IMG/VR virus record: IMGVR_UViG_3300008050_000026
Coordinates: 1-64,000 of that record
From: a virus
DNA: 64,000 bases
Direction: 5' to 3' (one strand)
The notes under the pieces are model-generated. The model was not told the origin of the DNA. It saw only the letters and a list, made by a program, of their open reading frames with translations, and did not search any database. Both the position numbers and the translations under genes were made by a program. Position 1 is the stretch's first letter. Each line of letters begins with the position of its first letter. This document shows, in pieces, positions 1 to 64,000 of this stretch.

Positions 1-204
1 GAACGATCAGGTAGTTTTAAGAACTCAGTACATGAATTCAACATCATCATAGCTGAAGATGCAGATAGTTATTTGACAACAGTAAGATGCCATGCACTTC
101 TTGGTGTATTATCGTGGAAAGAAGTTATTGTTGAAGAAAAAAGATTTCCAGAGCTTAAGTACAGTGATACGTTAAGAGGAGGATTTGATATGGGCAATGC
201 ATAG
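1..204 (+). CDS. partial hypothetical protein (5' truncated)
   Basis: Open frame from base 1 to TAG at 202-204; first of a chain of abutting small + strand ORFs. Confidence 0.5.
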   Translation, partial: ERSGSFKNSVHEFNIIIAEDADSYLTTVRCHALLGVLSWKEVIVEEKRFPELKYSDTLRGGFDMGNA

Positions 205-207
205 ATC

Positions 208-339
208 ATGAAATTCACAGGAAACATAGGACTGGACTGGTGGTTACAACAGGAGGAGAAGAAAAAGAAACGTCGCGAGGAATATGATAAACGTAGAAAA
301 CAACGAATAGAAGATTACAATAAGAAAAGAAACAAGTGA
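208..339 (+). CDS. small basic hypothetical protein (43 aa)
   Basis: ATG 208, MKFTGNIGLDWWLQQEEKKK...; stop overlaps next GTG (GTGA); below ORF-track cutoff. Confidence 0.5.
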   Translation: MKFTGNIGLDWWLQQEEKKKKRREEYDKRRKQRIEDYNKKRNK

Positions 340-473
340 ACTACGTTAAAAAGAAAATAGCAGGATTGATTTGGGACTTATCAGAATGGTCAGGAATACC
401 ATTAGGGAAATACGCTGAACCAATATTCAGGATCATGATAGGAGCTAACAACAATAACAGCAAGAAACTATGA
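336..473 (+). CDS. small hypothetical protein (45 aa)
   Basis: GTG 336, (M)NYVKKKIAGLIWDLSEWSGIPLGKYAEPIF...; coupled by 4-nt overlaps on both sides. Confidence 0.5.
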   Translation: MNYVKKKIAGLIWDLSEWSGIPLGKYAEPIFRIMIGANNNNSKKL

Positions 474-646
474 GCAACTGGTGGCCATGTGATAACTGTG
501 GAACACGACATGATCCTAAAGTAGAATGCAAAGAATATCATATCGATAGACATCAAAGAACTTCTGGTGGTAGACCTATCAGTAGAAAAGAAAAACGAGC
601 AAGAAAACGTAAGAACTTGAAGATGTCAAAACGTAGTCAAAAATGA
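470..646 (+). CDS. small basic protein with CxxC..H..C motif (58 aa)
   Basis: MSNWWPCDNCGTRHDPKVEC... with Arg/Lys-rich tail; ATGA overlap with upstream ORF. Confidence 0.5.
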   Translation: MSNWWPCDNCGTRHDPKVECKEYHIDRHQRTSGGRPISRKEKRARKRKNLKMSKRSQK

Positions 647-696
647 ACATGTTAAAAGATAAATCTTTTAAGTGTTATTTGGTAATAACATTTTAT

Positions 697-704
697 TAAA
701 TTTG
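697..704 (+). promoter_or_regulatory. Bacteroidota-type -7 promoter element (TAnnTTTG)
   Basis: TAAATTTG in AT-rich gap before ORF 740. Confidence 0.6.
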
Positions 705-739
705 GCATGTAGATAAAATTGTATAGATCCAGAAATAGA

Positions 740-1276
740 ATGGCAAAGAAGAAAACATCGACCACGAAACCTGCAACTCTCAAAGTTGTCAAGACCCCTG
801 AAGATCACCCAGCAAGTAACGAGCCAGAGTCTAATAAGGCGAATGGTGGGGATGTACATGAGGTCCAGTTGCCTACAGGCGAGGAGGTTCTTGCAGCTGA
901 GAAAGATGTCGTCGAGGAAGTAACACGAGGGCAACTTGTCAAGTTTGCAAGCAAGATCAATATCTTGACGAAAGGCAAATGGTTCACCATTGCAAGATTT
1001 CAGAAGTTGTTCAAGATGCCCAAGCCACAATCAGCTCAAATTCTTCTTGCTTTGTTTGCTGAAAAACTTATTGCGATTGACCAACGTGCTGGTGTAAACA
1101 AGTACAAGATTGACTTTGGTAAGACAACACAGCTTGAAATCATTGACAAAACAATTAACAGGCATAAGAATTCAATGGTTGCATTGATGAAGGAAAGGAA
1201 GTCACTGATGTTAGAGATCGAGCAAGATAAAAAAGCTGCAGTAAAAGCCAAGAAAGAAGAAAAGAAGACAAAGTAA
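740..1276 (+). CDS. hypothetical protein, possible winged-HTH plus C-terminal coiled coil
   Basis: ORF 719..1276; ATG 740 preferred (downstream of promoter, A-rich context); FTIARFQKLF..QSAQILLALFAEKLI resembles wHTH. Confidence 0.6.
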   Translation: MAKKKTSTTKPATLKVVKTPEDHPASNEPESNKANGGDVHEVQLPTGEEVLAAEKDVVEEVTRGQLVKFASKINILTKGKWFTIARFQKLFKMPKPQSAQILLALFAEKLIAIDQRAGVNKYKIDFGKTTQLEIIDKTINRHKNSMVALMKERKSLMLEIEQDKKAAVKAKKEEKKTK

Positions 1277-1291
1277 TTCAAGGCAATAAGT

Positions 1292-1299
1292 TATATTTG
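1292..1299 (+). promoter_or_regulatory. Bacteroidota-type -7 promoter element
   Basis: TATATTTG ~20 nt upstream of portal ATG. Confidence 0.65.
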
Positions 1300-1319
1300 T
1301 TTCCGTTAATAAGCAAATC

Positions 1320-3035
1320 ATGGCTAAGAATAAAGGCAAACGTAAGAAGAATAAAATCGTTAAAGCCGAACAGGTAGGCCTAAGTGGGGACATATTTTCA
1401 AAGGAATTACTTTCATTAGATGCTTTAGGAAAAGAAACTGAGATCAAAAAAGGATTATTGATCAAAGAGGCCTTAAGTACTGATGACCCTACTACCATAT
1501 TGAAAGCACAAAGTTATTTGAAAGCTATTGAGGAGCGAGGAGACAGTAGACCCAAATCACTGATCCTCGATAATACGTTCTTCAGTGGACAAGGTTGGAA
1601 AGAAAAATCCTACTCGGTATCATACGAGCTATTGAGGGGAATGGCAAGAACACCTATCATCAAATCAATTGTTGAAACGAGAGTTGAACAGGTAGTTGAT
1701 TTCATGACACCTCAAGAAGATCGATATTCAACAGGTTTTATAATCAGGCCAAAGAGAAAGGCACATTTCAGTGATGAAGAAGAGAAGTTAAAACCTGAGC
1801 AGATCAAACGTGCTTCGGAAATTACTGATTGGATCATGAACTGTGGACCTAATGCTAATGAATGGCATGGTGATGATATTGATAGTTTCACAAGAAAGGT
1901 AGTTCGAGACTCATTATCATTTGACCAGATGTGTTGGGAGAACGTTGAGAATAGGAGAGGGGATCTTACTGAGATCATAGCTGTTGATGGTGCATCGTTC
2001 AGACTTACTGACCAGATCAATGAAGAGGACTACGAGAAACTTACATCAATCAAGCAAGTTCTTGGAAAAGAGGAGAAGAAGAACCACGTAAAAGGCTATC
2101 CACCATATTACTTGCAAGTATATCAAGGCAGGATCATTGCTCAGTTCTACCCTTGGGAAATGTGCTTTGGTATCAGAAATGCACAAACATCAATCCTATC
2201 AAATGGATATGGACGTTCTGAACTGGAGGATCTGGTTCAAACAGTTACTTCATTGCTTAACGTAGATCAGTACAATGCCAATTATTTCAAAGTAGGTTCA
2301 AATCCAAAAGGGATCCTAAGGGTAACAGGAAATGTATCCAACGAACGATTGGACGAATTCAAGTCCCAATGGCAAGCACAGATGGCAGGAGTACATAATG
2401 CCCATAAGCTTCCAGTAATAGAAGCTGATAAGATGGACTTCATTACTACCCAAGGCACCAACAAGGAAATGGAATACAGCAAATATCAGGAGTTCCTGAT
2501 CAAAGTAGGCTGCGCTGTATTCAAAATGGACCCATCGGAGATTGGATTTCCTATGTCAGGTTCAAGTGATGCCAAGCCAATGTTTGAAGGAAACAACGAG
2601 GCAAGGCTAAAACATTCAAAAGACAAGGGCCTCAAACCTATACTGAAGTTCTATGAACGTAAGTTCCAACGTTATGTTATTGATCGTTTGGATCCAGAAT
2701 ATGAAATCAAGTTTGTTGGACTTAATGCATTCACCCCAGAAGAAGAACTGGAAGCAGAGATCAAGAAGGTACAGAACTTCAAAACGGTTAATGAAACCAG
2801 AAAGGAATTTGGATTGGATGAACATCCAGATGGTGACATCATATTAAATCCAGTCATGATGCAAGCCAAACAAATGGAAGCCATGAATGGTATGGGACAA
2901 GAGTCAGACCAATTTGCAGATGATAATCCATTCAACTGGGATGATGAAGGAGACCCAACGGAAAAAGGAGAAAAGACTGGACCTATCGTAGATGCATTGA
3001 ACCAATACATCAAAAAGGAATTGGTAGAAGAATAA
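1320..3035 (+). CDS. phage portal protein
   Basis: 571 aa; DSLSFDQMCWE..IAVDG, GYGRSELE, YFKVGSNPKGIL, DPSEIGF, TVNETRKEFGL motifs typical of SPO1/K-like portals. Confidence 0.92.
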   Translation: MAKNKGKRKKNKIVKAEQVGLSGDIFSKELLSLDALGKETEIKKGLLIKEALSTDDPTTILKAQSYLKAIEERGDSRPKSLILDNTFFSGQGWKEKSYSVSYELLRGMARTPIIKSIVETRVEQVVDFMTPQEDRYSTGFIIRPKRKAHFSDEEEKLKPEQIKRASEITDWIMNCGPNANEWHGDDIDSFTRKVVRDSLSFDQMCWENVENRRGDLTEIIAVDGASFRLTDQINEEDYEKLTSIKQVLGKEEKKNHVKGYPPYYLQVYQGRIIAQFYPWEMCFGIRNAQTSILSNGYGRSELEDLVQTVTSLLNVDQYNANYFKVGSNPKGILRVTGNVSNERLDEFKSQWQAQMAGVHNAHKLPVIEADKMDFITTQGTNKEMEYSKYQEFLIKVGCAVFKMDPSEIGFPMSGSSDAKPMFEGNNEARLKHSKDKGLKPILKFYERKFQRYVIDRLDPEYEIKFVGLNAFTPEEELEAEIKKVQNFKTVNETRKEFGLDEHPDGDIILNPVMMQAKQMEAMNGMGQESDQFADDNPFNWDDEGDPTEKGEKTGPIVDALNQYIKKELVEE

Positions 3036-3037
3036 TC

Positions 3038-4456
3038 ATGGCTGATAAGTTTAAGCAAGCTACTACAGATGCAAATAACTTCATACACAACTATCCTCCA
3101 GTTGTAGAAGAGGTAGAAGAAGCAATTGCAGTTGAAGATGCCACTTCACAAAAGGATGCATTGACCAATGAAGAATTAAGGGAAGTTCCATTAGAGGTAA
3201 GTTCAGAAGGTTTAACAGATAAAGAACTTAGGGCATCAGCTGTACCAGTAACAGATTTAGGACATCAAACAGATGCACTTACTGACACAGAATTAAGAGC
3301 AAGTCCAGTTGAGGTAATAGCATCTGAAGATGTTCAAAAGATAAGTACAGTCAATTCATCCAATGTATTACTTACATCTGGTTCAACGTTTACAGGGGTT
3401 TGGGAAGATGTTACATTATATCCAGCCTTAACAATATCTGTATCAACTGACCAAGATGGAACCTATCAAATACAATATAGCCCAGATGGTGTGAACGTTG
3501 ATAGTAGCCTGACGAGATACTATCGTACAAATCAGATAAATGTACCACATAGGTTTACCAATGCAAGGGGGTATATGAGAATTGTATTCACAAATACTAC
3601 AGCTTCAGATCAAACATATTTAAGGCTCCAAACAACACTTGGTTTCTTCAGTGATCTTAATGCACCTATTGACTCAACATTGGCTCAGGACTTTGATGCT
3701 TTGGTTGTAAGGCCTACAGATTTTCATACAGAGGTAGGGTTAGGCAGACGACAAGGTTTTGAACTTTGGAATAAGTTTGGCTATAACCAAAACATAAGCG
3801 TTGGTACAGAGGCGGTGCTTTCTTGGGGTGGTTCGTTTACACCATTGTTAGTGGCAACCACAATGTCGATAGTTTCAGATTCAGTAGATGATGCTGTTGG
3901 TGGAATAGGGGTTGAGCAAGCGGTCATCTATTACATAGACGAAAACAGATTACCTCAGATAAAGGTTATTCCAATGAACGGAACAACGCCTGTTGTTACT
4001 GTCGAATTAAGTCTTGGGATAAATAGGGTTGCGATGTTCTTATGTGGCAGTAACATGAAGAATGTCGGTACAATAACTGTTACGGCTGTTACGGGTGGAA
4101 GTACGATGGCTGAAATGCCAGCAGGGGGTGGAGTTACACAGCAATGTCTTTTCCACGTTCCATTAGGGTATCAATTTTCTGCGGAATGGTTATGGGCCAA
4201 TACTCTGAAACCATCAGGACAAAACCCAACCGTAACCATAAAGATGTGGGTGTGGTCATCCGTATCAAATGGTATGCAAGAAGTTTACAGAAAGACTTTG
4301 GACACCGCAGTTGTAACACATCTAAGTGAAAACCCTAATCTGCCGTTTCCTATTACAGAGGGTACTGTTTTGTGGTTAGAGGCTACAACAGATAAAAATG
4401 CCACAATCGTTGAAGGAAGATTTTCAGGAGAACTGGTAAGAAATATAGATGCTTAA
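3038..4456 (+). CDS. putative virion fibre/decoration protein with N-terminal repeats
   Basis: 472 aa; three LT(D/N)xELRxxxxxV repeats, then Thr/Val-rich beta-type domains incl. NKFGYN. Confidence 0.55.
   Translation: MADKFKQATTDANNFIHNYPPVVEEVEEAIAVEDATSQKDALTNEELREVPLEVSSEGLTDKELRASAVPVTDLGHQTDALTDTELRASPVEVIASEDVQKISTVNSSNVLLTSGSTFTGVWEDVTLYPALTISVSTDQDGTYQIQYSPDGVNVDSSLTRYYRTNQINVPHRFTNARGYMRIVFTNTTASDQTYLRLQTTLGFFSDLNAPIDSTLAQDFDALVVRPTDFHTEVGLGRRQGFELWNKFGYNQNISVGTEAVLSWGGSFTPLLVATTMSIVSDSVDDAVGGIGVEQAVIYYIDENRLPQIKVIPMNGTTPVVTVELSLGINRVAMFLCGSNMKNVGTITVTAVTGGSTMAEMPAGGGVTQQCLFHVPLGYQFSAEWLWANTLKPSGQNPTVTIKMWVWSSVSNGMQEVYRKTLDTAVVTHLSENPNLPFPITEGTVLWLEATTDKNATIVEGRFSGELVRNIDA
3158..3316 (+). 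repeat. three intragenic peptide repeats (LTDxELRAxPVxV-like)
   Basis: ALTNEELREVPLEV / GLTDKELRASAVPV / ALTDTELRASPVEV. Confidence 0.8.
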
Positions 4457-4475
4457 TAATAACGAAGAAAAAGAG

Positions 4476-4483
4476 TATTTTTG
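4476..4483 (+). promoter_or_regulatory. Bacteroidota-type -7 promoter element
   Basis: TATTTTTG upstream of lysis-like cassette. Confidence 0.5.
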
Positions 4484-4523
4484 AAATGAAACAGGGAACA
4501 AAAATCAGGAACAATGGAGAGAA

Positions 4524-5138
4524 ATGAAACATCATATAATCGCCTTAATTATGATACTATCACAAAGATCATTTCCGCTACAGATAGTGGACAGCGTATT
4601 TAGCACGCTTAACGGAATATTCAAATTAACGTTAATGCAGGTGCTCGTTCTAATGATAACCTTGAGTTCAGTTATAATCACCTTTGAGGGATTTGTTGAA
4701 CATTGGGTTTGGGAACCATTCTGGACACTGCCTATCATGTGGATGTTCTATATAGCCGATACGGCCACTGCAATCATAAGAACTGGAAGGGTAAATGGGA
4801 CAAATTGGGAGTTCAGTTCTGATAAGTTCCAAAAGTTCATTGTGGATGTAATTGGAGTAACGATTGTACTTGGTGCAGTTCATGCCTTTCCTGTTATTGG
4901 AAATTTGATGATGGAACATCAGGACTTGGCGGTGGCAAAGAGGGAAGCAACATACGACATGTTAATACTATCAACATGGGGAGCATATCTTGCCATTGCG
5001 GTAAGACAAGGATTTTCAATCGTTGCAAATGCTTCCAAAGCAGGGGTTATACCTAAAGGAGCAGCCAAGGTAATAAGCAAGCATCTGGACAGGTATAAAG
5101 AAAGTGTATGGGATGACACAATAATCAAAGGGAAATGA
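4524..5138 (+). CDS. putative holin (phage holin 4-like)
   Basis: Several hydrophobic segments; IADTATAII..SSDKF..FSIVANASKAGVIP pattern; charged C-tail; exact start uncertain. Confidence 0.65.
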   Translation: MKHHIIALIMILSQRSFPLQIVDSVFSTLNGIFKLTLMQVLVLMITLSSVIITFEGFVEHWVWEPFWTLPIMWMFYIADTATAIIRTGRVNGTNWEFSSDKFQKFIVDVIGVTIVLGAVHAFPVIGNLMMEHQDLAVAKREATYDMLILSTWGAYLAIAVRQGFSIVANASKAGVIPKGAAKVISKHLDRYKESVWDDTIIKGK

Positions 5139-5548
5139 AAGAAGCTTGGAAAAATCTATCAACAGGACTTAAGATCCTCATAATTGGGTTAGCATTATTG
5201 GTAACCTTATTGGGAATTGCAGTAATTGTTACAAGTATCCAGAATGCAAAGCTTGAGAAAGATGCAGTAGACCTTGTTGAACTACAGAAAAAGGAATTGG
5301 ATGATAGCAAGAAAGGCTTTGAGGACATCATAAAAGGAAAGGAGAAGGAGATCAATGATACCAATGATGATATAACCAGCATAAGGGAACTAAGGAAAAA
5401 GGACCAAGAAGATGCAAGATATTGGTACGCAAAGGCACAACAACGTAAAACACAGATCGATGACATCAATAAACAGATTGCTGGTATGGATAGTTCTGAG
5501 CTTCGGGACGTTTACATCGGTATACTCACAGCACATAATCTTAATTGA
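5135..5548 (+). CDS. putative i-spanin-like protein
   Basis: Single N-terminal TM then coiled coil; directly after holin. Confidence 0.55.
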   Translation: MKEAWKNLSTGLKILIIGLALLVTLLGIAVIVTSIQNAKLEKDAVDLVELQKKELDDSKKGFEDIIKGKEKEINDTNDDITSIRELRKKDQEDARYWYAKAQQRKTQIDDINKQIAGMDSSELRDVYIGILTAHNLN

Positions 5549-5921
5549 AGATGAAACCCATCATTGCTTTACTGAAGCTCAGACGAAGTTCTGGGTTACT
5601 CAACAACAAGAGAACCAAGTTCACGAAGGGACAATCATTGACCTCGAGCAATCAACTGAAGCAAAGGATAGGGAGATTGAAAAGCTTGAAGATGAGAACA
5701 AAAAGCAAGCCTCTGTAATTGAAGCACAGAAGGTTATCATTGCTGCACAGGATACCATTCAAGACATTGATGAGAATATCCAAGATCTATCAGAGGAACA
5801 GTTAAAGAAACTTCGAAAGAAGAAGAAGCTTGAAAAGGCTTGGAAGGTATGGATACGTCCTACATTAATAGGTCTGGGTTCAGGCTTGGTCGGTTATGGA
5901 TTGGGTTCAATACCAAAATGA
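5460..5921 (+). CDS. exported coiled-coil protein, second spanin-like component
   Basis: Overlaps 3' end of previous gene; signal-peptide-like MTSINRLLVWIVLSFGTFTSVYS|Q, coiled coil, Gly-rich C-terminal hydrophobic helix; no lipobox. Confidence 0.5.
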   Translation: MTSINRLLVWIVLSFGTFTSVYSQHIILIEDETHHCFTEAQTKFWVTQQQENQVHEGTIIDLEQSTEAKDREIEKLEDENKKQASVIEAQKVIIAAQDTIQDIDENIQDLSEEQLKKLRKKKKLEKAWKVWIRPTLIGLGSGLVGYGLGSIPK

Positions 5922-6211
5922 CCAGAACAGTAAACATGCATTTCATTGAAGCTGAAGATCATCCAGCTGAATATAAGCCAGGGAATGTATGGGTTGTAGG
6001 TCCTAAGAACAAATGGGTAATGAGTTTCCTTTGCCCTTGTGGTTGTGGAGATGAAATCCATTTGAATATGCTCCCAGGATCTGCACCACGATGGAAATAT
6101 CATGGGAATAAGACCATGACACCTTCAGTCAATAGGACAAAAGGATGCAGGTCACATTTTACAATCACAGGTGGATTGGTTAAATTTCACGGTCATGTTG
6201 AAAATAGGTAA
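5918..6211 (+). CDS. DUF6527-like Cys/His protein
   Basis: FLCPCGCG..L..W..TMTPSV..GCRSHFTITGG; ATGA overlap at 5918. Confidence 0.75.
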   Translation: MTRTVNMHFIEAEDHPAEYKPGNVWVVGPKNKWVMSFLCPCGCGDEIHLNMLPGSAPRWKYHGNKTMTPSVNRTKGCRSHFTITGGLVKFHGHVENR

Positions 6212-6434
6212 CTTCGCAGCAAAGCTAACAGACAAAGGAACTTGGATCTACAAGGCCTTGGCACCTACGTTCTTTAAGAAGGATGGAGCATTACGAAAAA
6301 AGTATCATGATCTACCAAGATACAAAGTAATTCCAGAATATGAGGATGCAGCCAAAGATGAATATCAGTTAGAAATGGCGAAGGCTGTGAAGGACATTAC
6401 AGATAAATTAAAGACCTTTGTCATAGATGCTTAG
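6195..6434 (+). CDS. hypothetical protein
   Basis: ORF overlapping both neighbours; ATG 6195 preferred over 6171. Confidence 0.55.
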   Translation: MLKIGNFAAKLTDKGTWIYKALAPTFFKKDGALRKKYHDLPRYKVIPEYEDAAKDEYQLEMAKAVKDITDKLKTFVIDA

Positions 6435-7359
6435 CGTAGAACAGGTAAACGAGTTATTGGAGATCTTGGACAGTCATACATTGATGTTCATAGGTAAGTC
6501 GCTTGGGCCTGATTACCTTACAAAGGATGAGAAGAAGTCGTTGAATAAATTAGGCATCAATCCAAGCGCGATATACAATCCTGAGATGGATACCATGAAA
6601 ACTGCGTTCTACTTTGGTCTAATATCGGATGCATTAGGAAAAAGGGAGGCAAACAAGGTAACATTCAAGGACCTTAAGAAGTCATTAAGGAAAGGGGAGT
6701 ATTTGCCATTGACATATAAGGAGCAAGCTACAATTCATTCAGTCAAGATGCAGTACCTTGGAGATCTACGAGCCAACAAAGGGAAGATCTTCAATGATGT
6801 CAATGGTATCATACGTGAAAAGGACAAAGGCAATCGAGCTGCTTATGAAGAAGTAATACGAAAAGAACTGGTTCAAGGAATAAAGGATAAGAAGACAGCA
6901 GGCCAAATAGCTTCAGAACTTGGACATAAGACTGGTGATTGGAGGAGAAACTTTGGAAGAATTGCAGAATTCACATCACATCAAGCTTTTGATGAGGGAA
7001 GAGCAGCATTATATAAAAGGAAACATGGTGAAGGGGCATTGGTATATAAGCAACCGTATGAAGGGGCATGTAAACATTGTATTGGGATGTACCTGACAAA
7101 AGGCCCTGGATCTGCACCTATAATATTCCTGCTAACAACACTGGAAGCCAATGGGACCAATATAGGTAAGAAGACAACCGATTGGAACCCAGTGGTAGGA
7201 AGCACACATCCATATTGTAGATGTACATTGCACAGCTATGATCCAGATTATGAGTGGGACCCTGAGACTGGCGGGTTTACGAAATTAAAGAAAAAACCTC
7301 CTCGTGTAATTAGACACAAGGTAAAAGTGACCTACGGAGGCAAAGAGTATCAAGTTTAG
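6427..7359 (+). CDS. phage head morphogenesis protein (MuF / SPP1 gp7 family)
   Basis: RIAEFT..AFDEG, ACKHC and HPYCRC motifs; located between portal and protease. Confidence 0.85.
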   Translation: MLSVEQVNELLEILDSHTLMFIGKSLGPDYLTKDEKKSLNKLGINPSAIYNPEMDTMKTAFYFGLISDALGKREANKVTFKDLKKSLRKGEYLPLTYKEQATIHSVKMQYLGDLRANKGKIFNDVNGIIREKDKGNRAAYEEVIRKELVQGIKDKKTAGQIASELGHKTGDWRRNFGRIAEFTSHQAFDEGRAALYKRKHGEGALVYKQPYEGACKHCIGMYLTKGPGSAPIIFLLTTLEANGTNIGKKTTDWNPVVGSTHPYCRCTLHSYDPDYEWDPETGGFTKLKKKPPRVIRHKVKVTYGGKEYQV

Positions 7360-7362
7360 TTT

Positions 7363-7370
7363 TATATTTG
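7363..7370 (+). promoter_or_regulatory. Bacteroidota-type -7 promoter element
   Basis: TATATTTG followed by AACAATCGTTAAA leader. Confidence 0.65.
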
Positions 7371-7405
7371 TATCCAACAATCGTTAAATCACATTAATTA
7401 CAATC

Positions 7406-7729
7406 ATGGTAGACGTAATAATCACATCAGCTGTAGGTGTCATTGAAGCAGTAGTGGATATGATCAATCCAGAAATCGATGAGAACATGACAGTAATGGA
7501 GTACAAAGAACTTCCAGATGGAGCTTCTGATGCACTCGTTGCTCTTCGTGATCAATTGGAAGGTCATTTCCAACGTAAAATTGAGTCGGACAAAACTTAT
7601 TTGTTCCAAGCTGCTCAAGCATACGGTTGGGATGTTACTTGGAGAAATCATGCGGATGGTTCTACAGGTACTTGGTTCAATGAGTTCTCAGGTTCAGTAT
7701 CTTCTTCTGGTTCAATGTCTGGACCTTAA
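7406..7729 (+). CDS. hypothetical (possible virion) protein with Ser-rich C-terminus
   Basis: 107 aa; ends FSGSVSSSGSMSGP. Confidence 0.65.
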   Translation: MVDVIITSAVGVIEAVVDMINPEIDENMTVMEYKELPDGASDALVALRDQLEGHFQRKIESDKTYLFQAAQAYGWDVTWRNHADGSTGTWFNEFSGSVSSSGSMSGP

Positions 7730-7741
7730 GTTACTTAGGTA

Positions 7742-8740
7742 ATGATCGAGACAATAATCAACGCAAGAAATGAAGTAGGTGAAAAGGTATCGGCAACAAT
7801 TACAATCGATGCTTTAGATTTCACTGTACAAAATTTTACTATTGTTGAAATTGCCCCAGCTGATGAAAAATCAAGAATACACTTTCAAGATCTTCAATTA
7901 ATACCTTACACCCGTTTAGGATGGGTTGATTACCTTTTAGGAAAAGGTGTAACTGATGGTGTTAATATCAATCATTCAAACGATGAGAAAGTAAATTGGA
8001 CATTGGGTGATGCAATTGAAGGCAAATATCTTACTGTTTGGTTAACCAATGAAACAGCTGGTCAAATATTTCATTTTGCAAATGAAGATCCAGCTGAACA
8101 TACACTTCATATATCCAGATTGATGCTTCATGGTGTTGAAGGTGAAGTAACGTATGTTGCTATTGGACCTAAAAAAGATTACGAGTTTGGTGAAGGAGGA
8201 ATTGAAATACCAAAAGAAGATATTCCAGAAGACGAAACATTGTTCCATGTTATTATGCAAGGTTTAATAGATGAAGAACCTTATGTATCTGAAATAATTA
8301 TGGAAGTAAGTACTTTACCTTTTACTATTCTAATGGATGGGCCAAAGGTTAATATTCCACTTATACCACTTGTTGAGCCAGAACCAGAAGAATTGCAGAT
8401 TGATATACAGTTGAAATTAGGTGGAGAAGGACCTGAAGTACACTTATTAAATAGCTATGCTGGGGAAGATCTTGGAATGAAACAAATAACGTTGCTTCGA
8501 AAATTCGATTTATCTGAATTCACAAACATTATTCATATAGGTTTGTTTAATTTTCCAGAAGGTGATACAATATCTTACGGTGGTTCATTACCCCCAGATC
8601 CTACAAATGATTATAGTATAATGATCGTTTTGGTAGATAGTTCTGAGCAAACTTGGGTATTCAATTCAGTTATGCATCTTGAAATTGATAGTCCACCTTC
8701 AACAATTACTTTAGATCCATTAGAATTACCAATGCCTTAA
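7742..8740 (+). CDS. acidic hypothetical protein
   Basis: 332 aa ORF; no recognised motif. Confidence 0.65.
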   Translation: MIETIINARNEVGEKVSATITIDALDFTVQNFTIVEIAPADEKSRIHFQDLQLIPYTRLGWVDYLLGKGVTDGVNINHSNDEKVNWTLGDAIEGKYLTVWLTNETAGQIFHFANEDPAEHTLHISRLMLHGVEGEVTYVAIGPKKDYEFGEGGIEIPKEDIPEDETLFHVIMQGLIDEEPYVSEIIMEVSTLPFTILMDGPKVNIPLIPLVEPEPEELQIDIQLKLGGEGPEVHLLNSYAGEDLGMKQITLLRKFDLSEFTNIIHIGLFNFPEGDTISYGGSLPPDPTNDYSIMIVLVDSSEQTWVFNSVMHLEIDSPPSTITLDPLELPMP

Positions 8741-8761
8741 AATCAAAAAAAACAATCGTAC

Positions 8762-10123
8762 ATGCTATTTTTAACATCTTTATCACCAGACCCAAAAGCC
8801 TACGAAGCCCAAAATATAGCAACCAAGACAATTCTAACCTTGGAGGGCTCAAGACTTATTTCATTCAATCACCCATCAGAAGTACCCCAGATCAAAAGGA
8901 TGTATCCAAATGTGGAGATACATTCAACTCAGATGACAGCTGAGAACCTATACAAGAAACCTTATGTAAGGATCAGTACTTTCTTGAATTGGGTAAGAGC
9001 AAATCAGGATATTGATGTTTTCGCACTTATCAACAGTGATATTATCATCGATAATGATGTTAAGAAATGGAAAACAGTAGAAGGTATTGTTCGAGGAGGT
9101 ACACATGTTATCGCTCAACGTTATGATTTCAATGACTATGGTAATATAAGGAATGCAAAGAAACAAGTCTGGGGAATAGACATGTTTGTCCTAAATAGGA
9201 GACATTTGAAGTTCCTGAACGATGACATCTATGCAATGGGACAACCTTACTGGGATTACTGGTTACCATTCTCATTGTTCAGCAATGGTGTAAGGGTAAT
9301 GAAGATCTTCAATACAAAATTGATATACCATAAGGCACATGCCCAACGATGGACAAATTCTACATGGCACATGCTAGCAAGACATTTCTCGAAATCAGTT
9401 GAGAAGAAGAAATGGAGATCACCAAAACATGATGATTATTCATTTGCCATGAGTGTATACAATGACATCTTGTATAATTCAGAAGAAATAGAATTTGAGA
9501 ACAAGTATCCAGACATACATATATTGTTCAGAAAGATCCTAAGAGGATTTAAGAACCCAGTTATCTTTGATCTTGGAGCTCACATGTGTCAAGATGCAAG
9601 AACATTGGCTTTCATTGGAGGAAGCAAGGTATATGCATTTGAACCAGATACAAGGACAGTTCCAGAAAAGTTACCACCTAACGTAGTTGTTGAAAGATTG
9701 GCAATTGGAGCAGAGAACAAACAGGTGGAAATGTATATGTCATCATTGCATGGAAGTGTACCATGGACACAATCATCAAGTATCAAGAAACCAACTGGAC
9801 ATAAGAAGAAGTTTCCGGGAGTAAAATTCAGTAAAGAGAAGAAGAACGTTCAGCTTGTAAAACTCGATACCTATTGTAAGGAGAAAGGTATAAAGCACAT
9901 TGATTTCATACATGCAGATATTCAAGGTGCTGAAATGGATTTCTTGATAGGAGCAAAGAAGATCCTTGACGATACTAAGTACCTATACATAGAATATTCG
10001 GATCAACAGTTGTATGAAGGACAACCTAACCTGACTCAGATCATGAATACATTGCCCGGGTGGTCCATTGTTGAGGACCTAAAGACTGATGTATTATTAA
10101 GAAACGATCGGTGGTTTGCATAA
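8762..10123 (+). CDS. glycosyltransferase-like domain fused to FkbM-family methyltransferase
   Basis: N-half INSDI..GIDMF..GQPYWDYWLP; C-half FDLGAH, YAFEP, KLDTY..IDFIHADIQGAE (FkbM pattern). Confidence 0.75.
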   Translation: MLFLTSLSPDPKAYEAQNIATKTILTLEGSRLISFNHPSEVPQIKRMYPNVEIHSTQMTAENLYKKPYVRISTFLNWVRANQDIDVFALINSDIIIDNDVKKWKTVEGIVRGGTHVIAQRYDFNDYGNIRNAKKQVWGIDMFVLNRRHLKFLNDDIYAMGQPYWDYWLPFSLFSNGVRVMKIFNTKLIYHKAHAQRWTNSTWHMLARHFSKSVEKKKWRSPKHDDYSFAMSVYNDILYNSEEIEFENKYPDIHILFRKILRGFKNPVIFDLGAHMCQDARTLAFIGGSKVYAFEPDTRTVPEKLPPNVVVERLAIGAENKQVEMYMSSLHGSVPWTQSSSIKKPTGHKKKFPGVKFSKEKKNVQLVKLDTYCKEKGIKHIDFIHADIQGAEMDFLIGAKKILDDTKYLYIEYSDQQLYEGQPNLTQIMNTLPGWSIVEDLKTDVLLRNDRWFA

Positions 10124-10805
10124 AATATACACTTCAATCGCCCCATTTGACCTGAAAAGGCAACGTGAAGCTCTGGAGACTTGGATATTTCATGGGTATC
10201 CTGTGATTTCCATCAATGACAAAAGAGAATTGGCGGGAATAAGCGTGTTAAAGGATGTTGTTGATATAAGGCAGATTGTACAGCTGAACATATTCCATTC
10301 AACACATGTGATGTTAGATAAGATCTTCGAGGAGATCAGAAAAGAAGATGAACATACAGTAGTGATAATGAATAGTGATATAAAGCTAATTGATCCAGAT
10401 GTATTTCAGAGGTTGGTAGAAGCAGTAGATGACCAGTTGATATATTGTAAGAAATGGAACTACAACATGGCAGGTCAACTATCCATAGAAAATCATGGCA
10501 TAGATATGTTCATGTTCAATTCAAAGATCCTTGATGAAATAGATCAAAGTTCTTTTTGCATAGGAAAACCCCTTTGGGATTTCTGGCTTCCATGGCAATT
10601 CCATAAGAAGCAGAAGCGAATTATGTCAGTTGAGACCAAATTCCTGACACATGACTACCATAAAAGGAATTGGAACAGGAATGATTACGTAAAGTTAGAG
10701 GGGAATTACAGACAGTATCCTGAACTGATGAATGTACCTCGGAAATACTTATCAAGCGTTATAAAGCGTGCTTTTGCCAATTCTATCGTGGCAACCTATC
10801 AATAG
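10116..10805 (+). CDS. glycosyltransferase-like protein, paralogue of the 8762 N-domain
   Basis: MNSDI..GIDMF..GKPLWDFWLP shared with upstream gene. Confidence 0.6.
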   Translation: MHKIYTSIAPFDLKRQREALETWIFHGYPVISINDKRELAGISVLKDVVDIRQIVQLNIFHSTHVMLDKIFEEIRKEDEHTVVIMNSDIKLIDPDVFQRLVEAVDDQLIYCKKWNYNMAGQLSIENHGIDMFMFNSKILDEIDQSSFCIGKPLWDFWLPWQFHKKQKRIMSVETKFLTHDYHKRNWNRNDYVKLEGNYRQYPELMNVPRKYLSSVIKRAFANSIVATYQ

Positions 10806-10809
10806 GACA

Positions 10810-10861
10810 GGAAAATAAAATAATTTTTTATTATTTCGTGTCAAGATAATGCTTATATTTA
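10810..10861 (+). promoter_or_regulatory. AT-rich variant promoter (TATATTTA) of accessory island
   Basis: Long AT-rich gap ending TATATTTA at 10854-10861, one mismatch to TAnnTTTG. Confidence 0.4.
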
Positions 10862-10888
10862 TCTCGAAGTTTAACTAACACACGAACT

Positions 10889-11263
10889 ATGAACAACACT
10901 ATCAAGATCTTGGCCCAGTACGAGGAAAACTACGCTTGGGCCGATTGGGATGGCAAAGGGGAATGTCCCCAAGGCTGGAAGTTCAAGGGGTCAGCCACCC
11001 TTGAGGTAACACTTTCAGATGATGCCAGATGGTTGAACGGTGAGGACATCGCCAAGGCAGCCAAGTTAATATGTGAACAACGATCAGGGGACTCCACGCG
11101 ATTGACCTATGTCAGCTATGAAATTCCTGAGTCAGTTGATTGGGAAGTTACGGAGGATGAATGGGAAAAGGCCTTGAAAGAGGCCAATCCTCCTCAGGAG
11201 GATATGTTCGGTCCAGATGAATTGGATCCAGCTGGAGGTTATGGTTTACATTCACACGTTTAA
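10889..11263 (+). CDS. phage hypothetical protein
   Basis: QYEENY..WDGKGECPQGWKFKG motif; C-terminal DPAGGYGLHSHV. Confidence 0.7.
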   Translation: MNNTIKILAQYEENYAWADWDGKGECPQGWKFKGSATLEVTLSDDARWLNGEDIAKAAKLICEQRSGDSTRLTYVSYEIPESVDWEVTEDEWEKALKEANPPQEDMFGPDELDPAGGYGLHSHV

Positions 11264-11273
11264 TTAGATAGAT

Positions 11274-11522
11274 ATGAAAAAGGAAAAATCGCACGAATGG
11301 GAAACAGTTTGGTCCCCTATGATATGGGGAATTGGAATTGCAATTGCAATTTGCTTATTGGCTTGGGGGTACATAAGTTTGATGGCCACAAAACATAAGG
11401 CACATAGAGCCACCCTACCAAAGATCGAGGAGTTCAGATCGGTCCAAGTACTAACAATCCAAGGCGACACCGTCACTATTAGAGGTGGAGCTACATGTCA
11501 CATCTATAAGGAATTGAAATAA
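11274..11522 (+). CDS. small membrane protein
   Basis: One TM segment; TAATG coupling to next gene. Confidence 0.6.
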   Translation: MKKEKSHEWETVWSPMIWGIGIAIAICLLAWGYISLMATKHKAHRATLPKIEEFRSVQVLTIQGDTVTIRGGATCHIYKELK

Positions 11523-11776
11523 TGCCAAAGATCAAAAAGAAATTTCCAACCAACGGGGACTTGGAACCATTTTTCAGCCCAATTGATATTAATCAAATGA
11601 ATGCTTTGAAAGGAACCAACACTTGCAGGGTTTATGTGGACCGTTTCGGCAATGGGTACATGGTATCACCAAAACCTAAGTACAAAAACGACCATTACCC
11701 ACGTGAATACAAATTAGAATTTCAACAAATGGAAGCGAACGGCAAAGGTGGCTGGTGGTTTCCACAACCAAAATAA
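11522..11776 (+). CDS. hypothetical protein
   Basis: 84 aa coupled ORF. Confidence 0.6.
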   Translation: MPKIKKKFPTNGDLEPFFSPIDINQMNALKGTNTCRVYVDRFGNGYMVSPKPKYKNDHYPREYKLEFQQMEANGKGGWWFPQPK

Positions 11777-11780
11777 GATC

Positions 11781-12221
11781 ATGAAAACAGATATTGAAAG
11801 AGTGAAAGAATACCTGATTTCAGCTGGAGGAGCAGCTGAGTTCCATACCTTGAACGACCTTTGCCTTAGTGTAACAGGTGAAGGGGAAGTCGTAAGGGTT
11901 GTCAAATGTAAAGTTACTGACGACAATCCTTTTGGTGTAAAGGATGCCCCACATGGGATAGGACCTTTGCAAATGAATGATTTGATTGTCATTGTCAAGG
12001 AGGAAATGTTCAAGAAAAAGATAATGAACAAGTTTCAGAAGATAACTGGACATCATTTCTATGAACAAGCCCAGGTACTTCCAATGAAGTTACTGAAAAC
12101 TGTTCAAACATTGAACAACGAATTTGGGGATAAAAGGCAATACGCTCCATTGTTCATGAATGGTGATTGTGTAAAATTTCATACTGAGTCCACAAAGGTA
12201 CTTGCTGCCCGAACATTGTAA
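11781..12221 (+). CDS. hypothetical protein
   Basis: ORF 11748..12221; ATG 11781 (MKTDIE) follows upstream stop. Confidence 0.6.
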   Translation: MKTDIERVKEYLISAGGAAEFHTLNDLCLSVTGEGEVVRVVKCKVTDDNPFGVKDAPHGIGPLQMNDLIVIVKEEMFKKKIMNKFQKITGHHFYEQAQVLPMKLLKTVQTLNNEFGDKRQYAPLFMNGDCVKFHTESTKVLAARTL

Positions 12222-12232
12222 TAAGAAATTAT

Positions 12233-12240
12233 TATATTTG
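12233..12240 (+). promoter_or_regulatory. Bacteroidota-type -7 promoter element (candidate ncRNA promoter)
   Basis: TATATTTG immediately before a structured non-coding stretch. Confidence 0.6.
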
Positions 12241-12246
12241 GTGTGT

Positions 12247-12360
12247 GACAAGGAAAGAGGTCATGGACCAGAGCATCCTTGAAATACCAACAACAGTATG
12301 CCGAACTTCGGTTCTTTGCATCAGAAACGGTTAAATCATGTTTTGCTCTGGTCCAATTTT
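12247..12360 (+). ncRNA. candidate structured small RNA
   Basis: Perfect 12-bp closing stem TGGACCAGAGCA (12264-12275) / TGCTCTGGTCCA (12344-12355); internal GAAC-TTCG-GTTC tetraloop hairpin; own promoter motif; T-tract after; ends approximate. Confidence 0.5.
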
Positions 12361-12361
12361 G

Positions 12362-12369
12362 TAAATTTG
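12362..12369 (+). promoter_or_regulatory. Bacteroidota-type -7 promoter element (near-leaderless)
   Basis: TAAATTTG 7 nt before ATG 12377. Confidence 0.55.
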
Positions 12370-12376
12370 TAAACTA

Positions 12377-12583
12377 ATGCCAACAGTTATACTTATCGAT
12401 AAAGATCTTAAAGATTGGGTTCATAATCATGAAGTCCCATTTGCACATAGGACAGGTGATGATCTACCTGAAAAGAAACTAACTGTTGATTTCAATAAGA
12501 CATATCGTGTATATGAGAACAAACGAGAAGTCCTCATGACTGCTTCTTCATCTGAAGCAATCGACAAATACAATTCAATCTAA
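12377..12583 (+). CDS. hypothetical protein
   Basis: 68 aa; TAATG coupling. Confidence 0.6.
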   Translation: MPTVILIDKDLKDWVHNHEVPFAHRTGDDLPEKKLTVDFNKTYRVYENKREVLMTASSSEAIDKYNSI

Positions 12584-12819
12584 TGGCTAAGCAAAGAAAA
12601 AGCAAGAAAAAACATCATTTTTTAGTAAAAGATTGCAAGGTTGGTGATACAATCATCATTACATCTACTGATATTGGTAAGGATCGAGTAAATTGGCCAA
12701 CAATTCGAGATGGTATAATTGCGAAAGCTAAAGATCTTGGATGTTTCAAAGATCTAACGTTGGAAAATATTGATGATGGTACTGAAAATAAAGTCAAAGT
12801 AATGTTCTATGAAGCTTGA
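12583..12819 (+). CDS. hypothetical protein
   Basis: 78 aa coupled ORF. Confidence 0.6.
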   Translation: MAKQRKSKKKHHFLVKDCKVGDTIIITSTDIGKDRVNWPTIRDGIIAKAKDLGCFKDLTLENIDDGTENKVKVMFYEA

Positions 12820-13546
12820 TATTGTCATCCCATTGGGGATGGAAGGAATGGGATGGGATGATAATGAATTGAAATATGCATTGCGATCCATTGAAAAAAA
12901 CTTCAAAGATCTTGGTCAAGTATGGATCATAGGATATAAGCCAAATTGGTTGGTGAATGTAAAGTATATCCAAGCATTCGATCCATATAAGCACAACAAA
13001 GATGCTAACCTGATCAATAAGATAATCCTTGCGTGTCAGCAAGATGAATTATCTGAACAATTCCTATTCACATCTGATGATCATTTCATAATGAAACCTG
13101 TGGATGCTTCATGGTTTGATAGGCCATTGATGGACAATAGCCAGATGAAATTTGACAGAAATAAGAAATTGAACAGATGGCAACAAAGATTGGTTCAAAC
13201 TGAGGCAGCATGTTTGGCAAGGTCTCGCCCATCGAATTGTTACGAGGCACATGTACCATATAAATTCAACAAGCGATTATATCCTCATTTTATGCTTCAA
13301 TTCGACTATGGCGAGGGCCTTGGGTATACATTGGCTTCTCCATATTTCAATTCAGTTCAATTAGAATATCAGGAACCTGAAGAAAATACTGTTGCCAGAG
13401 TCAATCATAAGGTCCAGTCACGAGAAGAATTGGATGGACTTGTGAAGGATAAGATGTTCTTCAACTATTCAACAGTTGCATTTGACGATACAATTAAGAC
13501 ATTCCTTGCGGAAAGATTTACAGAAAAGAGTAAATTTGAAGCATGA
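12809..13546 (+). CDS. Stealth-family-like sugar-phosphate transferase
   Basis: LDIVIP, ELKYALRSIEKNF, VWIIG..PNWL, LSEQFLFTSDDHF, HVPY: Stealth CR1-CR3-like motifs. Confidence 0.7.
   Translation: MKLDIVIPLGMEGMGWDDNELKYALRSIEKNFKDLGQVWIIGYKPNWLVNVKYIQAFDPYKHNKDANLINKIILACQQDELSEQFLFTSDDHFIMKPVDASWFDRPLMDNSQMKFDRNKKLNRWQQRLVQTEAACLARSRPSNCYEAHVPYKFNKRLYPHFMLQFDYGEGLGYTLASPYFNSVQLEYQEPEENTVARVNHKVQSREELDGLVKDKMFFNYSTVAFDDTIKTFLAERFTEKSKFEA
13531..13538 (+). promoter_or_regulatory. Bacteroidota-type -7 promoter element for cargo block
   Basis: TAAATTTG in the 3' end of the upstream gene, ~40 nt before ATG 13578. Confidence 0.5.
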
Positions 13547-13577
13547 CAACCGTAAACCTTGATCCGAAGATTAGAAG

Positions 13578-14978
13578 ATGTCTAAGAAAATCATAGCTAC
13601 CGATCACCTCCACGTAGCGAAGAACCTTGTTGAAATGTACAAGGGCAAAGAGGATTACAACTCAGAAAAAATTTCAGGTGTATTGGATTACAACCTTGAA
13701 AAAGGTATCATTGATGATGATCAATTCTGTAATGCTAAGGACCAATTGGATACCATTGAAAAAGGTAGGGGAAAGACAAAGAAGATCGGGGAGTTGGATA
13801 AATCAGGCAGGAATATTAAGACTGCCAATGGTTGGGTTCCAGTTAAACATGCTGCAAAAACACATGCAGGCGCAGCTGAAGCAATTGCCAAGAAACAAGC
13901 TGCGGGACTTGATATTTCAAACTATGGACTTGATGAATACCATAAGATCATTGACTCAGCTGTAAAATCAAGGAAAGGTTTCTATACTGGATCTGGATAT
14001 GATACAGATGTTGATTTATATGAAGAAAGGAAAGCATGGGGTGAAAGTTCAAGAAAAACTTACGCGATCTTAAATCTGTTTCATCCAAGAAATAATTTCA
14101 AATATGCATTAGGTCAACAGGATACGTTGGCTACTAAGGTTCTAATGGAAACAACCAATGGGAAAACTTGGAAGAAAGTTGAAGAGCAAGTAATTGGTCA
14201 TGGATATGGTGGTCAAGTTCTTAAAGGTAAGATGGGGCGAATTGATAGTGCATACAATGGGAATGACTATAACAAGTTACGTCTTTCTCCTACGTGGATA
14301 AAACATAGGGAAAATAAAGCTGCTGAAACTAAAGAAAAAGCTGAATTCAAAAATGATCTACTTTCAAAGATACCATTTGATAGTAAGGATGAAGCCAGAA
14401 TTAAAAATATCATTGCAAGGTCAAAAGGTTCAGATAATTCAGCAATGAGTTTTGCACAAAGTATGGCTAATTCTATTAAGGATCCTAATAAAGCTATTCA
14501 ACGAGCATCTGCAGCTCATTCATTAGGACATGGTAGAATAGCTGACATATTTCTTGAAGAGGCATTCAATCTTGGATATGTTTATGAAGAACCTTACTCG
14601 CCAAAGAAAAGGAAACGAGATGGTGAACCTAAGAACTATGGTAGACCTTCACCTATCCTACCTATAGGAAAAATCAATTTGAATACTGGATCTTCTAAAT
14701 ATTTCAATGTTTATGAAACGTGGGGTGAAGACTCAACCTATGAAATATACAAAGATCTTAATTCTGGATGGAGTGATGGATCTAAGAAAAATTACAAGAT
14801 CGTCGTAACATCAGGTAAATCACCTATAAATGATGTTGGTGATAAGGCAGGTTTCATACACGATCAAAATCATAGAGGATTATTTGATGGTGAAATGATA
14901 GACCATGCGACAGGTTCAGAATTAAAAAGGTTAGCAGCAACGTATGGTAATTCAATTTCAGGATACGTATACAAGTAA
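13578..14978 (+). CDS. putative capsid-internal cargo protein 1 (type I header)
   Basis: Leader ..TIEK|G then RGKTKKIGELDKSGRNIKTANGWVPVK; unique C-terminal domains. Confidence 0.6.
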   Translation: MSKKIIATDHLHVAKNLVEMYKGKEDYNSEKISGVLDYNLEKGIIDDDQFCNAKDQLDTIEKGRGKTKKIGELDKSGRNIKTANGWVPVKHAAKTHAGAAEAIAKKQAAGLDISNYGLDEYHKIIDSAVKSRKGFYTGSGYDTDVDLYEERKAWGESSRKTYAILNLFHPRNNFKYALGQQDTLATKVLMETTNGKTWKKVEEQVIGHGYGGQVLKGKMGRIDSAYNGNDYNKLRLSPTWIKHRENKAAETKEKAEFKNDLLSKIPFDSKDEARIKNIIARSKGSDNSAMSFAQSMANSIKDPNKAIQRASAAHSLGHGRIADIFLEEAFNLGYVYEEPYSPKKRKRDGEPKNYGRPSPILPIGKINLNTGSSKYFNVYETWGEDSTYEIYKDLNSGWSDGSKKNYKIVVTSGKSPINDVGDKAGFIHDQNHRGLFDGEMIDHATGSELKRLAATYGNSISGYVYK

Positions 14979-15937
14979 TGAACAACGAGGAAAAGCGCAT
15001 ATCGAATAATATTCTCAAATCCTATGGATTAGACATTGAGAAGGGTAGGGGAACCACCAAGAAAATTGGCGAACTTGATAAGTCAGGCAAGAATATCAAA
15101 ACTGCGAATGGCTGGGTACCTGTTAAAAAACATCAAGCAGGAGGTAGTTCTGAACCAAAAGAGGGAACAATAGCAAGTATCAAAAAAGTTGCAAGAAGTT
15201 TAGGTATACCAAACGATCCAAGTGGATTAAGCGATTTTGTATCTTGGACAAAACGAGGAGGATATGCTGGTGAAAAGAAGGTAGGCACTGTTTCAAGAAA
15301 AGCTATTGAACTTGGTTGGAAAGAGGAAAGCGATTACCATGATACACATCCAGCAAATGGAAATACATCAAAAGGTACAATATTTATCTCACCTGATGGT
15401 AAATTCAAATTAGATGCCAGTGTGTACTTTGGTGAAACTGCAAGCAAAAATGCTTATGGGTTAATGCTAAAAAGGGTTAAGGAGCCTGAAACAAAAGGTG
15501 ATGGTTCAGGACTTCTTGATAAAGTAAAAGAAAATCTGAGAAAAGAAAAACCTCTTACTGCGGCTGTAATTGCTGTGGGTGTTATTAACATGAATACTGG
15601 AATGACTGGTCATGGTTGGAGTATTTATGAAAACAAAGGAATGCATGCTTTCTTGACAGATCAAGGTTCATTGCTATTAGGAAATCCAAAAACATTTGAA
15701 GTTGGTAACAAGGACATAACTCTTAGAGACAATGACTCAAATAGGCGAAAAGAATATGGAGTTGAGATAATTGATAAAGCACCTTGTAATAAAGATGAGC
15801 TTTTAAGTATGCTTGAAAAACACAGGTATCATTATAAACCATTGAAAGCGTTTAGAAAAAGACCTGAGGGAAGTAGAAAATTACGTACATCATATTCTGT
15901 AAAAGGAACTGATCACACTGAAAATTGGAGAAAATGA
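14978..15937 (+). CDS. putative capsid-internal cargo protein 2 (type I header)
   Basis: MNNEEKRISNNILKSYGLDIEK|GRGTTKKIGELDKSGKNIKTANGWVPVK. Confidence 0.6.
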   Translation: MNNEEKRISNNILKSYGLDIEKGRGTTKKIGELDKSGKNIKTANGWVPVKKHQAGGSSEPKEGTIASIKKVARSLGIPNDPSGLSDFVSWTKRGGYAGEKKVGTVSRKAIELGWKEESDYHDTHPANGNTSKGTIFISPDGKFKLDASVYFGETASKNAYGLMLKRVKEPETKGDGSGLLDKVKENLRKEKPLTAAVIAVGVINMNTGMTGHGWSIYENKGMHAFLTDQGSLLLGNPKTFEVGNKDITLRDNDSNRRKEYGVEIIDKAPCNKDELLSMLEKHRYHYKPLKAFRKRPEGSRKLRTSYSVKGTDHTENWRK

Positions 15938-16674
15938 AACCAGTAGCTAAAGACGAACAGAACATTAAGAACCGTATTGCTGAAATGTATGGCAATAAGG
16001 ATGTTCCTACATGTGAAGCAATTGCGAAATCGCTTGGTAAAAAACTCAAATCGGGTGTTATTGATCAAACCTTACATGACAAGGCGATTAACCAACTTAA
16101 TGGTACTGTTGAGAAAGGTGATGATGGGGAACTTGAAAAAGCTCACAAATATGTTAGCAGGTCTGGATCTAAAGGTCATTATAAGTATGTATATCGAGAG
16201 CATGGAGAAAAACCAGCTACAAAACATTTTGATGTAGGTGATCACGTTATGACACCATTTTCAGGAACTATAGTTGTTAGTAAAGTTGAAGGAAATGTTA
16301 TTTGGGATCATAATGGAAGAAGGATCAGTGGTTTCCAATTAAAAGATGCTGAAATAATCGGTTCACCAGAAGCACGTAGGAGAAAGGCACAAACAATTCA
16401 AGATGCCCATAATGCCAAGATAAAAGCTGAAAAGCGAGAAAGGCAGGCAAATAAGATGACTGAAGCTAAATACAATGCAGCCATTAAAGAATGGGCATCG
16501 TCATTGGCTCATGATCTTGGTGACGAAGCAATGGAAAATGTAGGTGAAACAGTTGAGAATTTCATACTTGCTCATCCAAACGTTGTAGACTATATTGAAA
16601 ATAGAAACACGTATGGATACGATAACGACCCACCTGAACTTAGAATCCAATGGGACTTAGAAGGACAACTATAA
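15934..16674 (+). CDS. putative capsid-internal cargo protein 3 (type II header)
   Basis: ATGA overlap at 15934; ..ELEK|AHKYVSRSGSKGHYKYVY. Confidence 0.6.
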   Translation: MKPVAKDEQNIKNRIAEMYGNKDVPTCEAIAKSLGKKLKSGVIDQTLHDKAINQLNGTVEKGDDGELEKAHKYVSRSGSKGHYKYVYREHGEKPATKHFDVGDHVMTPFSGTIVVSKVEGNVIWDHNGRRISGFQLKDAEIIGSPEARRRKAQTIQDAHNAKIKAEKRERQANKMTEAKYNAAIKEWASSLAHDLGDEAMENVGETVENFILAHPNVVDYIENRNTYGYDNDPPELRIQWDLEGQL

Positions 16675-17978
16675 TGAACCAAGAGGAGCAACGCATATCA
16701 AATAATATTTCAAAGGCTTACGGTATTGATATCGAGAAGGCCAGAGGTAAGGTGAAGAAGATTGGTGAACTTGATAAATCTGGAAAGAATATCAAGACAG
16801 CCAATGGATGGGTGCCTGTGAAAAAACATGGTTCTACTTCAATCAAAAAGAAAGCTTCACCAAAACCTAAAAAGGCTAATGCATCTATTCAAGATGATGT
16901 TGCTGGTCCTGATAAAAAAGGAGGATCAAAATTACTTGGTTTTGAAACGTACGATGTTAAAACAAGAATGGATCGTGCAGTTCTGTTTAGCAACTATGAA
17001 GAAAAATACATGGCTGACCATTTTGAAACAAAATGGAAAAGTGATCTAAGCGACCACCAGAAGAATGAAATAAGGGAAGCATTCTTTGCAGATCATGGTA
17101 GAGGAAAAGATAGTGCTGATCCAGAAAAAATAAGCGAACTTCTTGGGGGTAAGTTATCAGAGAAAAATGAAGCTTTATTTGCAATTGAGTCATTTTACAT
17201 ACGCGATCACGAAAAAGGCAACTATACAGATGATATGCTTAATTCTGTAACTGAAAAGACCAAAAAGGTTGTTTCACTTATTGAAAAGAATAAAGATACG
17301 TTCCAAAACTTTATAGCATCATTATATCCAGATACTGAGTCAGCAAATCGTGTTGTTTTGAGATCAAAGGATTTTGACATAATTACAGACGATCTTAATA
17401 CTGCTGCTTTCAAAATGGAATACAGGCCTAAAAAATGGGATAGCAATAGACCAAACATTGGCTTCAAATGTGTTCTTTCAAATGGTAAGATCAATACCAA
17501 TTTGAAAGCAATGCAAACAAACACAGAAAATAGTTTGGCTCGTTTTCCAGACTCTGGAACAAAAGAGCGCCTTGAATTAGAAAAGAAACTGGTTGATAGA
17601 ACAGGAGGTGACTCATCATCTAATGCAAAACATGATGATGAGCTTATTGATCTTCAAAAAATTTATGATAATTATCATACGCTTTCAAGACATTCACATA
17701 AGCAATCAACATCAAATCTTAGTAGAAAGGATGAAAACACATTGCATTTCCACGTAGGTGATATTGGTAAGAAAAAACAAGTTCATGATACTATTAGGGA
17801 TGCATTTTCACTTAGCGTTCCATCTTCAATAGGTGATTACAAGTTACAGGGAATTACTAATGGTGAAAAAATAGTTTCAAAACGTGATCACATGAAGCGA
17901 GCTCTTGAGGTTAGGGAAAATGATTACAGCGAATATGAGAATGATTATAGTATAACGTATGTTTATACTAAGAAATAA
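16674..17978 (+). CDS. putative capsid-internal cargo protein 4 (type I header)
   Basis: TAATG start at 16674; MNQEEQRISNNISKAYGIDIEK|ARGKVKKIGELDKSGKNIKTANGWVPVK. Confidence 0.6.
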   Translation: MNQEEQRISNNISKAYGIDIEKARGKVKKIGELDKSGKNIKTANGWVPVKKHGSTSIKKKASPKPKKANASIQDDVAGPDKKGGSKLLGFETYDVKTRMDRAVLFSNYEEKYMADHFETKWKSDLSDHQKNEIREAFFADHGRGKDSADPEKISELLGGKLSEKNEALFAIESFYIRDHEKGNYTDDMLNSVTEKTKKVVSLIEKNKDTFQNFIASLYPDTESANRVVLRSKDFDIITDDLNTAAFKMEYRPKKWDSNRPNIGFKCVLSNGKINTNLKAMQTNTENSLARFPDSGTKERLELEKKLVDRTGGDSSSNAKHDDELIDLQKIYDNYHTLSRHSHKQSTSNLSRKDENTLHFHVGDIGKKKQVHDTIRDAFSLSVPSSIGDYKLQGITNGEKIVSKRDHMKRALEVRENDYSEYENDYSITYVYTKK

Positions 17979-17989
17979 GTAAATCAATA

Positions 17990-18856
17990 ATGGGAGAAAA
18001 ATACAATCCAGCTGACCTGCTAAAACAAAATAGGCAGGATAGAGTTAATCCATACGAAAGTGATGGAGGACTTCAAAAAGTAGGTGAGACCTATGGCAAG
18101 ATGATTTCCTTGATGAATGAGAATTTCAACAAGGGAAAAATTGATGAAGCGTTATGCAACAGGGGCTTCGAACAACTGGATGGGTTGATTGAAAAGGCAG
18201 GTCATAGGTATATTCGTAGAGAAGGTACTCCTGGGAATTACAAGTATGTGTATGCTGAAGATGCTAAAAAAGGCGATCACGTAAAAACCACCCAACATAA
18301 TGATAAAAATCTAAGCAGAACAAAAGATACTGTTAAAGATCTTCGTATGACTGGTAAAATGTCAAAAGAGGACTATAAAAAGTATCTTGATGGTGGAGGT
18401 AAAGAAACTGATTATGTTGATCATGGTAAAAAAGAAAAATCTATTTCTGAAGAATACGATACTGAGTTAAAAAGACTTAAGGGTCTCAAGGCAAAGGTTG
18501 ATGATCGAGCTGATAAGACGCATAACTATGCTGAAGGGAAACAGCTGTTAAAAGAAAGTGATAAACTTAAAAATCAGATCGAAAAACTTGAAAAGGAGAA
18601 CAAGCAACAATCTTCAGAACCTGAAGAAAACGATTTTGAACCAGATGGAAAAATTCGAAGTAGACTAAAGATGAATTTGAGTCTTGATACAGAAGATCTT
18701 AATACATTCATTGACTCAATAAAAAATCAAGATCTTGAAGACAAAGTGTTTGGATTATTCACAGGATGGTCTAATAGTAGGGAACAAGGTGAGATGTATG
18801 AAAGAATAGAACGCGAACTTGATATGGCGGGTTATGATGCAGCACATTTGGATTAA
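17990..18856 (+). CDS. putative capsid-internal cargo protein 5 (type II header)
   Basis: ..QLDGLIEK|AGHRYIRREGTPGNYKYVY. Confidence 0.6.
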   Translation: MGEKYNPADLLKQNRQDRVNPYESDGGLQKVGETYGKMISLMNENFNKGKIDEALCNRGFEQLDGLIEKAGHRYIRREGTPGNYKYVYAEDAKKGDHVKTTQHNDKNLSRTKDTVKDLRMTGKMSKEDYKKYLDGGGKETDYVDHGKKEKSISEEYDTELKRLKGLKAKVDDRADKTHNYAEGKQLLKESDKLKNQIEKLEKENKQQSSEPEENDFEPDGKIRSRLKMNLSLDTEDLNTFIDSIKNQDLEDKVFGLFTGWSNSREQGEMYERIERELDMAGYDAAHLD

Positions 18857-18879
18857 AGGTTAGTTGTTAATAAAAATCG

Positions 18880-18887
18880 TAAATTTG
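18880..18887 (+). promoter_or_regulatory. Bacteroidota-type -7 promoter element
   Basis: TAAATTTG in gap before 18907. Confidence 0.6.
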
Positions 18888-18906
18888 TTGAAATTCAGTA
18901 GATAAA

Positions 18907-21714
18907 ATGGACGCATTGGAAGAACTTACAGGAGGCAACCTTACAGAACAAGCTAAGGATAGGATCTCAAAATCATATACATCCAGAGTAGGCGAACGAA
19001 AGATTGCCACAACTGCCTTAGCTGTAAAGACCCTCAACGATAATTTCAATAAGGGACTAATAACTGAAGACCATCTTGAAAAGGCATTCAAACAACTTGA
19101 TGGTATCATCGAGAAATCATTTCATAAGTATCTAAGTCGAGCTGGAACCCCAGGGCATTATAAGTATGTCTACCTTGAAGACCAAAAGAAAGCTGGTCAA
19201 AAAAAAAGAACAGAGGTTGATGTAGAAGGTTCAGGAACAGATGCTTCATTAGATGCACAAGCCGATAAGATTGTTCAAAGTTCAATTGATAGATATAACG
19301 ATCGCCACAACCAATTACTGTTCCATCCAAGTAGATTGCTTGAACGTTCTGTGAAACATGGTTTCATTACTGAGGAGCAATCTAATAATGAAGATTTCAT
19401 TGCTGCTGCCGAAGAGGTTGCTGAACGTTGGACCGAGGATCAGGATCCAGATGGTGATTTTGGTTCATCTGATTTTACAGCAGCTCTGGCAGATTTTATG
19501 GATGAAGCAGGCATCGCTTATCATCGAGGTGAAAGACATGAACTTAAACCAGGGCCAAAGGTAGTAAGCGATGCTGAAGTAAATGAATTAAAAGACCCAT
19601 CTGACCCAGGCTTTACTATCACAGGTGAATATGAAGGTAAACCAGTAGAATTCTCAGGTGAGCAACTTCAAAATGCTATGGATGGTGCTTTCCATAGTGC
19701 AAATACCCCAATGGATTTTGCTATTAAAGTTTTATATGCAGTAACTGATCAGACAAGCGAAATATCAAACGAAGATATGTCAAAGTTAGAATCGTGGTAT
19801 TCAGCAGAAAAAGATAGGTTACGTGGAAGAGGAGATAAGGAAGACGAAGCTGATACTTCATATAAGGGAGCAAATACTGCATTGGCAAAAATTACAGATC
19901 TTGTGAAAGATTGGTCTGGTGATACAATTACAGAAGCTGAAGTTTTATCAGTAATTGAAGCAGCCGATGATTACGGTGTTGAAGAAAATATGTTCAGAAT
20001 AGAACATCCTCGAAATCAAGATGAAGAAAGCAGAAGAGTAAATTTTGCTACTGATTACATTACAAGAAATATTCCTGAAGGGATGTGGTTACATACTATG
20101 GAGCGATCAGATGTTCGTGATATTGTATGGGGAATGGTGATGGCAAAAAGAGGTAATAACAGTATCAAGATATTTGATGCATTAAAAAAATCTGATGTTG
20201 ACATTGATATTTTGAAAAAAGGTAATTCAACACCATTCGTATTTACTGAAGAACAAGATGCATTCCTATTCAATGTGTTTGACATCATGAAAGGTGCTCC
20301 ATCAGGAAAGATTGCTAAGAAGGTCACTGTCAAAAAGAAAGATGGTGGGACTTACATGGCAACACGTTATTTCAGCCAAGAGGAGATTGATGAAATGGAA
20401 ACAAAAGGTACCACCCAAGAGGAAATGGATACCGATACATCCAATAAGATCTATGAAATATTAGAAGGGAGCAAAGCTAAATCAGCTCAACTTCGTCAAT
20501 TGATTGAAATAGGTATTCATAATCCATTCCATTTGATGGCAATGAATACTGATTACAACGAGTCAAATGTATCTCATTATCTTAAGGAGGCAGGAATTGA
20601 TCCAAAGTCATTTGGTTTTGGTAAGAAAAGAAAAGCTGCAACTGTGAATGACGATGGTTCAATTGAATATGAGGAGGACGATGACGAACCAAATCAAAAT
20701 GAATTGGAGCAGGAGATAGAAGCAATGCTTCGAGCTGATGGTTTGCTTTTTGATACTGATCTTATGGAAGCAAATGCTGAAACAGGAAAAGATGCTGTAG
20801 ATACTGTTCAGGATAAATTTGTCAACAAGGTAGCAAAAGGTGAAGCTAAACTGGCTATGATATATGGCACAGGAGGTGTTGGTAAAACATGGGGAGTAAA
20901 ACAAACTATGACTAACCCATCTGTTAAGGATGAATGGGGAGAAGAATTTGGCAATGAGTTAGTAGAATATGACTCAGAACTTCAACCAAATTCTGAAGAA
21001 TACGATTTCATAAAGTTCACAGGTCAAATATCACCTTCAAAACTTTATCGCGCATTGTATGAACACAATGGCAAAATTCTTATGCTTGATGACTGTGATG
21101 CTGTTCTACAAGATAGAACAATGGTGGATATGCTTAAAGGTGCTACAGATACAACATTGGAAGATATTGTTTGGGATGGTATGCCTATCAAACCTACAGG
21201 AGCTGATAAGGATACACCACCACTCCCTACGCGCTTCAAATTCAAAGGGGGCATTATATTCATATCGAATATGACTGAAGAAAAATTAAGACAAACTGCA
21301 TCACCTCTATTAGACTCGAGGGCACTTTCGCTTAATGTATCAAGAACAAAGGAACAGACAATTGACAAACTTGATCGTATCAAACAACACATGGAGTTTG
21401 AAGATACAAAAGGCAATGTCATAGAAGTTTCGCCAGAGTCAAGGGACGCTGCGGTTGAATTTGTGAAAAAATGGTCTAAGTATGCTGATATTGCTAAGAT
21501 CAACGCAAGAACGTTTGGTTCATTGGCAAAGGATTATGAAAGTTCAAAGTATAACGGTGTAGAAGGTTTCTTAAAATCACATTCAGCTCGATCAATAATG
21601 AATGTCCTTGATCATCAGGTTAAGAAGTACATTTATACTGAAAAGAAAAAGGAAATGAAAGCGGCAAAGGATAAAGCTGCTTTGATGAAGTCAATACATA
21701 ATCATATAGGATAA
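18907..21714 (+). CDS. multidomain cargo polyprotein with C-terminal AAA+ ATPase
   Basis: Type II header after IIEK|S; internal DIMK|G plus type III header; Walker A GTGGVGKT (20866-20889), Walker B ILMLDD, IIFISN, LDSR. Confidence 0.7.
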   Translation: MDALEELTGGNLTEQAKDRISKSYTSRVGERKIATTALAVKTLNDNFNKGLITEDHLEKAFKQLDGIIEKSFHKYLSRAGTPGHYKYVYLEDQKKAGQKKRTEVDVEGSGTDASLDAQADKIVQSSIDRYNDRHNQLLFHPSRLLERSVKHGFITEEQSNNEDFIAAAEEVAERWTEDQDPDGDFGSSDFTAALADFMDEAGIAYHRGERHELKPGPKVVSDAEVNELKDPSDPGFTITGEYEGKPVEFSGEQLQNAMDGAFHSANTPMDFAIKVLYAVTDQTSEISNEDMSKLESWYSAEKDRLRGRGDKEDEADTSYKGANTALAKITDLVKDWSGDTITEAEVLSVIEAADDYGVEENMFRIEHPRNQDEESRRVNFATDYITRNIPEGMWLHTMERSDVRDIVWGMVMAKRGNNSIKIFDALKKSDVDIDILKKGNSTPFVFTEEQDAFLFNVFDIMKGAPSGKIAKKVTVKKKDGGTYMATRYFSQEEIDEMETKGTTQEEMDTDTSNKIYEILEGSKAKSAQLRQLIEIGIHNPFHLMAMNTDYNESNVSHYLKEAGIDPKSFGFGKKRKAATVNDDGSIEYEEDDDEPNQNELEQEIEAMLRADGLLFDTDLMEANAETGKDAVDTVQDKFVNKVAKGEAKLAMIYGTGGVGKTWGVKQTMTNPSVKDEWGEEFGNELVEYDSELQPNSEEYDFIKFTGQISPSKLYRALYEHNGKILMLDDCDAVLQDRTMVDMLKGATDTTLEDIVWDGMPIKPTGADKDTPPLPTRFKFKGGIIFISNMTEEKLRQTASPLLDSRALSLNVSRTKEQTIDKLDRIKQHMEFEDTKGNVIEVSPESRDAAVEFVKKWSKYADIAKINARTFGSLAKDYESSKYNGVEGFLKSHSARSIMNVLDHQVKKYIYTEKKKEMKAAKDKAALMKSIHNHIG

Positions 21715-21947
21715 TGGCTAAAGAAGAAAAAACACCAGAAAAAGAAGTTGCTGAAAAAGGTAGTAATACCGAAAGTTCAGGATTGGATTTATCAAATGAA
21801 ACTGATGAGTCACTTAATACAACTTTAAGGGTTATGATGAGAATATATCCACATCAAACAACCCCTGTAATGCAGGCGTATTATGATGAGCTTCAAAAGC
21901 GTGGTGTAAAAGCACCTGAAAAGGAAACAGAAAAAGATGCTGCATAA
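21714..21947 (+). CDS. small hypothetical protein
   Basis: 77 aa; TAATG coupling. Confidence 0.6.
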   Translation: MAKEEKTPEKEVAEKGSNTESSGLDLSNETDESLNTTLRVMMRIYPHQTTPVMQAYYDELQKRGVKAPEKETEKDAA

Positions 21948-21949
21948 CC

Positions 21950-24472
21950 ATGGCAAAAGTAATGCCTGTAGGTACTGTACGTCACTGGAAAAAAGGTGAT
22001 GTAATAAAAGCACATGATGGTACAGCCATGCATTCAGGCTGGATAGGCCTCGAATCTCCAGAACATTTAAGACAAGTTTTCAAGGAAGCAGATACGTTAG
22101 CAAATATTCTGTATAAGAAAAAAGAGCCAATCAGTGGTGAAGTTTACCTTGATCATGAATTGAGGGAAGTAAAAAGACCACCAGATAAGAATTCAGGTCC
22201 TTATTCACCAGACAAATTCAAGATCTACGAAGGTTTCTATGGTGCAGGCAAATATTCGTTCTTCAATGAGTTTTCAAGGTTATTCATGGCCAAGAAAATT
22301 GAAGCACAGGAGTATTATATAGATATGCTTCGAAGATACAATAGGGAGGAGAAGCAAGGGAACGATAGACTTGATAGAACTTCATCTGATGAAAAGAAAA
22401 TGATAAGAAGGCGATCTAAAGAGTCGTTTGTCTTTTCAGGTGAAGAACTTAATGAAGGAGATGCACATGATATTGTAGCCTTAGTCAAAAAGGTATACAA
22501 GCACATGGAAAAAGGTATGAAGCTTGAACCTGATGAAAAAAAGGTTTATGATAAAGCAGCTGCCTTAGTTGATGGATTACCAATTAACTATGTAAGGTTG
22601 AAAGAAGCCATGCGTAGAAAGGAACTTGCTGTTAAGTTAATAGGTAAGAAATTTCCAGATAACTGGGCCATTCGAGAGTCATTCAGAATAAAGGCGACTG
22701 AGAAACTAAATGAATATCTTAAGAAATATAAGGATAGGATAGCTGAAGACGAAGCCAAGGATCAAGAAGCTACATTTGGTGTATCGTTGGATGCTCCAGT
22801 CGATGAGTTCTATGAAGCTGTATATGATAAGATTGATGGCGAACTTCATAAAGTCAAGAATTTTGATTTTGAGACATTAAAAGGTAAGAAGCACGATATT
22901 GTAATGAAAGGTGCTTACAATGGTGAACCTACACATGATTGCGTAGTTATTGACTGGAAAAAAATGATTGAAAAAAATTCAGATCTTCAAGCTGAATTTC
23001 CAGAGGCAACATATTGGATAGGTAAACCAAAACCAAAAGATAAAGAAAGTGATCCTCAGTTATATTATATGTCTCCAATCGAACCAGAGGATGAGCTTTA
23101 TTACAAAGCGCAGTTTCATCAAATGAAATACCCATTTGCTGAATTGGTCAAATTAAGATTTGCGACTAAGTACCAAAAGGAACTTGATGGTAATTGGACG
23201 TTTGATCTACTTCCAGCAATGGAAAACATTGAAAGGGCTCTTACAGGCTTACCAGAAGGACATGTATTGAACAATAAATACATTGAAACGTTCTCCCAAC
23301 AATCATTTAATGGGGGATCACATGGAGGTTATGCTTGGTTCAGTGACCATGATAGTAAGATAAATTTCTCAGATGAATGTGCAAAGCATGCAAGTATCTG
23401 GGCAAGGAGTTCAATTGCACCTGAGTTCAAAGCTACATTATATCATGAAATAGGTCATGGAGTAAGTAAAAGGTTTGGGCGTGATGGGAACCTTGATTAC
23501 AAGAAATTCACAGTTGCCGCAGGTTGGTCATATCATCAAGCTGAATTAAGAGCTGGTTTTACAAGAACAGGTGATGATAAGAATTTACCAAGACATGGTT
23601 CAAATTCTGGTACTAAGTTATTGACAGCTTATGCGCATAAATCACAGGAAGAAGCTTTTGCTGAATATTATTCAATCTATAACCTTCATAAGGATGCAAT
23701 TGATAAATGGTTAGAAACAGGTGAGTCGAAACATCTTAAAGAAACCTATGCTGTTGAGGTACCTATGAAGATTGAGAAGAAACAGTTGAAGGAATATTTC
23801 AATGATGGTTCAAATTGGGCTTTATCGTCTCAAATTAAAAATCGCTTGATTGATTTTAAGGGTAGAAACAAGATAAATATTCAAGAACATCTCGGTTTAG
23901 ATCTTATTTCACCACATAGGTGTTCAACAGTAAAGACTGAGAAAAATAAATACAGTCCTCCAAAGGTCCTTGGAAGAAAACATAGGCAAGCACATTATGT
24001 CCCACCAGTTGTAGCAGTAAAAGACAAGAATAAGTATAAATTACTCGATGGTGTTAATAGGCAAAAGGAGTTTATGTTGAAACATAAGATGATGCCAGCT
24101 CAGTTAATATCTCAGGAGCTTTATTCACAAATGAAGAAAAACGATTTTACTGACGAGGAAATTACAGGTATCGTATCATTTCATTTGAAAGATAGTATGG
24201 TACCTATTCAGGTTTCGCAACCTGTTAAAAGAGAGGGATTGATGTACAGGAACAATGTTCTTGATTATAAGGATCTTGAAAAGAACATCCAGCCCATAAG
24301 GGCTATGAAGAAAATATTTCACAGTTCAGCTTTAGTGAAGGCATTAGGAGAAACATTTGGAATAGTAAAACAAGGCCATGAACAAGGTATTGTGACCGAT
24401 GTTGATTATTTTAATGCCATCGTTAAGTATAATGAACATCGAGAAAAATTGTTAAATGGAAGAACCAGTTAA
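21950..24472 (+). CDS. multidomain protein: zincin-like metallopeptidase plus ParB-like domain
   Basis: LYHEIGH (HEIGH at 23444-23458) with downstream YAHKSQEEAFAE; PPVVAV..YKLLDGVNR; N-terminal PVGTVRHW header-like motif. Confidence 0.7.
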   Translation: MAKVMPVGTVRHWKKGDVIKAHDGTAMHSGWIGLESPEHLRQVFKEADTLANILYKKKEPISGEVYLDHELREVKRPPDKNSGPYSPDKFKIYEGFYGAGKYSFFNEFSRLFMAKKIEAQEYYIDMLRRYNREEKQGNDRLDRTSSDEKKMIRRRSKESFVFSGEELNEGDAHDIVALVKKVYKHMEKGMKLEPDEKKVYDKAAALVDGLPINYVRLKEAMRRKELAVKLIGKKFPDNWAIRESFRIKATEKLNEYLKKYKDRIAEDEAKDQEATFGVSLDAPVDEFYEAVYDKIDGELHKVKNFDFETLKGKKHDIVMKGAYNGEPTHDCVVIDWKKMIEKNSDLQAEFPEATYWIGKPKPKDKESDPQLYYMSPIEPEDELYYKAQFHQMKYPFAELVKLRFATKYQKELDGNWTFDLLPAMENIERALTGLPEGHVLNNKYIETFSQQSFNGGSHGGYAWFSDHDSKINFSDECAKHASIWARSSIAPEFKATLYHEIGHGVSKRFGRDGNLDYKKFTVAAGWSYHQAELRAGFTRTGDDKNLPRHGSNSGTKLLTAYAHKSQEEAFAEYYSIYNLHKDAIDKWLETGESKHLKETYAVEVPMKIEKKQLKEYFNDGSNWALSSQIKNRLIDFKGRNKINIQEHLGLDLISPHRCSTVKTEKNKYSPPKVLGRKHRQAHYVPPVVAVKDKNKYKLLDGVNRQKEFMLKHKMMPAQLISQELYSQMKKNDFTDEEITGIVSFHLKDSMVPIQVSQPVKREGLMYRNNVLDYKDLEKNIQPIRAMKKIFHSSALVKALGETFGIVKQGHEQGIVTDVDYFNAIVKYNEHREKLLNGRTS

Positions 24473-24593
24473 AAAGTGGAAGATCACATACGGTAACCTT
24501 GAAACAGAAGATTACGAGGGTACATTCAATGAAGCGTATGATCATGCTATGGTTAAGAGTAAAGAATTCGAAATTCTACCAGCTGATGAATGA
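24456..24593 (+). CDS. small acidic protein (45 aa) absent from ORF track
   Basis: MEEPVKKWKITYGNLETEDYEGTFNEAYDHAMVKSKEFEILPADE; overlaps both neighbours by a few nt. Confidence 0.55.
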   Translation: MEEPVKKWKITYGNLETEDYEGTFNEAYDHAMVKSKEFEILPADE

Positions 24594-27500
24594 TATAATC
24601 GAAAAATCACCTGCTGGTGTCTACGTAAACAATCCAAAGAATAAAAAGTTGGGTAGGGTAGGTGCCAGATATGGTACGTCAAAGACTGCAGGTGAATATT
24701 ATGGCAAGACTGTTAAGCATTTCAAGGAATATTCAAATGCAATAAATAACATCGCTTCAGAACTCGGAGGTGTTGCAATAGTAGCCCCACCTAAAAAACT
24801 TGAAAGAGTTCAGTATAAAGCCAAACATGAATACGGTGGTGATTTCAAAAAGGTCAAAGACATTTTAAGATCAACAATCGTAATAGGTAGAAGTAAAGCG
24901 TTGGAGCTTTGTGATACGATAAGGAAAAAATACCCATGCGTAAAAGCTTATGTAAATTTTAGTTCAGAAGGGTACCAAGGTGCCAATTTTGTATTTTCAT
25001 TTAAGGGATTTCCAGTTGAACTTCAAGTCAATACTCCAGTCAATATGGTTTTGAAACAAGGCCATGATGATAATCCTGCGTTGAAAAATGCTTATGATAT
25101 GATCAACAGTGCTGGTATACCTACTGGACTTGGTCATAAGTATTACGAAAAGTTAAGACAGGCTGGATTATCTGAAGAAACAAATACTATTGGTACTAAT
25201 TTGATGAACAAGTACTATAACTATAGGGAACTGTTCATGTTGCGTGATGAACTTACAAAGGCTTCAAAACATGGCCATGGTAAAAAAAGAAAACCCATTG
25301 TTGTTTACAATAAGAAGACTGGCAAGACATATACAAGGAACCAGATTGTAGGTGACAAACTTGAAGAACATGAGACTAAGCATCCCATAAACGAGTTCTT
25401 AAGAGGTTTAACAAAATTGTCAGCTGGCAAACAAGCCGAATTCTTCAAATGGGAAAGGGACAATGCAAAATACGTTGAAGTAAATCCAATAAGCGATCTA
25501 CCTCAAGATGTTCAAGATAATATTTGGGCAACAGGTCCTAAGATCAAAGAATGTTTTGGTAATTCTGCAAGGATCGCGATGGGAGGTATAAAGGGAGCTA
25601 AATATGTTGAAGGCTTCGTTTCTTTTGCAGGAGTGATACCTTTGGAACATGCTTGGGTCAAAATTGGAGACAAATATTACGATCCAACAGCTGAAGGTCC
25701 TTTGAAAGGAGGATCAGACATGGGACATTATACAGCATTGATTGAACTCAATGAAGATGAGGTTCTTGATTATATGGTAAAAGAAAGGAAACATGGACCT
25801 TGGGTAGGTTCATATTACTATAATAATAACGTTATGAAGAAAGGACTACTATCTACTTTGTTGAACCCATTTACTAAATTATTCGATAAACCAGAGTATC
25901 CTGAAAACATCTGTAAATCCTCAGATGAGACGACATTCAAGAACTATGCTGACTGTATATTAGTAAATGAAAAAGGTCAGCTTCTTCTACTCCTACGTGC
26001 TGATGGTGATTTTTATCCGAGACACTGGTGTTTGCCTGGGGGTAAAATAGAACAAGGGGAAACACAGGATGAAGGTGCTCTACGTGAATTGCTCGAGGAA
26101 ACAAACATCAAACCAGTAGGTTACAACTTCTTACGAGAATATGATAATGGTGATGGTACAACTTCAAGCTATTATGAAGTCCATTGCAGTGAAAATGATT
26201 TGATGATACTTGATAACAGTGAGCATTACAACTGGTGTTGGGTAGATCAAGTTGAATTAGAAAAGTTACCTTTGATACTAAGTTTACAGGAAAGGCTTGT
26301 AGATTTATTGCCATTGACAACATTCGGTATGTTTCAAGCAAACCCTTTTACAATGACTTCAATAATCGAACAAGAGACCAATAATATTTCACCACAGTTA
26401 CAGGCCAAGCATCAAAAAGAAGATGCTGCATATTACATTATTAAAACTGCCTATGATAATGGCCAACTTGGGGAGGCAGCATTCTTGAAAGCTTCATCGC
26501 AATATACTGAAATCAAAAAAGGACGCCCTGCACAAATTGGTGAGATACGAGAATGGGGAGGAGTTAAGAAACAAAAAACTGCAAATGGATGGGTCCCAGT
26601 TAAATCAGGTAAGAAAGGAGCTAAAGTTGAGGATGAGGGAAAGGATGAGAAAACTGCAAAACCAGAGGATGAAAAAACTCAACATTCTGAAGAGGAACTT
26701 GCTGGACATGCTCAAAACGCTTCTGAAGCTGACCTAAAGAAAACAGTTAGTAATTCCAAGGATGAGAAATTAAGGGTTGCTGCACAAAAGGAGCTTCAAC
26801 GTCGAACCGAACAATCTGATGAGATTACTGGTAAGAACAAAGATGAGGATGCTGATGGTTGGGCTAAGAAAGATGGTGAGGATAAGAAAGGTGCTGGCGG
26901 AGAAGCAAAAACTCCCGAACATGATTATTCTGAAGATGAAGATGGATTTCATGAACAAGTTTCAAGAGCAAGAAAAGCTTATGACAATCCAATGGATGAT
27001 AAGATGAAGGATCATGCAAAGTCTTTCCTTGATGGGGCAAAAGACCATAAGAAGAAAATGGGCTTTGGTTCAGAACCTGAAGACAAATCTGTTGAAAAGG
27101 AGAAATCTGATAATGCAAAAATGAAACAAGTCATGGATTTCCTTGATGGAGAACATGGTGGTGCTTCATTAGAACCAGTAAAAGGCAAGCCAGGGTTGTG
27201 GCGAGACTCAGAAAACGATATTCTTGATAAGAAAGACATAATTGCTCTTCACGAACAGTTTGATAAAGAAGGCTTGTTTGAAGAAGAGGGAATAAGCCCT
27301 GATAGTGGAAAAGATGACGATGGTTATCAAGAATGGTTAGAGAGCAGGAATTGGCGAAAACCACAAGCAGAGATTGATGCAGAGGAAAAAGCAAAGAAAG
27401 AAGAAACAACTGAAAAAGCTGGAGATCAATTATTAGAAGACTTGGGAATTGGTTATTCAACAGATACTTACAGCATATTTTTATCAGATGGGGTAAGTTC

Positions 27501-27771
27501 TAAGACTACACCAACAACTCTTGATAAAATGAAAAAGAATGGTGAAGATTTTGTTGAAGATAAAGAATTCAATCTAAGTCAATTGGAAGGGTTTATTGGT
27601 GGAGAAGACAAAATGAAAGAAGCTGTTAAGAAACGAGCAGCAAAAGAAAAAGTTTCCAATGACGAAATGATGTGGGCAGATAATTACACCGAAACCCAAG
27701 AAAAATTAAAAACCGCAAAAGATGGTCTTAGTAAAATAGAAGCTAAGATGGGTGAAACTAAAAAGAAATAG
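24586..27771 (+). CDS. cargo polyprotein: RelA/SpoT-type synthetase, transglutaminase/papain-like domain, Nudix hydrolase, acidic domain
   Basis: ATG 24586 (MNDIIEK|S); K..R...K, DILRST, GYQG, VELQVNT, GHKYYE; KECFGNS/EHAW/YDPT; Nudix box GKIEQGETQDEGALRELLEETNI. Confidence 0.8.
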   Translation: MNDIIEKSPAGVYVNNPKNKKLGRVGARYGTSKTAGEYYGKTVKHFKEYSNAINNIASELGGVAIVAPPKKLERVQYKAKHEYGGDFKKVKDILRSTIVIGRSKALELCDTIRKKYPCVKAYVNFSSEGYQGANFVFSFKGFPVELQVNTPVNMVLKQGHDDNPALKNAYDMINSAGIPTGLGHKYYEKLRQAGLSEETNTIGTNLMNKYYNYRELFMLRDELTKASKHGHGKKRKPIVVYNKKTGKTYTRNQIVGDKLEEHETKHPINEFLRGLTKLSAGKQAEFFKWERDNAKYVEVNPISDLPQDVQDNIWATGPKIKECFGNSARIAMGGIKGAKYVEGFVSFAGVIPLEHAWVKIGDKYYDPTAEGPLKGGSDMGHYTALIELNEDEVLDYMVKERKHGPWVGSYYYNNNVMKKGLLSTLLNPFTKLFDKPEYPENICKSSDETTFKNYADCILVNEKGQLLLLLRADGDFYPRHWCLPGGKIEQGETQDEGALRELLEETNIKPVGYNFLREYDNGDGTTSSYYEVHCSENDLMILDNSEHYNWCWVDQVELEKLPLILSLQERLVDLLPLTTFGMFQANPFTMTSIIEQETNNISPQLQAKHQKEDAAYYIIKTAYDNGQLGEAAFLKASSQYTEIKKGRPAQIGEIREWGGVKKQKTANGWVPVKSGKKGAKVEDEGKDEKTAKPEDEKTQHSEEELAGHAQNASEADLKKTVSNSKDEKLRVAAQKELQRRTEQSDEITGKNKDEDADGWAKKDGEDKKGAGGEAKTPEHDYSEDEDGFHEQVSRARKAYDNPMDDKMKDHAKSFLDGAKDHKKKMGFGSEPEDKSVEKEKSDNAKMKQVMDFLDGEHGGASLEPVKGKPGLWRDSENDILDKKDIIALHEQFDKEGLFEEEGISPDSGKDDDGYQEWLESRNWRKPQAEIDAEEKAKKEETTEKAGDQLLEDLGIGYSTDTYSIFLSDGVSSKTTPTTLDKMKKNGEDFVEDKEFNLSQLEGFIGGEDKMKEAVKKRAAKEKVSNDEMMWADNYTETQEKLKTAKDGLSKIEAKMGETKKK

Positions 27772-27773
27772 TT

Positions 27774-27781
27774 TAGATTTG
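27774..27781 (+). promoter_or_regulatory. Bacteroidota-type -7 promoter element (near-leaderless)
   Basis: TAGATTTG 5 nt before protease ATG. Confidence 0.55.
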
Positions 27782-27786
27782 TAAAG

Positions 27787-29430
27787 ATGAAAGCTGCAAA
27801 AGATAACTTCAAATTCTTTATACCTGCCGATTTTGTAAAAGGCATTGATGATGATGGTCATGAGACTATGATGATCAAGGGAGTAGCTTCTACCAATAGA
27901 AAGGACTCACAAGGTGAAATACTCGATGTGAATGGTTTCGATCTTACTGATTTCTCGGTTATCAATTGGAACCATAAGGGAAAGGATGACGCAGGAGCTA
28001 TAATTGGCGAACCTACCAAAGCTGAGGTAAAAGGGAACAAGTTATTGATTGAAGGCATGCTTTATCCAGAAATGCCAATGGCGAAAGCTGTATTCAATTT
28101 AATGAAGGCATATAAGAACTCCCCTACAGGAAAACAACTTGGACTATCAATTGAAGGAAAGGCATTGTCAAGAGATAATGTAAACCCAAAGAAAATCAAT
28201 AGGGCCAAAGTAACAGGGGTTGCAGTATGTCCACATCCTATAAATGGGGATACAACTGTTGAACTATTGGAAAAAAGCTTTACACATGGAGATTTCGAGT
28301 TTGATGAAGATGAACTTGAAAGTGTAGAAAAAGCAAATGACTTCTGGTCCTTAATAGATAGTGATAGCAAATTCAAAGAATATGTTACTTCTAATAATAA
28401 GGAAGACAGAGCTGGTGGTGAAATTGGCGATATTACTGAGATAGAAAGGAATAGATTACTTAAAGCTTATACGGCAGCAGGTAACGTTCACGTATCTAAG
28501 GAGTCAGTAGAACACGATCCAAAAGGCATTGTAGATGGTAAAAAGAAAAATTTATCAAAATCTGATGTCTACGAAAAGATTTTTGATTATTTTGGTCCCG
28601 TCGAAACAAAAACGGCTCAAGGAATATACTCGTTAGTAGATAAAATTTCAACTATGGAAAAGCAACCTATCTCAGAAGACACTCTCAAAAAAGCAGAAGA
28701 AATCCTTAACCTTTCAACTGAGGAACTTATTAAGAAAGCAGCAGAAGATGGAGGCGATAAGATAAGTGATGATGATGAAGGTGACAAGAAAGATGGCGAA
28801 TATGAGGGAGAGGATGGAGTAGAAAAAGCAGAAGCATTTGCAAAATCAGAATTTGCAAAAGGAACCAAAGAAGCTGACATCGTCAGTACCTTAACTAAGG
28901 GAGGCCTTGGAATTGAAAAGGCACAAGCATGTGTCAAATCATGTGTTGCTGAAGCCAATCGAAAACGAGAAGGTGGAGACGTTACGACTTTGAAAAAATC
29001 ATTTGATGAGCAAACTGACATCATAAAAGGTTTCGGTGTTTCAATGGATCAAAAATTCTCAGCTGTCCTTGATATTATGAAAGGACAATCTGAAAAGATT
29101 AGCTCACTCGAAGAAATAAATAAAGGATTGGCTTCAGAAATTGAAGCATTTGGCAATTCAGGTGCCAAAAGGAAATCCGTTCCATCATTGAAGATGATCG
29201 AAAAATTCGAAAAATCTGTTGATGGTTCAGAAACGTATCAACTATCCAATAAGACTTCACGAGGATTACTTGTATCTCGCATCAATGAGGCTTCAGGCTT
29301 GAATGGTGGAGATCCAGATAAAGTGAATATGGCACTTGCAAGGGTAGCACAAGACATTGAATTGACCCAATCGGTTACTGCACCAGGGCTTCAGTTATTG
29401 AAGTCGCATCAAATCGAGGTTATCAAATAA
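27787..29430 (+). CDS. prohead protease fused to scaffold
   Basis: IKGVAST..DSQGE, INWNH, IIGEP, GLSIEG, VAVCPHPIN; charged helical C-half; directly upstream of capsid gene. Confidence 0.88.
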   Translation: MKAAKDNFKFFIPADFVKGIDDDGHETMMIKGVASTNRKDSQGEILDVNGFDLTDFSVINWNHKGKDDAGAIIGEPTKAEVKGNKLLIEGMLYPEMPMAKAVFNLMKAYKNSPTGKQLGLSIEGKALSRDNVNPKKINRAKVTGVAVCPHPINGDTTVELLEKSFTHGDFEFDEDELESVEKANDFWSLIDSDSKFKEYVTSNNKEDRAGGEIGDITEIERNRLLKAYTAAGNVHVSKESVEHDPKGIVDGKKKNLSKSDVYEKIFDYFGPVETKTAQGIYSLVDKISTMEKQPISEDTLKKAEEILNLSTEELIKKAAEDGGDKISDDDEGDKKDGEYEGEDGVEKAEAFAKSEFAKGTKEADIVSTLTKGGLGIEKAQACVKSCVAEANRKREGGDVTTLKKSFDEQTDIIKGFGVSMDQKFSAVLDIMKGQSEKISSLEEINKGLASEIEAFGNSGAKRKSVPSLKMIEKFEKSVDGSETYQLSNKTSRGLLVSRINEASGLNGGDPDKVNMALARVAQDIELTQSVTAPGLQLLKSHQIEVIK

Positions 29431-29466
29431 ACAATCGTTAAAGAAACAAGTTAAAGACTAAAAGCT

Positions 29467-30942
29467 ATGGACGCAAAATTAGCAGATTATTTAGATGTCG
29501 AAGGCTTTGGCAGCGAAGGCGGAGTTGAGGAACTCTTGAAAGCGATGCAAGCTGGTGCTATTACAGGTCGTGATACCACAAATCAGGCATTAACCCAGGA
29601 ACCACTCAAAGTGGAAAGCTTGGAAACGACCCTTAAACTTCTTGATTTCAGGATGAAAGATATTCGCCTGATGAACAAGATGCCAAAACTTACAGCCTAC
29701 AACACGGTTGAAGAGTTCTTGCAACTTGAAAGCTATGGAGCTGATCGAGGGGGTTTCTATAACGAAGGAGAACTATCCGATGTTGAGGATAGCACTTACG
29801 TAAGACGTTCTGAACTTATCAAGTACATCCAAGTTACGGGTGAGGTTACCTTGCAAGCTCAGATGGTTCGTTCTTATGTGGATGCGATGAGGAAAGAGGT
29901 TGAAAACAAGACCATGTGGGTTTTGCGAAAAGCCAACTCAGCAATGACCAAAGGAAATGAAGATCATATCGGTCAGGAATGGAACGGACTTTATAAACAA
30001 CACGCAGCAATTGGTGTTGGTGCCGGCTTCCTATATAATACTATAGAGGAGTATTACAATTCCAATGTAGTGATTGACCTTCGTGGAAGATCATTGGTCC
30101 AACAAGATGTTGAAAATGCAGCTGTTATCGTGGATGACAACTACGGAACTCCAACTGATCTATTTGCTGTCCCAGGTGTTATCTCAGCTCTGGCCCAAGA
30201 TTATTACCAAGACCAACGTATCCTACAACAAGGAACGGCAGTTAATGGTGTAATTGGTACTTCGCCAAAAGCTATCTCCACAACTATGGGGGATGTGGCT
30301 TTGAGTTCTGATAAGTTCATGGCGCAACAAGGACAACGTCAAACAAAATTGCTTACGGATGGAGCAACATCGACCAAAGCACCAAATTCGCCAGTAACTG
30401 GTGGAGCACCTGCAGTGGTTGTTGATCCAATTTCCAAATACATTGCGGCAGAAGCTGGAAATGCTTTCTATGCTGTTAGTGGTATCAATCGATTTGGTGA
30501 ATCTGCATTGACCATATTAGATGCTGCGGCAGTTGCGATAGTTGCTGGAGGAGCTGTTGATTGTACATTTGTATCTGGTGGAGGAGCAGTTCCGGCAACA
30601 GGTTACACTATTTATAGAACATTGATAGGTGCACCAAGCACAGGAACCTTCTATCCAATCTTCACTGTTTCGGCAGCTGAAGTTGCTGCAGGATACGATG
30701 GAGGTGGTGTTGGAGTTATTAGAGATCGAGGGCGAGCTCTTCCAAACACTGAAACTGCATTCATGACAGAAATGATAGATGATGTCCTTTCATTGAAACA
30801 ACTTGCACCAATCTCGAAATTGGATCTTGCTGTATTGTCAATGAGTAGACGTTTCATCAACTTCATGTTTGCAACGCCACATTTGTATACTCCACGAAAG
30901 CTTGTGAAGTTCATCAACGTTGCCACTACCCTCACACCATAA
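29467..30942 (+). CDS. major capsid protein
   Basis: 491 aa; EELLK|AMQAG propeptide, LKVESLE motif of SPO1/K-like capsids; followed by terminator. Confidence 0.92.
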   Translation: MDAKLADYLDVEGFGSEGGVEELLKAMQAGAITGRDTTNQALTQEPLKVESLETTLKLLDFRMKDIRLMNKMPKLTAYNTVEEFLQLESYGADRGGFYNEGELSDVEDSTYVRRSELIKYIQVTGEVTLQAQMVRSYVDAMRKEVENKTMWVLRKANSAMTKGNEDHIGQEWNGLYKQHAAIGVGAGFLYNTIEEYYNSNVVIDLRGRSLVQQDVENAAVIVDDNYGTPTDLFAVPGVISALAQDYYQDQRILQQGTAVNGVIGTSPKAISTTMGDVALSSDKFMAQQGQRQTKLLTDGATSTKAPNSPVTGGAPAVVVDPISKYIAAEAGNAFYAVSGINRFGESALTILDAAAVAIVAGGAVDCTFVSGGGAVPATGYTIYRTLIGAPSTGTFYPIFTVSAAEVAAGYDGGGVGVIRDRGRALPNTETAFMTEMIDDVLSLKQLAPISKLDLAVLSMSRRFINFMFATPHLYTPRKLVKFINVATTLTP

Positions 30943-30966
30943 GGGGTAACAACATAATTACTTAAG

Positions 30967-30996
30967 AAAGGGATCCTATCATGGGTCCCTTTTTTG
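30967..30996 (+). terminator. rho-independent terminator after capsid gene
   Basis: AAAGGGATCC-TATCAT-GGGTCCCTTT followed by T-run. Confidence 0.85.
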
Positions 30997-30999
30997 TTT

Positions 31000-31007
31000 T
31001 ATATTTG
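31000..31007 (+). promoter_or_regulatory. Bacteroidota-type -7 promoter element
   Basis: TATATTTG directly after terminator. Confidence 0.65.
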
Positions 31008-31033
31008 TTAGGAACTAATCAAAAAAATATCGT

Positions 31034-31531
31034 ATGAAAACTCAAATCAAAACATCAGACATAAAATTAGCAGGATTGGCATTGAATGTTCCATTTCTTG
31101 GAAAGATCGAATTCGATGAAGACTGTATTGCTGTTACTGATGATGCAGAAGGTGCCAAACAGCTCGCTGAGATTGTTGAACATATTTCAGTAATCAAGAC
31201 TGGAAAGGCTAAAAAGGCAACACCTGCAAAGGTTGAAACCAAGAAGGAAGAAAAGGTTGAGGAGAAAGTAGAAGAACCCGCTAATGAAAAAGTGGATGAA
31301 GGTTCACCTGACATAGCACAAACTCCTCCAGATGAAGATGATGGTCCTGACGCTGATGCTACTAATGATGGTCCTACGGTTGATGAAATGGTTGCTCATG
31401 TCAAGACTTTGAAATTCAAGGAATTGAAAGTAATGGCCAATGATAACTATCCAACTGAGGATAAAGTTTGGAAAAAATTGAAAAGCACCAAAAAGCTTTG
31501 TGACTACATCGTAGGAAAGTTACAGGAATAA
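31034..31531 (+). CDS. hypothetical protein (post-capsid position)
   Basis: 165 aa with charged low-complexity linker. Confidence 0.7.
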   Translation: MKTQIKTSDIKLAGLALNVPFLGKIEFDEDCIAVTDDAEGAKQLAEIVEHISVIKTGKAKKATPAKVETKKEEKVEEKVEEPANEKVDEGSPDIAQTPPDEDDGPDADATNDGPTVDEMVAHVKTLKFKELKVMANDNYPTEDKVWKKLKSTKKLCDYIVGKLQE

Positions 31532-31535
31532 ATAG

Positions 31536-32327
31536 ATGCCAACTCTTAATTACAGTTTCAAATTCAAAAAAAATACTGGCCTTGTAATTTCTGCCAGTGA
31601 AATGCGTGATGATTATCTATTTGGTGTTGTTATTGAAGACAACGATGGTAGGGAATTGGGCGATGAGGTATTTGAAAAGTATGTAAGAGCAGCATCAGAT
31701 TTTTTCGAAAGATTACTCGACATCAAGTTTGAAAAACAAGTTGTTGATGAGTCGTTCCATTTCAATCATACAGATTGGCAACAATGGGCATATCTGAAAA
31801 CTACGTATCCAGTTGATTGTGCATTTGAACTTACTGGTTTTTTGAATACGATCAAACAGGTTGAATATCCACCTGAGTGGTTACAGACAAGGAGAACCAA
31901 CAACAAAGCAAATGGTAATCATCGTAGAATAACAGTTGTTCCAGCAGGAAATTCAGCCCAAGCAACATTTCAAGTAATATTCTCAGGAATAGTACCTCAG
32001 CTTGGTTATATGAACATGCGAATAATTCCTGATTATTGGAGCGTTGTCTATACAACTGGCTTTGATGAAATTCCTTATGAGTTATTAGACGCTGTAGGTA
32101 AGATGGCATCCTTGGGAATGTTCAATATTGCTGGAGATTTGATCTTGGGAGCAGGTATTGCAAACTTCTCACTTGGTTTAGATGGTTTGAGTCAATCAAT
32201 AGGTACTACATCTTCAGCAACAAATGCAGGTTATGGTGCAAGGATCACTACCTACAAGGACGAATTGAAAAAATTACTACCACAGCTTAAGGATTTCTAT
32301 AAAGGTCTCGTATTTACAGTCGCATAA
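31536..32327 (+). CDS. head-tail adaptor/neck protein
   Basis: Position; YTTGF..IP..L, LGAGIA..SLGLDGLSQS..TTSSA..GYGARI as in K-like neck proteins. Confidence 0.75.
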   Translation: MPTLNYSFKFKKNTGLVISASEMRDDYLFGVVIEDNDGRELGDEVFEKYVRAASDFFERLLDIKFEKQVVDESFHFNHTDWQQWAYLKTTYPVDCAFELTGFLNTIKQVEYPPEWLQTRRTNNKANGNHRRITVVPAGNSAQATFQVIFSGIVPQLGYMNMRIIPDYWSVVYTTGFDEIPYELLDAVGKMASLGMFNIAGDLILGAGIANFSLGLDGLSQSIGTTSSATNAGYGARITTYKDELKKLLPQLKDFYKGLVFTVA

Positions 32328-33109
32328 TGGTTCAAATAGCACAAACACCAGCATTAACAAATTCAGGTGTTGAGTTCCAGAAAAGCAAATTCGACGAACT
32401 CATCTGGAAAAAAGGTTATGAGGCTATAATTGAAAAAGCTATTTATTGTCCATGTAGAGATGAAGGCGGGCATCAACAATCAATATGCAGGAATTGCGGG
32501 GGTTCAGGTTGGTTATTCATAAATCCTATAGAAGACAGATTTGTGATGTATTCTATGAACCTGCAAACGCAATTCAGAGCTTGGAGTAGGGAGGAGATAG
32601 GAACAACTGCAATATCAGCTATGTCCAGGGTTGAGTTCACATTCATGGATAGGTTGACAATCAAGGATGCTCATAATATCTTCAATGAATTTGTATTTCC
32701 ACAATTGGATGCAGAAGGAGATGATTTCTTTGCATTTCTGTCCTATGAGATAGTTGAGATCCAGTATGCTGCAATGTTCGTTGCTACTGAACAAAAGCTT
32801 AGAATACTTGTTGAGGGAACAGATTTTACTATTGCAAATGGAAATGTTCTACTATTCAATAAGGATTTAAGGAACGAGGTAAGCGATAAGGTTTCTGTAA
32901 CTATCAGGTACAAACACAAAGCCCAGTATCATATCATTGATGTAAATCGTGAGTTCATGTCCTCTTGGGTTCAGGATGATGGAAAAGAAAAGCAAATCAG
33001 ATTGCCAATCTCAGCTGTAGGTAGAAGAGCACATTTTCAGATGGATAAAGATAATTGGAAAAACACTAATATACTTGACAATGAGACGAGTCAGTACTTC
33101 CAAGTATGA
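32327..33109 (+). CDS. neck/head-closure protein
   Basis: EKAIYCPC..CRNCGGSGW motif; position. Confidence 0.75.
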   Translation: MVQIAQTPALTNSGVEFQKSKFDELIWKKGYEAIIEKAIYCPCRDEGGHQQSICRNCGGSGWLFINPIEDRFVMYSMNLQTQFRAWSREEIGTTAISAMSRVEFTFMDRLTIKDAHNIFNEFVFPQLDAEGDDFFAFLSYEIVEIQYAAMFVATEQKLRILVEGTDFTIANGNVLLFNKDLRNEVSDKVSVTIRYKHKAQYHIIDVNREFMSSWVQDDGKEKQIRLPISAVGRRAHFQMDKDNWKNTNILDNETSQYFQV

Positions 33110-33885
33110 TACCAATAGTAATAGATACCAGACCATTAGTCGAACAGTTTGCCCTTAGTAGATCAGAAGTCGATATCCTTATCGATGAGTCAGTAAAATA
33201 CGTTGTATCAAAATTTGCTGAATATTGGGAACTTGCAGCTCAACAGAAATTAAAGAAAACACGTCAAAGGTATATCAATAGCCTGAAGGTTATAGATACA
33301 GGTAGGATGACAGGTGCAGTAGTACTTGATTATACCCAAGACAAGATTGTACGTTTCGTTGAAGAAGGCATAGGTGCTTTTGATATGAAAGCAGGATTTG
33401 AACGTTCTGCCAAAAAGAAGTTCACAAAGAAAGGAGGATGGTACTTGACTATTCCTTTTACGTATGCTACACCTGATGCTATTGGCGAATCTTCAGTTTT
33501 TAATGCTAAATTGCCTTTCTCAATACATGAGGTGGCTAAGGAGCTGGATGGCGTACCTGTACAAATAGGTGATATTCCAAACAAATACCAGATAAAGAAA
33601 GTAAGGCCACCTATTACAAATCTTGGGTTGCGTGAGTCATTTGATAAATATGCCCATAAGACAAATATTTACCAAGGTGTTGCGAAAAGAGGTAATTTTG
33701 ATGGTAAGCCAACCTATATGTCTTTCAGAAGAGTTTCAAGCAATTCAGATGATCTTAGTTGGATACATACTGGAATAAACGCTTATAATCTTGCAACTGA
33801 TGCAAAAAGTACGTTGGATAGGAATTTTGAGGATGTGATGGGGGAAGCAATAAACAAGGCTTTAGAACACATGGGCTATGAATAA
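33106..33885 (+). CDS. putative tail completion protein
   Basis: GGWYLTIPF, YMSFRRVSSNS..SWIH; position between neck and sheath. Confidence 0.65.
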   Translation: MIPIVIDTRPLVEQFALSRSEVDILIDESVKYVVSKFAEYWELAAQQKLKKTRQRYINSLKVIDTGRMTGAVVLDYTQDKIVRFVEEGIGAFDMKAGFERSAKKKFTKKGGWYLTIPFTYATPDAIGESSVFNAKLPFSIHEVAKELDGVPVQIGDIPNKYQIKKVRPPITNLGLRESFDKYAHKTNIYQGVAKRGNFDGKPTYMSFRRVSSNSDDLSWIHTGINAYNLATDAKSTLDRNFEDVMGEAINKALEHMGYE

Positions 33886-34198
33886 GGATTGGATAAAAAA
33901 TAATTTGATGTGGTTAACACCAGTTGTTTTATCGGCTTTAGGTGGTGCAGGTACTGGAATAACCTATGCAGCAAAATCGTTTATTTCTTATGAACAATCT
34001 GCTGGATATGAACAAGCAAGAAAAGATTTTCAACCAAAAATAGATACATTACGAAATGAAAAACATGCGATCTATGAGAAGTATAATGGTTCAATGCTTG
34101 ATGCTATGCGCTTGCGTGTTAAGCTCGAACATTGTGAAGGCTCAGAAACAACAGAGCCAGAAGATGAACAATGGGACTTTTCGGGGGTACAACCTTGA
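33878..34198 (+). CDS. membrane-anchored hypothetical protein
   Basis: N-terminal hydrophobic/Gly segment plus short coiled coil. Confidence 0.55.
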   Translation: MNKDWIKNNLMWLTPVVLSALGGAGTGITYAAKSFISYEQSAGYEQARKDFQPKIDTLRNEKHAIYEKYNGSMLDAMRLRVKLEHCEGSETTEPEDEQWDFSGVQP

Positions 34199-34364
34199 AA
34201 CTGAGAATATCATAATTTACGATTATGAAACTTTGACACCTGTTGATAGTTTACACATTACTGAAGAGTTGAGGAAAATCCAAGGTATTAAGGATCCAGA
34301 CTTTAGGAATGAAGAAATAGAGGACGTATACGAAACAGTTAAAGAAGCAAAAAATCCAGAATGA
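34086..34364 (+). CDS. hypothetical protein (start uncertain)
   Basis: Overlaps previous ORF; ends in ATGA overlap with 34361. Confidence 0.45.
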   Translation: MVQCLMLCACVLSSNIVKAQKQQSQKMNNGTFRGYNLETENIIIYDYETLTPVDSLHITEELRKIQGIKDPDFRNEEIEDVYETVKEAKNPE

Positions 34365-35059
34365 TAGTACCAGAACAAATCGTAAGGGATGCATTAGAAA
34401 AGATCTTGGATTTCATTAAAACAGATTTTGATACTGCATCTAATGAAAGTGAAAGTTATCTGCATAGAGTGTTGGGTCTTGATGATGACTTGAAATTGAC
34501 TAACAGGTATGAGTTCTATAAACAAGCAAAAGCGCTATTTACAGATCAACCTGATGGTAGACGAAGATTGAAAACTCATTTGTTCTTCAATGCTGAACGA
34601 CATGGAGCACCTACAATGCATATCATGCCTTCAAATGATACACCTACACCAAGTGGAATTGGTTTGAACCAAGGAAATTATGAAGGAATTGTGTCTGGAG
34701 ATGAAGATGGATATTTGAACGAGTTGATGACAAGGGCATATACTTCACAGATGCCAATGGTATTCACATCAGATAATCCTTCTGAAGTTCTCATGATGTA
34801 TTATTTCGTAAGACAGCTTCTAATACCAATGTTCAATCATTTTGAAATGAAAGGTTTGAAGAACTGTACAGTTAGTGGTGCACCAATTAATATAGAAGAA
34901 CATTTAGTACCAAAAGGAATTTTTGCGAAACAGTTAACTATGACCTATTATAATGAACTGAATTCGGTAAACTTTTATACTTTAGCAAAAATCAATGATC
35001 TCAATTTCATTCAAATAATTCAGGATGCCTTCGAAGACAATTCCATTAGCGGCTCGTAA
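34361..35059 (+). CDS. putative tail terminator protein
   Basis: 232 aa; position before sheath. Confidence 0.55.
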   Translation: MIVPEQIVRDALEKILDFIKTDFDTASNESESYLHRVLGLDDDLKLTNRYEFYKQAKALFTDQPDGRRRLKTHLFFNAERHGAPTMHIMPSNDTPTPSGIGLNQGNYEGIVSGDEDGYLNELMTRAYTSQMPMVFTSDNPSEVLMMYYFVRQLLIPMFNHFEMKGLKNCTVSGAPINIEEHLVPKGIFAKQLTMTYYNELNSVNFYTLAKINDLNFIQIIQDAFEDNSISGS

Positions 35060-35543
35060 AGGAGTTCAAGTAGAAGATGGCAAAGTAATTGCTGTCTATC
35101 AAAGAGGAGATAGTTGGAAACCATATTCAGATCAAGAGTCTGATAATGCTATCGAACTAATTGACAAATACCTTGATGGATTGAAAGGACCTAAAGCAAC
35201 TGAGGCTTCTGAAGTCAGTAAGACGACTGAAGATAAACTTCAGGACAAAATTGAAGATCTTGAAGAAACTATTGATGCAGTTGAAGACTTGGTTGAAGAT
35301 CTTAAGGCTGAAAAAGCCAGACGCCCACGAAATATTCAGGAGCAAGTAACGAGTCATATTCGTGAAATTGGTGCAGAGCAGTTGTTATTGGATAACCCAG
35401 TAAACCTATCTACAGTTCTTCGTCAAGTTACTATTGCTCAACCAAATTCGGTAAGATTTCTTAAGAAAAAGTATGGTAATGCTACATTCACATACTCTCA
35501 ATGGAAAGAACTTTTCCTAAAAGAAAACGTCATCGATAGTTAA
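35025..35543 (+). CDS. hypothetical protein with coiled coil
   Basis: 172 aa; LQDKIEDLEETIDAVEDLVEDL heptads. Confidence 0.6.
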   Translation: MPSKTIPLAARKGVQVEDGKVIAVYQRGDSWKPYSDQESDNAIELIDKYLDGLKGPKATEASEVSKTTEDKLQDKIEDLEETIDAVEDLVEDLKAEKARRPRNIQEQVTSHIREIGAEQLLLDNPVNLSTVLRQVTIAQPNSVRFLKKKYGNATFTYSQWKELFLKENVIDS

Positions 35544-35549
35544 AATGAT

Positions 35550-35557
35550 TATATTTG
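35550..35557 (+). promoter_or_regulatory. Bacteroidota-type -7 promoter element
   Basis: TATATTTG upstream of sheath. Confidence 0.65.
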
Positions 35558-35595
35558 ACACAGATAACATCGGTCTTTTTGAAGATAATTAGATA

Positions 35596-37248
35596 ATGGC
35601 AACAGAGTTCACGTTTGACGGAAAAACGATAATCATCCCAGGTACTCATTCACGTTTAGTTAGTGGAGTAAAGAACCAACCAGTAGAACTTTCTTATGGA
35701 ACAGCACTTTTCATTGATACTGGAAGTGGTGCAGGATACGGAGGAGGTGCTGGAATAAATGGGGTTACAGCTGATAGGAAAGATGCTTTTTACGAATTTG
35801 ACAATCTTCGCGATTTTCAAAATTTCGTTGGGGGAAACCTACCTTGGTTACTTGCTACACCATTATTCAAACCTGCAGGATCTGGTATTCAAGGTCTTTC
35901 AAAACTTATTTACGTACGAGCTGCCAGAACAGCCCCCGGAACTTTAACAATTGAATTTGTAGGTGATGGAACGGCTTCAGTATCTACTTCAATCAACAAT
36001 GGTGGATCATTAACCATAAGAACAAAATACGAAGGGCTTACTGCAAATGGTGCTTTATCACCAGACCTATCAAGATTGTCAAGAGGTTTTGGTGTAACAA
36101 TGGAAGCCGGCATTGATGATACTGCAAAATTTGTATTAAAATTCTGGCGAGGTGCTTTCACTGGAAACGATGCAAATGGATTTCCACATGATGGAATTGC
36201 TGAAAATGATGGTAATCCAATTCTTCTTACAACAAGTCCAGAATTTGACAACGTTGCTGAATTGGTAACATGGATGCAGGGTGATTTTGAATTCAATGGT
36301 TTCTTTGAACTTACAGGTTCAGCAGTAAATGGTACAGGTGCTGTTGATCAATACGACCTTTTAGATTTTGGAACAATTCAATTGTTTACAGGGGGAGCAG
36401 AAACATTTGGATCAACAAGTTTAGATGATGTTCTTGAAGATATTGCAAACATGGATTTCAGTTTCATTCTTTGTGATAGATATGGTACTGAGTCACAGCA
36501 TGGAAACAATTTCAGAATTGCTGCCGCTGCAAACGATCACAAATACGAACCAGAAGTTTACATAGCATCTCAGGATGATAGATCTGGTTTTGCTTTATCA
36601 AAAGCTGATTGTGTATACTATGATAATGAGAACACTACTGTAGTCCATGGTGCTGTAAGGATTTCAAATCGAAATTCAGCATTGGGTTATAGGGTCTATT
36701 CATCGATATACAAAGCAGCTGGACTATTAGGGCGTGAAGCAGGTCGTCCACCACAAGTACCTTTGACAAACAAAAATATTGCAATCTCTGGTGAGGAGCA
36801 TGCACTATCGGAAAAAGAAGCTAAGCAGGCTTTGAAGATAGGTTTGCTTGTAACATGGAAAGACAATGGTAAGTTCGTTTGTATCAAAGGTGTAAACTCA
36901 CTTCAAAAAAATACTTACTTGTTGAACGAGGATGGAACAACCCACTCTAAGCAATTGCGAAGAATGGGTCGTCAACTCAACAAGGAGATCATCATCAATT
37001 CAAAAGCTCAATTGCTTGATCAAGAAGAAGGAGTTAACAGAAATACACTTTCTGAAGCTGATGTGAAAACATGGTTATTCGGTTATTTGAAACTGAAAAC
37101 AGCTGACTCTGAAACTGATAACTTGGTGATCTCACAAAGAAATATAACAGTTACGAGAAATCAGGATTTATACGATGTCGAATATGAGGTTGTAATGAAT
37201 ACTGAAATATCGTTCATCTTATTCACAGGTAAAATCGTAGATTTGTAA
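35596..37248 (+). CDS. tail sheath protein
   Basis: 550 aa; IIPGTHS N-terminus, AAGLLGREAG..VPLTNK, IKGVNSLQ; followed by tube. Confidence 0.88.
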   Translation: MATEFTFDGKTIIIPGTHSRLVSGVKNQPVELSYGTALFIDTGSGAGYGGGAGINGVTADRKDAFYEFDNLRDFQNFVGGNLPWLLATPLFKPAGSGIQGLSKLIYVRAARTAPGTLTIEFVGDGTASVSTSINNGGSLTIRTKYEGLTANGALSPDLSRLSRGFGVTMEAGIDDTAKFVLKFWRGAFTGNDANGFPHDGIAENDGNPILLTTSPEFDNVAELVTWMQGDFEFNGFFELTGSAVNGTGAVDQYDLLDFGTIQLFTGGAETFGSTSLDDVLEDIANMDFSFILCDRYGTESQHGNNFRIAAAANDHKYEPEVYIASQDDRSGFALSKADCVYYDNENTTVVHGAVRISNRNSALGYRVYSSIYKAAGLLGREAGRPPQVPLTNKNIAISGEEHALSEKEAKQALKIGLLVTWKDNGKFVCIKGVNSLQKNTYLLNEDGTTHSKQLRRMGRQLNKEIIINSKAQLLDQEEGVNRNTLSEADVKTWLFGYLKLKTADSETDNLVISQRNITVTRNQDLYDVEYEVVMNTEISFILFTGKIVDL

Positions 37249-37260
37249 TAACGAAACACA

Positions 37261-37764
37261 ATGGATAGAGTATTAACAGGCGCGATAGCATTGGTCAAGA
37301 GTAACGGAGTGGTTATTGGCAAAATGCGTGACATTAACATTCAGGAGAATAATCAACGTCAGCGAATTGGTGGAATAGGAACTATACTACCAAAAGAAAT
37401 TGCTGCCACGATGTGGTCAGGAACCTTATCATGCTCATTCTTTGAAGTTGACTTTAAGAAATCAGGTATACCAAAAGCAATAAGGAGAGATACCGATGGA
37501 GTTGCTGCATCTCAGGCTGGAGGAACTAATAACCCCTCCTTTGAAGATCAAATTGTCCTTGATGAAGTTGGTGTCCAAGTTGATGTTTTCAAAAAGGTCA
37601 CAGATGTGATAGATCCTACTACAGGATTGATCAGGCCAAAACTCGAACCATACGCAGTAGTTGGAAGATGTTTCATCGAAGGTGATGGCGTTCAAATTGC
37701 TGATGGTCAGGTTTCAGGAAGAAATCAGTCATTCCAATATATGGATCCAGTTCTCGAACTATAA
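37261..37764 (+). CDS. tail tube protein
   Basis: 167 aa after sheath; VLTG..IG..GIGTILPKE..SGTL..FQYM. Confidence 0.82.
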   Translation: MDRVLTGAIALVKSNGVVIGKMRDINIQENNQRQRIGGIGTILPKEIAATMWSGTLSCSFFEVDFKKSGIPKAIRRDTDGVAASQAGGTNNPSFEDQIVLDEVGVQVDVFKKVTDVIDPTTGLIRPKLEPYAVVGRCFIEGDGVQIADGQVSGRNQSFQYMDPVLEL

Positions 37765-37794
37765 TCCAACCCTTTATTTTCCAGTTGACACTGT

Positions 37795-37823
37795 GGACGC
37801 CTCCAAATGGGGCGTTTGCTTTG
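37795..37823 (+). terminator. probable terminator after tail tube
   Basis: GACGCCTC-CAAAT-GGGGCGTT hairpin with T-rich tail. Confidence 0.6.
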
Positions 37824-37837
37824 TAATAAAAAATGAT

Positions 37838-37845
37838 TATTTTTG
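37838..37845 (+). promoter_or_regulatory. Bacteroidota-type -7 promoter element
   Basis: TATTTTTG before ATG 37864. Confidence 0.55.
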
Positions 37846-37863
37846 CTTCAAATAAATCGGAAA

Positions 37864-38247
37864 ATGAAAACACCTGAAAGAACAATCAAAGTAAAACTAT
37901 TAGAAAAGGAATACGAGGTTGAATTTCCAGCCACAAGAGGCCTTATCGAAATCAGTATCCAGAAAGCTAATATCTCAAGACAGACGTATGATGCCATTTC
38001 GGCTTCAGGATCTGCTGATGATACATATTCAAGGTTCACAATTGATATGATAGCAACATTTCGGGTAATGATCAAAGACATTGAAAAAGATCTGAATGTT
38101 AGTAATTTCTTGGATCTTGATCCTTTACATGCTAAACAGTTCTTAAGCGTGTATCTTAAAGAGGTTCTACCTTGGATTGTTGAATGGCAAAAAGTTCTGA
38201 ACGCAGAACCTGAAGAGAAGAAAGAACCTTCAGATGGCCAATCATGA
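37864..38247 (+). CDS. tail assembly chaperone
   Basis: Position between tube and tape measure; ATG 37864. Confidence 0.65.
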   Translation: MKTPERTIKVKLLEKEYEVEFPATRGLIEISIQKANISRQTYDAISASGSADDTYSRFTIDMIATFRVMIKDIEKDLNVSNFLDLDPLHAKQFLSVYLKEVLPWIVEWQKVLNAEPEEKKEPSDGQS

Positions 38248-38575
38248 TAATTTTCTAAGCAAAATTGAAGATATTCGTGGCTTTCTGATTGAATGGAACA
38301 ATACTTATCCATTTGATAGAATATACAGGAAGAAATATAATATCCCGTTTGGTTCTGAGGAACACCTCAGCATAAATCAAATAGACGTATATTTGGATAT
38401 CGCTGAGGATAGGCTATTCAATAATCTGTTCGTTGACCTGTCAGAAGTAGATAGTGGTAGAAAGAAATACAAGCACGGTGAAATCTATCGCGAAGAAAAA
38501 GAGTCAGAAGAGGTAATCTCTGAATTGTTCGACAAGATCGACATTAACGATATACAAGACAATGGCGGACAATAA
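38234..38575 (+). CDS. second tail assembly chaperone
   Basis: WNNTYPFDRIYRKKYNIPFGS; position. Confidence 0.6.
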   Translation: MANHDNFLSKIEDIRGFLIEWNNTYPFDRIYRKKYNIPFGSEEHLSINQIDVYLDIAEDRLFNNLFVDLSEVDSGRKKYKHGEIYREEKESEEVISELFDKIDINDIQDNGGQ

Positions 38576-40499
38576 AACAGTAAACTTTAAGGGAAAAGAT
38601 GGTGGCATCAATCAGTTGATGGACCAGTATAAGCGTAAAGCTGATACGATGTATTCAAACATGAAGCGTGATGCTGATAGTTTGAACATGTCCTTAGAGA
38701 AGCAGGTCAAGTTTATGAACCAACAGGTTGATACCCTTGAAAAACAATCACGTCTCATTAAACAACGCTTAGTAGACCAAGCAGCATCAGATTTTCAAAG
38801 TGAGTCATTCAATTCAAGGAATGCTCAACAAAGGGAACAAGCCAATATAGGTTATAGAACTACCATTGAAGGTGCTGAGTCAAAAAGAACAGAAGATAGG
38901 GAAGTAATTGGGTTGCTCCGTGAAATGATCAGAGCTAATGAGGACGATGAATTTGTAGATGAAGCACGAAGTTCTGGTCCAAATGGTCCCAATGGGAATA
39001 TTATGGACATTCTGAAAAGAATGGAGAAGGAACTCAAAGGTATTAATAAGAATACAGGTATTACTGCTGGAGTGGGTGGAGCTGCTGGAGGTGCGGCAGG
39101 TGGGTTCTTTGGAAGTCTATTTGGAAATCGCGCTTCAGGTGCTGGCGGAGGTTTTGGAGGCGGAGGTGCTGGCGGAGGTTTTGGAGGAGGTCATGGAGGA
39201 GGCAGTCATGGTATTTTTGGAGGAATGCTTCGAGCCAATATGGTAGAAAATCTTGCTAAGAAACTTGGTAAGATGGGTAATGTTAAAAGTGAAAATGAGA
39301 TGATAGGATCTTGGGCTGGCTTAATGGCTCAAGGTGCAATATCAGCCCCATTGGTAGCAGCTGCTGCATTAGGTGATATGTTTGGATATGAAGGAGGTAC
39401 TGATCTTGCCTTAAAATTAGGTGAAGTAGGGGGCGAGGTTGTAGGTGAAGCTAAATCAAGAGAACTTGAGGAGTTTGAACAATATGAAATTCCAATGTTC
39501 AAATTAGGAGCAACAACTGGACAAAGAACTTCTAAAGATCTTTCTGGGTTAGGTATTGAACGAAGTAAATCAGTACAATTATCATTAGAACTTGCAAAAG
39601 CACAAATGAGTAGAAATGCTTTACTATCAAGGACAAATCTTGTTGCAAGAGGTGAAGCTGGTTTAGGTTTAGATAGAAGTACAATGCTTGGTCTTGCTGG
39701 AATGTCAAGAATGACTTCTGGTGATATGTTAGAAAACATGTCTGGTTTGTATGGTAATATGAGGTCACAAGGTCTAATGGGATCTTCAAATATGTTGCCA
39801 TTTCATGAAGCTATGCAATTTCAATTGGCTTTTGGTCAACAAAAAGGAAGTTCATTAGAAAGTTTGAATTCAGGTGATCTATCGGGGGCTGTAACAATGA
39901 TGAGAGGAATAGGGGGAGGTTTTGGTGATCAAAGAGGACTTGGAAGAATGACACAAATAGATCAAGGGCTTGCAAAACCAGGGAATGATTATCAAAAAGC
40001 AAGATCTTTTTCTGCATTGTCAAAACTCAATCCTAATGCTTCGTATTTTGAATTACTCGAAATGCAAGAAAAAGGAGTTATGCAAGAAGGTTATCTTGGT
40101 GCTATGTTGAAACAACTTGAAGGTGAAGTTGGTGGAGGACAAAATCTTATGATGGGAGCAATGTCAGAATTTGGTGTATCACCTGAAGTAAGTAGATCAT
40201 TAGTTGAAAAGTTTGAAAAGGATAGAACATATTTTGACAAATTTGCAGGTAGTACTGAAGATGCTGCTACAATGGCTGGTTTCAAAGGCGAGTTAGGTGG
40301 GAAATTAGCAGGTTCAGAACAATGGGTAACACACATGGAAGTTTCAGTAGCAAAAATTGCTGATGCTTTTGTAGAGTCTTGGCATAAAGGTATTACTGAA
40401 GCATTTTCATATAGTGGTCATAAGATGTCAAAAGAATTAAAACGAGAAATAGATAAATTATTCCATTCTGAACATGGAACTCATCATCAAATTCACTAA
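38562..40499 (+). CDS. tape measure protein
   Basis: 645 aa, helical, Gly/Ala/Met-rich; follows chaperones. Confidence 0.75.
   Translation: MADNKTVNFKGKDGGINQLMDQYKRKADTMYSNMKRDADSLNMSLEKQVKFMNQQVDTLEKQSRLIKQRLVDQAASDFQSESFNSRNAQQREQANIGYRTTIEGAESKRTEDREVIGLLREMIRANEDDEFVDEARSSGPNGPNGNIMDILKRMEKELKGINKNTGITAGVGGAAGGAAGGFFGSLFGNRASGAGGGFGGGGAGGGFGGGHGGGSHGIFGGMLRANMVENLAKKLGKMGNVKSENEMIGSWAGLMAQGAISAPLVAAAALGDMFGYEGGTDLALKLGEVGGEVVGEAKSRELEEFEQYEIPMFKLGATTGQRTSKDLSGLGIERSKSVQLSLELAKAQMSRNALLSRTNLVARGEAGLGLDRSTMLGLAGMSRMTSGDMLENMSGLYGNMRSQGLMGSSNMLPFHEAMQFQLAFGQQKGSSLESLNSGDLSGAVTMMRGIGGGFGDQRGLGRMTQIDQGLAKPGNDYQKARSFSALSKLNPNASYFELLEMQEKGVMQEGYLGAMLKQLEGEVGGGQNLMMGAMSEFGVSPEVSRSLVEKFEKDRTYFDKFAGSTEDAATMAGFKGELGGKLAGSEQWVTHMEVSVAKIADAFVESWHKGITEAFSYSGHKMSKELKREIDKLFHSEHGTHHQIH
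39138..39187 (+). repeat. 27-bp-period tandem repeat encoding a Gly-rich tract
   Basis: GGTGCTGGCGGAGGTTTTGGAGG occurs twice. Confidence 0.85.
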
Positions 40500-43213
40500 T
40501 GAGGGAAGAATTATTTGAATACACTCATCAAGATAAGTCTCAAGCTGTATTGGGTGACATCGTTGAAGATCTTGCTTCTGTATTGTATGGTTCGCTATTA
40601 CATGAAGTACTTCTTGTCAAAGATGATAATGGTGTTGATAATATATCCCGCCTTGTTGAGTTCTATACTGAGGATGATCTTCAAACAAACTCAGAAGACT
40701 CGATCAGATCGTTTGCGGAAGCGATAAAAGAAACAAAGGCAACTGAGAATGATGATCAATTAAAAAATCTTAAGGTCTACAACCAGACAGTATTCATGGT
40801 CGATATGCATCTTGTTGAAAGGATGCTTGTATTTACACAATCAACTCAACAAGTTGATCAATCGTCATATAATGCATTTATGTCAGAGGCGCATTATCGT
40901 TTGCTTCGAAGTCCATTACATCAACAGGTTCTTGAGTCAAAAAATGTTTCAAGAGGTGTTGCAAAGAATTTATTTGTACATGCTTCTGTATGGGGGTGGT
41001 CAAAAACGCTTTCACTTGATAATGATGGAAACTATAAAGATGTAATTGTAAATTGCTCGCCTTTCCTGTTTGATCTTACAACTGAAACAAATGAAAATGG
41101 TGGAAGTTTTCAAATGTCATTAGCTCCAGTTCAAGCTGAATATAGAGATGATAATTGGCAGATCAAAGATGGTTCATTGAAAGGATCACCTGACAATCGT
41201 ATTTCACATTCCAATTTGCATACCAATAATTTTAACAGGTCTGATTATTATTTTGAAAAGATATTTCAGGAAAATGACGTGATTTTCATCAGGTTTGAAA
41301 CACTTGAGATAGAAAAACAATCAAGATATGATAATGCAAGGAAATTATTCATAGATAAGACTGAAATACCAAACAAGCCTTATGATATGATAGCCCTCAT
41401 TGATGGTGTTGATATAACAACTGATCCTGAGTCAAATGAAGTTTCTGTTAAAATAAGAGGTAGGGATCTTACAAAATTACTTATTGAGGATGGTGTGTAT
41501 TTCTATCCACAGTTATTTGCAACAGGTGGAATGTTCGCTAACATATCAGATGACGATAAGCTTAAGAGATATGACGGACAATTACAGAGTCTGTTTGTGT
41601 TTTCATTCAAGAACGTTTCGACAACGTTAAAATTCATCATGAATGCACTTTCAAATATTGAAATCGTTTCCGATAAATTATTTGAACCATATAGTAACAG
41701 TAAAGACTTTGATGGGAATATTAAGGATAGACGAAATTATTTCTATTCTGAAAAGGAATTGACAGAAGCCTTAGCGTATGAAAAACGTGATACTGATGTC
41801 AAAAAGGTAATATCAGAAATTGAAGATGCAAGGGCATTAAGGGGGTTAATAAATTCAACACCTCTTGCAATATTACAGAATTTGAACTTATTTGTTGCTC
41901 ATTTGATAAAATATGATTTGTTCAATGTAGTAGATGGAGGAGATTTTGTTGGATTACCTAAAGGTTGGGGAGCTACTACGTATGATGGTCAAAATCTAAA
42001 GGCTAATGAACTTCCTTTATTTTCTAAGGATACTTTGATGTCAAAGTTACCTGGGCTCAATAGGATGATTTTGAATTTGACGAAACCCACATTGATAACT
42101 TCTCAAGGTACAATACATCAAGACATTGACGTACTTGGAATAGTAACACTTGTTCGAGAAAATCTTGTTTCTGTGGGTGTGACAAGTAATTTTAGACAAT
42201 TACCCACTGAAAATCCTGCTAAAGGAATTTGGCAGATCATAAATCTTGTAATTGATGAGTCGGTTCAACAAAGACGTTTGACTGACTCAAGTATTGGAAA
42301 TGAGCATGGTAGTCTCATTAATGCTGTTAAAAAGATTTGTCAATCACCTTTTGTAGAGTTTTTTACAGATACATATTATGATAAATTTTATTTCGTAGCA
42401 AGAAAACAACCTTTCGATAGGAAATCATTGGAAAGTGTTTTGAATGGTACAGTTGTAATTGATACCACAAAAGAAAGTTACGGGAATGATTATGGTCCTC
42501 TTATTGTTGATATTAATGAAGAAGATATTCTTCAAGAAAACATAACGTATGGTGATACTGCATTTTCATGGTATTACTTGAGACCTATAAATATGTTGAA
42601 TGGTGGTGTAAATGATATGAACTTTGCTTATTTGAAAGCAGTTTATTTCAAACGCTATGCTGAGATATGGGGGTCCAAGCCTTATGACATTTCGACGAAT
42701 TACATTGATTACTATTCAGTTCAGGATAAGGAGTTGAGAAACTCAGTTGGTCGATACATAAAACAAGGTATCTATGATCTGAAATTCATTATTGACATTC
42801 ACGCGCATTTACCTTTTACAAGAAAAGGGAACATAACAATAACACCCAACCGTAGAATAAAACGAGCAAATTATGTACGTCTTGTTTCAACAGGTGAGAT
42901 ATTCTATGTTGATGGAGTGGAACAGAATATGGCTGTTACTAATAGTGAAATAACAAGAAGCACAAATCTTACTATTTCAAGAGGTATGGTTGAGAAACAT
43001 ATCAACCCACCTGAATTAAGTCCAAATCAAGATAGTGGTCTTTATTCGTATTTTGACATCATAAATACAGACATTCCAGAAGGTATTTTTGAACAAAAGT
43101 CAGATGATGGTCAAGCGTTAAGTGCTAACGAATACAACGAAAAGATCTTGGCTAACTGGGGTGTAAATGATGATGTATTTGATTTTTTCTTAAAAAAGAA
43201 ACAATTTCTATAA
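40499..43213 (+). CDS. baseplate hub-like protein
   Basis: 904 aa; IRGRDLTKLLIED, PFVEFF..RKQPF, KGNITI..FYVDGVEQ..LTISRG. Confidence 0.7.
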   Translation: MREELFEYTHQDKSQAVLGDIVEDLASVLYGSLLHEVLLVKDDNGVDNISRLVEFYTEDDLQTNSEDSIRSFAEAIKETKATENDDQLKNLKVYNQTVFMVDMHLVERMLVFTQSTQQVDQSSYNAFMSEAHYRLLRSPLHQQVLESKNVSRGVAKNLFVHASVWGWSKTLSLDNDGNYKDVIVNCSPFLFDLTTETNENGGSFQMSLAPVQAEYRDDNWQIKDGSLKGSPDNRISHSNLHTNNFNRSDYYFEKIFQENDVIFIRFETLEIEKQSRYDNARKLFIDKTEIPNKPYDMIALIDGVDITTDPESNEVSVKIRGRDLTKLLIEDGVYFYPQLFATGGMFANISDDDKLKRYDGQLQSLFVFSFKNVSTTLKFIMNALSNIEIVSDKLFEPYSNSKDFDGNIKDRRNYFYSEKELTEALAYEKRDTDVKKVISEIEDARALRGLINSTPLAILQNLNLFVAHLIKYDLFNVVDGGDFVGLPKGWGATTYDGQNLKANELPLFSKDTLMSKLPGLNRMILNLTKPTLITSQGTIHQDIDVLGIVTLVRENLVSVGVTSNFRQLPTENPAKGIWQIINLVIDESVQQRRLTDSSIGNEHGSLINAVKKICQSPFVEFFTDTYYDKFYFVARKQPFDRKSLESVLNGTVVIDTTKESYGNDYGPLIVDINEEDILQENITYGDTAFSWYYLRPINMLNGGVNDMNFAYLKAVYFKRYAEIWGSKPYDISTNYIDYYSVQDKELRNSVGRYIKQGIYDLKFIIDIHAHLPFTRKGNITITPNRRIKRANYVRLVSTGEIFYVDGVEQNMAVTNSEITRSTNLTISRGMVEKHINPPELSPNQDSGLYSYFDIINTDIPEGIFEQKSDDGQALSANEYNEKILANWGVNDDVFDFFLKKKQFL

Positions 43214-44133
43214 TGTTTGGAAATCGTAAATATGGAGTAACAACGCAAAGGGCTGGAACCAGATATTATACTGGGTTTGGATACGTTGCTTTACCTAAAG
43301 ATCTTGATAGGGATAAATACATCAACAACTGTTTGAGAACAAATTCTATTACAATATTGTTTGAAAATGGGGGATGGGCTGATAATGTACCTGTTGCAAA
43401 AGGATTATTCGAACACATAGAATTTCCAGACGATCCTGAAAAATTAGGTAGTCAAGTTGTTTATTCAAGCCTTAACGCTACAGGTTGGTTGTTTATTACA
43501 GCAGTTCTTCCTAAAAACAACGAGGTTGTTGTTACCAATGAACTTCAATTTGTAAAGCAAAGAAGTGGTTCTAACGGAGTAGTATCAATAGTAGGCGATG
43601 CTTTGAAGCAATTTGTGAATATCACAGTGTCGAGTTTCAAAAAAGGAATGGGTTCATTCAATTTATCTGTATCAAATCCAGATAAGACAGCTGAATTGAA
43701 CGTTAGGGTAAAAGGTTCAAAGAATTCAGATATTGAAGGTTCCGAAAATAAGGAGATCCTTGGTACAAAGACAACAACTGTTTCAGATAAATACGTCATA
43801 AATGTAAGTGAAGATGATACACTTACAACCATTACCATAGAAAAGGATGTTGGAGTAATAATTGAAGATCAATATGACAATAAGTTAGAGTTGAAGAAAG
43901 ATGGTGTTTTCTGGAATGGTGGGGATAACGGTGGTTTGATAAATATTTCAGACATTGTTGCTCAAATGAATAAGAATGAAAAGCTCACAAATAATCTGTT
44001 GGCTGCATTACAAGGGGTTGTAGTTCCACTTGCTCCATCTGGAACGTATCCTTTTGCTCCATTGTTCTCTGCTTATCAACCTCTCGCTGAAACTCAGAAG
44101 GATCAAATTGAAGATACTAAAGTCAATCATTAA
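43213..44133 (+). CDS. baseplate spike-like protein
   Basis: Follows hub; beta-strand repeats in C-half. Confidence 0.55.
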   Translation: MFGNRKYGVTTQRAGTRYYTGFGYVALPKDLDRDKYINNCLRTNSITILFENGGWADNVPVAKGLFEHIEFPDDPEKLGSQVVYSSLNATGWLFITAVLPKNNEVVVTNELQFVKQRSGSNGVVSIVGDALKQFVNITVSSFKKGMGSFNLSVSNPDKTAELNVRVKGSKNSDIEGSENKEILGTKTTTVSDKYVINVSEDDTLTTITIEKDVGVIIEDQYDNKLELKKDGVFWNGGDNGGLINISDIVAQMNKNEKLTNNLLAALQGVVVPLAPSGTYPFAPLFSAYQPLAETQKDQIEDTKVNH

Positions 44134-44136
44134 ACA

Positions 44137-44144
44137 TATATTTG
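44137..44144 (+). promoter_or_regulatory. Bacteroidota-type -7 promoter element
   Basis: TATATTTG before endolysin. Confidence 0.6.
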
Positions 44145-44157
44145 TAAAAACATCGTT

Positions 44158-44664
44158 ATGAAATATAGTTCAGGAAATAAATTCGGTTCAAGATCAAAAG
44201 AAATTCTTGCAACGTGTCATGCTGATCTTCAACTTATTCACAATACAGCAATAGGACAATGTCCCGTTGATTATGGTCCACATGCTGGCGCCAGAACAAT
44301 TCCTGAACAGCAAAAATATTTTGATGAAAGTAAATCGAGAATAAATCCGAAATCATATCCTTCACCAGAAGCTTTGGCTAAGGTAGCCAAGCATATCACT
44401 ATTCCTGATCATCCAGAATACGATAAAAGTAGAGCAACTGATCATCATGTTGCTGAAAAGCATAATGGAAAGGCACTTACTTGGGATGAAATTCATCTTG
44501 CTTTTACTGCCGGCTATTTAATACGCGTTTCTCACGAATTACACAACGCTGGGAAAATCCAACATATTTTACGTTGGGGCGGAGATTGGGACTCAGATGG
44601 GGTCATCGCATTGGACCATAAGTTAAAGGACATGCCTCATTTGGAACTAATCAAAGTTAAATAA
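44158..44664 (+). CDS. endolysin, M15 L-Ala-D-Glu peptidase type
   Basis: SKEILATCHADLQ, GARTIPEQ, KH..SRATD, LRWGGDW..DMPHLEL. Confidence 0.88.
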   Translation: MKYSSGNKFGSRSKEILATCHADLQLIHNTAIGQCPVDYGPHAGARTIPEQQKYFDESKSRINPKSYPSPEALAKVAKHITIPDHPEYDKSRATDHHVAEKHNGKALTWDEIHLAFTAGYLIRVSHELHNAGKIQHILRWGGDWDSDGVIALDHKLKDMPHLELIKVK

Positions 44665-45410
44665 TGGCATCAACGATAGAGTCGGTAAGGGAAGTTTACA
44701 AAAACTTAAGAGGTAGTTACGGTAAGGTTGGATTGAATGCCGTATTTCCTAATGATTTTGAAGCCTATATGATGGGCCTCGAACTTGTGAATGGATCTGG
44801 AGAGGTTGAAGAGTATTTCGTATTTCCTATCAATCCAAATCAACTTGTGGAGGTTTCTAAAAGGATTACATCCATTAGAAAAACGTTGGGAGGTGTTTCA
44901 ATACACTCAACAGAAAAATTCATACCTACAGATATTACTATGCAAGGAACCTTTGGTAGGAAATTGAAATTTCTTATTGGTGATGATATAATCAACTTTG
45001 CAGGATTGTCATTTGGTTTCAAAAAGAATAGGTTCAAATTTGATTTCAACACGAACGCTGCAGCAAGGGAACTTACAAGGCAGGTAAAAACTGGTTACGG
45101 TTGTATTAAGGTATTGGAGTCAGTATGTAATCGGAGTGAAACACTTGATGAGAATGGAAAACCTTATGAGTTGTATTTGTACAACCTTGCTTTAGGGAAT
45201 AGTTATCTTGTAAAGGTACTTGATCTTACTTTTTCACAAAGTGAACAAATGAATATGATCTGGAGTTACAATCTTGTATTAAAATCAATCGCACCAATTG
45301 ATCAGGTAAAAAGAAGATCAGCATTGAACCTGATAAGAGCGATGGGTGCTGGTTTTGTACAAAGTACAGCAAATGCACATTTGCCTAAATTGCTTAAGAT
45401 GCTTGGCTAA
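44664..45410 (+). CDS. baseplate protein (tube-initiator-like)
   Basis: FPINP..IRKTLGG..ITMQGTFG..WSYNL. Confidence 0.65.
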   Translation: MASTIESVREVYKNLRGSYGKVGLNAVFPNDFEAYMMGLELVNGSGEVEEYFVFPINPNQLVEVSKRITSIRKTLGGVSIHSTEKFIPTDITMQGTFGRKLKFLIGDDIINFAGLSFGFKKNRFKFDFNTNAAARELTRQVKTGYGCIKVLESVCNRSETLDENGKPYELYLYNLALGNSYLVKVLDLTFSQSEQMNMIWSYNLVLKSIAPIDQVKRRSALNLIRAMGAGFVQSTANAHLPKLLKMLG

Positions 45411-46336
45411 TGGATATTACTAAAGACATATTGGAAGAATTTGAAGAAATAACTAATTTCGATGCTATTTCGTTCATTCAGGCGTATGTTGATTTTTTAC
45501 AAAAAGATCTATCAAAAATCCAACTGTTCTTTAGTGGTCAAATAAAGAATAATTCGCAAGATGCATTTGATAATTTGAAGCAATTAAGAATAACAGTTGA
45601 AGATTTTTATTCCACCTTTAGATCATTTGAGACACAGTTGTGGTCATTCAAATGGTGGGATCTATTGGAAGAGATTGAAAGAATAGAACATACGATCAGT
45701 TTGATGGAGAACATGTCAAAATGGATGCGTAGTAGTATTTTGAATTCAAGTTTTTCTCAGGATCAACTGGCTGACTCAAATCTTATTCAAGGAGAAACCC
45801 TTGCTGATTTTTCAAGAACACGTGAAGGTTCTTCTGACCCTAATAATGATTGGTATGAGCTTGCGTTGTTGAATGACCTTACTGAAGAGGAATATACAAC
45901 CGATGGTGGTAATTTACTGTACTACAAAAAAAGGAATGGACCTATCCTATTCATTGAGTCAGTAGTAGATAATATCGTAGGTGAAACTATATTGGGTCTT
46001 GATATTCAACAAACAATGGAGTTTGCTGATGATGATCTTGTAGTTTTATCACATAAGGACACATTTTATCAAGCAGTTGATATTTTAGCTACGTTAAAGA
46101 AAGGCGATAACCCAGAATTCTATGAAATTGGATTACAACCCGGAGTTACAGCAGGTTCAAATATCAACTCAATAGGGTTTCCTGTAATTTTGAGACAAAT
46201 GAGTGAGTCGTTTGGTACAGATGATACGATAAGAACATCAGAAGTAACGGAAATTAGAAGAGACCAAGATGCGTTGTTCATTGATTTTGAAGTTGAAAGT
46301 ATGAATAGCGATACAACCATTGCGTCAGTAAATTAA
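45410..46336 (+). CDS. baseplate wedge protein (gp25-like C-terminus)
   Basis: C-terminal QAVDIL..KGDNPEF..G..DDTI; precedes J-like gene. Confidence 0.6.
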   Translation: MDITKDILEEFEEITNFDAISFIQAYVDFLQKDLSKIQLFFSGQIKNNSQDAFDNLKQLRITVEDFYSTFRSFETQLWSFKWWDLLEEIERIEHTISLMENMSKWMRSSILNSSFSQDQLADSNLIQGETLADFSRTREGSSDPNNDWYELALLNDLTEEEYTTDGGNLLYYKKRNGPILFIESVVDNIVGETILGLDIQQTMEFADDDLVVLSHKDTFYQAVDILATLKKGDNPEFYEIGLQPGVTAGSNINSIGFPVILRQMSESFGTDDTIRTSEVTEIRRDQDALFIDFEVESMNSDTTIASVN

Positions 46337-46341
46337 AAGAC

Positions 46342-47547
46342 ATGGCACTTAATATTAGACCAAGTACAAGCAAAGAAAGAAAGGAACTATTTGTCGAAGC
46401 TATGCTTAATAAGACAGATAAGGTTACTAAGGTTTCGCCAAATTCAGTTTTGAGTGGAGTTGCTTTTGGTGTAGGTAAGATTGCAGGAAAGGCTGAAAAA
46501 GACATTTTCCTTGCTGTGGCCCAATTATTTCCTGATCATGCGTATGGTGAACAATTGGATCAGGTGGCTGAAAATTTTGGTATTGCTCCAAGGTTTTTGC
46601 AATCTGGATCATCAACCTATTTAAGATTAGTTGGTGATGTTGGTACACAATATGCTATAAACACTCACATTTTTTCAGGTACTAATGGTATTCAATTCCA
46701 ACTTGAAGAAGATGTTACGATAGGGGCTGCAGGATTTACATATACCAAAGTTAGAAGCGTTGATACTGGAGTTCAATCAAATGTAAACCCAGGAGATGTT
46801 TCCAACGTTACACCTGTACCTGTAGGACATACATACGTCGTGAATGAATACATTTCAACAGGTGGTAGAGAAAATGAGTCAGATGAGGATTTTCGAAATA
46901 GAATAAAGGAGGGAGCCAATATTCTTGGAAAGGCAACAATTTCATCACTTGAACAGGCGATGATGAAGATCAACACAAATGTTCTTCGTGTATTTTTCTA
47001 TGGACGTGATGATAATGGCAAATTGGTTCTTGCAATCCAATCACAAAATGGAATTGATTTCAACGAACAGGAACTTGATGAATTGCTTGATAAAGCTGAT
47101 AAGTACATGGCTTTTACAGAACTCAGGCCTTATGGTACACAAAGTTTTGGTGTGAAACTAAGAAACGTTGAATATGATCCTCTTGATATTTCGTTCAGAT
47201 GTAACCTATTCAATAACTTTGATCCAGATGCTGTAAGAAAAGAAATTCAGATCAACATCAGTAAATACCTTGATTTTAGAAACTTTACTCAAGGTGGGAT
47301 TGTTGAATGGGATAATATACTGGAGATTGTGAAAAAAACAAAAGGTGTGAAGTACGTGCCAGACCAATTCTTCTATCCTAATAATGATATACAAACAAGT
47401 AGGGTGAAGATCATGCGCCTCAGGGGCTTCCTAATGTTAAACCTTGAAGGAACAGTTATCAGTACGCTTCAAAATACATTGTCGCCAGTTTACTATCCCC
47501 AAGAGGCAGATTTTTCATTCCAACAAACTGTATTAGCTGAAATATAA
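46342..47547 (+). CDS. baseplate J-like protein
   Basis: AYGEQLDQVAENFGI, GGRENESDEDFRNRI. Confidence 0.88.
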   Translation: MALNIRPSTSKERKELFVEAMLNKTDKVTKVSPNSVLSGVAFGVGKIAGKAEKDIFLAVAQLFPDHAYGEQLDQVAENFGIAPRFLQSGSSTYLRLVGDVGTQYAINTHIFSGTNGIQFQLEEDVTIGAAGFTYTKVRSVDTGVQSNVNPGDVSNVTPVPVGHTYVVNEYISTGGRENESDEDFRNRIKEGANILGKATISSLEQAMMKINTNVLRVFFYGRDDNGKLVLAIQSQNGIDFNEQELDELLDKADKYMAFTELRPYGTQSFGVKLRNVEYDPLDISFRCNLFNNFDPDAVRKEIQINISKYLDFRNFTQGGIVEWDNILEIVKKTKGVKYVPDQFFYPNNDIQTSRVKIMRLRGFLMLNLEGTVISTLQNTLSPVYYPQEADFSFQQTVLAEI

Positions 47548-47876
47548 TGGGAAAAGGAATAGCAAAAGTTCATCAAACGTATTCCTTTCCAAGGATAAAG
47601 CCTACTGTAGAAGATGCATCAAATTTGAGTATAACAAATGAAGATATGACCACGTATCCTCATTGTGGTTTTAATATAATGGATGTTGAACCTAAAGGGA
47701 TCAATTATGTTGAAACTTTGGAAGGTGAGCTTATGACAGTTTCGAGGGATGAATATCCAAATGGTGTCAATTTTTATATTGATAACATGGGTAACATGAT
47801 TGTATACACTGATGATGAAACATTTAAGAATTTTTCCATTGATGAGATGGGTAACGTAATTTATACAACACCATAA
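47547..47876 (+). CDS. hypothetical structural protein
   Basis: 109 aa; two F.ID.MGN repeats. Confidence 0.6.
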   Translation: MGKGIAKVHQTYSFPRIKPTVEDASNLSITNEDMTTYPHCGFNIMDVEPKGINYVETLEGELMTVSRDEYPNGVNFYIDNMGNMIVYTDDETFKNFSIDEMGNVIYTTP

Positions 47877-48403
47877 TGGCTTCTGGTTCAAAAAATCTTG
47901 GTCTCGTAAAAGCAATTCATGCTGGAAATACTGCTCCAGCGAATACTGCCATGATCTGGTATAACACTTTAACATTCAGGCACTACTATCATAATGGAAC
48001 AATTTGGGTTCTTTTTGGTACTGGAGGAGGAGCTGGTGGAACGCCAAAAGTAACCGTTGAAATGGGTTATACAACCAACGTTTCAATAAATGGTCAGCAA
48101 AATGGTATAAATTTTGATCCTACTTTCAAAATATCAACTGCGCCAAAACCAGTACCTGTACCTTTTAGAGTTAGCGTTGACAGAAATGGAAATGATGGGG
48201 AAGTTGAATTAACGTTTACAGATGCAGCAGGAGGTATGCATAATATGGATGGTGTATCGTATACTATGCCAGCAAATATGAGTGAAGTACTTTTCATGTT
48301 TGAAACTACACAAGCAAATCCAGTAGGTGTTTATACATTGGAAGTAAATTGTGTTTTGGGATCTTATTCGTTTTCACGAGAATTAACGATAGAAATTATT
48401 TAA
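47876..48403 (+). CDS. putative fibre/receptor-binding protein A
   Basis: N-terminal ~52 aa nearly identical to next gene; beta-rich C-domain. Confidence 0.55.
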   Translation: MASGSKNLGLVKAIHAGNTAPANTAMIWYNTLTFRHYYHNGTIWVLFGTGGGAGGTPKVTVEMGYTTNVSINGQQNGINFDPTFKISTAPKPVPVPFRVSVDRNGNDGEVELTFTDAAGGMHNMDGVSYTMPANMSEVLFMFETTQANPVGVYTLEVNCVLGSYSFSRELTIEII

Positions 48404-48404
48404 G

Positions 48405-49493
48405 ATGGCTTCAGGTACAAAAAATCTTGGTTTAGTTAAAGCAATACACGCAGGAAATACTGCGCCTGCTAATACATATATGATCTGGTACAATACACTT
48501 GCATCAAGGCATTATTATCACAATGGGTCAAGCTGGGTCGAATTAGGTACTGGAGGATCTGGAGCATTTGAAACAATTCCACATTTTGTTTATCAGCCTC
48601 TTGGAGTTGATAGTGGTATGGTCTATAATGATTTTGAAATCATGATGGATGATGTTATTGAACAGAAAGGCAAGAAAACAATCTATTTTGATAGAACATT
48701 TTTATCAGCTTTGGATGCAATGGAAATACCAGTCAAATCTGGTGGTGGTTCTTGGGATTTTATAGATGTTTCGTTTCAGTGGTTATTTGAGTCAGTTTAC
48801 GATACATCAAACATTACAATAAGCGTAGCAGATGGAAATTTATGGGAAAATTTTCCAGACAATTTCTCTTTTATAAGGTTAATCTTTAATAACACTTCTT
48901 TTCCAGTCTATTCAGATAGTTCTGGACAAAAACTCAGCCTTTTAGACTCAGCTACAACGTTTGAAAACCTTGGTTCTGTTGAAGTTATGAATTTGTCAGG
49001 TTCAGCGGAATTTGTTTTTGGTTTGGAAGAAGGTTCAAAGATGAAAAATGGTTCTTATGAGATTTTCAATTTAGTTGGAAATTCGTCTATAAATCTTGCG
49101 TTGATTGGTGCTGGAGAAATTGAACAAGACGTCATAAGAGGAGCGATAACAGCTTATGTCGATATAAATTTGACCCACGGAGGGTCAAGTTATAAAGAAA
49201 CGCAAACCAATTATGCTGGTACAGTTGAATTACAAAGTAAAAATGCTTCAAGAATTATGTTTGGTGTTTTACCAAATTTGGGTTCAATATCTTTTGCACA
49301 TAATTTTGGTAATGAGTTTTTGCACATCGAAGTTTATAGAAACTCGGGTTTTCCAAAAATAAGATTAGGGACTGTTTCGGAAGTAAGAGTTCAAATAGAT
49401 GATGATGATAATATTACAATAACAGATCTTTTTGGGTTAGGCGGAATAAACATTCAAGTAGTCATTGCATCAAAACCTCAACAGATAGACTAA
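48405..49493 (+). CDS. putative fibre/receptor-binding protein B
   Basis: Shared N-terminal module; longer beta-rich C-part. Confidence 0.55.
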   Translation: MASGTKNLGLVKAIHAGNTAPANTYMIWYNTLASRHYYHNGSSWVELGTGGSGAFETIPHFVYQPLGVDSGMVYNDFEIMMDDVIEQKGKKTIYFDRTFLSALDAMEIPVKSGGGSWDFIDVSFQWLFESVYDTSNITISVADGNLWENFPDNFSFIRLIFNNTSFPVYSDSSGQKLSLLDSATTFENLGSVEVMNLSGSAEFVFGLEEGSKMKNGSYEIFNLVGNSSINLALIGAGEIEQDVIRGAITAYVDINLTHGGSSYKETQTNYAGTVELQSKNASRIMFGVLPNLGSISFAHNFGNEFLHIEVYRNSGFPKIRLGTVSEVRVQIDDDDNITITDLFGLGGINIQVVIASKPQQID

Positions 49494-51337
49494 TGGCAGT
49501 AATAGACAATCGTTTGACAGAAGTTGGTGATGTTCTTGTAATACAGACAGAAATCCCGCTTGTAGGAATAATTGCGCTACTTGGCTTTACAGATCTTACT
49601 ACAGGAGAAGTACCCGGGTCTCGTGAATTTGATAAGAAGTTCAGGTATTCATTTGATGGAGGAGTAAATTGGTCTGACTTTGTTGACCTTACAACTTCAA
49701 ATATTCTTGAAATACCAATTCAGGATACTGACCTCTTCATTTTAGAATATCTATACATAAGAACAGGTACTGATAGTTCAGGTGAATTGACAGTTGAAGC
49801 TGTACAATTGAATTCACAAACTATTTTAGGAACTTCTGATGATGTATATGGTAATTCAATTTTCAAAGAGTTCTATAATAGCTACAGTATCTGTACGCTT
49901 GCATGGTCAATCAATGTGCTTGAAAAACTATACAGAGATGGAATAGTACCTAAGTACATAAAACGAGGAAAAAGAAACGATACTCGAGAGGATCAGGATT
50001 ATCTTGATTTTTGGTTTACTGTATCATTGTTCTATTCATATTATGTATGTCTGGCTCGTGAGTTCAAAGATTTCTATACAAATTCTGATTTGTTAAGGGA
50101 GTTCCTTATTGAAAGGAACATGTTCATGTGTAATGATATTCAGATGGCTGATATGCTTTACATCATGAGAATGTACCACAGTGAAATGTCTCATAGAGGA
50201 ACAGAACAGATATTCCTTAAAAAAGGCGTCTCATCATACGAAGATGAAGATAATTCATTTAGTGAAAGTTTCAGTCAAAGCCTAAGTGGTTCATTTAGTC
50301 ATAGTTACAGTTCAGTAGATCCATTTTTCTATCGTCAGGTAGATGGGGAACTTTTAAGATTGATTTGCTATAGTTTATGCGATGAATTCATTTGGGGACT
50401 TGGAAGGGCTGAACACACAAGTTGGAATATGGGTAATGGAAGTCCATGTTATAGAGGATTGATGCCTCAACACCAATTCAGTAAAGGTTATGAAATAACA
50501 GAAGATGTTATCGATCTATCTGTATACCCTTTAATTGAAGATCAACTCATTTCTATTGCAGCTGATGGCGATAAGTATGTAATGGATATTGATGTACCTG
50601 TACTTGGTCCTTTTCCAGCAGGAATAGGACAACTTACAAATCAAGACATTGATAAAATGTTTGTTGTTGAACCTAATATGTCATATCAACTGACTTTTCA
50701 AATAAAAATAGGGCCAAAACTTGATAAGATTATGAATATTGGGTTTTCAATGGTGGATCAATTTGAAAACAATATAATACCAACTTCTTTTGTAACTGGA
50801 ACGTCTACAAATTATGCTATACAAGCTGAAGCATTATCTCGAAGTGATGTTTATTACAATATTCGTGTAATTCTTTGGGCTGCAAATCAAGGTAACGCTT
50901 GGGATCCAGCTGAAATTTATGAGAAAGAACGTATTGTTGAGCATAGTGGTAATTATTACGTATCAGAAAAGGTTACTAATTTTGGAATAACACCCGGAAC
51001 TACTTCTGATTGGAGATTGGTAGATACTGAAGGTTTAGTTTCAATAGGACAACCAAGTATTAAAGCAGGTGAAAATCTTAAAATGAGTTCAAATGTATGT
51101 AAGGTAATGCCAATCATACATAGTTCAGTACCTGCTAATCCAGCATCTATAAGAATACACAACTTGAAATTCAAACCTCTTCATTTTGAATACAGCCATT
51201 ATTTCATCAATGTGAAGAATTTCGTCCATATATTTATGGAACAAAACAATGGGCGTTATACGAACGAAGAAGTAGAAGAAATAATGAGGCGTTATTTGTT
51301 TCCGTACAATACCTCGTTTAGAAACACTTATTTATGA
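49493..51337 (+). CDS. baseplate/tail structural protein with Ser-x-Ser tract
   Basis: 614 aa; RGT motif; SFSESFSQSLSGSFSHSYSS. Confidence 0.55.
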   Translation: MAVIDNRLTEVGDVLVIQTEIPLVGIIALLGFTDLTTGEVPGSREFDKKFRYSFDGGVNWSDFVDLTTSNILEIPIQDTDLFILEYLYIRTGTDSSGELTVEAVQLNSQTILGTSDDVYGNSIFKEFYNSYSICTLAWSINVLEKLYRDGIVPKYIKRGKRNDTREDQDYLDFWFTVSLFYSYYVCLAREFKDFYTNSDLLREFLIERNMFMCNDIQMADMLYIMRMYHSEMSHRGTEQIFLKKGVSSYEDEDNSFSESFSQSLSGSFSHSYSSVDPFFYRQVDGELLRLICYSLCDEFIWGLGRAEHTSWNMGNGSPCYRGLMPQHQFSKGYEITEDVIDLSVYPLIEDQLISIAADGDKYVMDIDVPVLGPFPAGIGQLTNQDIDKMFVVEPNMSYQLTFQIKIGPKLDKIMNIGFSMVDQFENNIIPTSFVTGTSTNYAIQAEALSRSDVYYNIRVILWAANQGNAWDPAEIYEKERIVEHSGNYYVSEKVTNFGITPGTTSDWRLVDTEGLVSIGQPSIKAGENLKMSSNVCKVMPIIHSSVPANPASIRIHNLKFKPLHFEYSHYFINVKNFVHIFMEQNNGRYTNEEVEEIMRRYLFPYNTSFRNTYL

Positions 51338-51345
51338 TAAATTTG
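51338..51345 (+). promoter_or_regulatory. possible -7 promoter element
   Basis: TAAATTTG only 4 nt before ATG 51350, so spacing is tight. Confidence 0.35.
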
Positions 51346-51349
51346 TAAC

Positions 51350-53821
51350 ATGTCGATCTTAAAATTTGCACCAGATCTATTTCTTGAACAACAGGAGCTT
51401 AATAGGTTAAGAAAGTTCCTTGATGATGAAGGCTTTAGAATAAATCTAATTGACAATACTCAGAAATGGGGATTGATTGATAAGCAAAGTTTCTATCCAG
51501 ATAATTCTGTAAAGGATCAATTCACAAATGCATTGATCACTGAGGATGTTGGTTTAACAATCAAGCATAATCCAATACGAGCATTGAATGCTGATGGAAG
51601 ACTTATTTATAGGGCTGCCACAAATCAGATTGCTGTTACAGGTGATAATAACTGGTATTGGGTTAAGATCTCGTGGGTTGCCTCTCCTATTGAACTTGGT
51701 GTTTGGGCATTGGATGCTGATGGAAATCTTACAGGAACAGGTGGAGAACTTCTTACGATATTAAGAGGTGAACCTAATTTTCCTTCAAGAATAAAATTCA
51801 CGAATGCTATAAATAACACTGCTGAATATGATGTTGTTGAAGTCATTGATGACAATAACGCTATTCTAAATGGGGTATCTGGTACATTCAATGTTGAAAC
51901 AGGTTTAGAATTAGCAGTTGTTGGAACATTCACTGAAGGAGTAGCCCCACCAGCTGCAAATAAATATCCATTCCAATATGATAGTTGCGTATTTGAATTA
52001 ATCCTTGAAGCAACACCAAACACACCACCTACATTAGTTGAAGGTCAAGAATTCGTTATTGCTCGTGTAAAGAGTGATGGTGTAACAATGGTTATCCAAG
52101 ATAAAAGGGTTGAAAGATGGACAACGAAAGCAAATTATAGGCTTTCAAAAGTTGATGAAGTAGATAACCCTTTAATAGGAGTTGGTAGAATAATGTTCGA
52201 CCACGAATATTCTACAAAGGATAGGAATAAGGTTTTCATGCAATGGGCATTTCAATCTACAAACTATACTGTAAATACAAATTTGAATATCATAACGATC
52301 AACGCTGGATCTGGTGGTAATTTCAAAACTGTTGCTGATTTTACAGATGGTGATTTCAATGGATGGAGATTGTATGCTACCAACGGAAAATACTTGAGGA
52401 TCGTAAATTCTGTTCTTACAGGAGGTCAGATCAATTGTTATTTTGACAGTCTCGAAGTTGATTATTTCTCGACCGATGGAGGTTCAACATTTACAGGTTC
52501 TCAAATTGTAATCACACCTGATGCTGAAAAGATTGAAATTGTATTCGATGCTCAGGATATTTCTTCAACATCAGTTGTAGAGACATTTCCAAATCTTGAA
52601 GAAACGTTTGAATTCAATATCAATGAAGTAGAAGCATTGTGTCCACTGTTAGTATATGATGATCCAGTCGCGTATTATTCTGCTAAATACAGATACAAGA
52701 CAAATGATACATATACTGAATATGTAGATCTTCCTGAAGATACATCGTTTGGGTATTATACTGAAAACGCATACGAGGATGATGGTTCATTGAAACCAAT
52801 TGTTCTTGCAAATAGTTATGCTCAAAACGTAGCTCAAGGATACATCAAGACATATACTGGAGGCGTTATTGAACTCATTTTACATGGTACAGCTTACTAT
52901 CCTCTACTTGCAACAATTGTTACAGGTGATAGACTTGGTGTAGATCGTGTAACATTAAATCCTGCAATTACTCCACCTTACACATTGGTTGTTGGTGCAA
53001 ATAGGATCTATCAGTACTTTGAAGGGGGACCTTTTTCTTTGACACAGGATTTTTTCATCAATATTGAAAACACAGGTGCTATAAATGGTAACAGGTTTTT
53101 CTTACATTTTGCCAATGAACCCCAGTTAAATGGTTTTAGGTTAAGAATAGTTACAAATTTCGTTAACATTTCTACATTTGATCTAATTGAGGAGTTCACA
53201 ACCTTTGATGATACATTTGCTTCGTTGGGACATCCTGTTCAGTTTGAAGTAAGACATGATGGAACACAATGGGAAGTTGAACATAGCACCTATGATAGAG
53301 GACTTGTTGCTTTGGAATACCTACAAATACTGTTTGTAAACGCATTGGTTGCAGCAAACGCTGCCGATATTACAGCACTTCAAGCTTTCCAAGCCGATGT
53401 TGAAAGTGCATGGACTTCTTTTTCAAGCCCAACAACCAGATACATAGACCAATTTGGTTTACCTGTTAATGGTACTGTACTACTCACTTCAGGAGGATAT
53501 AAAATAGTCGGTAGAGTTGCTACAATTCAAATACAAGTAACTATTGATACAATTACGGGTAATTCTGGCACTGGATTTCAGTGGATCGAGGTTGATTTAC
53601 CAGCAGCTTTAGAAAACTTTGGTGGAGCCGCTGAACCAGTTGGAATGTGTAAAGGTGCAAGAAATGGTACAAACATTTTCGAATGGCAAATGACAACTAC
53701 GATGGTAGCTGGCGGTGGAAGTACTGTTAGATTTGTTTATGGTAATAGTATGACTGATGTTTCACCAATTGGTTCAGGTTCTCAAACTATTAGAGCAACC
53801 TTTCAAATAGGCGTATTATAA
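51350..53821 (+). CDS. large baseplate/tail fibre protein
   Basis: 823 aa; FLEQQELN N-terminus, beta-rich body, short coiled coil, C-terminal GYKIVGRVATIQ..LP fibre-tip-like domain. Confidence 0.65.
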   Translation: MSILKFAPDLFLEQQELNRLRKFLDDEGFRINLIDNTQKWGLIDKQSFYPDNSVKDQFTNALITEDVGLTIKHNPIRALNADGRLIYRAATNQIAVTGDNNWYWVKISWVASPIELGVWALDADGNLTGTGGELLTILRGEPNFPSRIKFTNAINNTAEYDVVEVIDDNNAILNGVSGTFNVETGLELAVVGTFTEGVAPPAANKYPFQYDSCVFELILEATPNTPPTLVEGQEFVIARVKSDGVTMVIQDKRVERWTTKANYRLSKVDEVDNPLIGVGRIMFDHEYSTKDRNKVFMQWAFQSTNYTVNTNLNIITINAGSGGNFKTVADFTDGDFNGWRLYATNGKYLRIVNSVLTGGQINCYFDSLEVDYFSTDGGSTFTGSQIVITPDAEKIEIVFDAQDISSTSVVETFPNLEETFEFNINEVEALCPLLVYDDPVAYYSAKYRYKTNDTYTEYVDLPEDTSFGYYTENAYEDDGSLKPIVLANSYAQNVAQGYIKTYTGGVIELILHGTAYYPLLATIVTGDRLGVDRVTLNPAITPPYTLVVGANRIYQYFEGGPFSLTQDFFINIENTGAINGNRFFLHFANEPQLNGFRLRIVTNFVNISTFDLIEEFTTFDDTFASLGHPVQFEVRHDGTQWEVEHSTYDRGLVALEYLQILFVNALVAANAADITALQAFQADVESAWTSFSSPTTRYIDQFGLPVNGTVLLTSGGYKIVGRVATIQIQVTIDTITGNSGTGFQWIEVDLPAALENFGGAAEPVGMCKGARNGTNIFEWQMTTTMVAGGGSTVRFVYGNSMTDVSPIGSGSQTIRATFQIGVL

Positions 53822-54435
53822 TGATAGAACTACGATATACAGGGGCTACTAATAGTTCAGATACTCAGACTATTGCTTCAAAGTCATTGGGGGGTTATGT
53901 TTCACCTTCGAAAGTACCAAATGATGATTTTAGCAATTTGTTTGATGAGATATCGTTGATGTCAAAACAGTTGAAGAAAAGGGAAGCAAGGTTGATTGCT
54001 ATTGTAAACATTTCATCAACAGAAGACTATGGTTCATTATCAGCCATGTTCACATTGCAGAATAATTCGGATGTAAAATACAAAGTTGCTTTTGTGGCTC
54101 CATCAGAAGATAGTGATGGACTGTATTTTGAACGATTGAATTCACAACGTGAATTACCAGCATACGCAACATTCCAAGACATAGTTACTCTTCAAACATT
54201 GAACCTTGGAACACTTAATGCTGGGAAGGCCTTGGGAATGTGGTTAATAAGGGAACTTACAGATGAGTTTGTTGCACCAGTAGATTGTCAAGAACTTTAT
54301 GACAATTACAAAGCTGAAACATCTCGTGAAACTGAAGAAAAACTTGCATTGACAATATCTTATGGTGATGACTCAGTATCAACATCTGTATCAACATCTG
54401 TATCGTCTTCTGGATCATTATCAAAGGTTCTATAA
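53821..54435 (+). CDS. structural protein with Ser-rich C-terminal tail
   Basis: SLGGYVS..NLFD..; ends DDSVSTSVSTSVSSSGSLSKVL. Confidence 0.6.
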   Translation: MIELRYTGATNSSDTQTIASKSLGGYVSPSKVPNDDFSNLFDEISLMSKQLKKREARLIAIVNISSTEDYGSLSAMFTLQNNSDVKYKVAFVAPSEDSDGLYFERLNSQRELPAYATFQDIVTLQTLNLGTLNAGKALGMWLIRELTDEFVAPVDCQELYDNYKAETSRETEEKLALTISYGDDSVSTSVSTSVSSSGSLSKVL

Positions 54436-54476
54436 CCTTAATTGCAACATTAGTTTCCAATAATAAATTTTTATTT

Positions 54477-54484
54477 TATTTTTG
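54477..54484 (+). promoter_or_regulatory. Bacteroidota-type -7 promoter element (replication operon)
   Basis: TATTTTTG 5 nt before ATG 54490. Confidence 0.55.
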
Positions 54485-54489
54485 TCCTT

Positions 54490-55134
54490 ATGGACTATGA
54501 TACTCTGCTCAAATGTGTAGAAATTGTTTATTCTTATTTATATTCGTTGACGTATGGTAATTCTAAGTACTACTATAATTGGAATGAAAGATCAATCCTT
54601 ACTTTCAACAATTTTGCAGGTCATATTGATAATAGGTATAAGCTGATTACAGTAGGTAAGAATTTCATGGTAAATTATTTCTTGTTCCATTATGCAAGGT
54701 TGGTTGAAACGGAATTTGAAAGATATTCATCAAAGGATGCAAAAGGAAACATCACTGCTCATGGTAGGTTCCAGATCTATGATTTCATTTCAAAGAAATC
54801 ATTTGAAACATTTGTAAATAGAAATAGGAAATTCGATTTCTGTATCCTTACAAATAGAAAGTTCGATAAGTATGTAGTTAGTGTATCGACTATGCTTAAA
54901 GCATTGGACGCTATCATCAATCCTAATGATATAAGCTTTGAACTATTTGAAGAAACTGTCAAGCATCGTTATTTTGGAACCTCATCATGTTTTGTGTATT
55001 GTATTTCAGAAACAACTCTGTACAATCCAGACTCAGTGATGTGTCCAAAATGTCCATTTCGGAAAGAGTGTATAAAATTGTTGGAAAAAAAGTATCCAAA
55101 AATCTATAAAGAAAGAGAATGTCAGATAAGTTAA
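54490..55134 (+). CDS. hypothetical replication-associated protein with Cys cluster
   Basis: C-terminal C..C and CPKC....C; directly upstream of helicase. Confidence 0.55.
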   Translation: MDYDTLLKCVEIVYSYLYSLTYGNSKYYYNWNERSILTFNNFAGHIDNRYKLITVGKNFMVNYFLFHYARLVETEFERYSSKDAKGNITAHGRFQIYDFISKKSFETFVNRNRKFDFCILTNRKFDKYVVSVSTMLKALDAIINPNDISFELFEETVKHRYFGTSSCFVYCISETTLYNPDSVMCPKCPFRKECIKLLEKKYPKIYKERECQIS

Positions 55135-56477
55135 CTTATGATTTCCTTGTTGAATTGATAGCACAGTGTTTCACATCAAGGACGTTTTCAGAAATAGTAA
55201 CATCAAATCTAAAATATGAATACCTACCCACAGAAGCCACAAAATTAGTTTTCAAAGAAATTGTTGATACACTTGAGCTTGAGGATCGAGTTTCTACGAT
55301 AGGTACCATTTCGCAAAAACATTCTGATCATGAAGAAGTAAAACAGTTCCTAAAGGAGATCAAAAAAGTAAAACTCAGCAATTCAAAGGACCAATTATTA
55401 GATACACTTGAAGATTATGTCAAGGAAAGCATGTTCGTTGAACTATATGATGAAATTGCTGAGGAGTATAATAAAGGTGACAAATCGGAAGCTATAATTA
55501 CGCTTTCACAGCGAGCAACGGATATTGCTGAATTTTCAATTAAACAAGCAACTGTAGGTAGGGTATTTAAGGATTTTGATAAAAGGAACCAGAAACGACA
55601 GAATAAGACAGAAACCAACGAAGCCAAAATACCTACAGGAATACATCCATTTGATTTCTACACATTCGGTGGTATAAAAGCAGGAACCTCATTACTTGCC
55701 TTGGGTAGATCTGGTGGAGGTAAATCAACATTCTTAAAGTGGTTAGGAATACATGCTGCAAGGTTAGGTTATAATGTTGTTCATTTTCAAGCTGAAGGTA
55801 CAGAAGATGAAGCATTCGATAACTATGATGCTGGATGGACAGGTATAAGTACAGTTGATATTGAGGAGGGGTATATTCCACCAGATAAGCTTAAGAAAAT
55901 AAAAATAGCCCACAAGGACTTATTATCACAAAAAGGTGAGATTTTCATAAAATCATCAGAGCAATTCGATGAAATGTACCTTGATGATTGTCGCGATTAT
56001 CTAATTGAATTGGAAAGGTCAGTTGGTAAAATACATTTGGTTTTGTTTGACTACCTTGAACTATTCATGTTAAAAGGTAAAAGATTTTCGCAATCTGAGT
56101 CTGGTGAAAGAAGAAGACGAGAATTGATTGCCAATAGAATTACCAATATAGCAACAGAAATGAAATGTGCTACAGCTACTGTAACACAGGCAAATGATAT
56201 TAAGACGGAAAAATACAATGATCCAGATTATGTCATGACAAGATCTGATATTGCTGAATTCAAAGGCGCTGTAAAACCTTTCAGTTATTTTCTAACATTA
56301 AATCAAACTGATGACGAATACGACTCTGGATCTATGAGGGTATTCATTGATAAGATGAGAAAGTACAAAGGTAGAAGATTATTCACAATTGCCCAATCAA
56401 TGGACAATGCAAGGTTCTACAATAGCAACAAGACACTTGATTACTTCTGGGATGAACATAAACACAAACCTAAGTGA
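55119..56477 (+). CDS. dnaB: DnaB-like replicative helicase
   Basis: IPTG..FD..GG, Walker A GRSGGGKS, FDYLEL, TVTQAN, KMR. Confidence 0.88.
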   Translation: MSDKLTYDFLVELIAQCFTSRTFSEIVTSNLKYEYLPTEATKLVFKEIVDTLELEDRVSTIGTISQKHSDHEEVKQFLKEIKKVKLSNSKDQLLDTLEDYVKESMFVELYDEIAEEYNKGDKSEAIITLSQRATDIAEFSIKQATVGRVFKDFDKRNQKRQNKTETNEAKIPTGIHPFDFYTFGGIKAGTSLLALGRSGGGKSTFLKWLGIHAARLGYNVVHFQAEGTEDEAFDNYDAGWTGISTVDIEEGYIPPDKLKKIKIAHKDLLSQKGEIFIKSSEQFDEMYLDDCRDYLIELERSVGKIHLVLFDYLELFMLKGKRFSQSESGERRRRELIANRITNIATEMKCATATVTQANDIKTEKYNDPDYVMTRSDIAEFKGAVKPFSYFLTLNQTDDEYDSGSMRVFIDKMRKYKGRRLFTIAQSMDNARFYNSNKTLDYFWDEHKHKPK

Positions 56478-57418
56478 AATTATCGAAAGATAAAATCCTT
56501 GAACTTATTAAGAAATCTCGAGTATCAAGGGATGGAAAAGATGTGTATGGGGTATGCCCATGGTGTGGGCATGATGAGTTTGGTATTTCACTTTCAGATA
56601 ATCACCAATTCAATTGCTTTAGAAAAAAGAAATGTGGTGAGACAGGTAATATATATACATTACTTAAGTTCTTAAAGGAATATTCATTTTTCAATAAGAC
56701 ATACCAACCAAAAGATACGTTAGCAAAACTTTCAGTTGAAGAAGATGAAGAATTCAGTATTGAGGTGCCTACAATCAAACTTCCAATTGGTTTTATGAGA
56801 ACCAGTAAATCAAACTATCTTGATGATAGAGGTTTCAAAGCGTATGATAAATATGGTGTAGGTAGGACAAAACTCATATACAGTTTGAAGAAATACATCA
56901 TTTTTCAGGTTTTTGAAGATGGTGAGCTTAAGGGATACCTTGGAAGATTTGAAAGCGATGAAAAAGTCAAACGAAAATATAGAAATTCAGAAGGCACTGA
57001 TTTTGCCAAACTCGTATTAGGTCTTGATGAACTAAATGAGAGCATTGAAGAAATACTAATGGTTGAGGGTGTATTTGATAAGGAAAATGTAGACGAAGAA
57101 TTGAACCTTGAAGAAAATGAAATAAGAAAATGCGTTTGTACGTTTGGGGCAAGATGTACTGATGAACAGCTTATCAAGATAATGATGAGGGCTCCTAATT
57201 TGAAAAGGATCTATGTAATGCACGAATCTGACGTTATCAATTCTGTGAAGAAAACTGGGTTGAGATGTCAGAATTATGTCAAGGATACAAAGGTTTGTCA
57301 TCTTGATGAAAAAGACCCAGGTGATATGTCTGAAAAAGAATTAGTAAATTGCCTGTCCCTTTCCAAAGATCCTTTAGCATTCAATGTTGGGACAGTTAAG
57401 AAAGGTATTTTACGTTGA
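56474..57418 (+). CDS. dnaG: DnaG-like primase
   Basis: CPWC..C....C zinc finger; TOPRIM VEGVFD; KDPGD; GTG start overlapping helicase stop. Confidence 0.85.
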   Translation: MKLSKDKILELIKKSRVSRDGKDVYGVCPWCGHDEFGISLSDNHQFNCFRKKKCGETGNIYTLLKFLKEYSFFNKTYQPKDTLAKLSVEEDEEFSIEVPTIKLPIGFMRTSKSNYLDDRGFKAYDKYGVGRTKLIYSLKKYIIFQVFEDGELKGYLGRFESDEKVKRKYRNSEGTDFAKLVLGLDELNESIEEILMVEGVFDKENVDEELNLEENEIRKCVCTFGARCTDEQLIKIMMRAPNLKRIYVMHESDVINSVKKTGLRCQNYVKDTKVCHLDEKDPGDMSEKELVNCLSLSKDPLAFNVGTVKKGILR

Positions 57419-57420
57419 TT

Positions 57421-57888
57421 ATGGGATCAAGAAAACTATCGTTATCCGAATTACTTAAAAATCTACAGTACGAATATATTTGTTGTGAAATCAGGTCGAA
57501 GACTTATGTTCATGAAAAACATCGAATATATTGGGAAAAAGTAGCAGGATATAAAAAAGAGAAGATCATCAATATTGCTGAAAAGCAAAATGCGTCTTCC
57601 ATATTTTCAGATGATAACATCAATAAGTCGTTTAAGGACATGATCTATTCAGGTTATGGACTACCTGCATTTGTGTATAAGAACGAACAGGATCGTGAAG
57701 TTCAGGAACAGTGGGATATTTTGAATTTTTTCTACAGGGGAACAGAAGTCGAATTTGTTATTGATGGAAACATAAAGAAAGGAAAAGCTATGTTTACAGA
57801 CTCTGAAAAAAGACGAGTAGAAATTAAGGAATTTGATGGTGAAAAATACAATGTGTTCTTTGAGTCCATCAAACGAGATATTTGGTAA
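57421..57888 (+). CDS. hypothetical protein
   Basis: ORF between primase and polymerase; ATG 57421. Confidence 0.6.
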   Translation: MGSRKLSLSELLKNLQYEYICCEIRSKTYVHEKHRIYWEKVAGYKKEKIINIAEKQNASSIFSDDNINKSFKDMIYSGYGLPAFVYKNEQDREVQEQWDILNFFYRGTEVEFVIDGNIKKGKAMFTDSEKRRVEIKEFDGEKYNVFFESIKRDIW

Positions 57889-57899
57889 TAAAAATTTAT

Positions 57900-57907
57900 T
57901 ATTTTTG
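57900..57907 (+). promoter_or_regulatory. Bacteroidota-type -7 promoter element
   Basis: TATTTTTG 5 nt before polymerase ATG. Confidence 0.55.
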
Positions 57908-57912
57908 GCAGC

Positions 57913-60900
57913 ATGAATGCTGATACAATCGTTGAATTACAATCTTGGCTTGAGACTAATAAGTTACAAGCAACAATTGAAAAAAACATAGTTGAATGTG
58001 CTGATAAGAAATTCCTGTTCATAGAGGATAAGGATGGTACGTTGATCAACAAGAAATTCCAACTGATAGTTACACAACCTGAGTTTAATCAAACTCCACA
58101 TGTTGACTATTATCTATTCAAGTTTGGATCATTTTTCTACTATTCAGAAATTGACAAACTCAAGCTTAATAAATTCAAGTATTTAGGTGAAGCAGATGAT
58201 GATCTTTTTGATTTCAGTTTGCCTTTCCTTGGTATTCATGGAAAATATGAGCTATGTAATGGAACAAGGCATTATGATGATTGGTGTATAAAAGCAAAAT
58301 TCTTAGGTTACAAATCATTGGCAATTTGTGAAAAGAATACATTGGCTGGAATACTTCACTTTCAAAAATCTTGTGAGGATCAGGATATTAAGCCAATTCT
58401 TGGTGCATCGTTCGATATAAATATTGGAAGTGAGAAGGTAGATACCAAATTTTATGTCAAATCCAAAGAAGGTTGGATGAGCATATTAAGGTTACTTCAT
58501 GAAGCTAACTCTGGAGATGATATGAGTATCACATTTGATGATCTCATCGAAAATTCAAAAGACTTGGTTATAGTCATACCTGCATCATGTAAGAATTACA
58601 AGAAGTTCATTGCTTTACCTGAAGATGTTTATGTTCAGTTTGATACTACAGAATTCAATTCAAATGAAACCGATACGAAAAGGTTAAATGATCTGAAGAC
58701 AGTTTACAACTCAAATCTCAATCCTGTATTAGTAAGTGACGCATTTTATCTCGACAAAGAAGATCATGTAATAAAGGATGTGATAAATACAGTTGGAAAA
58801 GTCAATTTCCAATTTAGTTCATCTGATCAGTATTTCAAAAGTAAGCAGGAATTGGTTGAAAAAGCTGAAGGTTTGTTTGCTGACGATGATAAAGCTGTTG
58901 AATTTGTAAAGAAACTCATAAAGAATACAAGGGAAATTGATGAATTGTGTGATTATACATTGCATGAGAAGAAAAGTCATTTGCCTGAGTATGAAATGAA
59001 TGAAGATGAAGTTGATCTGGCTGATACGAATATAGATCTTTTCTACCATTATATAGAATTGGGATTTGCAGAAAAAATTGCAGGTAAGGACAACGAGAAG
59101 GAATACAAGGAAAGGTTAGATTATGAAATAAGTGTTCTTATTGAAGGAAATGTCATCGATTATTTTCTGATCCTATTTGATATTGTAAACTGGTGTAAGA
59201 AAAACAACATCCTCCCGGGAATAGGTAGAGGATCAGCTGCAGGCTCACTTGTATCATATCTAATGGGGATCACTGGTTTGGATCCTTTGGAACATGGATT
59301 ACTATTTGAAAGATTTTTGAATAAAGCAAGGATGCTTACTGGAGCATTACCTGATATTGATCAGGATGTTCCTTCAGCTCACAGGCAGGACATAATTGAA
59401 TATGTCAAAACAAAATATGGTAAGGATCAAGTTGCATGTATAGGTACTTCACAGAATTTCAAGTTGAAGTCACTTCTAAAGGACATGCTTAAGCTCAAGA
59501 ATGTTGATTTCAAGGAGCAAAATTTCATTACGTCGATGCTAACAAAGGAATATGACTTTGCAGATGTAGGTGGGTTATTCGAATTGGCTACCAAGGAACC
59601 TAAGATCCTTGAGGTGATAAATGATCATTGGGAAAATATCGAAATGATGGATTTATGCATGTTCCAACCAAGATCATTTGGTATTCACGCAGCTGCAATC
59701 ATCGTTGTACCAAAACATAATGAGGGTAGAAGAACGTATGTTTGGGATTATACCCCTGTTCGAATGCATAATGGACAATGGGTTACAGAATGGGAAAAGG
59801 ACCATATTGAACAAGTAGGACTATTAAAAGAAGACATCCTTGGATTACTTCAACTTGATAAGCTCATGAGAATGGTGATGCTTATAAAGGAAAATAAGAA
59901 TATCGAGATTGATGTCCTTAAAATACCTGTTGACGATCCAGAAGTGTATGAGTTATTTGCTAAGGGGATAAATCAAGACATTTTTCAATTTGGTTCACCT
60001 GGGCAAAAGGTATATACGACTGAATTGAAACCCGATAATATCAGTGACCTCATAGCAACTGTAGCTTTATATCGCCCAGGAGCCATGGAGAACAATTCAC
60101 ATAATAAATATGTGAAGATGAAGAATGGTGAACTTGAACCAGTTTTACCTAAGAACCTTGAAGAATTTTCGGAGGAGACATTTGGTTTGTATATCTATCA
60201 GGAACAAGCAATGCTTTCATATCAGAAGATCACAGCCTGTGAACTTGAAGAAGCTGATAAATTCAGAAAGGCACTTACAAAACTCAAGCCTGGGTTTAGA
60301 AATCCTGAAATAGAAATCTACGAGAAGATATTCAAGGACAAGTATTTTGCAATGATACATGATAAAGATCATGTTCAATATGTTTGGGACCTCATTGTTG
60401 GTTTCAGTAGTTATGGTTTCAATAAATCACACGCTGCAGCATACGCAATAACTGGATATTATGCTCAGTGGTTCAAAGCCCATTATCCTCTTGAGTTCTA
60501 TGTTACAGCTTTGGAATTTGCTGACGATAAAACAATATCCGATGTGATACATGAGATCCAACATAATAGTAAAACTGAATTGAAACAACCAGACATCAAC
60601 AAATCAGCTACGCATTTCACTTATGATGATGAACTCAATGAAATATATTGGTCATTCAATTCAATAAAATATGTTACTGAAAGATCAATCGATGTCATAG
60701 TTGAAGAAAGGAATAAATCTGGTGCATTTTTTACGTTTGAGGAGTTTCTATCAAGAGTTAAGATCAACAAACAAGCTGTTGAAAATCTAATCCTTGCTGG
60801 TGCGTTTGATACAATTGAAAAACATGTTGATGCATACGATAGATTTTCGTTACTTCAAAGATACTATACAGCTATCAAAAGGTTAGACTCGCTTGAAAAA

Positions 60901-61311
60901 ATACCTGAGGAGTTCAGGATGAAAAATTGGTGGTGGCAATTACAATCAAAGAACAATTGTGGTTATGGGTTCATTGATTACAGGGGTATTTTCATGAGAA
61001 AGGCTAATACGACAACTTATCATCATCCTGATCAATTTCAAAAAGAAGATGCAGAAGGGTATTACATAACTGGAGGTATTGTAACCAATATCATCAAAAG
61101 AAATTCGAAGAAAGGACCTTTTGTCCAACTTAATATAGATCACAATAATATCGAGATCATTTTTACTGTATGGAACGATGCCTATAGTAAAATAAGAAAG
61201 GATCTTGCTGAGAACAGATTGATCGTTTTCAAAGCTGATTTATCTTGGGATGGATACAAAAAGAAAAACACTTTCAAAAGTGGCAAAAAAACATTCATAC
61301 ATTTTGTATGA
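57913..61311 (+). CDS. dnaE: DNA polymerase III alpha subunit (family C)
   Basis: GRGSAAGSLV, LLFERFLN, PDIDQD, GLLKEDILGL, ALYRPG, YQEQ, YGFNKSHAAAY, C-terminal OB-like region. Confidence 0.95.
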   Translation: MNADTIVELQSWLETNKLQATIEKNIVECADKKFLFIEDKDGTLINKKFQLIVTQPEFNQTPHVDYYLFKFGSFFYYSEIDKLKLNKFKYLGEADDDLFDFSLPFLGIHGKYELCNGTRHYDDWCIKAKFLGYKSLAICEKNTLAGILHFQKSCEDQDIKPILGASFDINIGSEKVDTKFYVKSKEGWMSILRLLHEANSGDDMSITFDDLIENSKDLVIVIPASCKNYKKFIALPEDVYVQFDTTEFNSNETDTKRLNDLKTVYNSNLNPVLVSDAFYLDKEDHVIKDVINTVGKVNFQFSSSDQYFKSKQELVEKAEGLFADDDKAVEFVKKLIKNTREIDELCDYTLHEKKSHLPEYEMNEDEVDLADTNIDLFYHYIELGFAEKIAGKDNEKEYKERLDYEISVLIEGNVIDYFLILFDIVNWCKKNNILPGIGRGSAAGSLVSYLMGITGLDPLEHGLLFERFLNKARMLTGALPDIDQDVPSAHRQDIIEYVKTKYGKDQVACIGTSQNFKLKSLLKDMLKLKNVDFKEQNFITSMLTKEYDFADVGGLFELATKEPKILEVINDHWENIEMMDLCMFQPRSFGIHAAAIIVVPKHNEGRRTYVWDYTPVRMHNGQWVTEWEKDHIEQVGLLKEDILGLLQLDKLMRMVMLIKENKNIEIDVLKIPVDDPEVYELFAKGINQDIFQFGSPGQKVYTTELKPDNISDLIATVALYRPGAMENNSHNKYVKMKNGELEPVLPKNLEEFSEETFGLYIYQEQAMLSYQKITACELEEADKFRKALTKLKPGFRNPEIEIYEKIFKDKYFAMIHDKDHVQYVWDLIVGFSSYGFNKSHAAAYAITGYYAQWFKAHYPLEFYVTALEFADDKTISDVIHEIQHNSKTELKQPDINKSATHFTYDDELNEIYWSFNSIKYVTERSIDVIVEERNKSGAFFTFEEFLSRVKINKQAVENLILAGAFDTIEKHVDAYDRFSLLQRYYTAIKRLDSLEKIPEEFRMKNWWWQLQSKNNCGYGFIDYRGIFMRKANTTTYHHPDQFQKEDAEGYYITGGIVTNIIKRNSKKGPFVQLNIDHNNIEIIFTVWNDAYSKIRKDLAENRLIVFKADLSWDGYKKKNTFKSGKKTFIHFV

Positions 61312-61327
61312 TGTAATAAAATATTAT

Positions 61328-61335
61328 TATTTTTG
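61328..61335 (+). promoter_or_regulatory. Bacteroidota-type -7 promoter element
   Basis: TATTTTTG 5 nt before ATG 61341. Confidence 0.55.
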
Positions 61336-61340
61336 AAGCA

Positions 61341-62273
61341 ATGAAAGACGATCTCATCTTAGGTGCTGGTACAGCTGGTATAATTACTTCACTTTTCACA
61401 AAAGCAAAAATGATAGATCCTAAGCCACTTGGTGAGCTGGGGTTACCTTTTTCACCTGGGATAAGGATCTTCAAATGGGAACTTGAAGTTGTACAATTTA
61501 TTTCATACTGGCTTCCTAAGTGGTATCCAGAATTTAGCATCAAAAGGGAAACTTTGAAAATAGGCTATAAAACTGATGATGGGGTTTTTAATTGTGCCAC
61601 TGAAAAATTCAAGGAAACATATTCCTTAATAACAAGAGGAAAACAAGAATATGAACCAAGTTTTTTATCGTCTGGTCAAAATAGTATTTCATACGTATCA
61701 ATCAATGGTTTAGGATACGAAGGTTCTTATGAATTCTTTTTCAAATCAGCACTTGAGTACTTGAAAACAAAAGGTAAGTTAATTGAAGAAAAAGTAACAT
61801 TTGTTGATATAGGATCAAAAACAGTAAGGTGTGGTGATAAAAAATACAACTATAAGCATTTGTATTCCTGTATCAAAAGACCAATTCTTGAAAGACTTAT
61901 GGATAAGATTTCAGGTGAAGATTTTTCAACAACTAAGAAATCATTTTACAGAACTATCAAAATGATAGATGGTGGTATCATGGGTTATGCTTACATCTAC
62001 AGTATAACAGATGAATGGACAAGAAAAACTGAGTTTGGTCGTTACTATGTTTATGAAACAACTAAGCCAATTTTAAGTGATCATTTTGAACATGACAATG
62101 AAATAACTGATACATTTGAGGATATTCCTTTGCAAATACAGAAATCACTATCACAAACAAACTACTATGGTGTAGAACTTGTTGGTAGGTATGCAGAATG
62201 GAACCATGCAATAAAAGCAAACGAAATAATTCAAAGGTTTGCGCAACGATTAAAATTCAAAGTAAATGGGTGA
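61341..62273 (+). CDS. FAD-dependent oxidoreductase/mutase-like protein
   Basis: ILGAGTAG dinucleotide-binding motif; C-terminal VGRYAEW. Confidence 0.75.
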   Translation: MKDDLILGAGTAGIITSLFTKAKMIDPKPLGELGLPFSPGIRIFKWELEVVQFISYWLPKWYPEFSIKRETLKIGYKTDDGVFNCATEKFKETYSLITRGKQEYEPSFLSSGQNSISYVSINGLGYEGSYEFFFKSALEYLKTKGKLIEEKVTFVDIGSKTVRCGDKKYNYKHLYSCIKRPILERLMDKISGEDFSTTKKSFYRTIKMIDGGIMGYAYIYSITDEWTRKTEFGRYYVYETTKPILSDHFEHDNEITDTFEDIPLQIQKSLSQTNYYGVELVGRYAEWNHAIKANEIIQRFAQRLKFKVNG

Positions 62274-63219
62274 TAGATTAAGTGAGATATTTCGTATTCA
62301 AATCGAGTTCAGTAAAACTTGGCTTAAGAATGAAAAGAACATTGACATTTTTGATATGTCAAGGAACGACAGGATAAAATGGAGCAAGGAATACATATTA
62401 GCAGCAGTAAATGAACTATGTGAAGCCTTAAATGAGTTGAAGTGGAAAACTCATCGCGAATTTGAAAAACAAGACAACATAGATAATTTTAACGAGGAAT
62501 GTATTGATGTTTTTAAGTTCCTTATGAACCTCCTTCTAATAAATGGTATCAAGGAGGATGATTTCTATCAAAAGTTCATTGATAAAAGTGAAATCGTCCA
62601 ATTGAGGTATGAGCAGGAAAAAGCAATGACTTTGTTGAAGTTGGACCCAAACGCAAGAATTGCCATTGTTGACATTGATGGATGCTTGAATAACTACCCG
62701 TATCACTTTCTTGAATTTACAGAAGCTGCCACAGGATTGGATTACAAAACTGTTCCAGACTTCAAAGAAGCTGACATAGTAAATTACAATAAAGCAAAGG
62801 CCTCATATAGATTATCAGGAGGAGAACGAGGAAACGTACCTAATGAAGAAACATTCAAATTCCTACATGATCTAAAGGCACATGGTTACACGGTTGTTCT
62901 TTTATCATCAAGGCCTTATGAAAAGATCAAAAGGCTATATTCGGATACTGTTCATTGGTTGAATAGTTACAAGTTTCCTTATGATTATCTGGTATTCAAT
63001 AAAAATAAGGACACCTACATAATAGACAACCTAAAAGATTGTAATGTAGAATTTTGTGTAGATGATGATTTCAACAATGCTCAGAACCTTTCTTATCATT
63101 TTCCAACTTATTTGATGGTTAACAAGGGCCTCTACTCGTTGGAAGCCTATCTACATGCACCAAAGAAAGTAAAGGTTATAGACTCACTATTAAAAATTGA
63201 ACTTACAGGTATGAAATAA
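62266..63219 (+). CDS. MazG/dimeric dUTPase-like NTP pyrophosphatase fused to HAD phosphatase
   Basis: ELCEALNELKWK..EECIDVFKF; IVDIDGCL, LSSR, K, VDDD. Confidence 0.8.
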   Translation: MGDRLSEIFRIQIEFSKTWLKNEKNIDIFDMSRNDRIKWSKEYILAAVNELCEALNELKWKTHREFEKQDNIDNFNEECIDVFKFLMNLLLINGIKEDDFYQKFIDKSEIVQLRYEQEKAMTLLKLDPNARIAIVDIDGCLNNYPYHFLEFTEAATGLDYKTVPDFKEADIVNYNKAKASYRLSGGERGNVPNEETFKFLHDLKAHGYTVVLLSSRPYEKIKRLYSDTVHWLNSYKFPYDYLVFNKNKDTYIIDNLKDCNVEFCVDDDFNNAQNLSYHFPTYLMVNKGLYSLEAYLHAPKKVKVIDSLLKIELTGMK

Positions 63220-63240
63220 TAAATTATTATTTTTACATAC

Positions 63241-63570
63241 ATGAAAGAAACAAAAACATATTGCTTTTATCAAGAAGGTGCTGCAGAAGTTGAATTGGAC
63301 TTTTGGGAAAGCATGCAAAAACAGTTTTTGAAAACAGAAGTTGAGTTCAAAGGAAAAAAGTTAAGAATTTATGCTTTGGATAAAACACCAAGGAAACAAG
63401 AAATAGAACACATGATCTGTATTCCAGATACTATTGGCATCAATGCAGAACTTCACAATTTCTTGAATAACATCAGGCCAGCAGAATACAAGAAGACATT
63501 ATATTTTGGAAAGATAACTTCTGAATATGCACAAATACTTAGTAACTTTATAAAGGCTTGTAAAAAATGA
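63241..63570 (+). CDS. hypothetical protein
   Basis: 109 aa after AT-rich TATTTTTA element. Confidence 0.6.
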   Translation: MKETKTYCFYQEGAAEVELDFWESMQKQFLKTEVEFKGKKLRIYALDKTPRKQEIEHMICIPDTIGINAELHNFLNNIRPAEYKKTLYFGKITSEYAQILSNFIKACKK

Positions 63571-64000
63571 GTGATGTAGTTCAAATCATACACATTGATG
63601 GACCAGACAAATCTGGCAAAGATGCTATCAAGCGTGAGATAATAAAAAGAACAGGTGGGGCTGTAATGGTAATTGCCAGATCGTTCCTTTCACAAACTGT
63701 TTATGCAAGTATCTATGGTCGAGATATAAATTCTGAAGGATATTGGTTAAAAGCAAAGCAAGCTTTTCAAAGAGGTGAAACACTCATATATCTTCGTCCA
63801 GAAAAGAACTTAGGTGAAATTGAAAGGAGGTTCAAGGAACATGATGAAAAAGACATGGACTTTGAAAATTATACCTTACATAGAACTTGGTTTGATAGAA
63901 CAGTATCGTTATTGGGACACCAAGGATGTAGATATTTACAAATAGATACAACAGCACATGATATTAGTAAATGTGTTGACATTATCTTACACAAGGCACT
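63567..64000 (+). CDS. dNMP/thymidylate kinase-like protein (3' truncated)
   Basis: Manual translation MSDVVQIIHIDGPDKSGKD..ARSFLSQTVYASIY; P-loop and R-S..S..VY motif; absent from ORF track. Confidence 0.75.
   Translation, partial: MSDVVQIIHIDGPDKSGKDAIKREIIKRTGGAVMVIARSFLSQTVYASIYGRDINSEGYWLKAKQAFQRGETLIYLRPEKNLGEIERRFKEHDEKDMDFENYTLHRTWFDRTVSLLGHQGCRYLQIDTTAHDISKCVDIILHKA

Follow-up and report, generated by a model that had tools for sequence, protein, structure and literature searches.

A Tas1-like synthetase and a Nudix hydrolase in one probable head-module polyprotein of an uncultured phage

Gene order and architecture of the long ORF

We analysed a 64,000-nucleotide stretch of DNA (positions 1 to 64,000 of IMG/VR record IMGVR_UViG_3300008050_000026; hereafter the window) from an uncultured phage with a 97-kb genome. 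The long ORF studied here, P0001, and the features discussed with it are as follows.

21950..24472, + strand: 840-aa cargo protein with HEIGH zincin-like and ParB-like motifs, read from the sequence
24456..24593, + strand: acidic ORF of 45 aa, candidate antitoxin, whose stop overlaps ATG 24586
24586..27771, + strand: P0001, putative polyvalent cargo ORF of 1061 aa, from the ORF list and its translation
24586..24606, + strand: short leader MNDIIEK with a putative protease site K7|S8
24607..25260, + strand: predicted Tas1/Apk-like adenosine 3'-pyrophosphokinase ((p)ppApp synthetase) module, aa 8-225, core match nt 24676-25164
25261..25842, + strand: middle module, aa 226-419, a basic beta-hairpin header and a domain with conserved Cys323/His355/Asp366
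25843..26520, + strand: Nudix hydrolase module, aa 420-645, Pfam domain nt 25945-26265, Nudix box 26041-26109
26521..26604, + strand: header motif GRPAQIGEIREWGGVKKQKTANGWVPVK after the putative site K645|G646
26605..27768, + strand: charged low-complexity C-terminal tail with the motif HAQNASEADLKK...RVAAQKELQRR and a further putative site K944|A945
27787..29430, + strand: prohead maturation protease domain (aa 2-168, to about nt 28290) continued by a scaffold-like region (phrog_1028, E 1.2e-36)
29467..30942, + strand: major capsid protein (phrog_752, E 1.9e-68), 60% identical to a protein of Chryseobacterium phage MA9V-3
93766-94275 of the genome, outside the window: small alarmone hydrolase (SAH) of 169 aa (PF13328 HD_4, E 6e-13)

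P0001 probably starts at ATG 24586; the gene caller chose this start, and it places the N-terminus in alignment with that of the homolog P0002. In-frame starts at 24499-24544 may be used instead, and in that case the 45-aa ORF would be spurious. The protein collection contains a sequence identical to P0001 over its full length. The synthetase and Nudix domains share a single open frame, and the chain runs from the N-terminal synthetase through the Cys-His-Asp domain and the Nudix to the charged tail. P0001 thus carries at least two domains of disparate activity, as polyvalent proteins do, and the linkage to virion genes and the module shuffling that mark such proteins are also seen, its modules being found alone or recombined in relatives. 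The Nudix is the sole Pfam match of P0001; the synthetase, the middle domain and the tail matched no Pfam model, RelA_SpoT included, even at E 5.

The portal (1320-3035), protease-scaffold (from 27787) and capsid (from 29467) genes all lie on the + strand, and the last two follow P0001 directly in an arrangement that is kept in relatives. The 840-aa protein belongs to the same cargo block; it has no Pfam match, and its homolog in locus L152 is fused to the Nudix module in a single ORF. The related records were found by a capsid alignment search, a single-sequence locus search with the protease having yielded none, and tblastn against 50,697 phage records returned Nudix matches only, with no close relative among them. 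A search of the genome for integrases of the tyrosine type found none, so the phage may be virulent.

The Tas1-like synthetase module

The synthetase module opens with the header GVYVNNPKNKKLGRVGARYG and has 429 representative homologs. Its only PDB sequence match is the (p)ppApp-synthesising toxin Tas1 (6ox6_A), found by phmmer over aa 31-193 with E 3.8e-17 and 29% identity. An AlphaFold2 model of aa 1-230 reached a mean pLDDT of 87.9 and has the RSH synthetase fold: its top Foldseek match is again Tas1 (E 3.6e-13; TM 0.68 on the model and 0.80 on Tas1), and the remaining matches listed at E <= 0.001 are RelA/SpoT synthetase structures only, CapRel and FaRel2 among them. The RelA/SpoT motifs on which the original prediction was built are indeed the syn motifs of this fold. 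In a 16-sequence alignment K70/R74/K78 (PKKLERVQYK), D92/R95/T97 (DILRST), Y130 (GYQGAN), E145/Q147/N149 (ELQVNT) and G183/H184/Y187 (GHKYYE) are invariant, and K70, R74, K78, D92, R95, Y130, E145, Q147 and H184 also align to Tas1; the catalytic Asp and Glu and the basic residues that bind ATP are thus conserved.

[quoted passage not shown] The common RSH synthetase fold and the presence of CapRel and FaRel2 among the Foldseek matches are in accordance with such a role. However, Tas1 is the only sequence match in the PDB, the CapRel superposition is far poorer than that of Tas1 (E 3.6e-5 and TM 0.31 on the target), and the adenosine-type signatures are present, namely GxN instead of SxH in syn3 (GYQGAN) and RxT in syn2 (DILRST), both of which have been described as Apk-specific (PMC12226406). 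We therefore regard a tRNA pyrophosphokinase as very unlikely. Sequence and model place the predicted domain with the Tas1/Apk (p)ppApp synthetases and not with the enzymes that pyrophosphorylate tRNA, and its product would be (p)ppApp.

Tas1/Apk1 itself (PDB 6OX6), which Pseudomonas aeruginosa uses as a PAAR-linked effector of type VI secretion, is the closest match in both sequence and structure, and P0001 has its EhQVN motif as well as its basic residues and its catalytic Asp and Glu. Unlike Tas1, P0001 has neither a PAAR/Rhs delivery domain nor a Tis1 neighbour, and it is encoded in a phage head module, not in a type VI secretion system. The closest homologs of the synthetase, P0002 and P0008-P0010, are without a Nudix domain, and a metagenome scan yielded a single stand-alone gene of the P0009 type (L067).

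Module borders and putative processing

Between the synthetase and the Nudix lies the middle module, whose Cys, His and Asp residues are kept in a stand-alone homolog (L152) and in a homolog within a 1419-aa polyvalent ORF (L160). The domain is possibly papain- or transglutaminase-like, which we give as a lead only. Its AlphaFold2 model, built on three sequences, is poor (pLDDT 51), and a Foldseek search with that model gave nothing below E 0.3. A word-index search for homologs at near lengths found none, and the ESM Atlas offered weak YunG-like leads only, all under 0.85. Several of the weak Foldseek rows for this domain were papain- or transglutaminase-like cysteine proteases.

The borders of the modules are marked by two kinds of short sequence. 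Motifs of the form hydrophobic-[E/K]-K|[G/A/S] fall at the module borders of P0001, the putative sites being K7|S, K225|A, K419|G, K645|G and K944|A, and stand-alone homologs of each module begin or end at these same borders. An xxLEK|[AS] leader also precedes the header motif in the stand-alone and fused homologs P0002, P0008, P0009 and P0006. Header motifs are common to at least seven genes of the cargo block; the KTANGWVPVK core of GRPAQIGEIREWGGVKKQKTANGWVPVK recurs near the N-termini of genes 13578, 14978 and 16650, and related headers stand behind the Nudix in MA9V-3, P0003, P0011, P0016 and P0017. The tail motif is likewise found in P0006, P0011, P0016, P0017 and L160, and BLAST matches to L147 and L154 reach into the tail at aa 743-770. 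We also looked in P0001 for a copy of the capsid N-terminal peptide, as known in head proteins of L151 and L157-L159, and obtained an insignificant match only (aa 1000-1042, E 1.9).

The site motifs are enriched about threefold in the cargo block, where 24 were counted and 7.9 expected, compared with 16 and 9.7 elsewhere. The protease-scaffold ORF alone holds eight where 1.1 are expected, and the first of them (ELLEK|S) comes directly after the protease domain. The position of the motifs at module borders and their enrichment in the cargo block and the scaffold suggest that the prohead protease probably cuts P0001, which would then be injected. The precursor proposed in the original prediction is thus plausible, P0001 being encoded directly upstream of the protease-scaffold and capsid genes and having putative sites where its modules meet.

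Packaging, cleavage and injection are read here from gene position and motif statistics, and P0001 could instead be a cytoplasmic multi-enzyme protein that reprogrammes host nucleotide metabolism during infection, its motifs serving as linkers and the protein never entering the virion. Since transcription runs in one direction throughout the genome, the timing of expression does not follow from position alone, and two non-structural genes, for an FkbM methyltransferase and a holin-like protein, lie between the portal gene and the cargo block. However, the place of P0001 immediately 5' of the protease-scaffold and capsid genes is conserved in relatives, the site motifs are common to the scaffold and enriched there, and Nudix domains joined to head proteins are known from earlier work (phrog_15528, annotated as a portal protein; PMC9503650). 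Moreover, an unregulated Tas1-like enzyme in the producing cell would drain the ATP needed for DNA packaging. We consider a purely cytoplasmic role unlikely, and continue with P0001 as probable head cargo.

The Nudix module and restraint of the synthetase

The Nudix module matches PF00293 over aa 454-560 (E 9.3e-17, 61.7 bits against a cut-off of 21.1) and phrog_1198 (E 5.8e-20). Both domains of the original prediction lie where it had placed them. Its Nudix box reads G-x5-E-x7-REL-x-EE-x-N-I, with the REUXEE core intact; the near-canonical box that had been predicted deviates from GX5EX7REUXEEXGU only by an Asn for the penultimate Gly, and the same change occurs in relatives. The nearest NCBIfam models are of the MutT and NudG types, all equivalog matches being far below their cut-offs (best score 38.6 bits, for MutT, against 97.9). 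Phage T4 is absent among the phage records matched at E 1e-5, and an assignment to the T4 NudE type is therefore unsupported.

Upstream of the capsid gene, a Nudix domain is found in MA9V-3, where it measures 235 aa and lies at 88496-89203, and in all 13 related records that are informative in this region. The ORFs concerned range from 210 to 2065 aa, and the Nudix stands alone in them or is fused. Its partners in fusions are a zincin/ParB-like protein, a 2H/Acb1-like domain, DUF3626 or, as a group, ParB-like and GNAT-like parts read from motifs together with the Cys-His-Asp domain. The synthetase catalytic domain was found in none of the 15 related records, which were searched whole and are mostly incomplete. 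By sequence comparison, this distribution marks the predicted hydrolase as a component of the head module throughout a clade of phages of the Bacteroidota type.

In the original prediction, the fused Nudix was given the part of an antitoxin in cis: it would hydrolyse the synthetase product in the uncut late precursor, and cleavage in the head would separate the two domains and arm the toxin. The two lie in a single chain in four representative clusters (P0001, P0011, P0016 and P0017) and in two orders, the last three having the order opposite to P0001, and no recognisable immunity gene adjoins the synthetase. Action of the Nudix on (p)ppApp is also chemically possible, since MutT and NudG, its nearest model types, degrade ppGpp to pGp in E. 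coli (PMC7593582). The comparative data, however, do not support this inference. The Nudix is kept at the locus in synthetase-free relatives, fused there to unrelated partners, and the closest synthetase homologs do without it. Among the 46 other viral records with a Tas1-like domain, a Nudix occurs in two and an HD-type SAH, a kind of enzyme known to give immunity by hydrolysing the product, in 18, and about 15 of these 18 SAH genes lie, as calculated from coordinates, within roughly 1 kb of the synthetase. Nudix action on ppGpp strips terminal phosphates and does not regenerate the NTP; the P0001 Nudix would thus leave ATP depletion unreversed. The phage also encodes an SAH of its own. We judge neutralisation in cis to be quite unlikely. 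The joint occurrence of Nudix and Tas1-like domains in P0011, P0016 and P0017 is attributed here to promiscuous fusion, and it could alternatively reflect functional coupling. A second suggestion of the original prediction, that the Nudix would destroy defence signal nucleotides, fits the comparative data better than an antitoxin in cis does; in one relative the same Nudix is fused to a 2H/Acb1-like phosphoesterase.

The original prediction had also recognised no separate antitoxin, which holds within the window but not for the genome. The SAH at 93766-94275 scores 45.6 bits against PF13328 (cut-off 27.2), has an intact HD motif with LHDALED and CDRIAN motifs, and is the only HD_4 gene of the genome. 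In the PDB it matches Mesh1, bacterial SAHs and the hydrolase domains of Rel, and weakly Aph1. On the record, some 66 kb separate it from the synthetase, or some 28 kb should the genome be circularly permuted, and no SAH was found in the 15 relatives, most of whose records are incomplete. On a pairing that compares this one genome with those 15, the SAH would be a likelier safety catch for the synthetase than the Nudix; alternatively, phage SAHs could be directed against stringent or toxSAS responses of the host. The 45-aa ORF named as a candidate is indeed present and is the only adjacent antitoxin candidate in the toxSAS manner. No homolog of it was found among loci L001-L163, it has no Pfam or PHROG match, and it bears no similarity to the small ORFs behind stand-alone Tas1-like genes in L005 and L072.

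Several known systems come close to this arrangement. The Apk2 proteins, known from temperate phages, are (p)ppApp synthetase toxins fused to MuF, against which IapK/Tis1-like and Aph1 proteins give immunity (PMC10083569, PMC12226406). As in those phages, a Tas1-like domain is encoded among head genes here and the same genome holds an HD-type alarmone hydrolase. In contrast to Apk2, no PF04233 match marks a MuF domain in P0001 or the genome, the synthetase is N-terminal rather than C-terminal and is fused to the Cys-His-Asp domain, the Nudix and the tail, and the phage may not be temperate. The hydrolase is unlinked rather than adjacent, no Tis1/IapK-like gene was recognised, and the gene directly downstream is that of the prohead protease, not iapK/aph1. 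A toxSAS with an SAH antitoxin, such as FaRel-ATfaRel (PMC7229694), may be likened to the present genome in pairing a toxic RSH synthetase with an SAH able to degrade its product, but the two do not form a two-gene operon here and the toxin domain sits within a structural-module polyprotein.

P0001 also resembles the phage polyvalent proteins, among whose modules RelA/SpoT domains have been described (Iyer et al. 2017, PMC5512222), in joining unrelated enzymatic domains in one chain encoded with virion morphogenesis genes, and module shuffling among relatives is seen directly. Its processing, however, appears tied to a prohead-protease-like motif and not to an embedded zincin peptidase, and the Pfam LPD/PolyVal models of that study did not match P0001; the study mentions Nudix a single time, in company with InPase domains and not within polyvalent proteins. 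For Nudix enzymes that are encoded in the late or head cluster or joined to head proteins, packaging and injection have been predicted (Burroughs et al. 2022, PMC9503650), and the P0001 Nudix is likewise encoded in the head module. It differs from those in being closest, below cut-offs, to the MutT/NudG models and in its clade-specific EETN[IL] box ending and C-terminal header motif.

Taken together, we propose, as the account we hold to be probable with some reserve, that P0001 is a polyvalent head-cargo polyprotein of four independent modules, in which the Nudix acts independently of the synthetase and the SAH is the product-hydrolysing counterpart. The analysis shows which domains are present and that their catalytic residues are intact, and it shows the synteny, the statistics of co-occurrence and the enrichment of the motifs; the enzymatic products, packaging, cleavage, injection and the pairing of SAH and synthetase are inferred. 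P0001 would be made late, along with the capsid protein and the protease-scaffold, would probably enter the prohead and be cut there at its putative sites by the prohead protease, and its modules would be delivered with the DNA into the next cell. There the Tas1/Apk-type module would be expected to convert ATP/ADP to (p)ppApp and drain the adenylate pool, and the SAH would most likely hydrolyse that product, as in Apk2-Aph1 and FaRel-ATfaRel. The MutT-like Nudix pyrophosphohydrolase would most likely act on a host nucleotide, a nucleotide signal or an RNA cap. It would represent the conserved core of the locus across the phage clade, and the synthetase a variable add-on acquired by the present phage. 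A bolder version, which we put forward as speculative and improbable, is one of sequestering and then recovering: the virion-delivered enzyme would turn host ATP/ADP to (p)ppApp within seconds of entry and stall ATP-dependent defences and host synthesis, the later-made SAH would restore ATP/ADP for phage replication and packaging, and the co-delivered Nudix would remove a competing nucleotide signal.

Descriptions exist already of Apk2 toxins, of RelA/SpoT domains in polyvalent proteins and of head-associated Nudix proteins, and the present finding extends these without being a surprise. P0001 bears on the role of (p)ppApp synthetase toxins borne by phages, of which it has been asked whether they are carried in the virion and injected (PMC10083569). 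The present locus would add a new delivery frame for the Tas1-like domain, free of MuF, in a polyprotein that is apparently processed by a protease, with an unlinked alarmone hydrolase in the genome of a possibly virulent phage. It sets the synthetase against a Nudix, an SAH and a small ORF, and thereby bears on what restrains such a toxin. The clade-wide Nudix of the head module supports the prediction of Nudix enzymes as packaged effectors.

Synthetase module and gene setting

The virus record behind the window (IMG/VR; 97,074 bp, 96% complete by estimate) carries every gene on the + strand. The original prediction placed an alarmone synthetase and a Nudix hydrolase in one ORF, and we indeed observed both domains there. 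This ORF, which encodes the putative cargo polyprotein P0001, adjoins the protease gene on its upstream side.

1320-3035, +, portal
27787-29430, +, prohead protease fused to a scaffold-like region
29467-30942, +, major capsid protein
P0001 aa 226-419, basic hairpin and domain with conserved Cys, His and Asp
P0001 aa 646-1061, charged tail, opened by GRPAQIGEIREWGGVKKQKTANGWVPVK

The ORF most likely starts at ATG 24586 and ends at 27771 (1061 aa), a start preferred because of the gene caller's choice, the overlap with the stop of a 45-aa ORF and the alignment to the N-terminus of the homolog P0002. Alternative in-frame starts are present at 24499-24544, and the 45-aa ORF is spurious if P0001 begins at any of them. 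This small ORF had been named a candidate antitoxin, a role for which its position is the sole argument. Between portal and cargo block lie genes for a holin-family protein (4524-5138) and an FkbM-type methyltransferase (8762-10123), so this stretch is not purely structural.

The synthetase domain has no match in Pfam. When P0001 was compared with all PDB sequences by phmmer, the sole non-Nudix match was Tas1 (6ox6_A), a type VI (p)ppApp-synthetase toxin (aa 31-193, E 3.8e-17). Tas1 was also the best Foldseek match (E 3.6e-13; TM 0.68 on the model and 0.80 on Tas1) of an AlphaFold2 model built from a 16-sequence alignment (mean pLDDT 87.9); the remaining matches, CapRel and FaRel2 far below Tas1 among them, were other RelA/SpoT synthetases. 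Across the 16 aligned sequences, K70, R74, K78, D92, R95, T97, Y130, E145, Q147, N149, G183, H184 and Y187 are invariant; these residues belong to the five RelA/SpoT motifs of the original prediction. Searched in full with aa 1-230, a set of 1.84 billion representative proteins yielded 429 relatives at E ≤ 1e-3, most of them longer proteins in which the domain is C-terminal. GxN and RxT, the signatures that tell adenosine from guanosine 3'-pyrophosphokinases (PMC12226406), are contained in the motifs GYQGAN and DILRST. Because these signatures are of the adenosine type, we read the module as a putative (p)ppApp synthetase. The header that opens it, YxDNxxNRxLGRVG, occurs in 9-12 tandem copies in two unrelated database proteins (P0024 and P0032), where the repeats precede a eukaryote-type Ser/Thr/Tyr kinase domain.

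Putative cargo block and predicted processing

P0001 had been proposed to be a precursor that is cleaved in the head. Before every module, in P0001 and its homologs alike, we found the pattern hydrophobic residue-x-[E/K]-K|[G/A/S]: IIEK|S, ELTK|A, VMKK|G, EIKK|G and TTEK|A in P0001, and LEK|A or IKK|A in the homologs P0002, P0006, P0008 and P0009. The Nudix protein of the Chryseobacterium phage MA9V-3 has IEK|S ahead of a header at its end. Compared with shuffles, the pattern [LIVMFT][EK]K[GAS] occurs at 24 sites in the block 13578-29467 (7.9 expected) and at 16 in other genes (9.7 expected). The scaffold portion of the protease protein has eight (1.1 expected), the first of which directly follows the protease domain. 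Stand-alone homologs share the module borders of P0001 (synthetase, 220-246 aa; Cys-His-Asp domain, about 190 aa; Nudix, 210-236 aa). Site pattern and borders fit, but do not prove, processing of P0001 by the prohead protease; site enrichment and homolog borders make the precursor idea plausible, while cleavage itself is predicted from motifs.

At least six consecutive genes in 13578-21714 have N-terminal leader, site and header elements in common, which are of two types (KIGELDKSGxNIKTANGWVPVK; QLDGxIEK plus HKYxxRxGTPGxYKYVY), and their products appear to form a head-cargo protein family. The 840-aa protein of 21950-24472 carries HEIGH zincin-like and ParB-like LLDGVNRQ motifs and has no Pfam match. 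The C-terminal part of gene 18907-21714 is ATPase-like, and in the viral loci L157/L158 (3582-6878) a single 1098-aa ORF fuses a homolog of this part to the prohead protease domain. The capsid N-terminal peptide ELxKAMxAGxITGxDTTNQxLTQxPLK is copied into other head-module proteins of relatives (L151:438-1799, L157/L158:3582-6878, L159:8236-9084), including a Nudix protein and protease fusions; these proteins may have it in common as a signal for targeting or cleavage.

The tail of P0001 has no family match in Pfam. Genes 13578, 14978 and 16650 have the core of GRPAQIGEIREWGGVKKQKTANGWVPVK close to their N-termini, and the motif HAxNxS...RxAAxxELxRR is common to P0001, its homologs P0006, P0011, P0016 and P0017, and the related locus L160. 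The Cys-His-Asp domain stands alone in L152 and lies within a 1419-aa ORF of L160, together with a Nudix and motif-read ParB-like and GNAT-like parts; Foldseek with its low-confidence model (pLDDT 51) returned nothing significant.

The Nudix module and possible neutralisers of the synthetase

The Nudix module matches PF00293 (aa 454-560, E 9.3e-17) and phrog_1198 (E 5.8e-20). Its box at 26041-26109 reads G-x5-E-x7-REL-x-EE-x-N-I, so the catalytic glutamates are intact, and the Asn replacing the last Gly is common to relatives. All NCBIfam matches (MutT, NudG, RppH and others) fall far under their cut-offs.

It had been suggested that the fused Nudix neutralises the synthetase until cleavage. 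Capsid-protein alignment gave 17 related viral loci (53-66% identity), and MA9V-3 is syntenic with this phage (capsid 60%, portal 46% identical). Fifteen loci include sequence upstream of the protease, and 13 of these (ten confirmed by Pfam) have a Nudix ORF no further than about 10 kb ahead of the capsid gene, in most cases immediately before the protease; the two seeming exceptions have Nudix in larger ORFs slightly more upstream. The synthetase catalytic domain was found in none of the 15 related records. Nudix is unfused in MA9V-3 and L153. Its fusion partners elsewhere are a gene 21950 homolog in L152, DUF3626 in L155 and, for the ortholog in L154:3925-5736, a 2H phosphoesterase weakly similar to anti-CBASS Acb1, which hints that the locus targets nucleotide signals.

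This retention of Nudix without synthetase argues against an antitoxin role, as does the rarity of the converse pairing: among 46 IMG/VR records that encode a Tas1-like domain, only two contain any Nudix, and the closest synthetase homologs lack it, P0008-P0010 being stand-alone synthetases and P0002 (itself without a Pfam family match) joining the synthetase to a kinase-like segment and to another whose counterpart in the homolog P0003 matches DUF3626. The toxin/antitoxin reading of the fusion is thus unsupported, and the Nudix may act on defence or host nucleotides, in line with the alternative offered in the original prediction. The pairing of Nudix with a C-terminal Tas1-like domain in P0011, P0016 and P0017 speaks for that role, but these proteins bear the header and tail motifs of this phage clade and are read as probable further promiscuous fusions to a resident Nudix. 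The literature found holds no link between Nudix and (p)ppApp immunity; Nudix is unmentioned in a survey of 1,369 Apk1 homologs (PMC12691689) and in the Aph1 paper.

A whole-genome search with PF13328 (HD_4), the RelA/SpoT-type hydrolase domain, revealed one small alarmone hydrolase (SAH) gene, 93766-94275 (L164:1465-1974), outside the window. It encodes a stand-alone 169-aa protein (E 6e-13, above cut-off) that keeps the LHDALED and CDRIAN motifs. The large terminase gene is 8.7 kb upstream of it, and the record end preceding the portal follows after about 4 kb. In the PDB the protein matches Mesh1, bacterial small alarmone hydrolases, Rel hydrolase domains and, weakly, the (p)ppApp hydrolase Aph1; Mesh1-class enzymes split both (p)ppApp and (p)ppGpp (PMC7644958). 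An SAH-type gene was found in none of the 15 relatives. SAHs occur in 18 of the 46 Tas1-like viral records (7/16 of those at least 90% complete), and in about 15 of these the synthetase is, by arithmetic on coordinates, no more than roughly 1 kb away; with three giant polyvalent ORFs the SAH is 16-17 kb off, which we liken to the arrangement in this genome. This agrees with published pairs, Apk2 with Aph1 and FaRel with its SAH antitoxin (PMC10083569, PMC12226406, PMC7229694). We infer that the SAH is a better candidate than the Nudix for neutralising the synthetase, a link that is a correlation from one genome. In phages of about 100 kb (L005:9571-10905; also L006, L007, L072 and L082) three genes form a compact group: one SAH-like, one for a stand-alone Tas1-like protein and an overlapping ORF of 74-76 aa, the product of which may serve as a binding-type immunity protein.

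Relation to known systems

Apk2 toxins are (p)ppApp synthetases associated with phage heads and have a MuF domain as their defining feature, whereas this genome has no MuF; a tyrosine integrase was not found in it either. RelA/SpoT domains in phage polyvalent proteins were already described by Iyer et al. (PMC5512222), and Burroughs et al. (PMC9503650) predicted that Nudix proteins are packaged in phage heads. Because these and Apk2 have been described, but not this combination, the specific architecture of P0001 is new, whereas its kind is already known.
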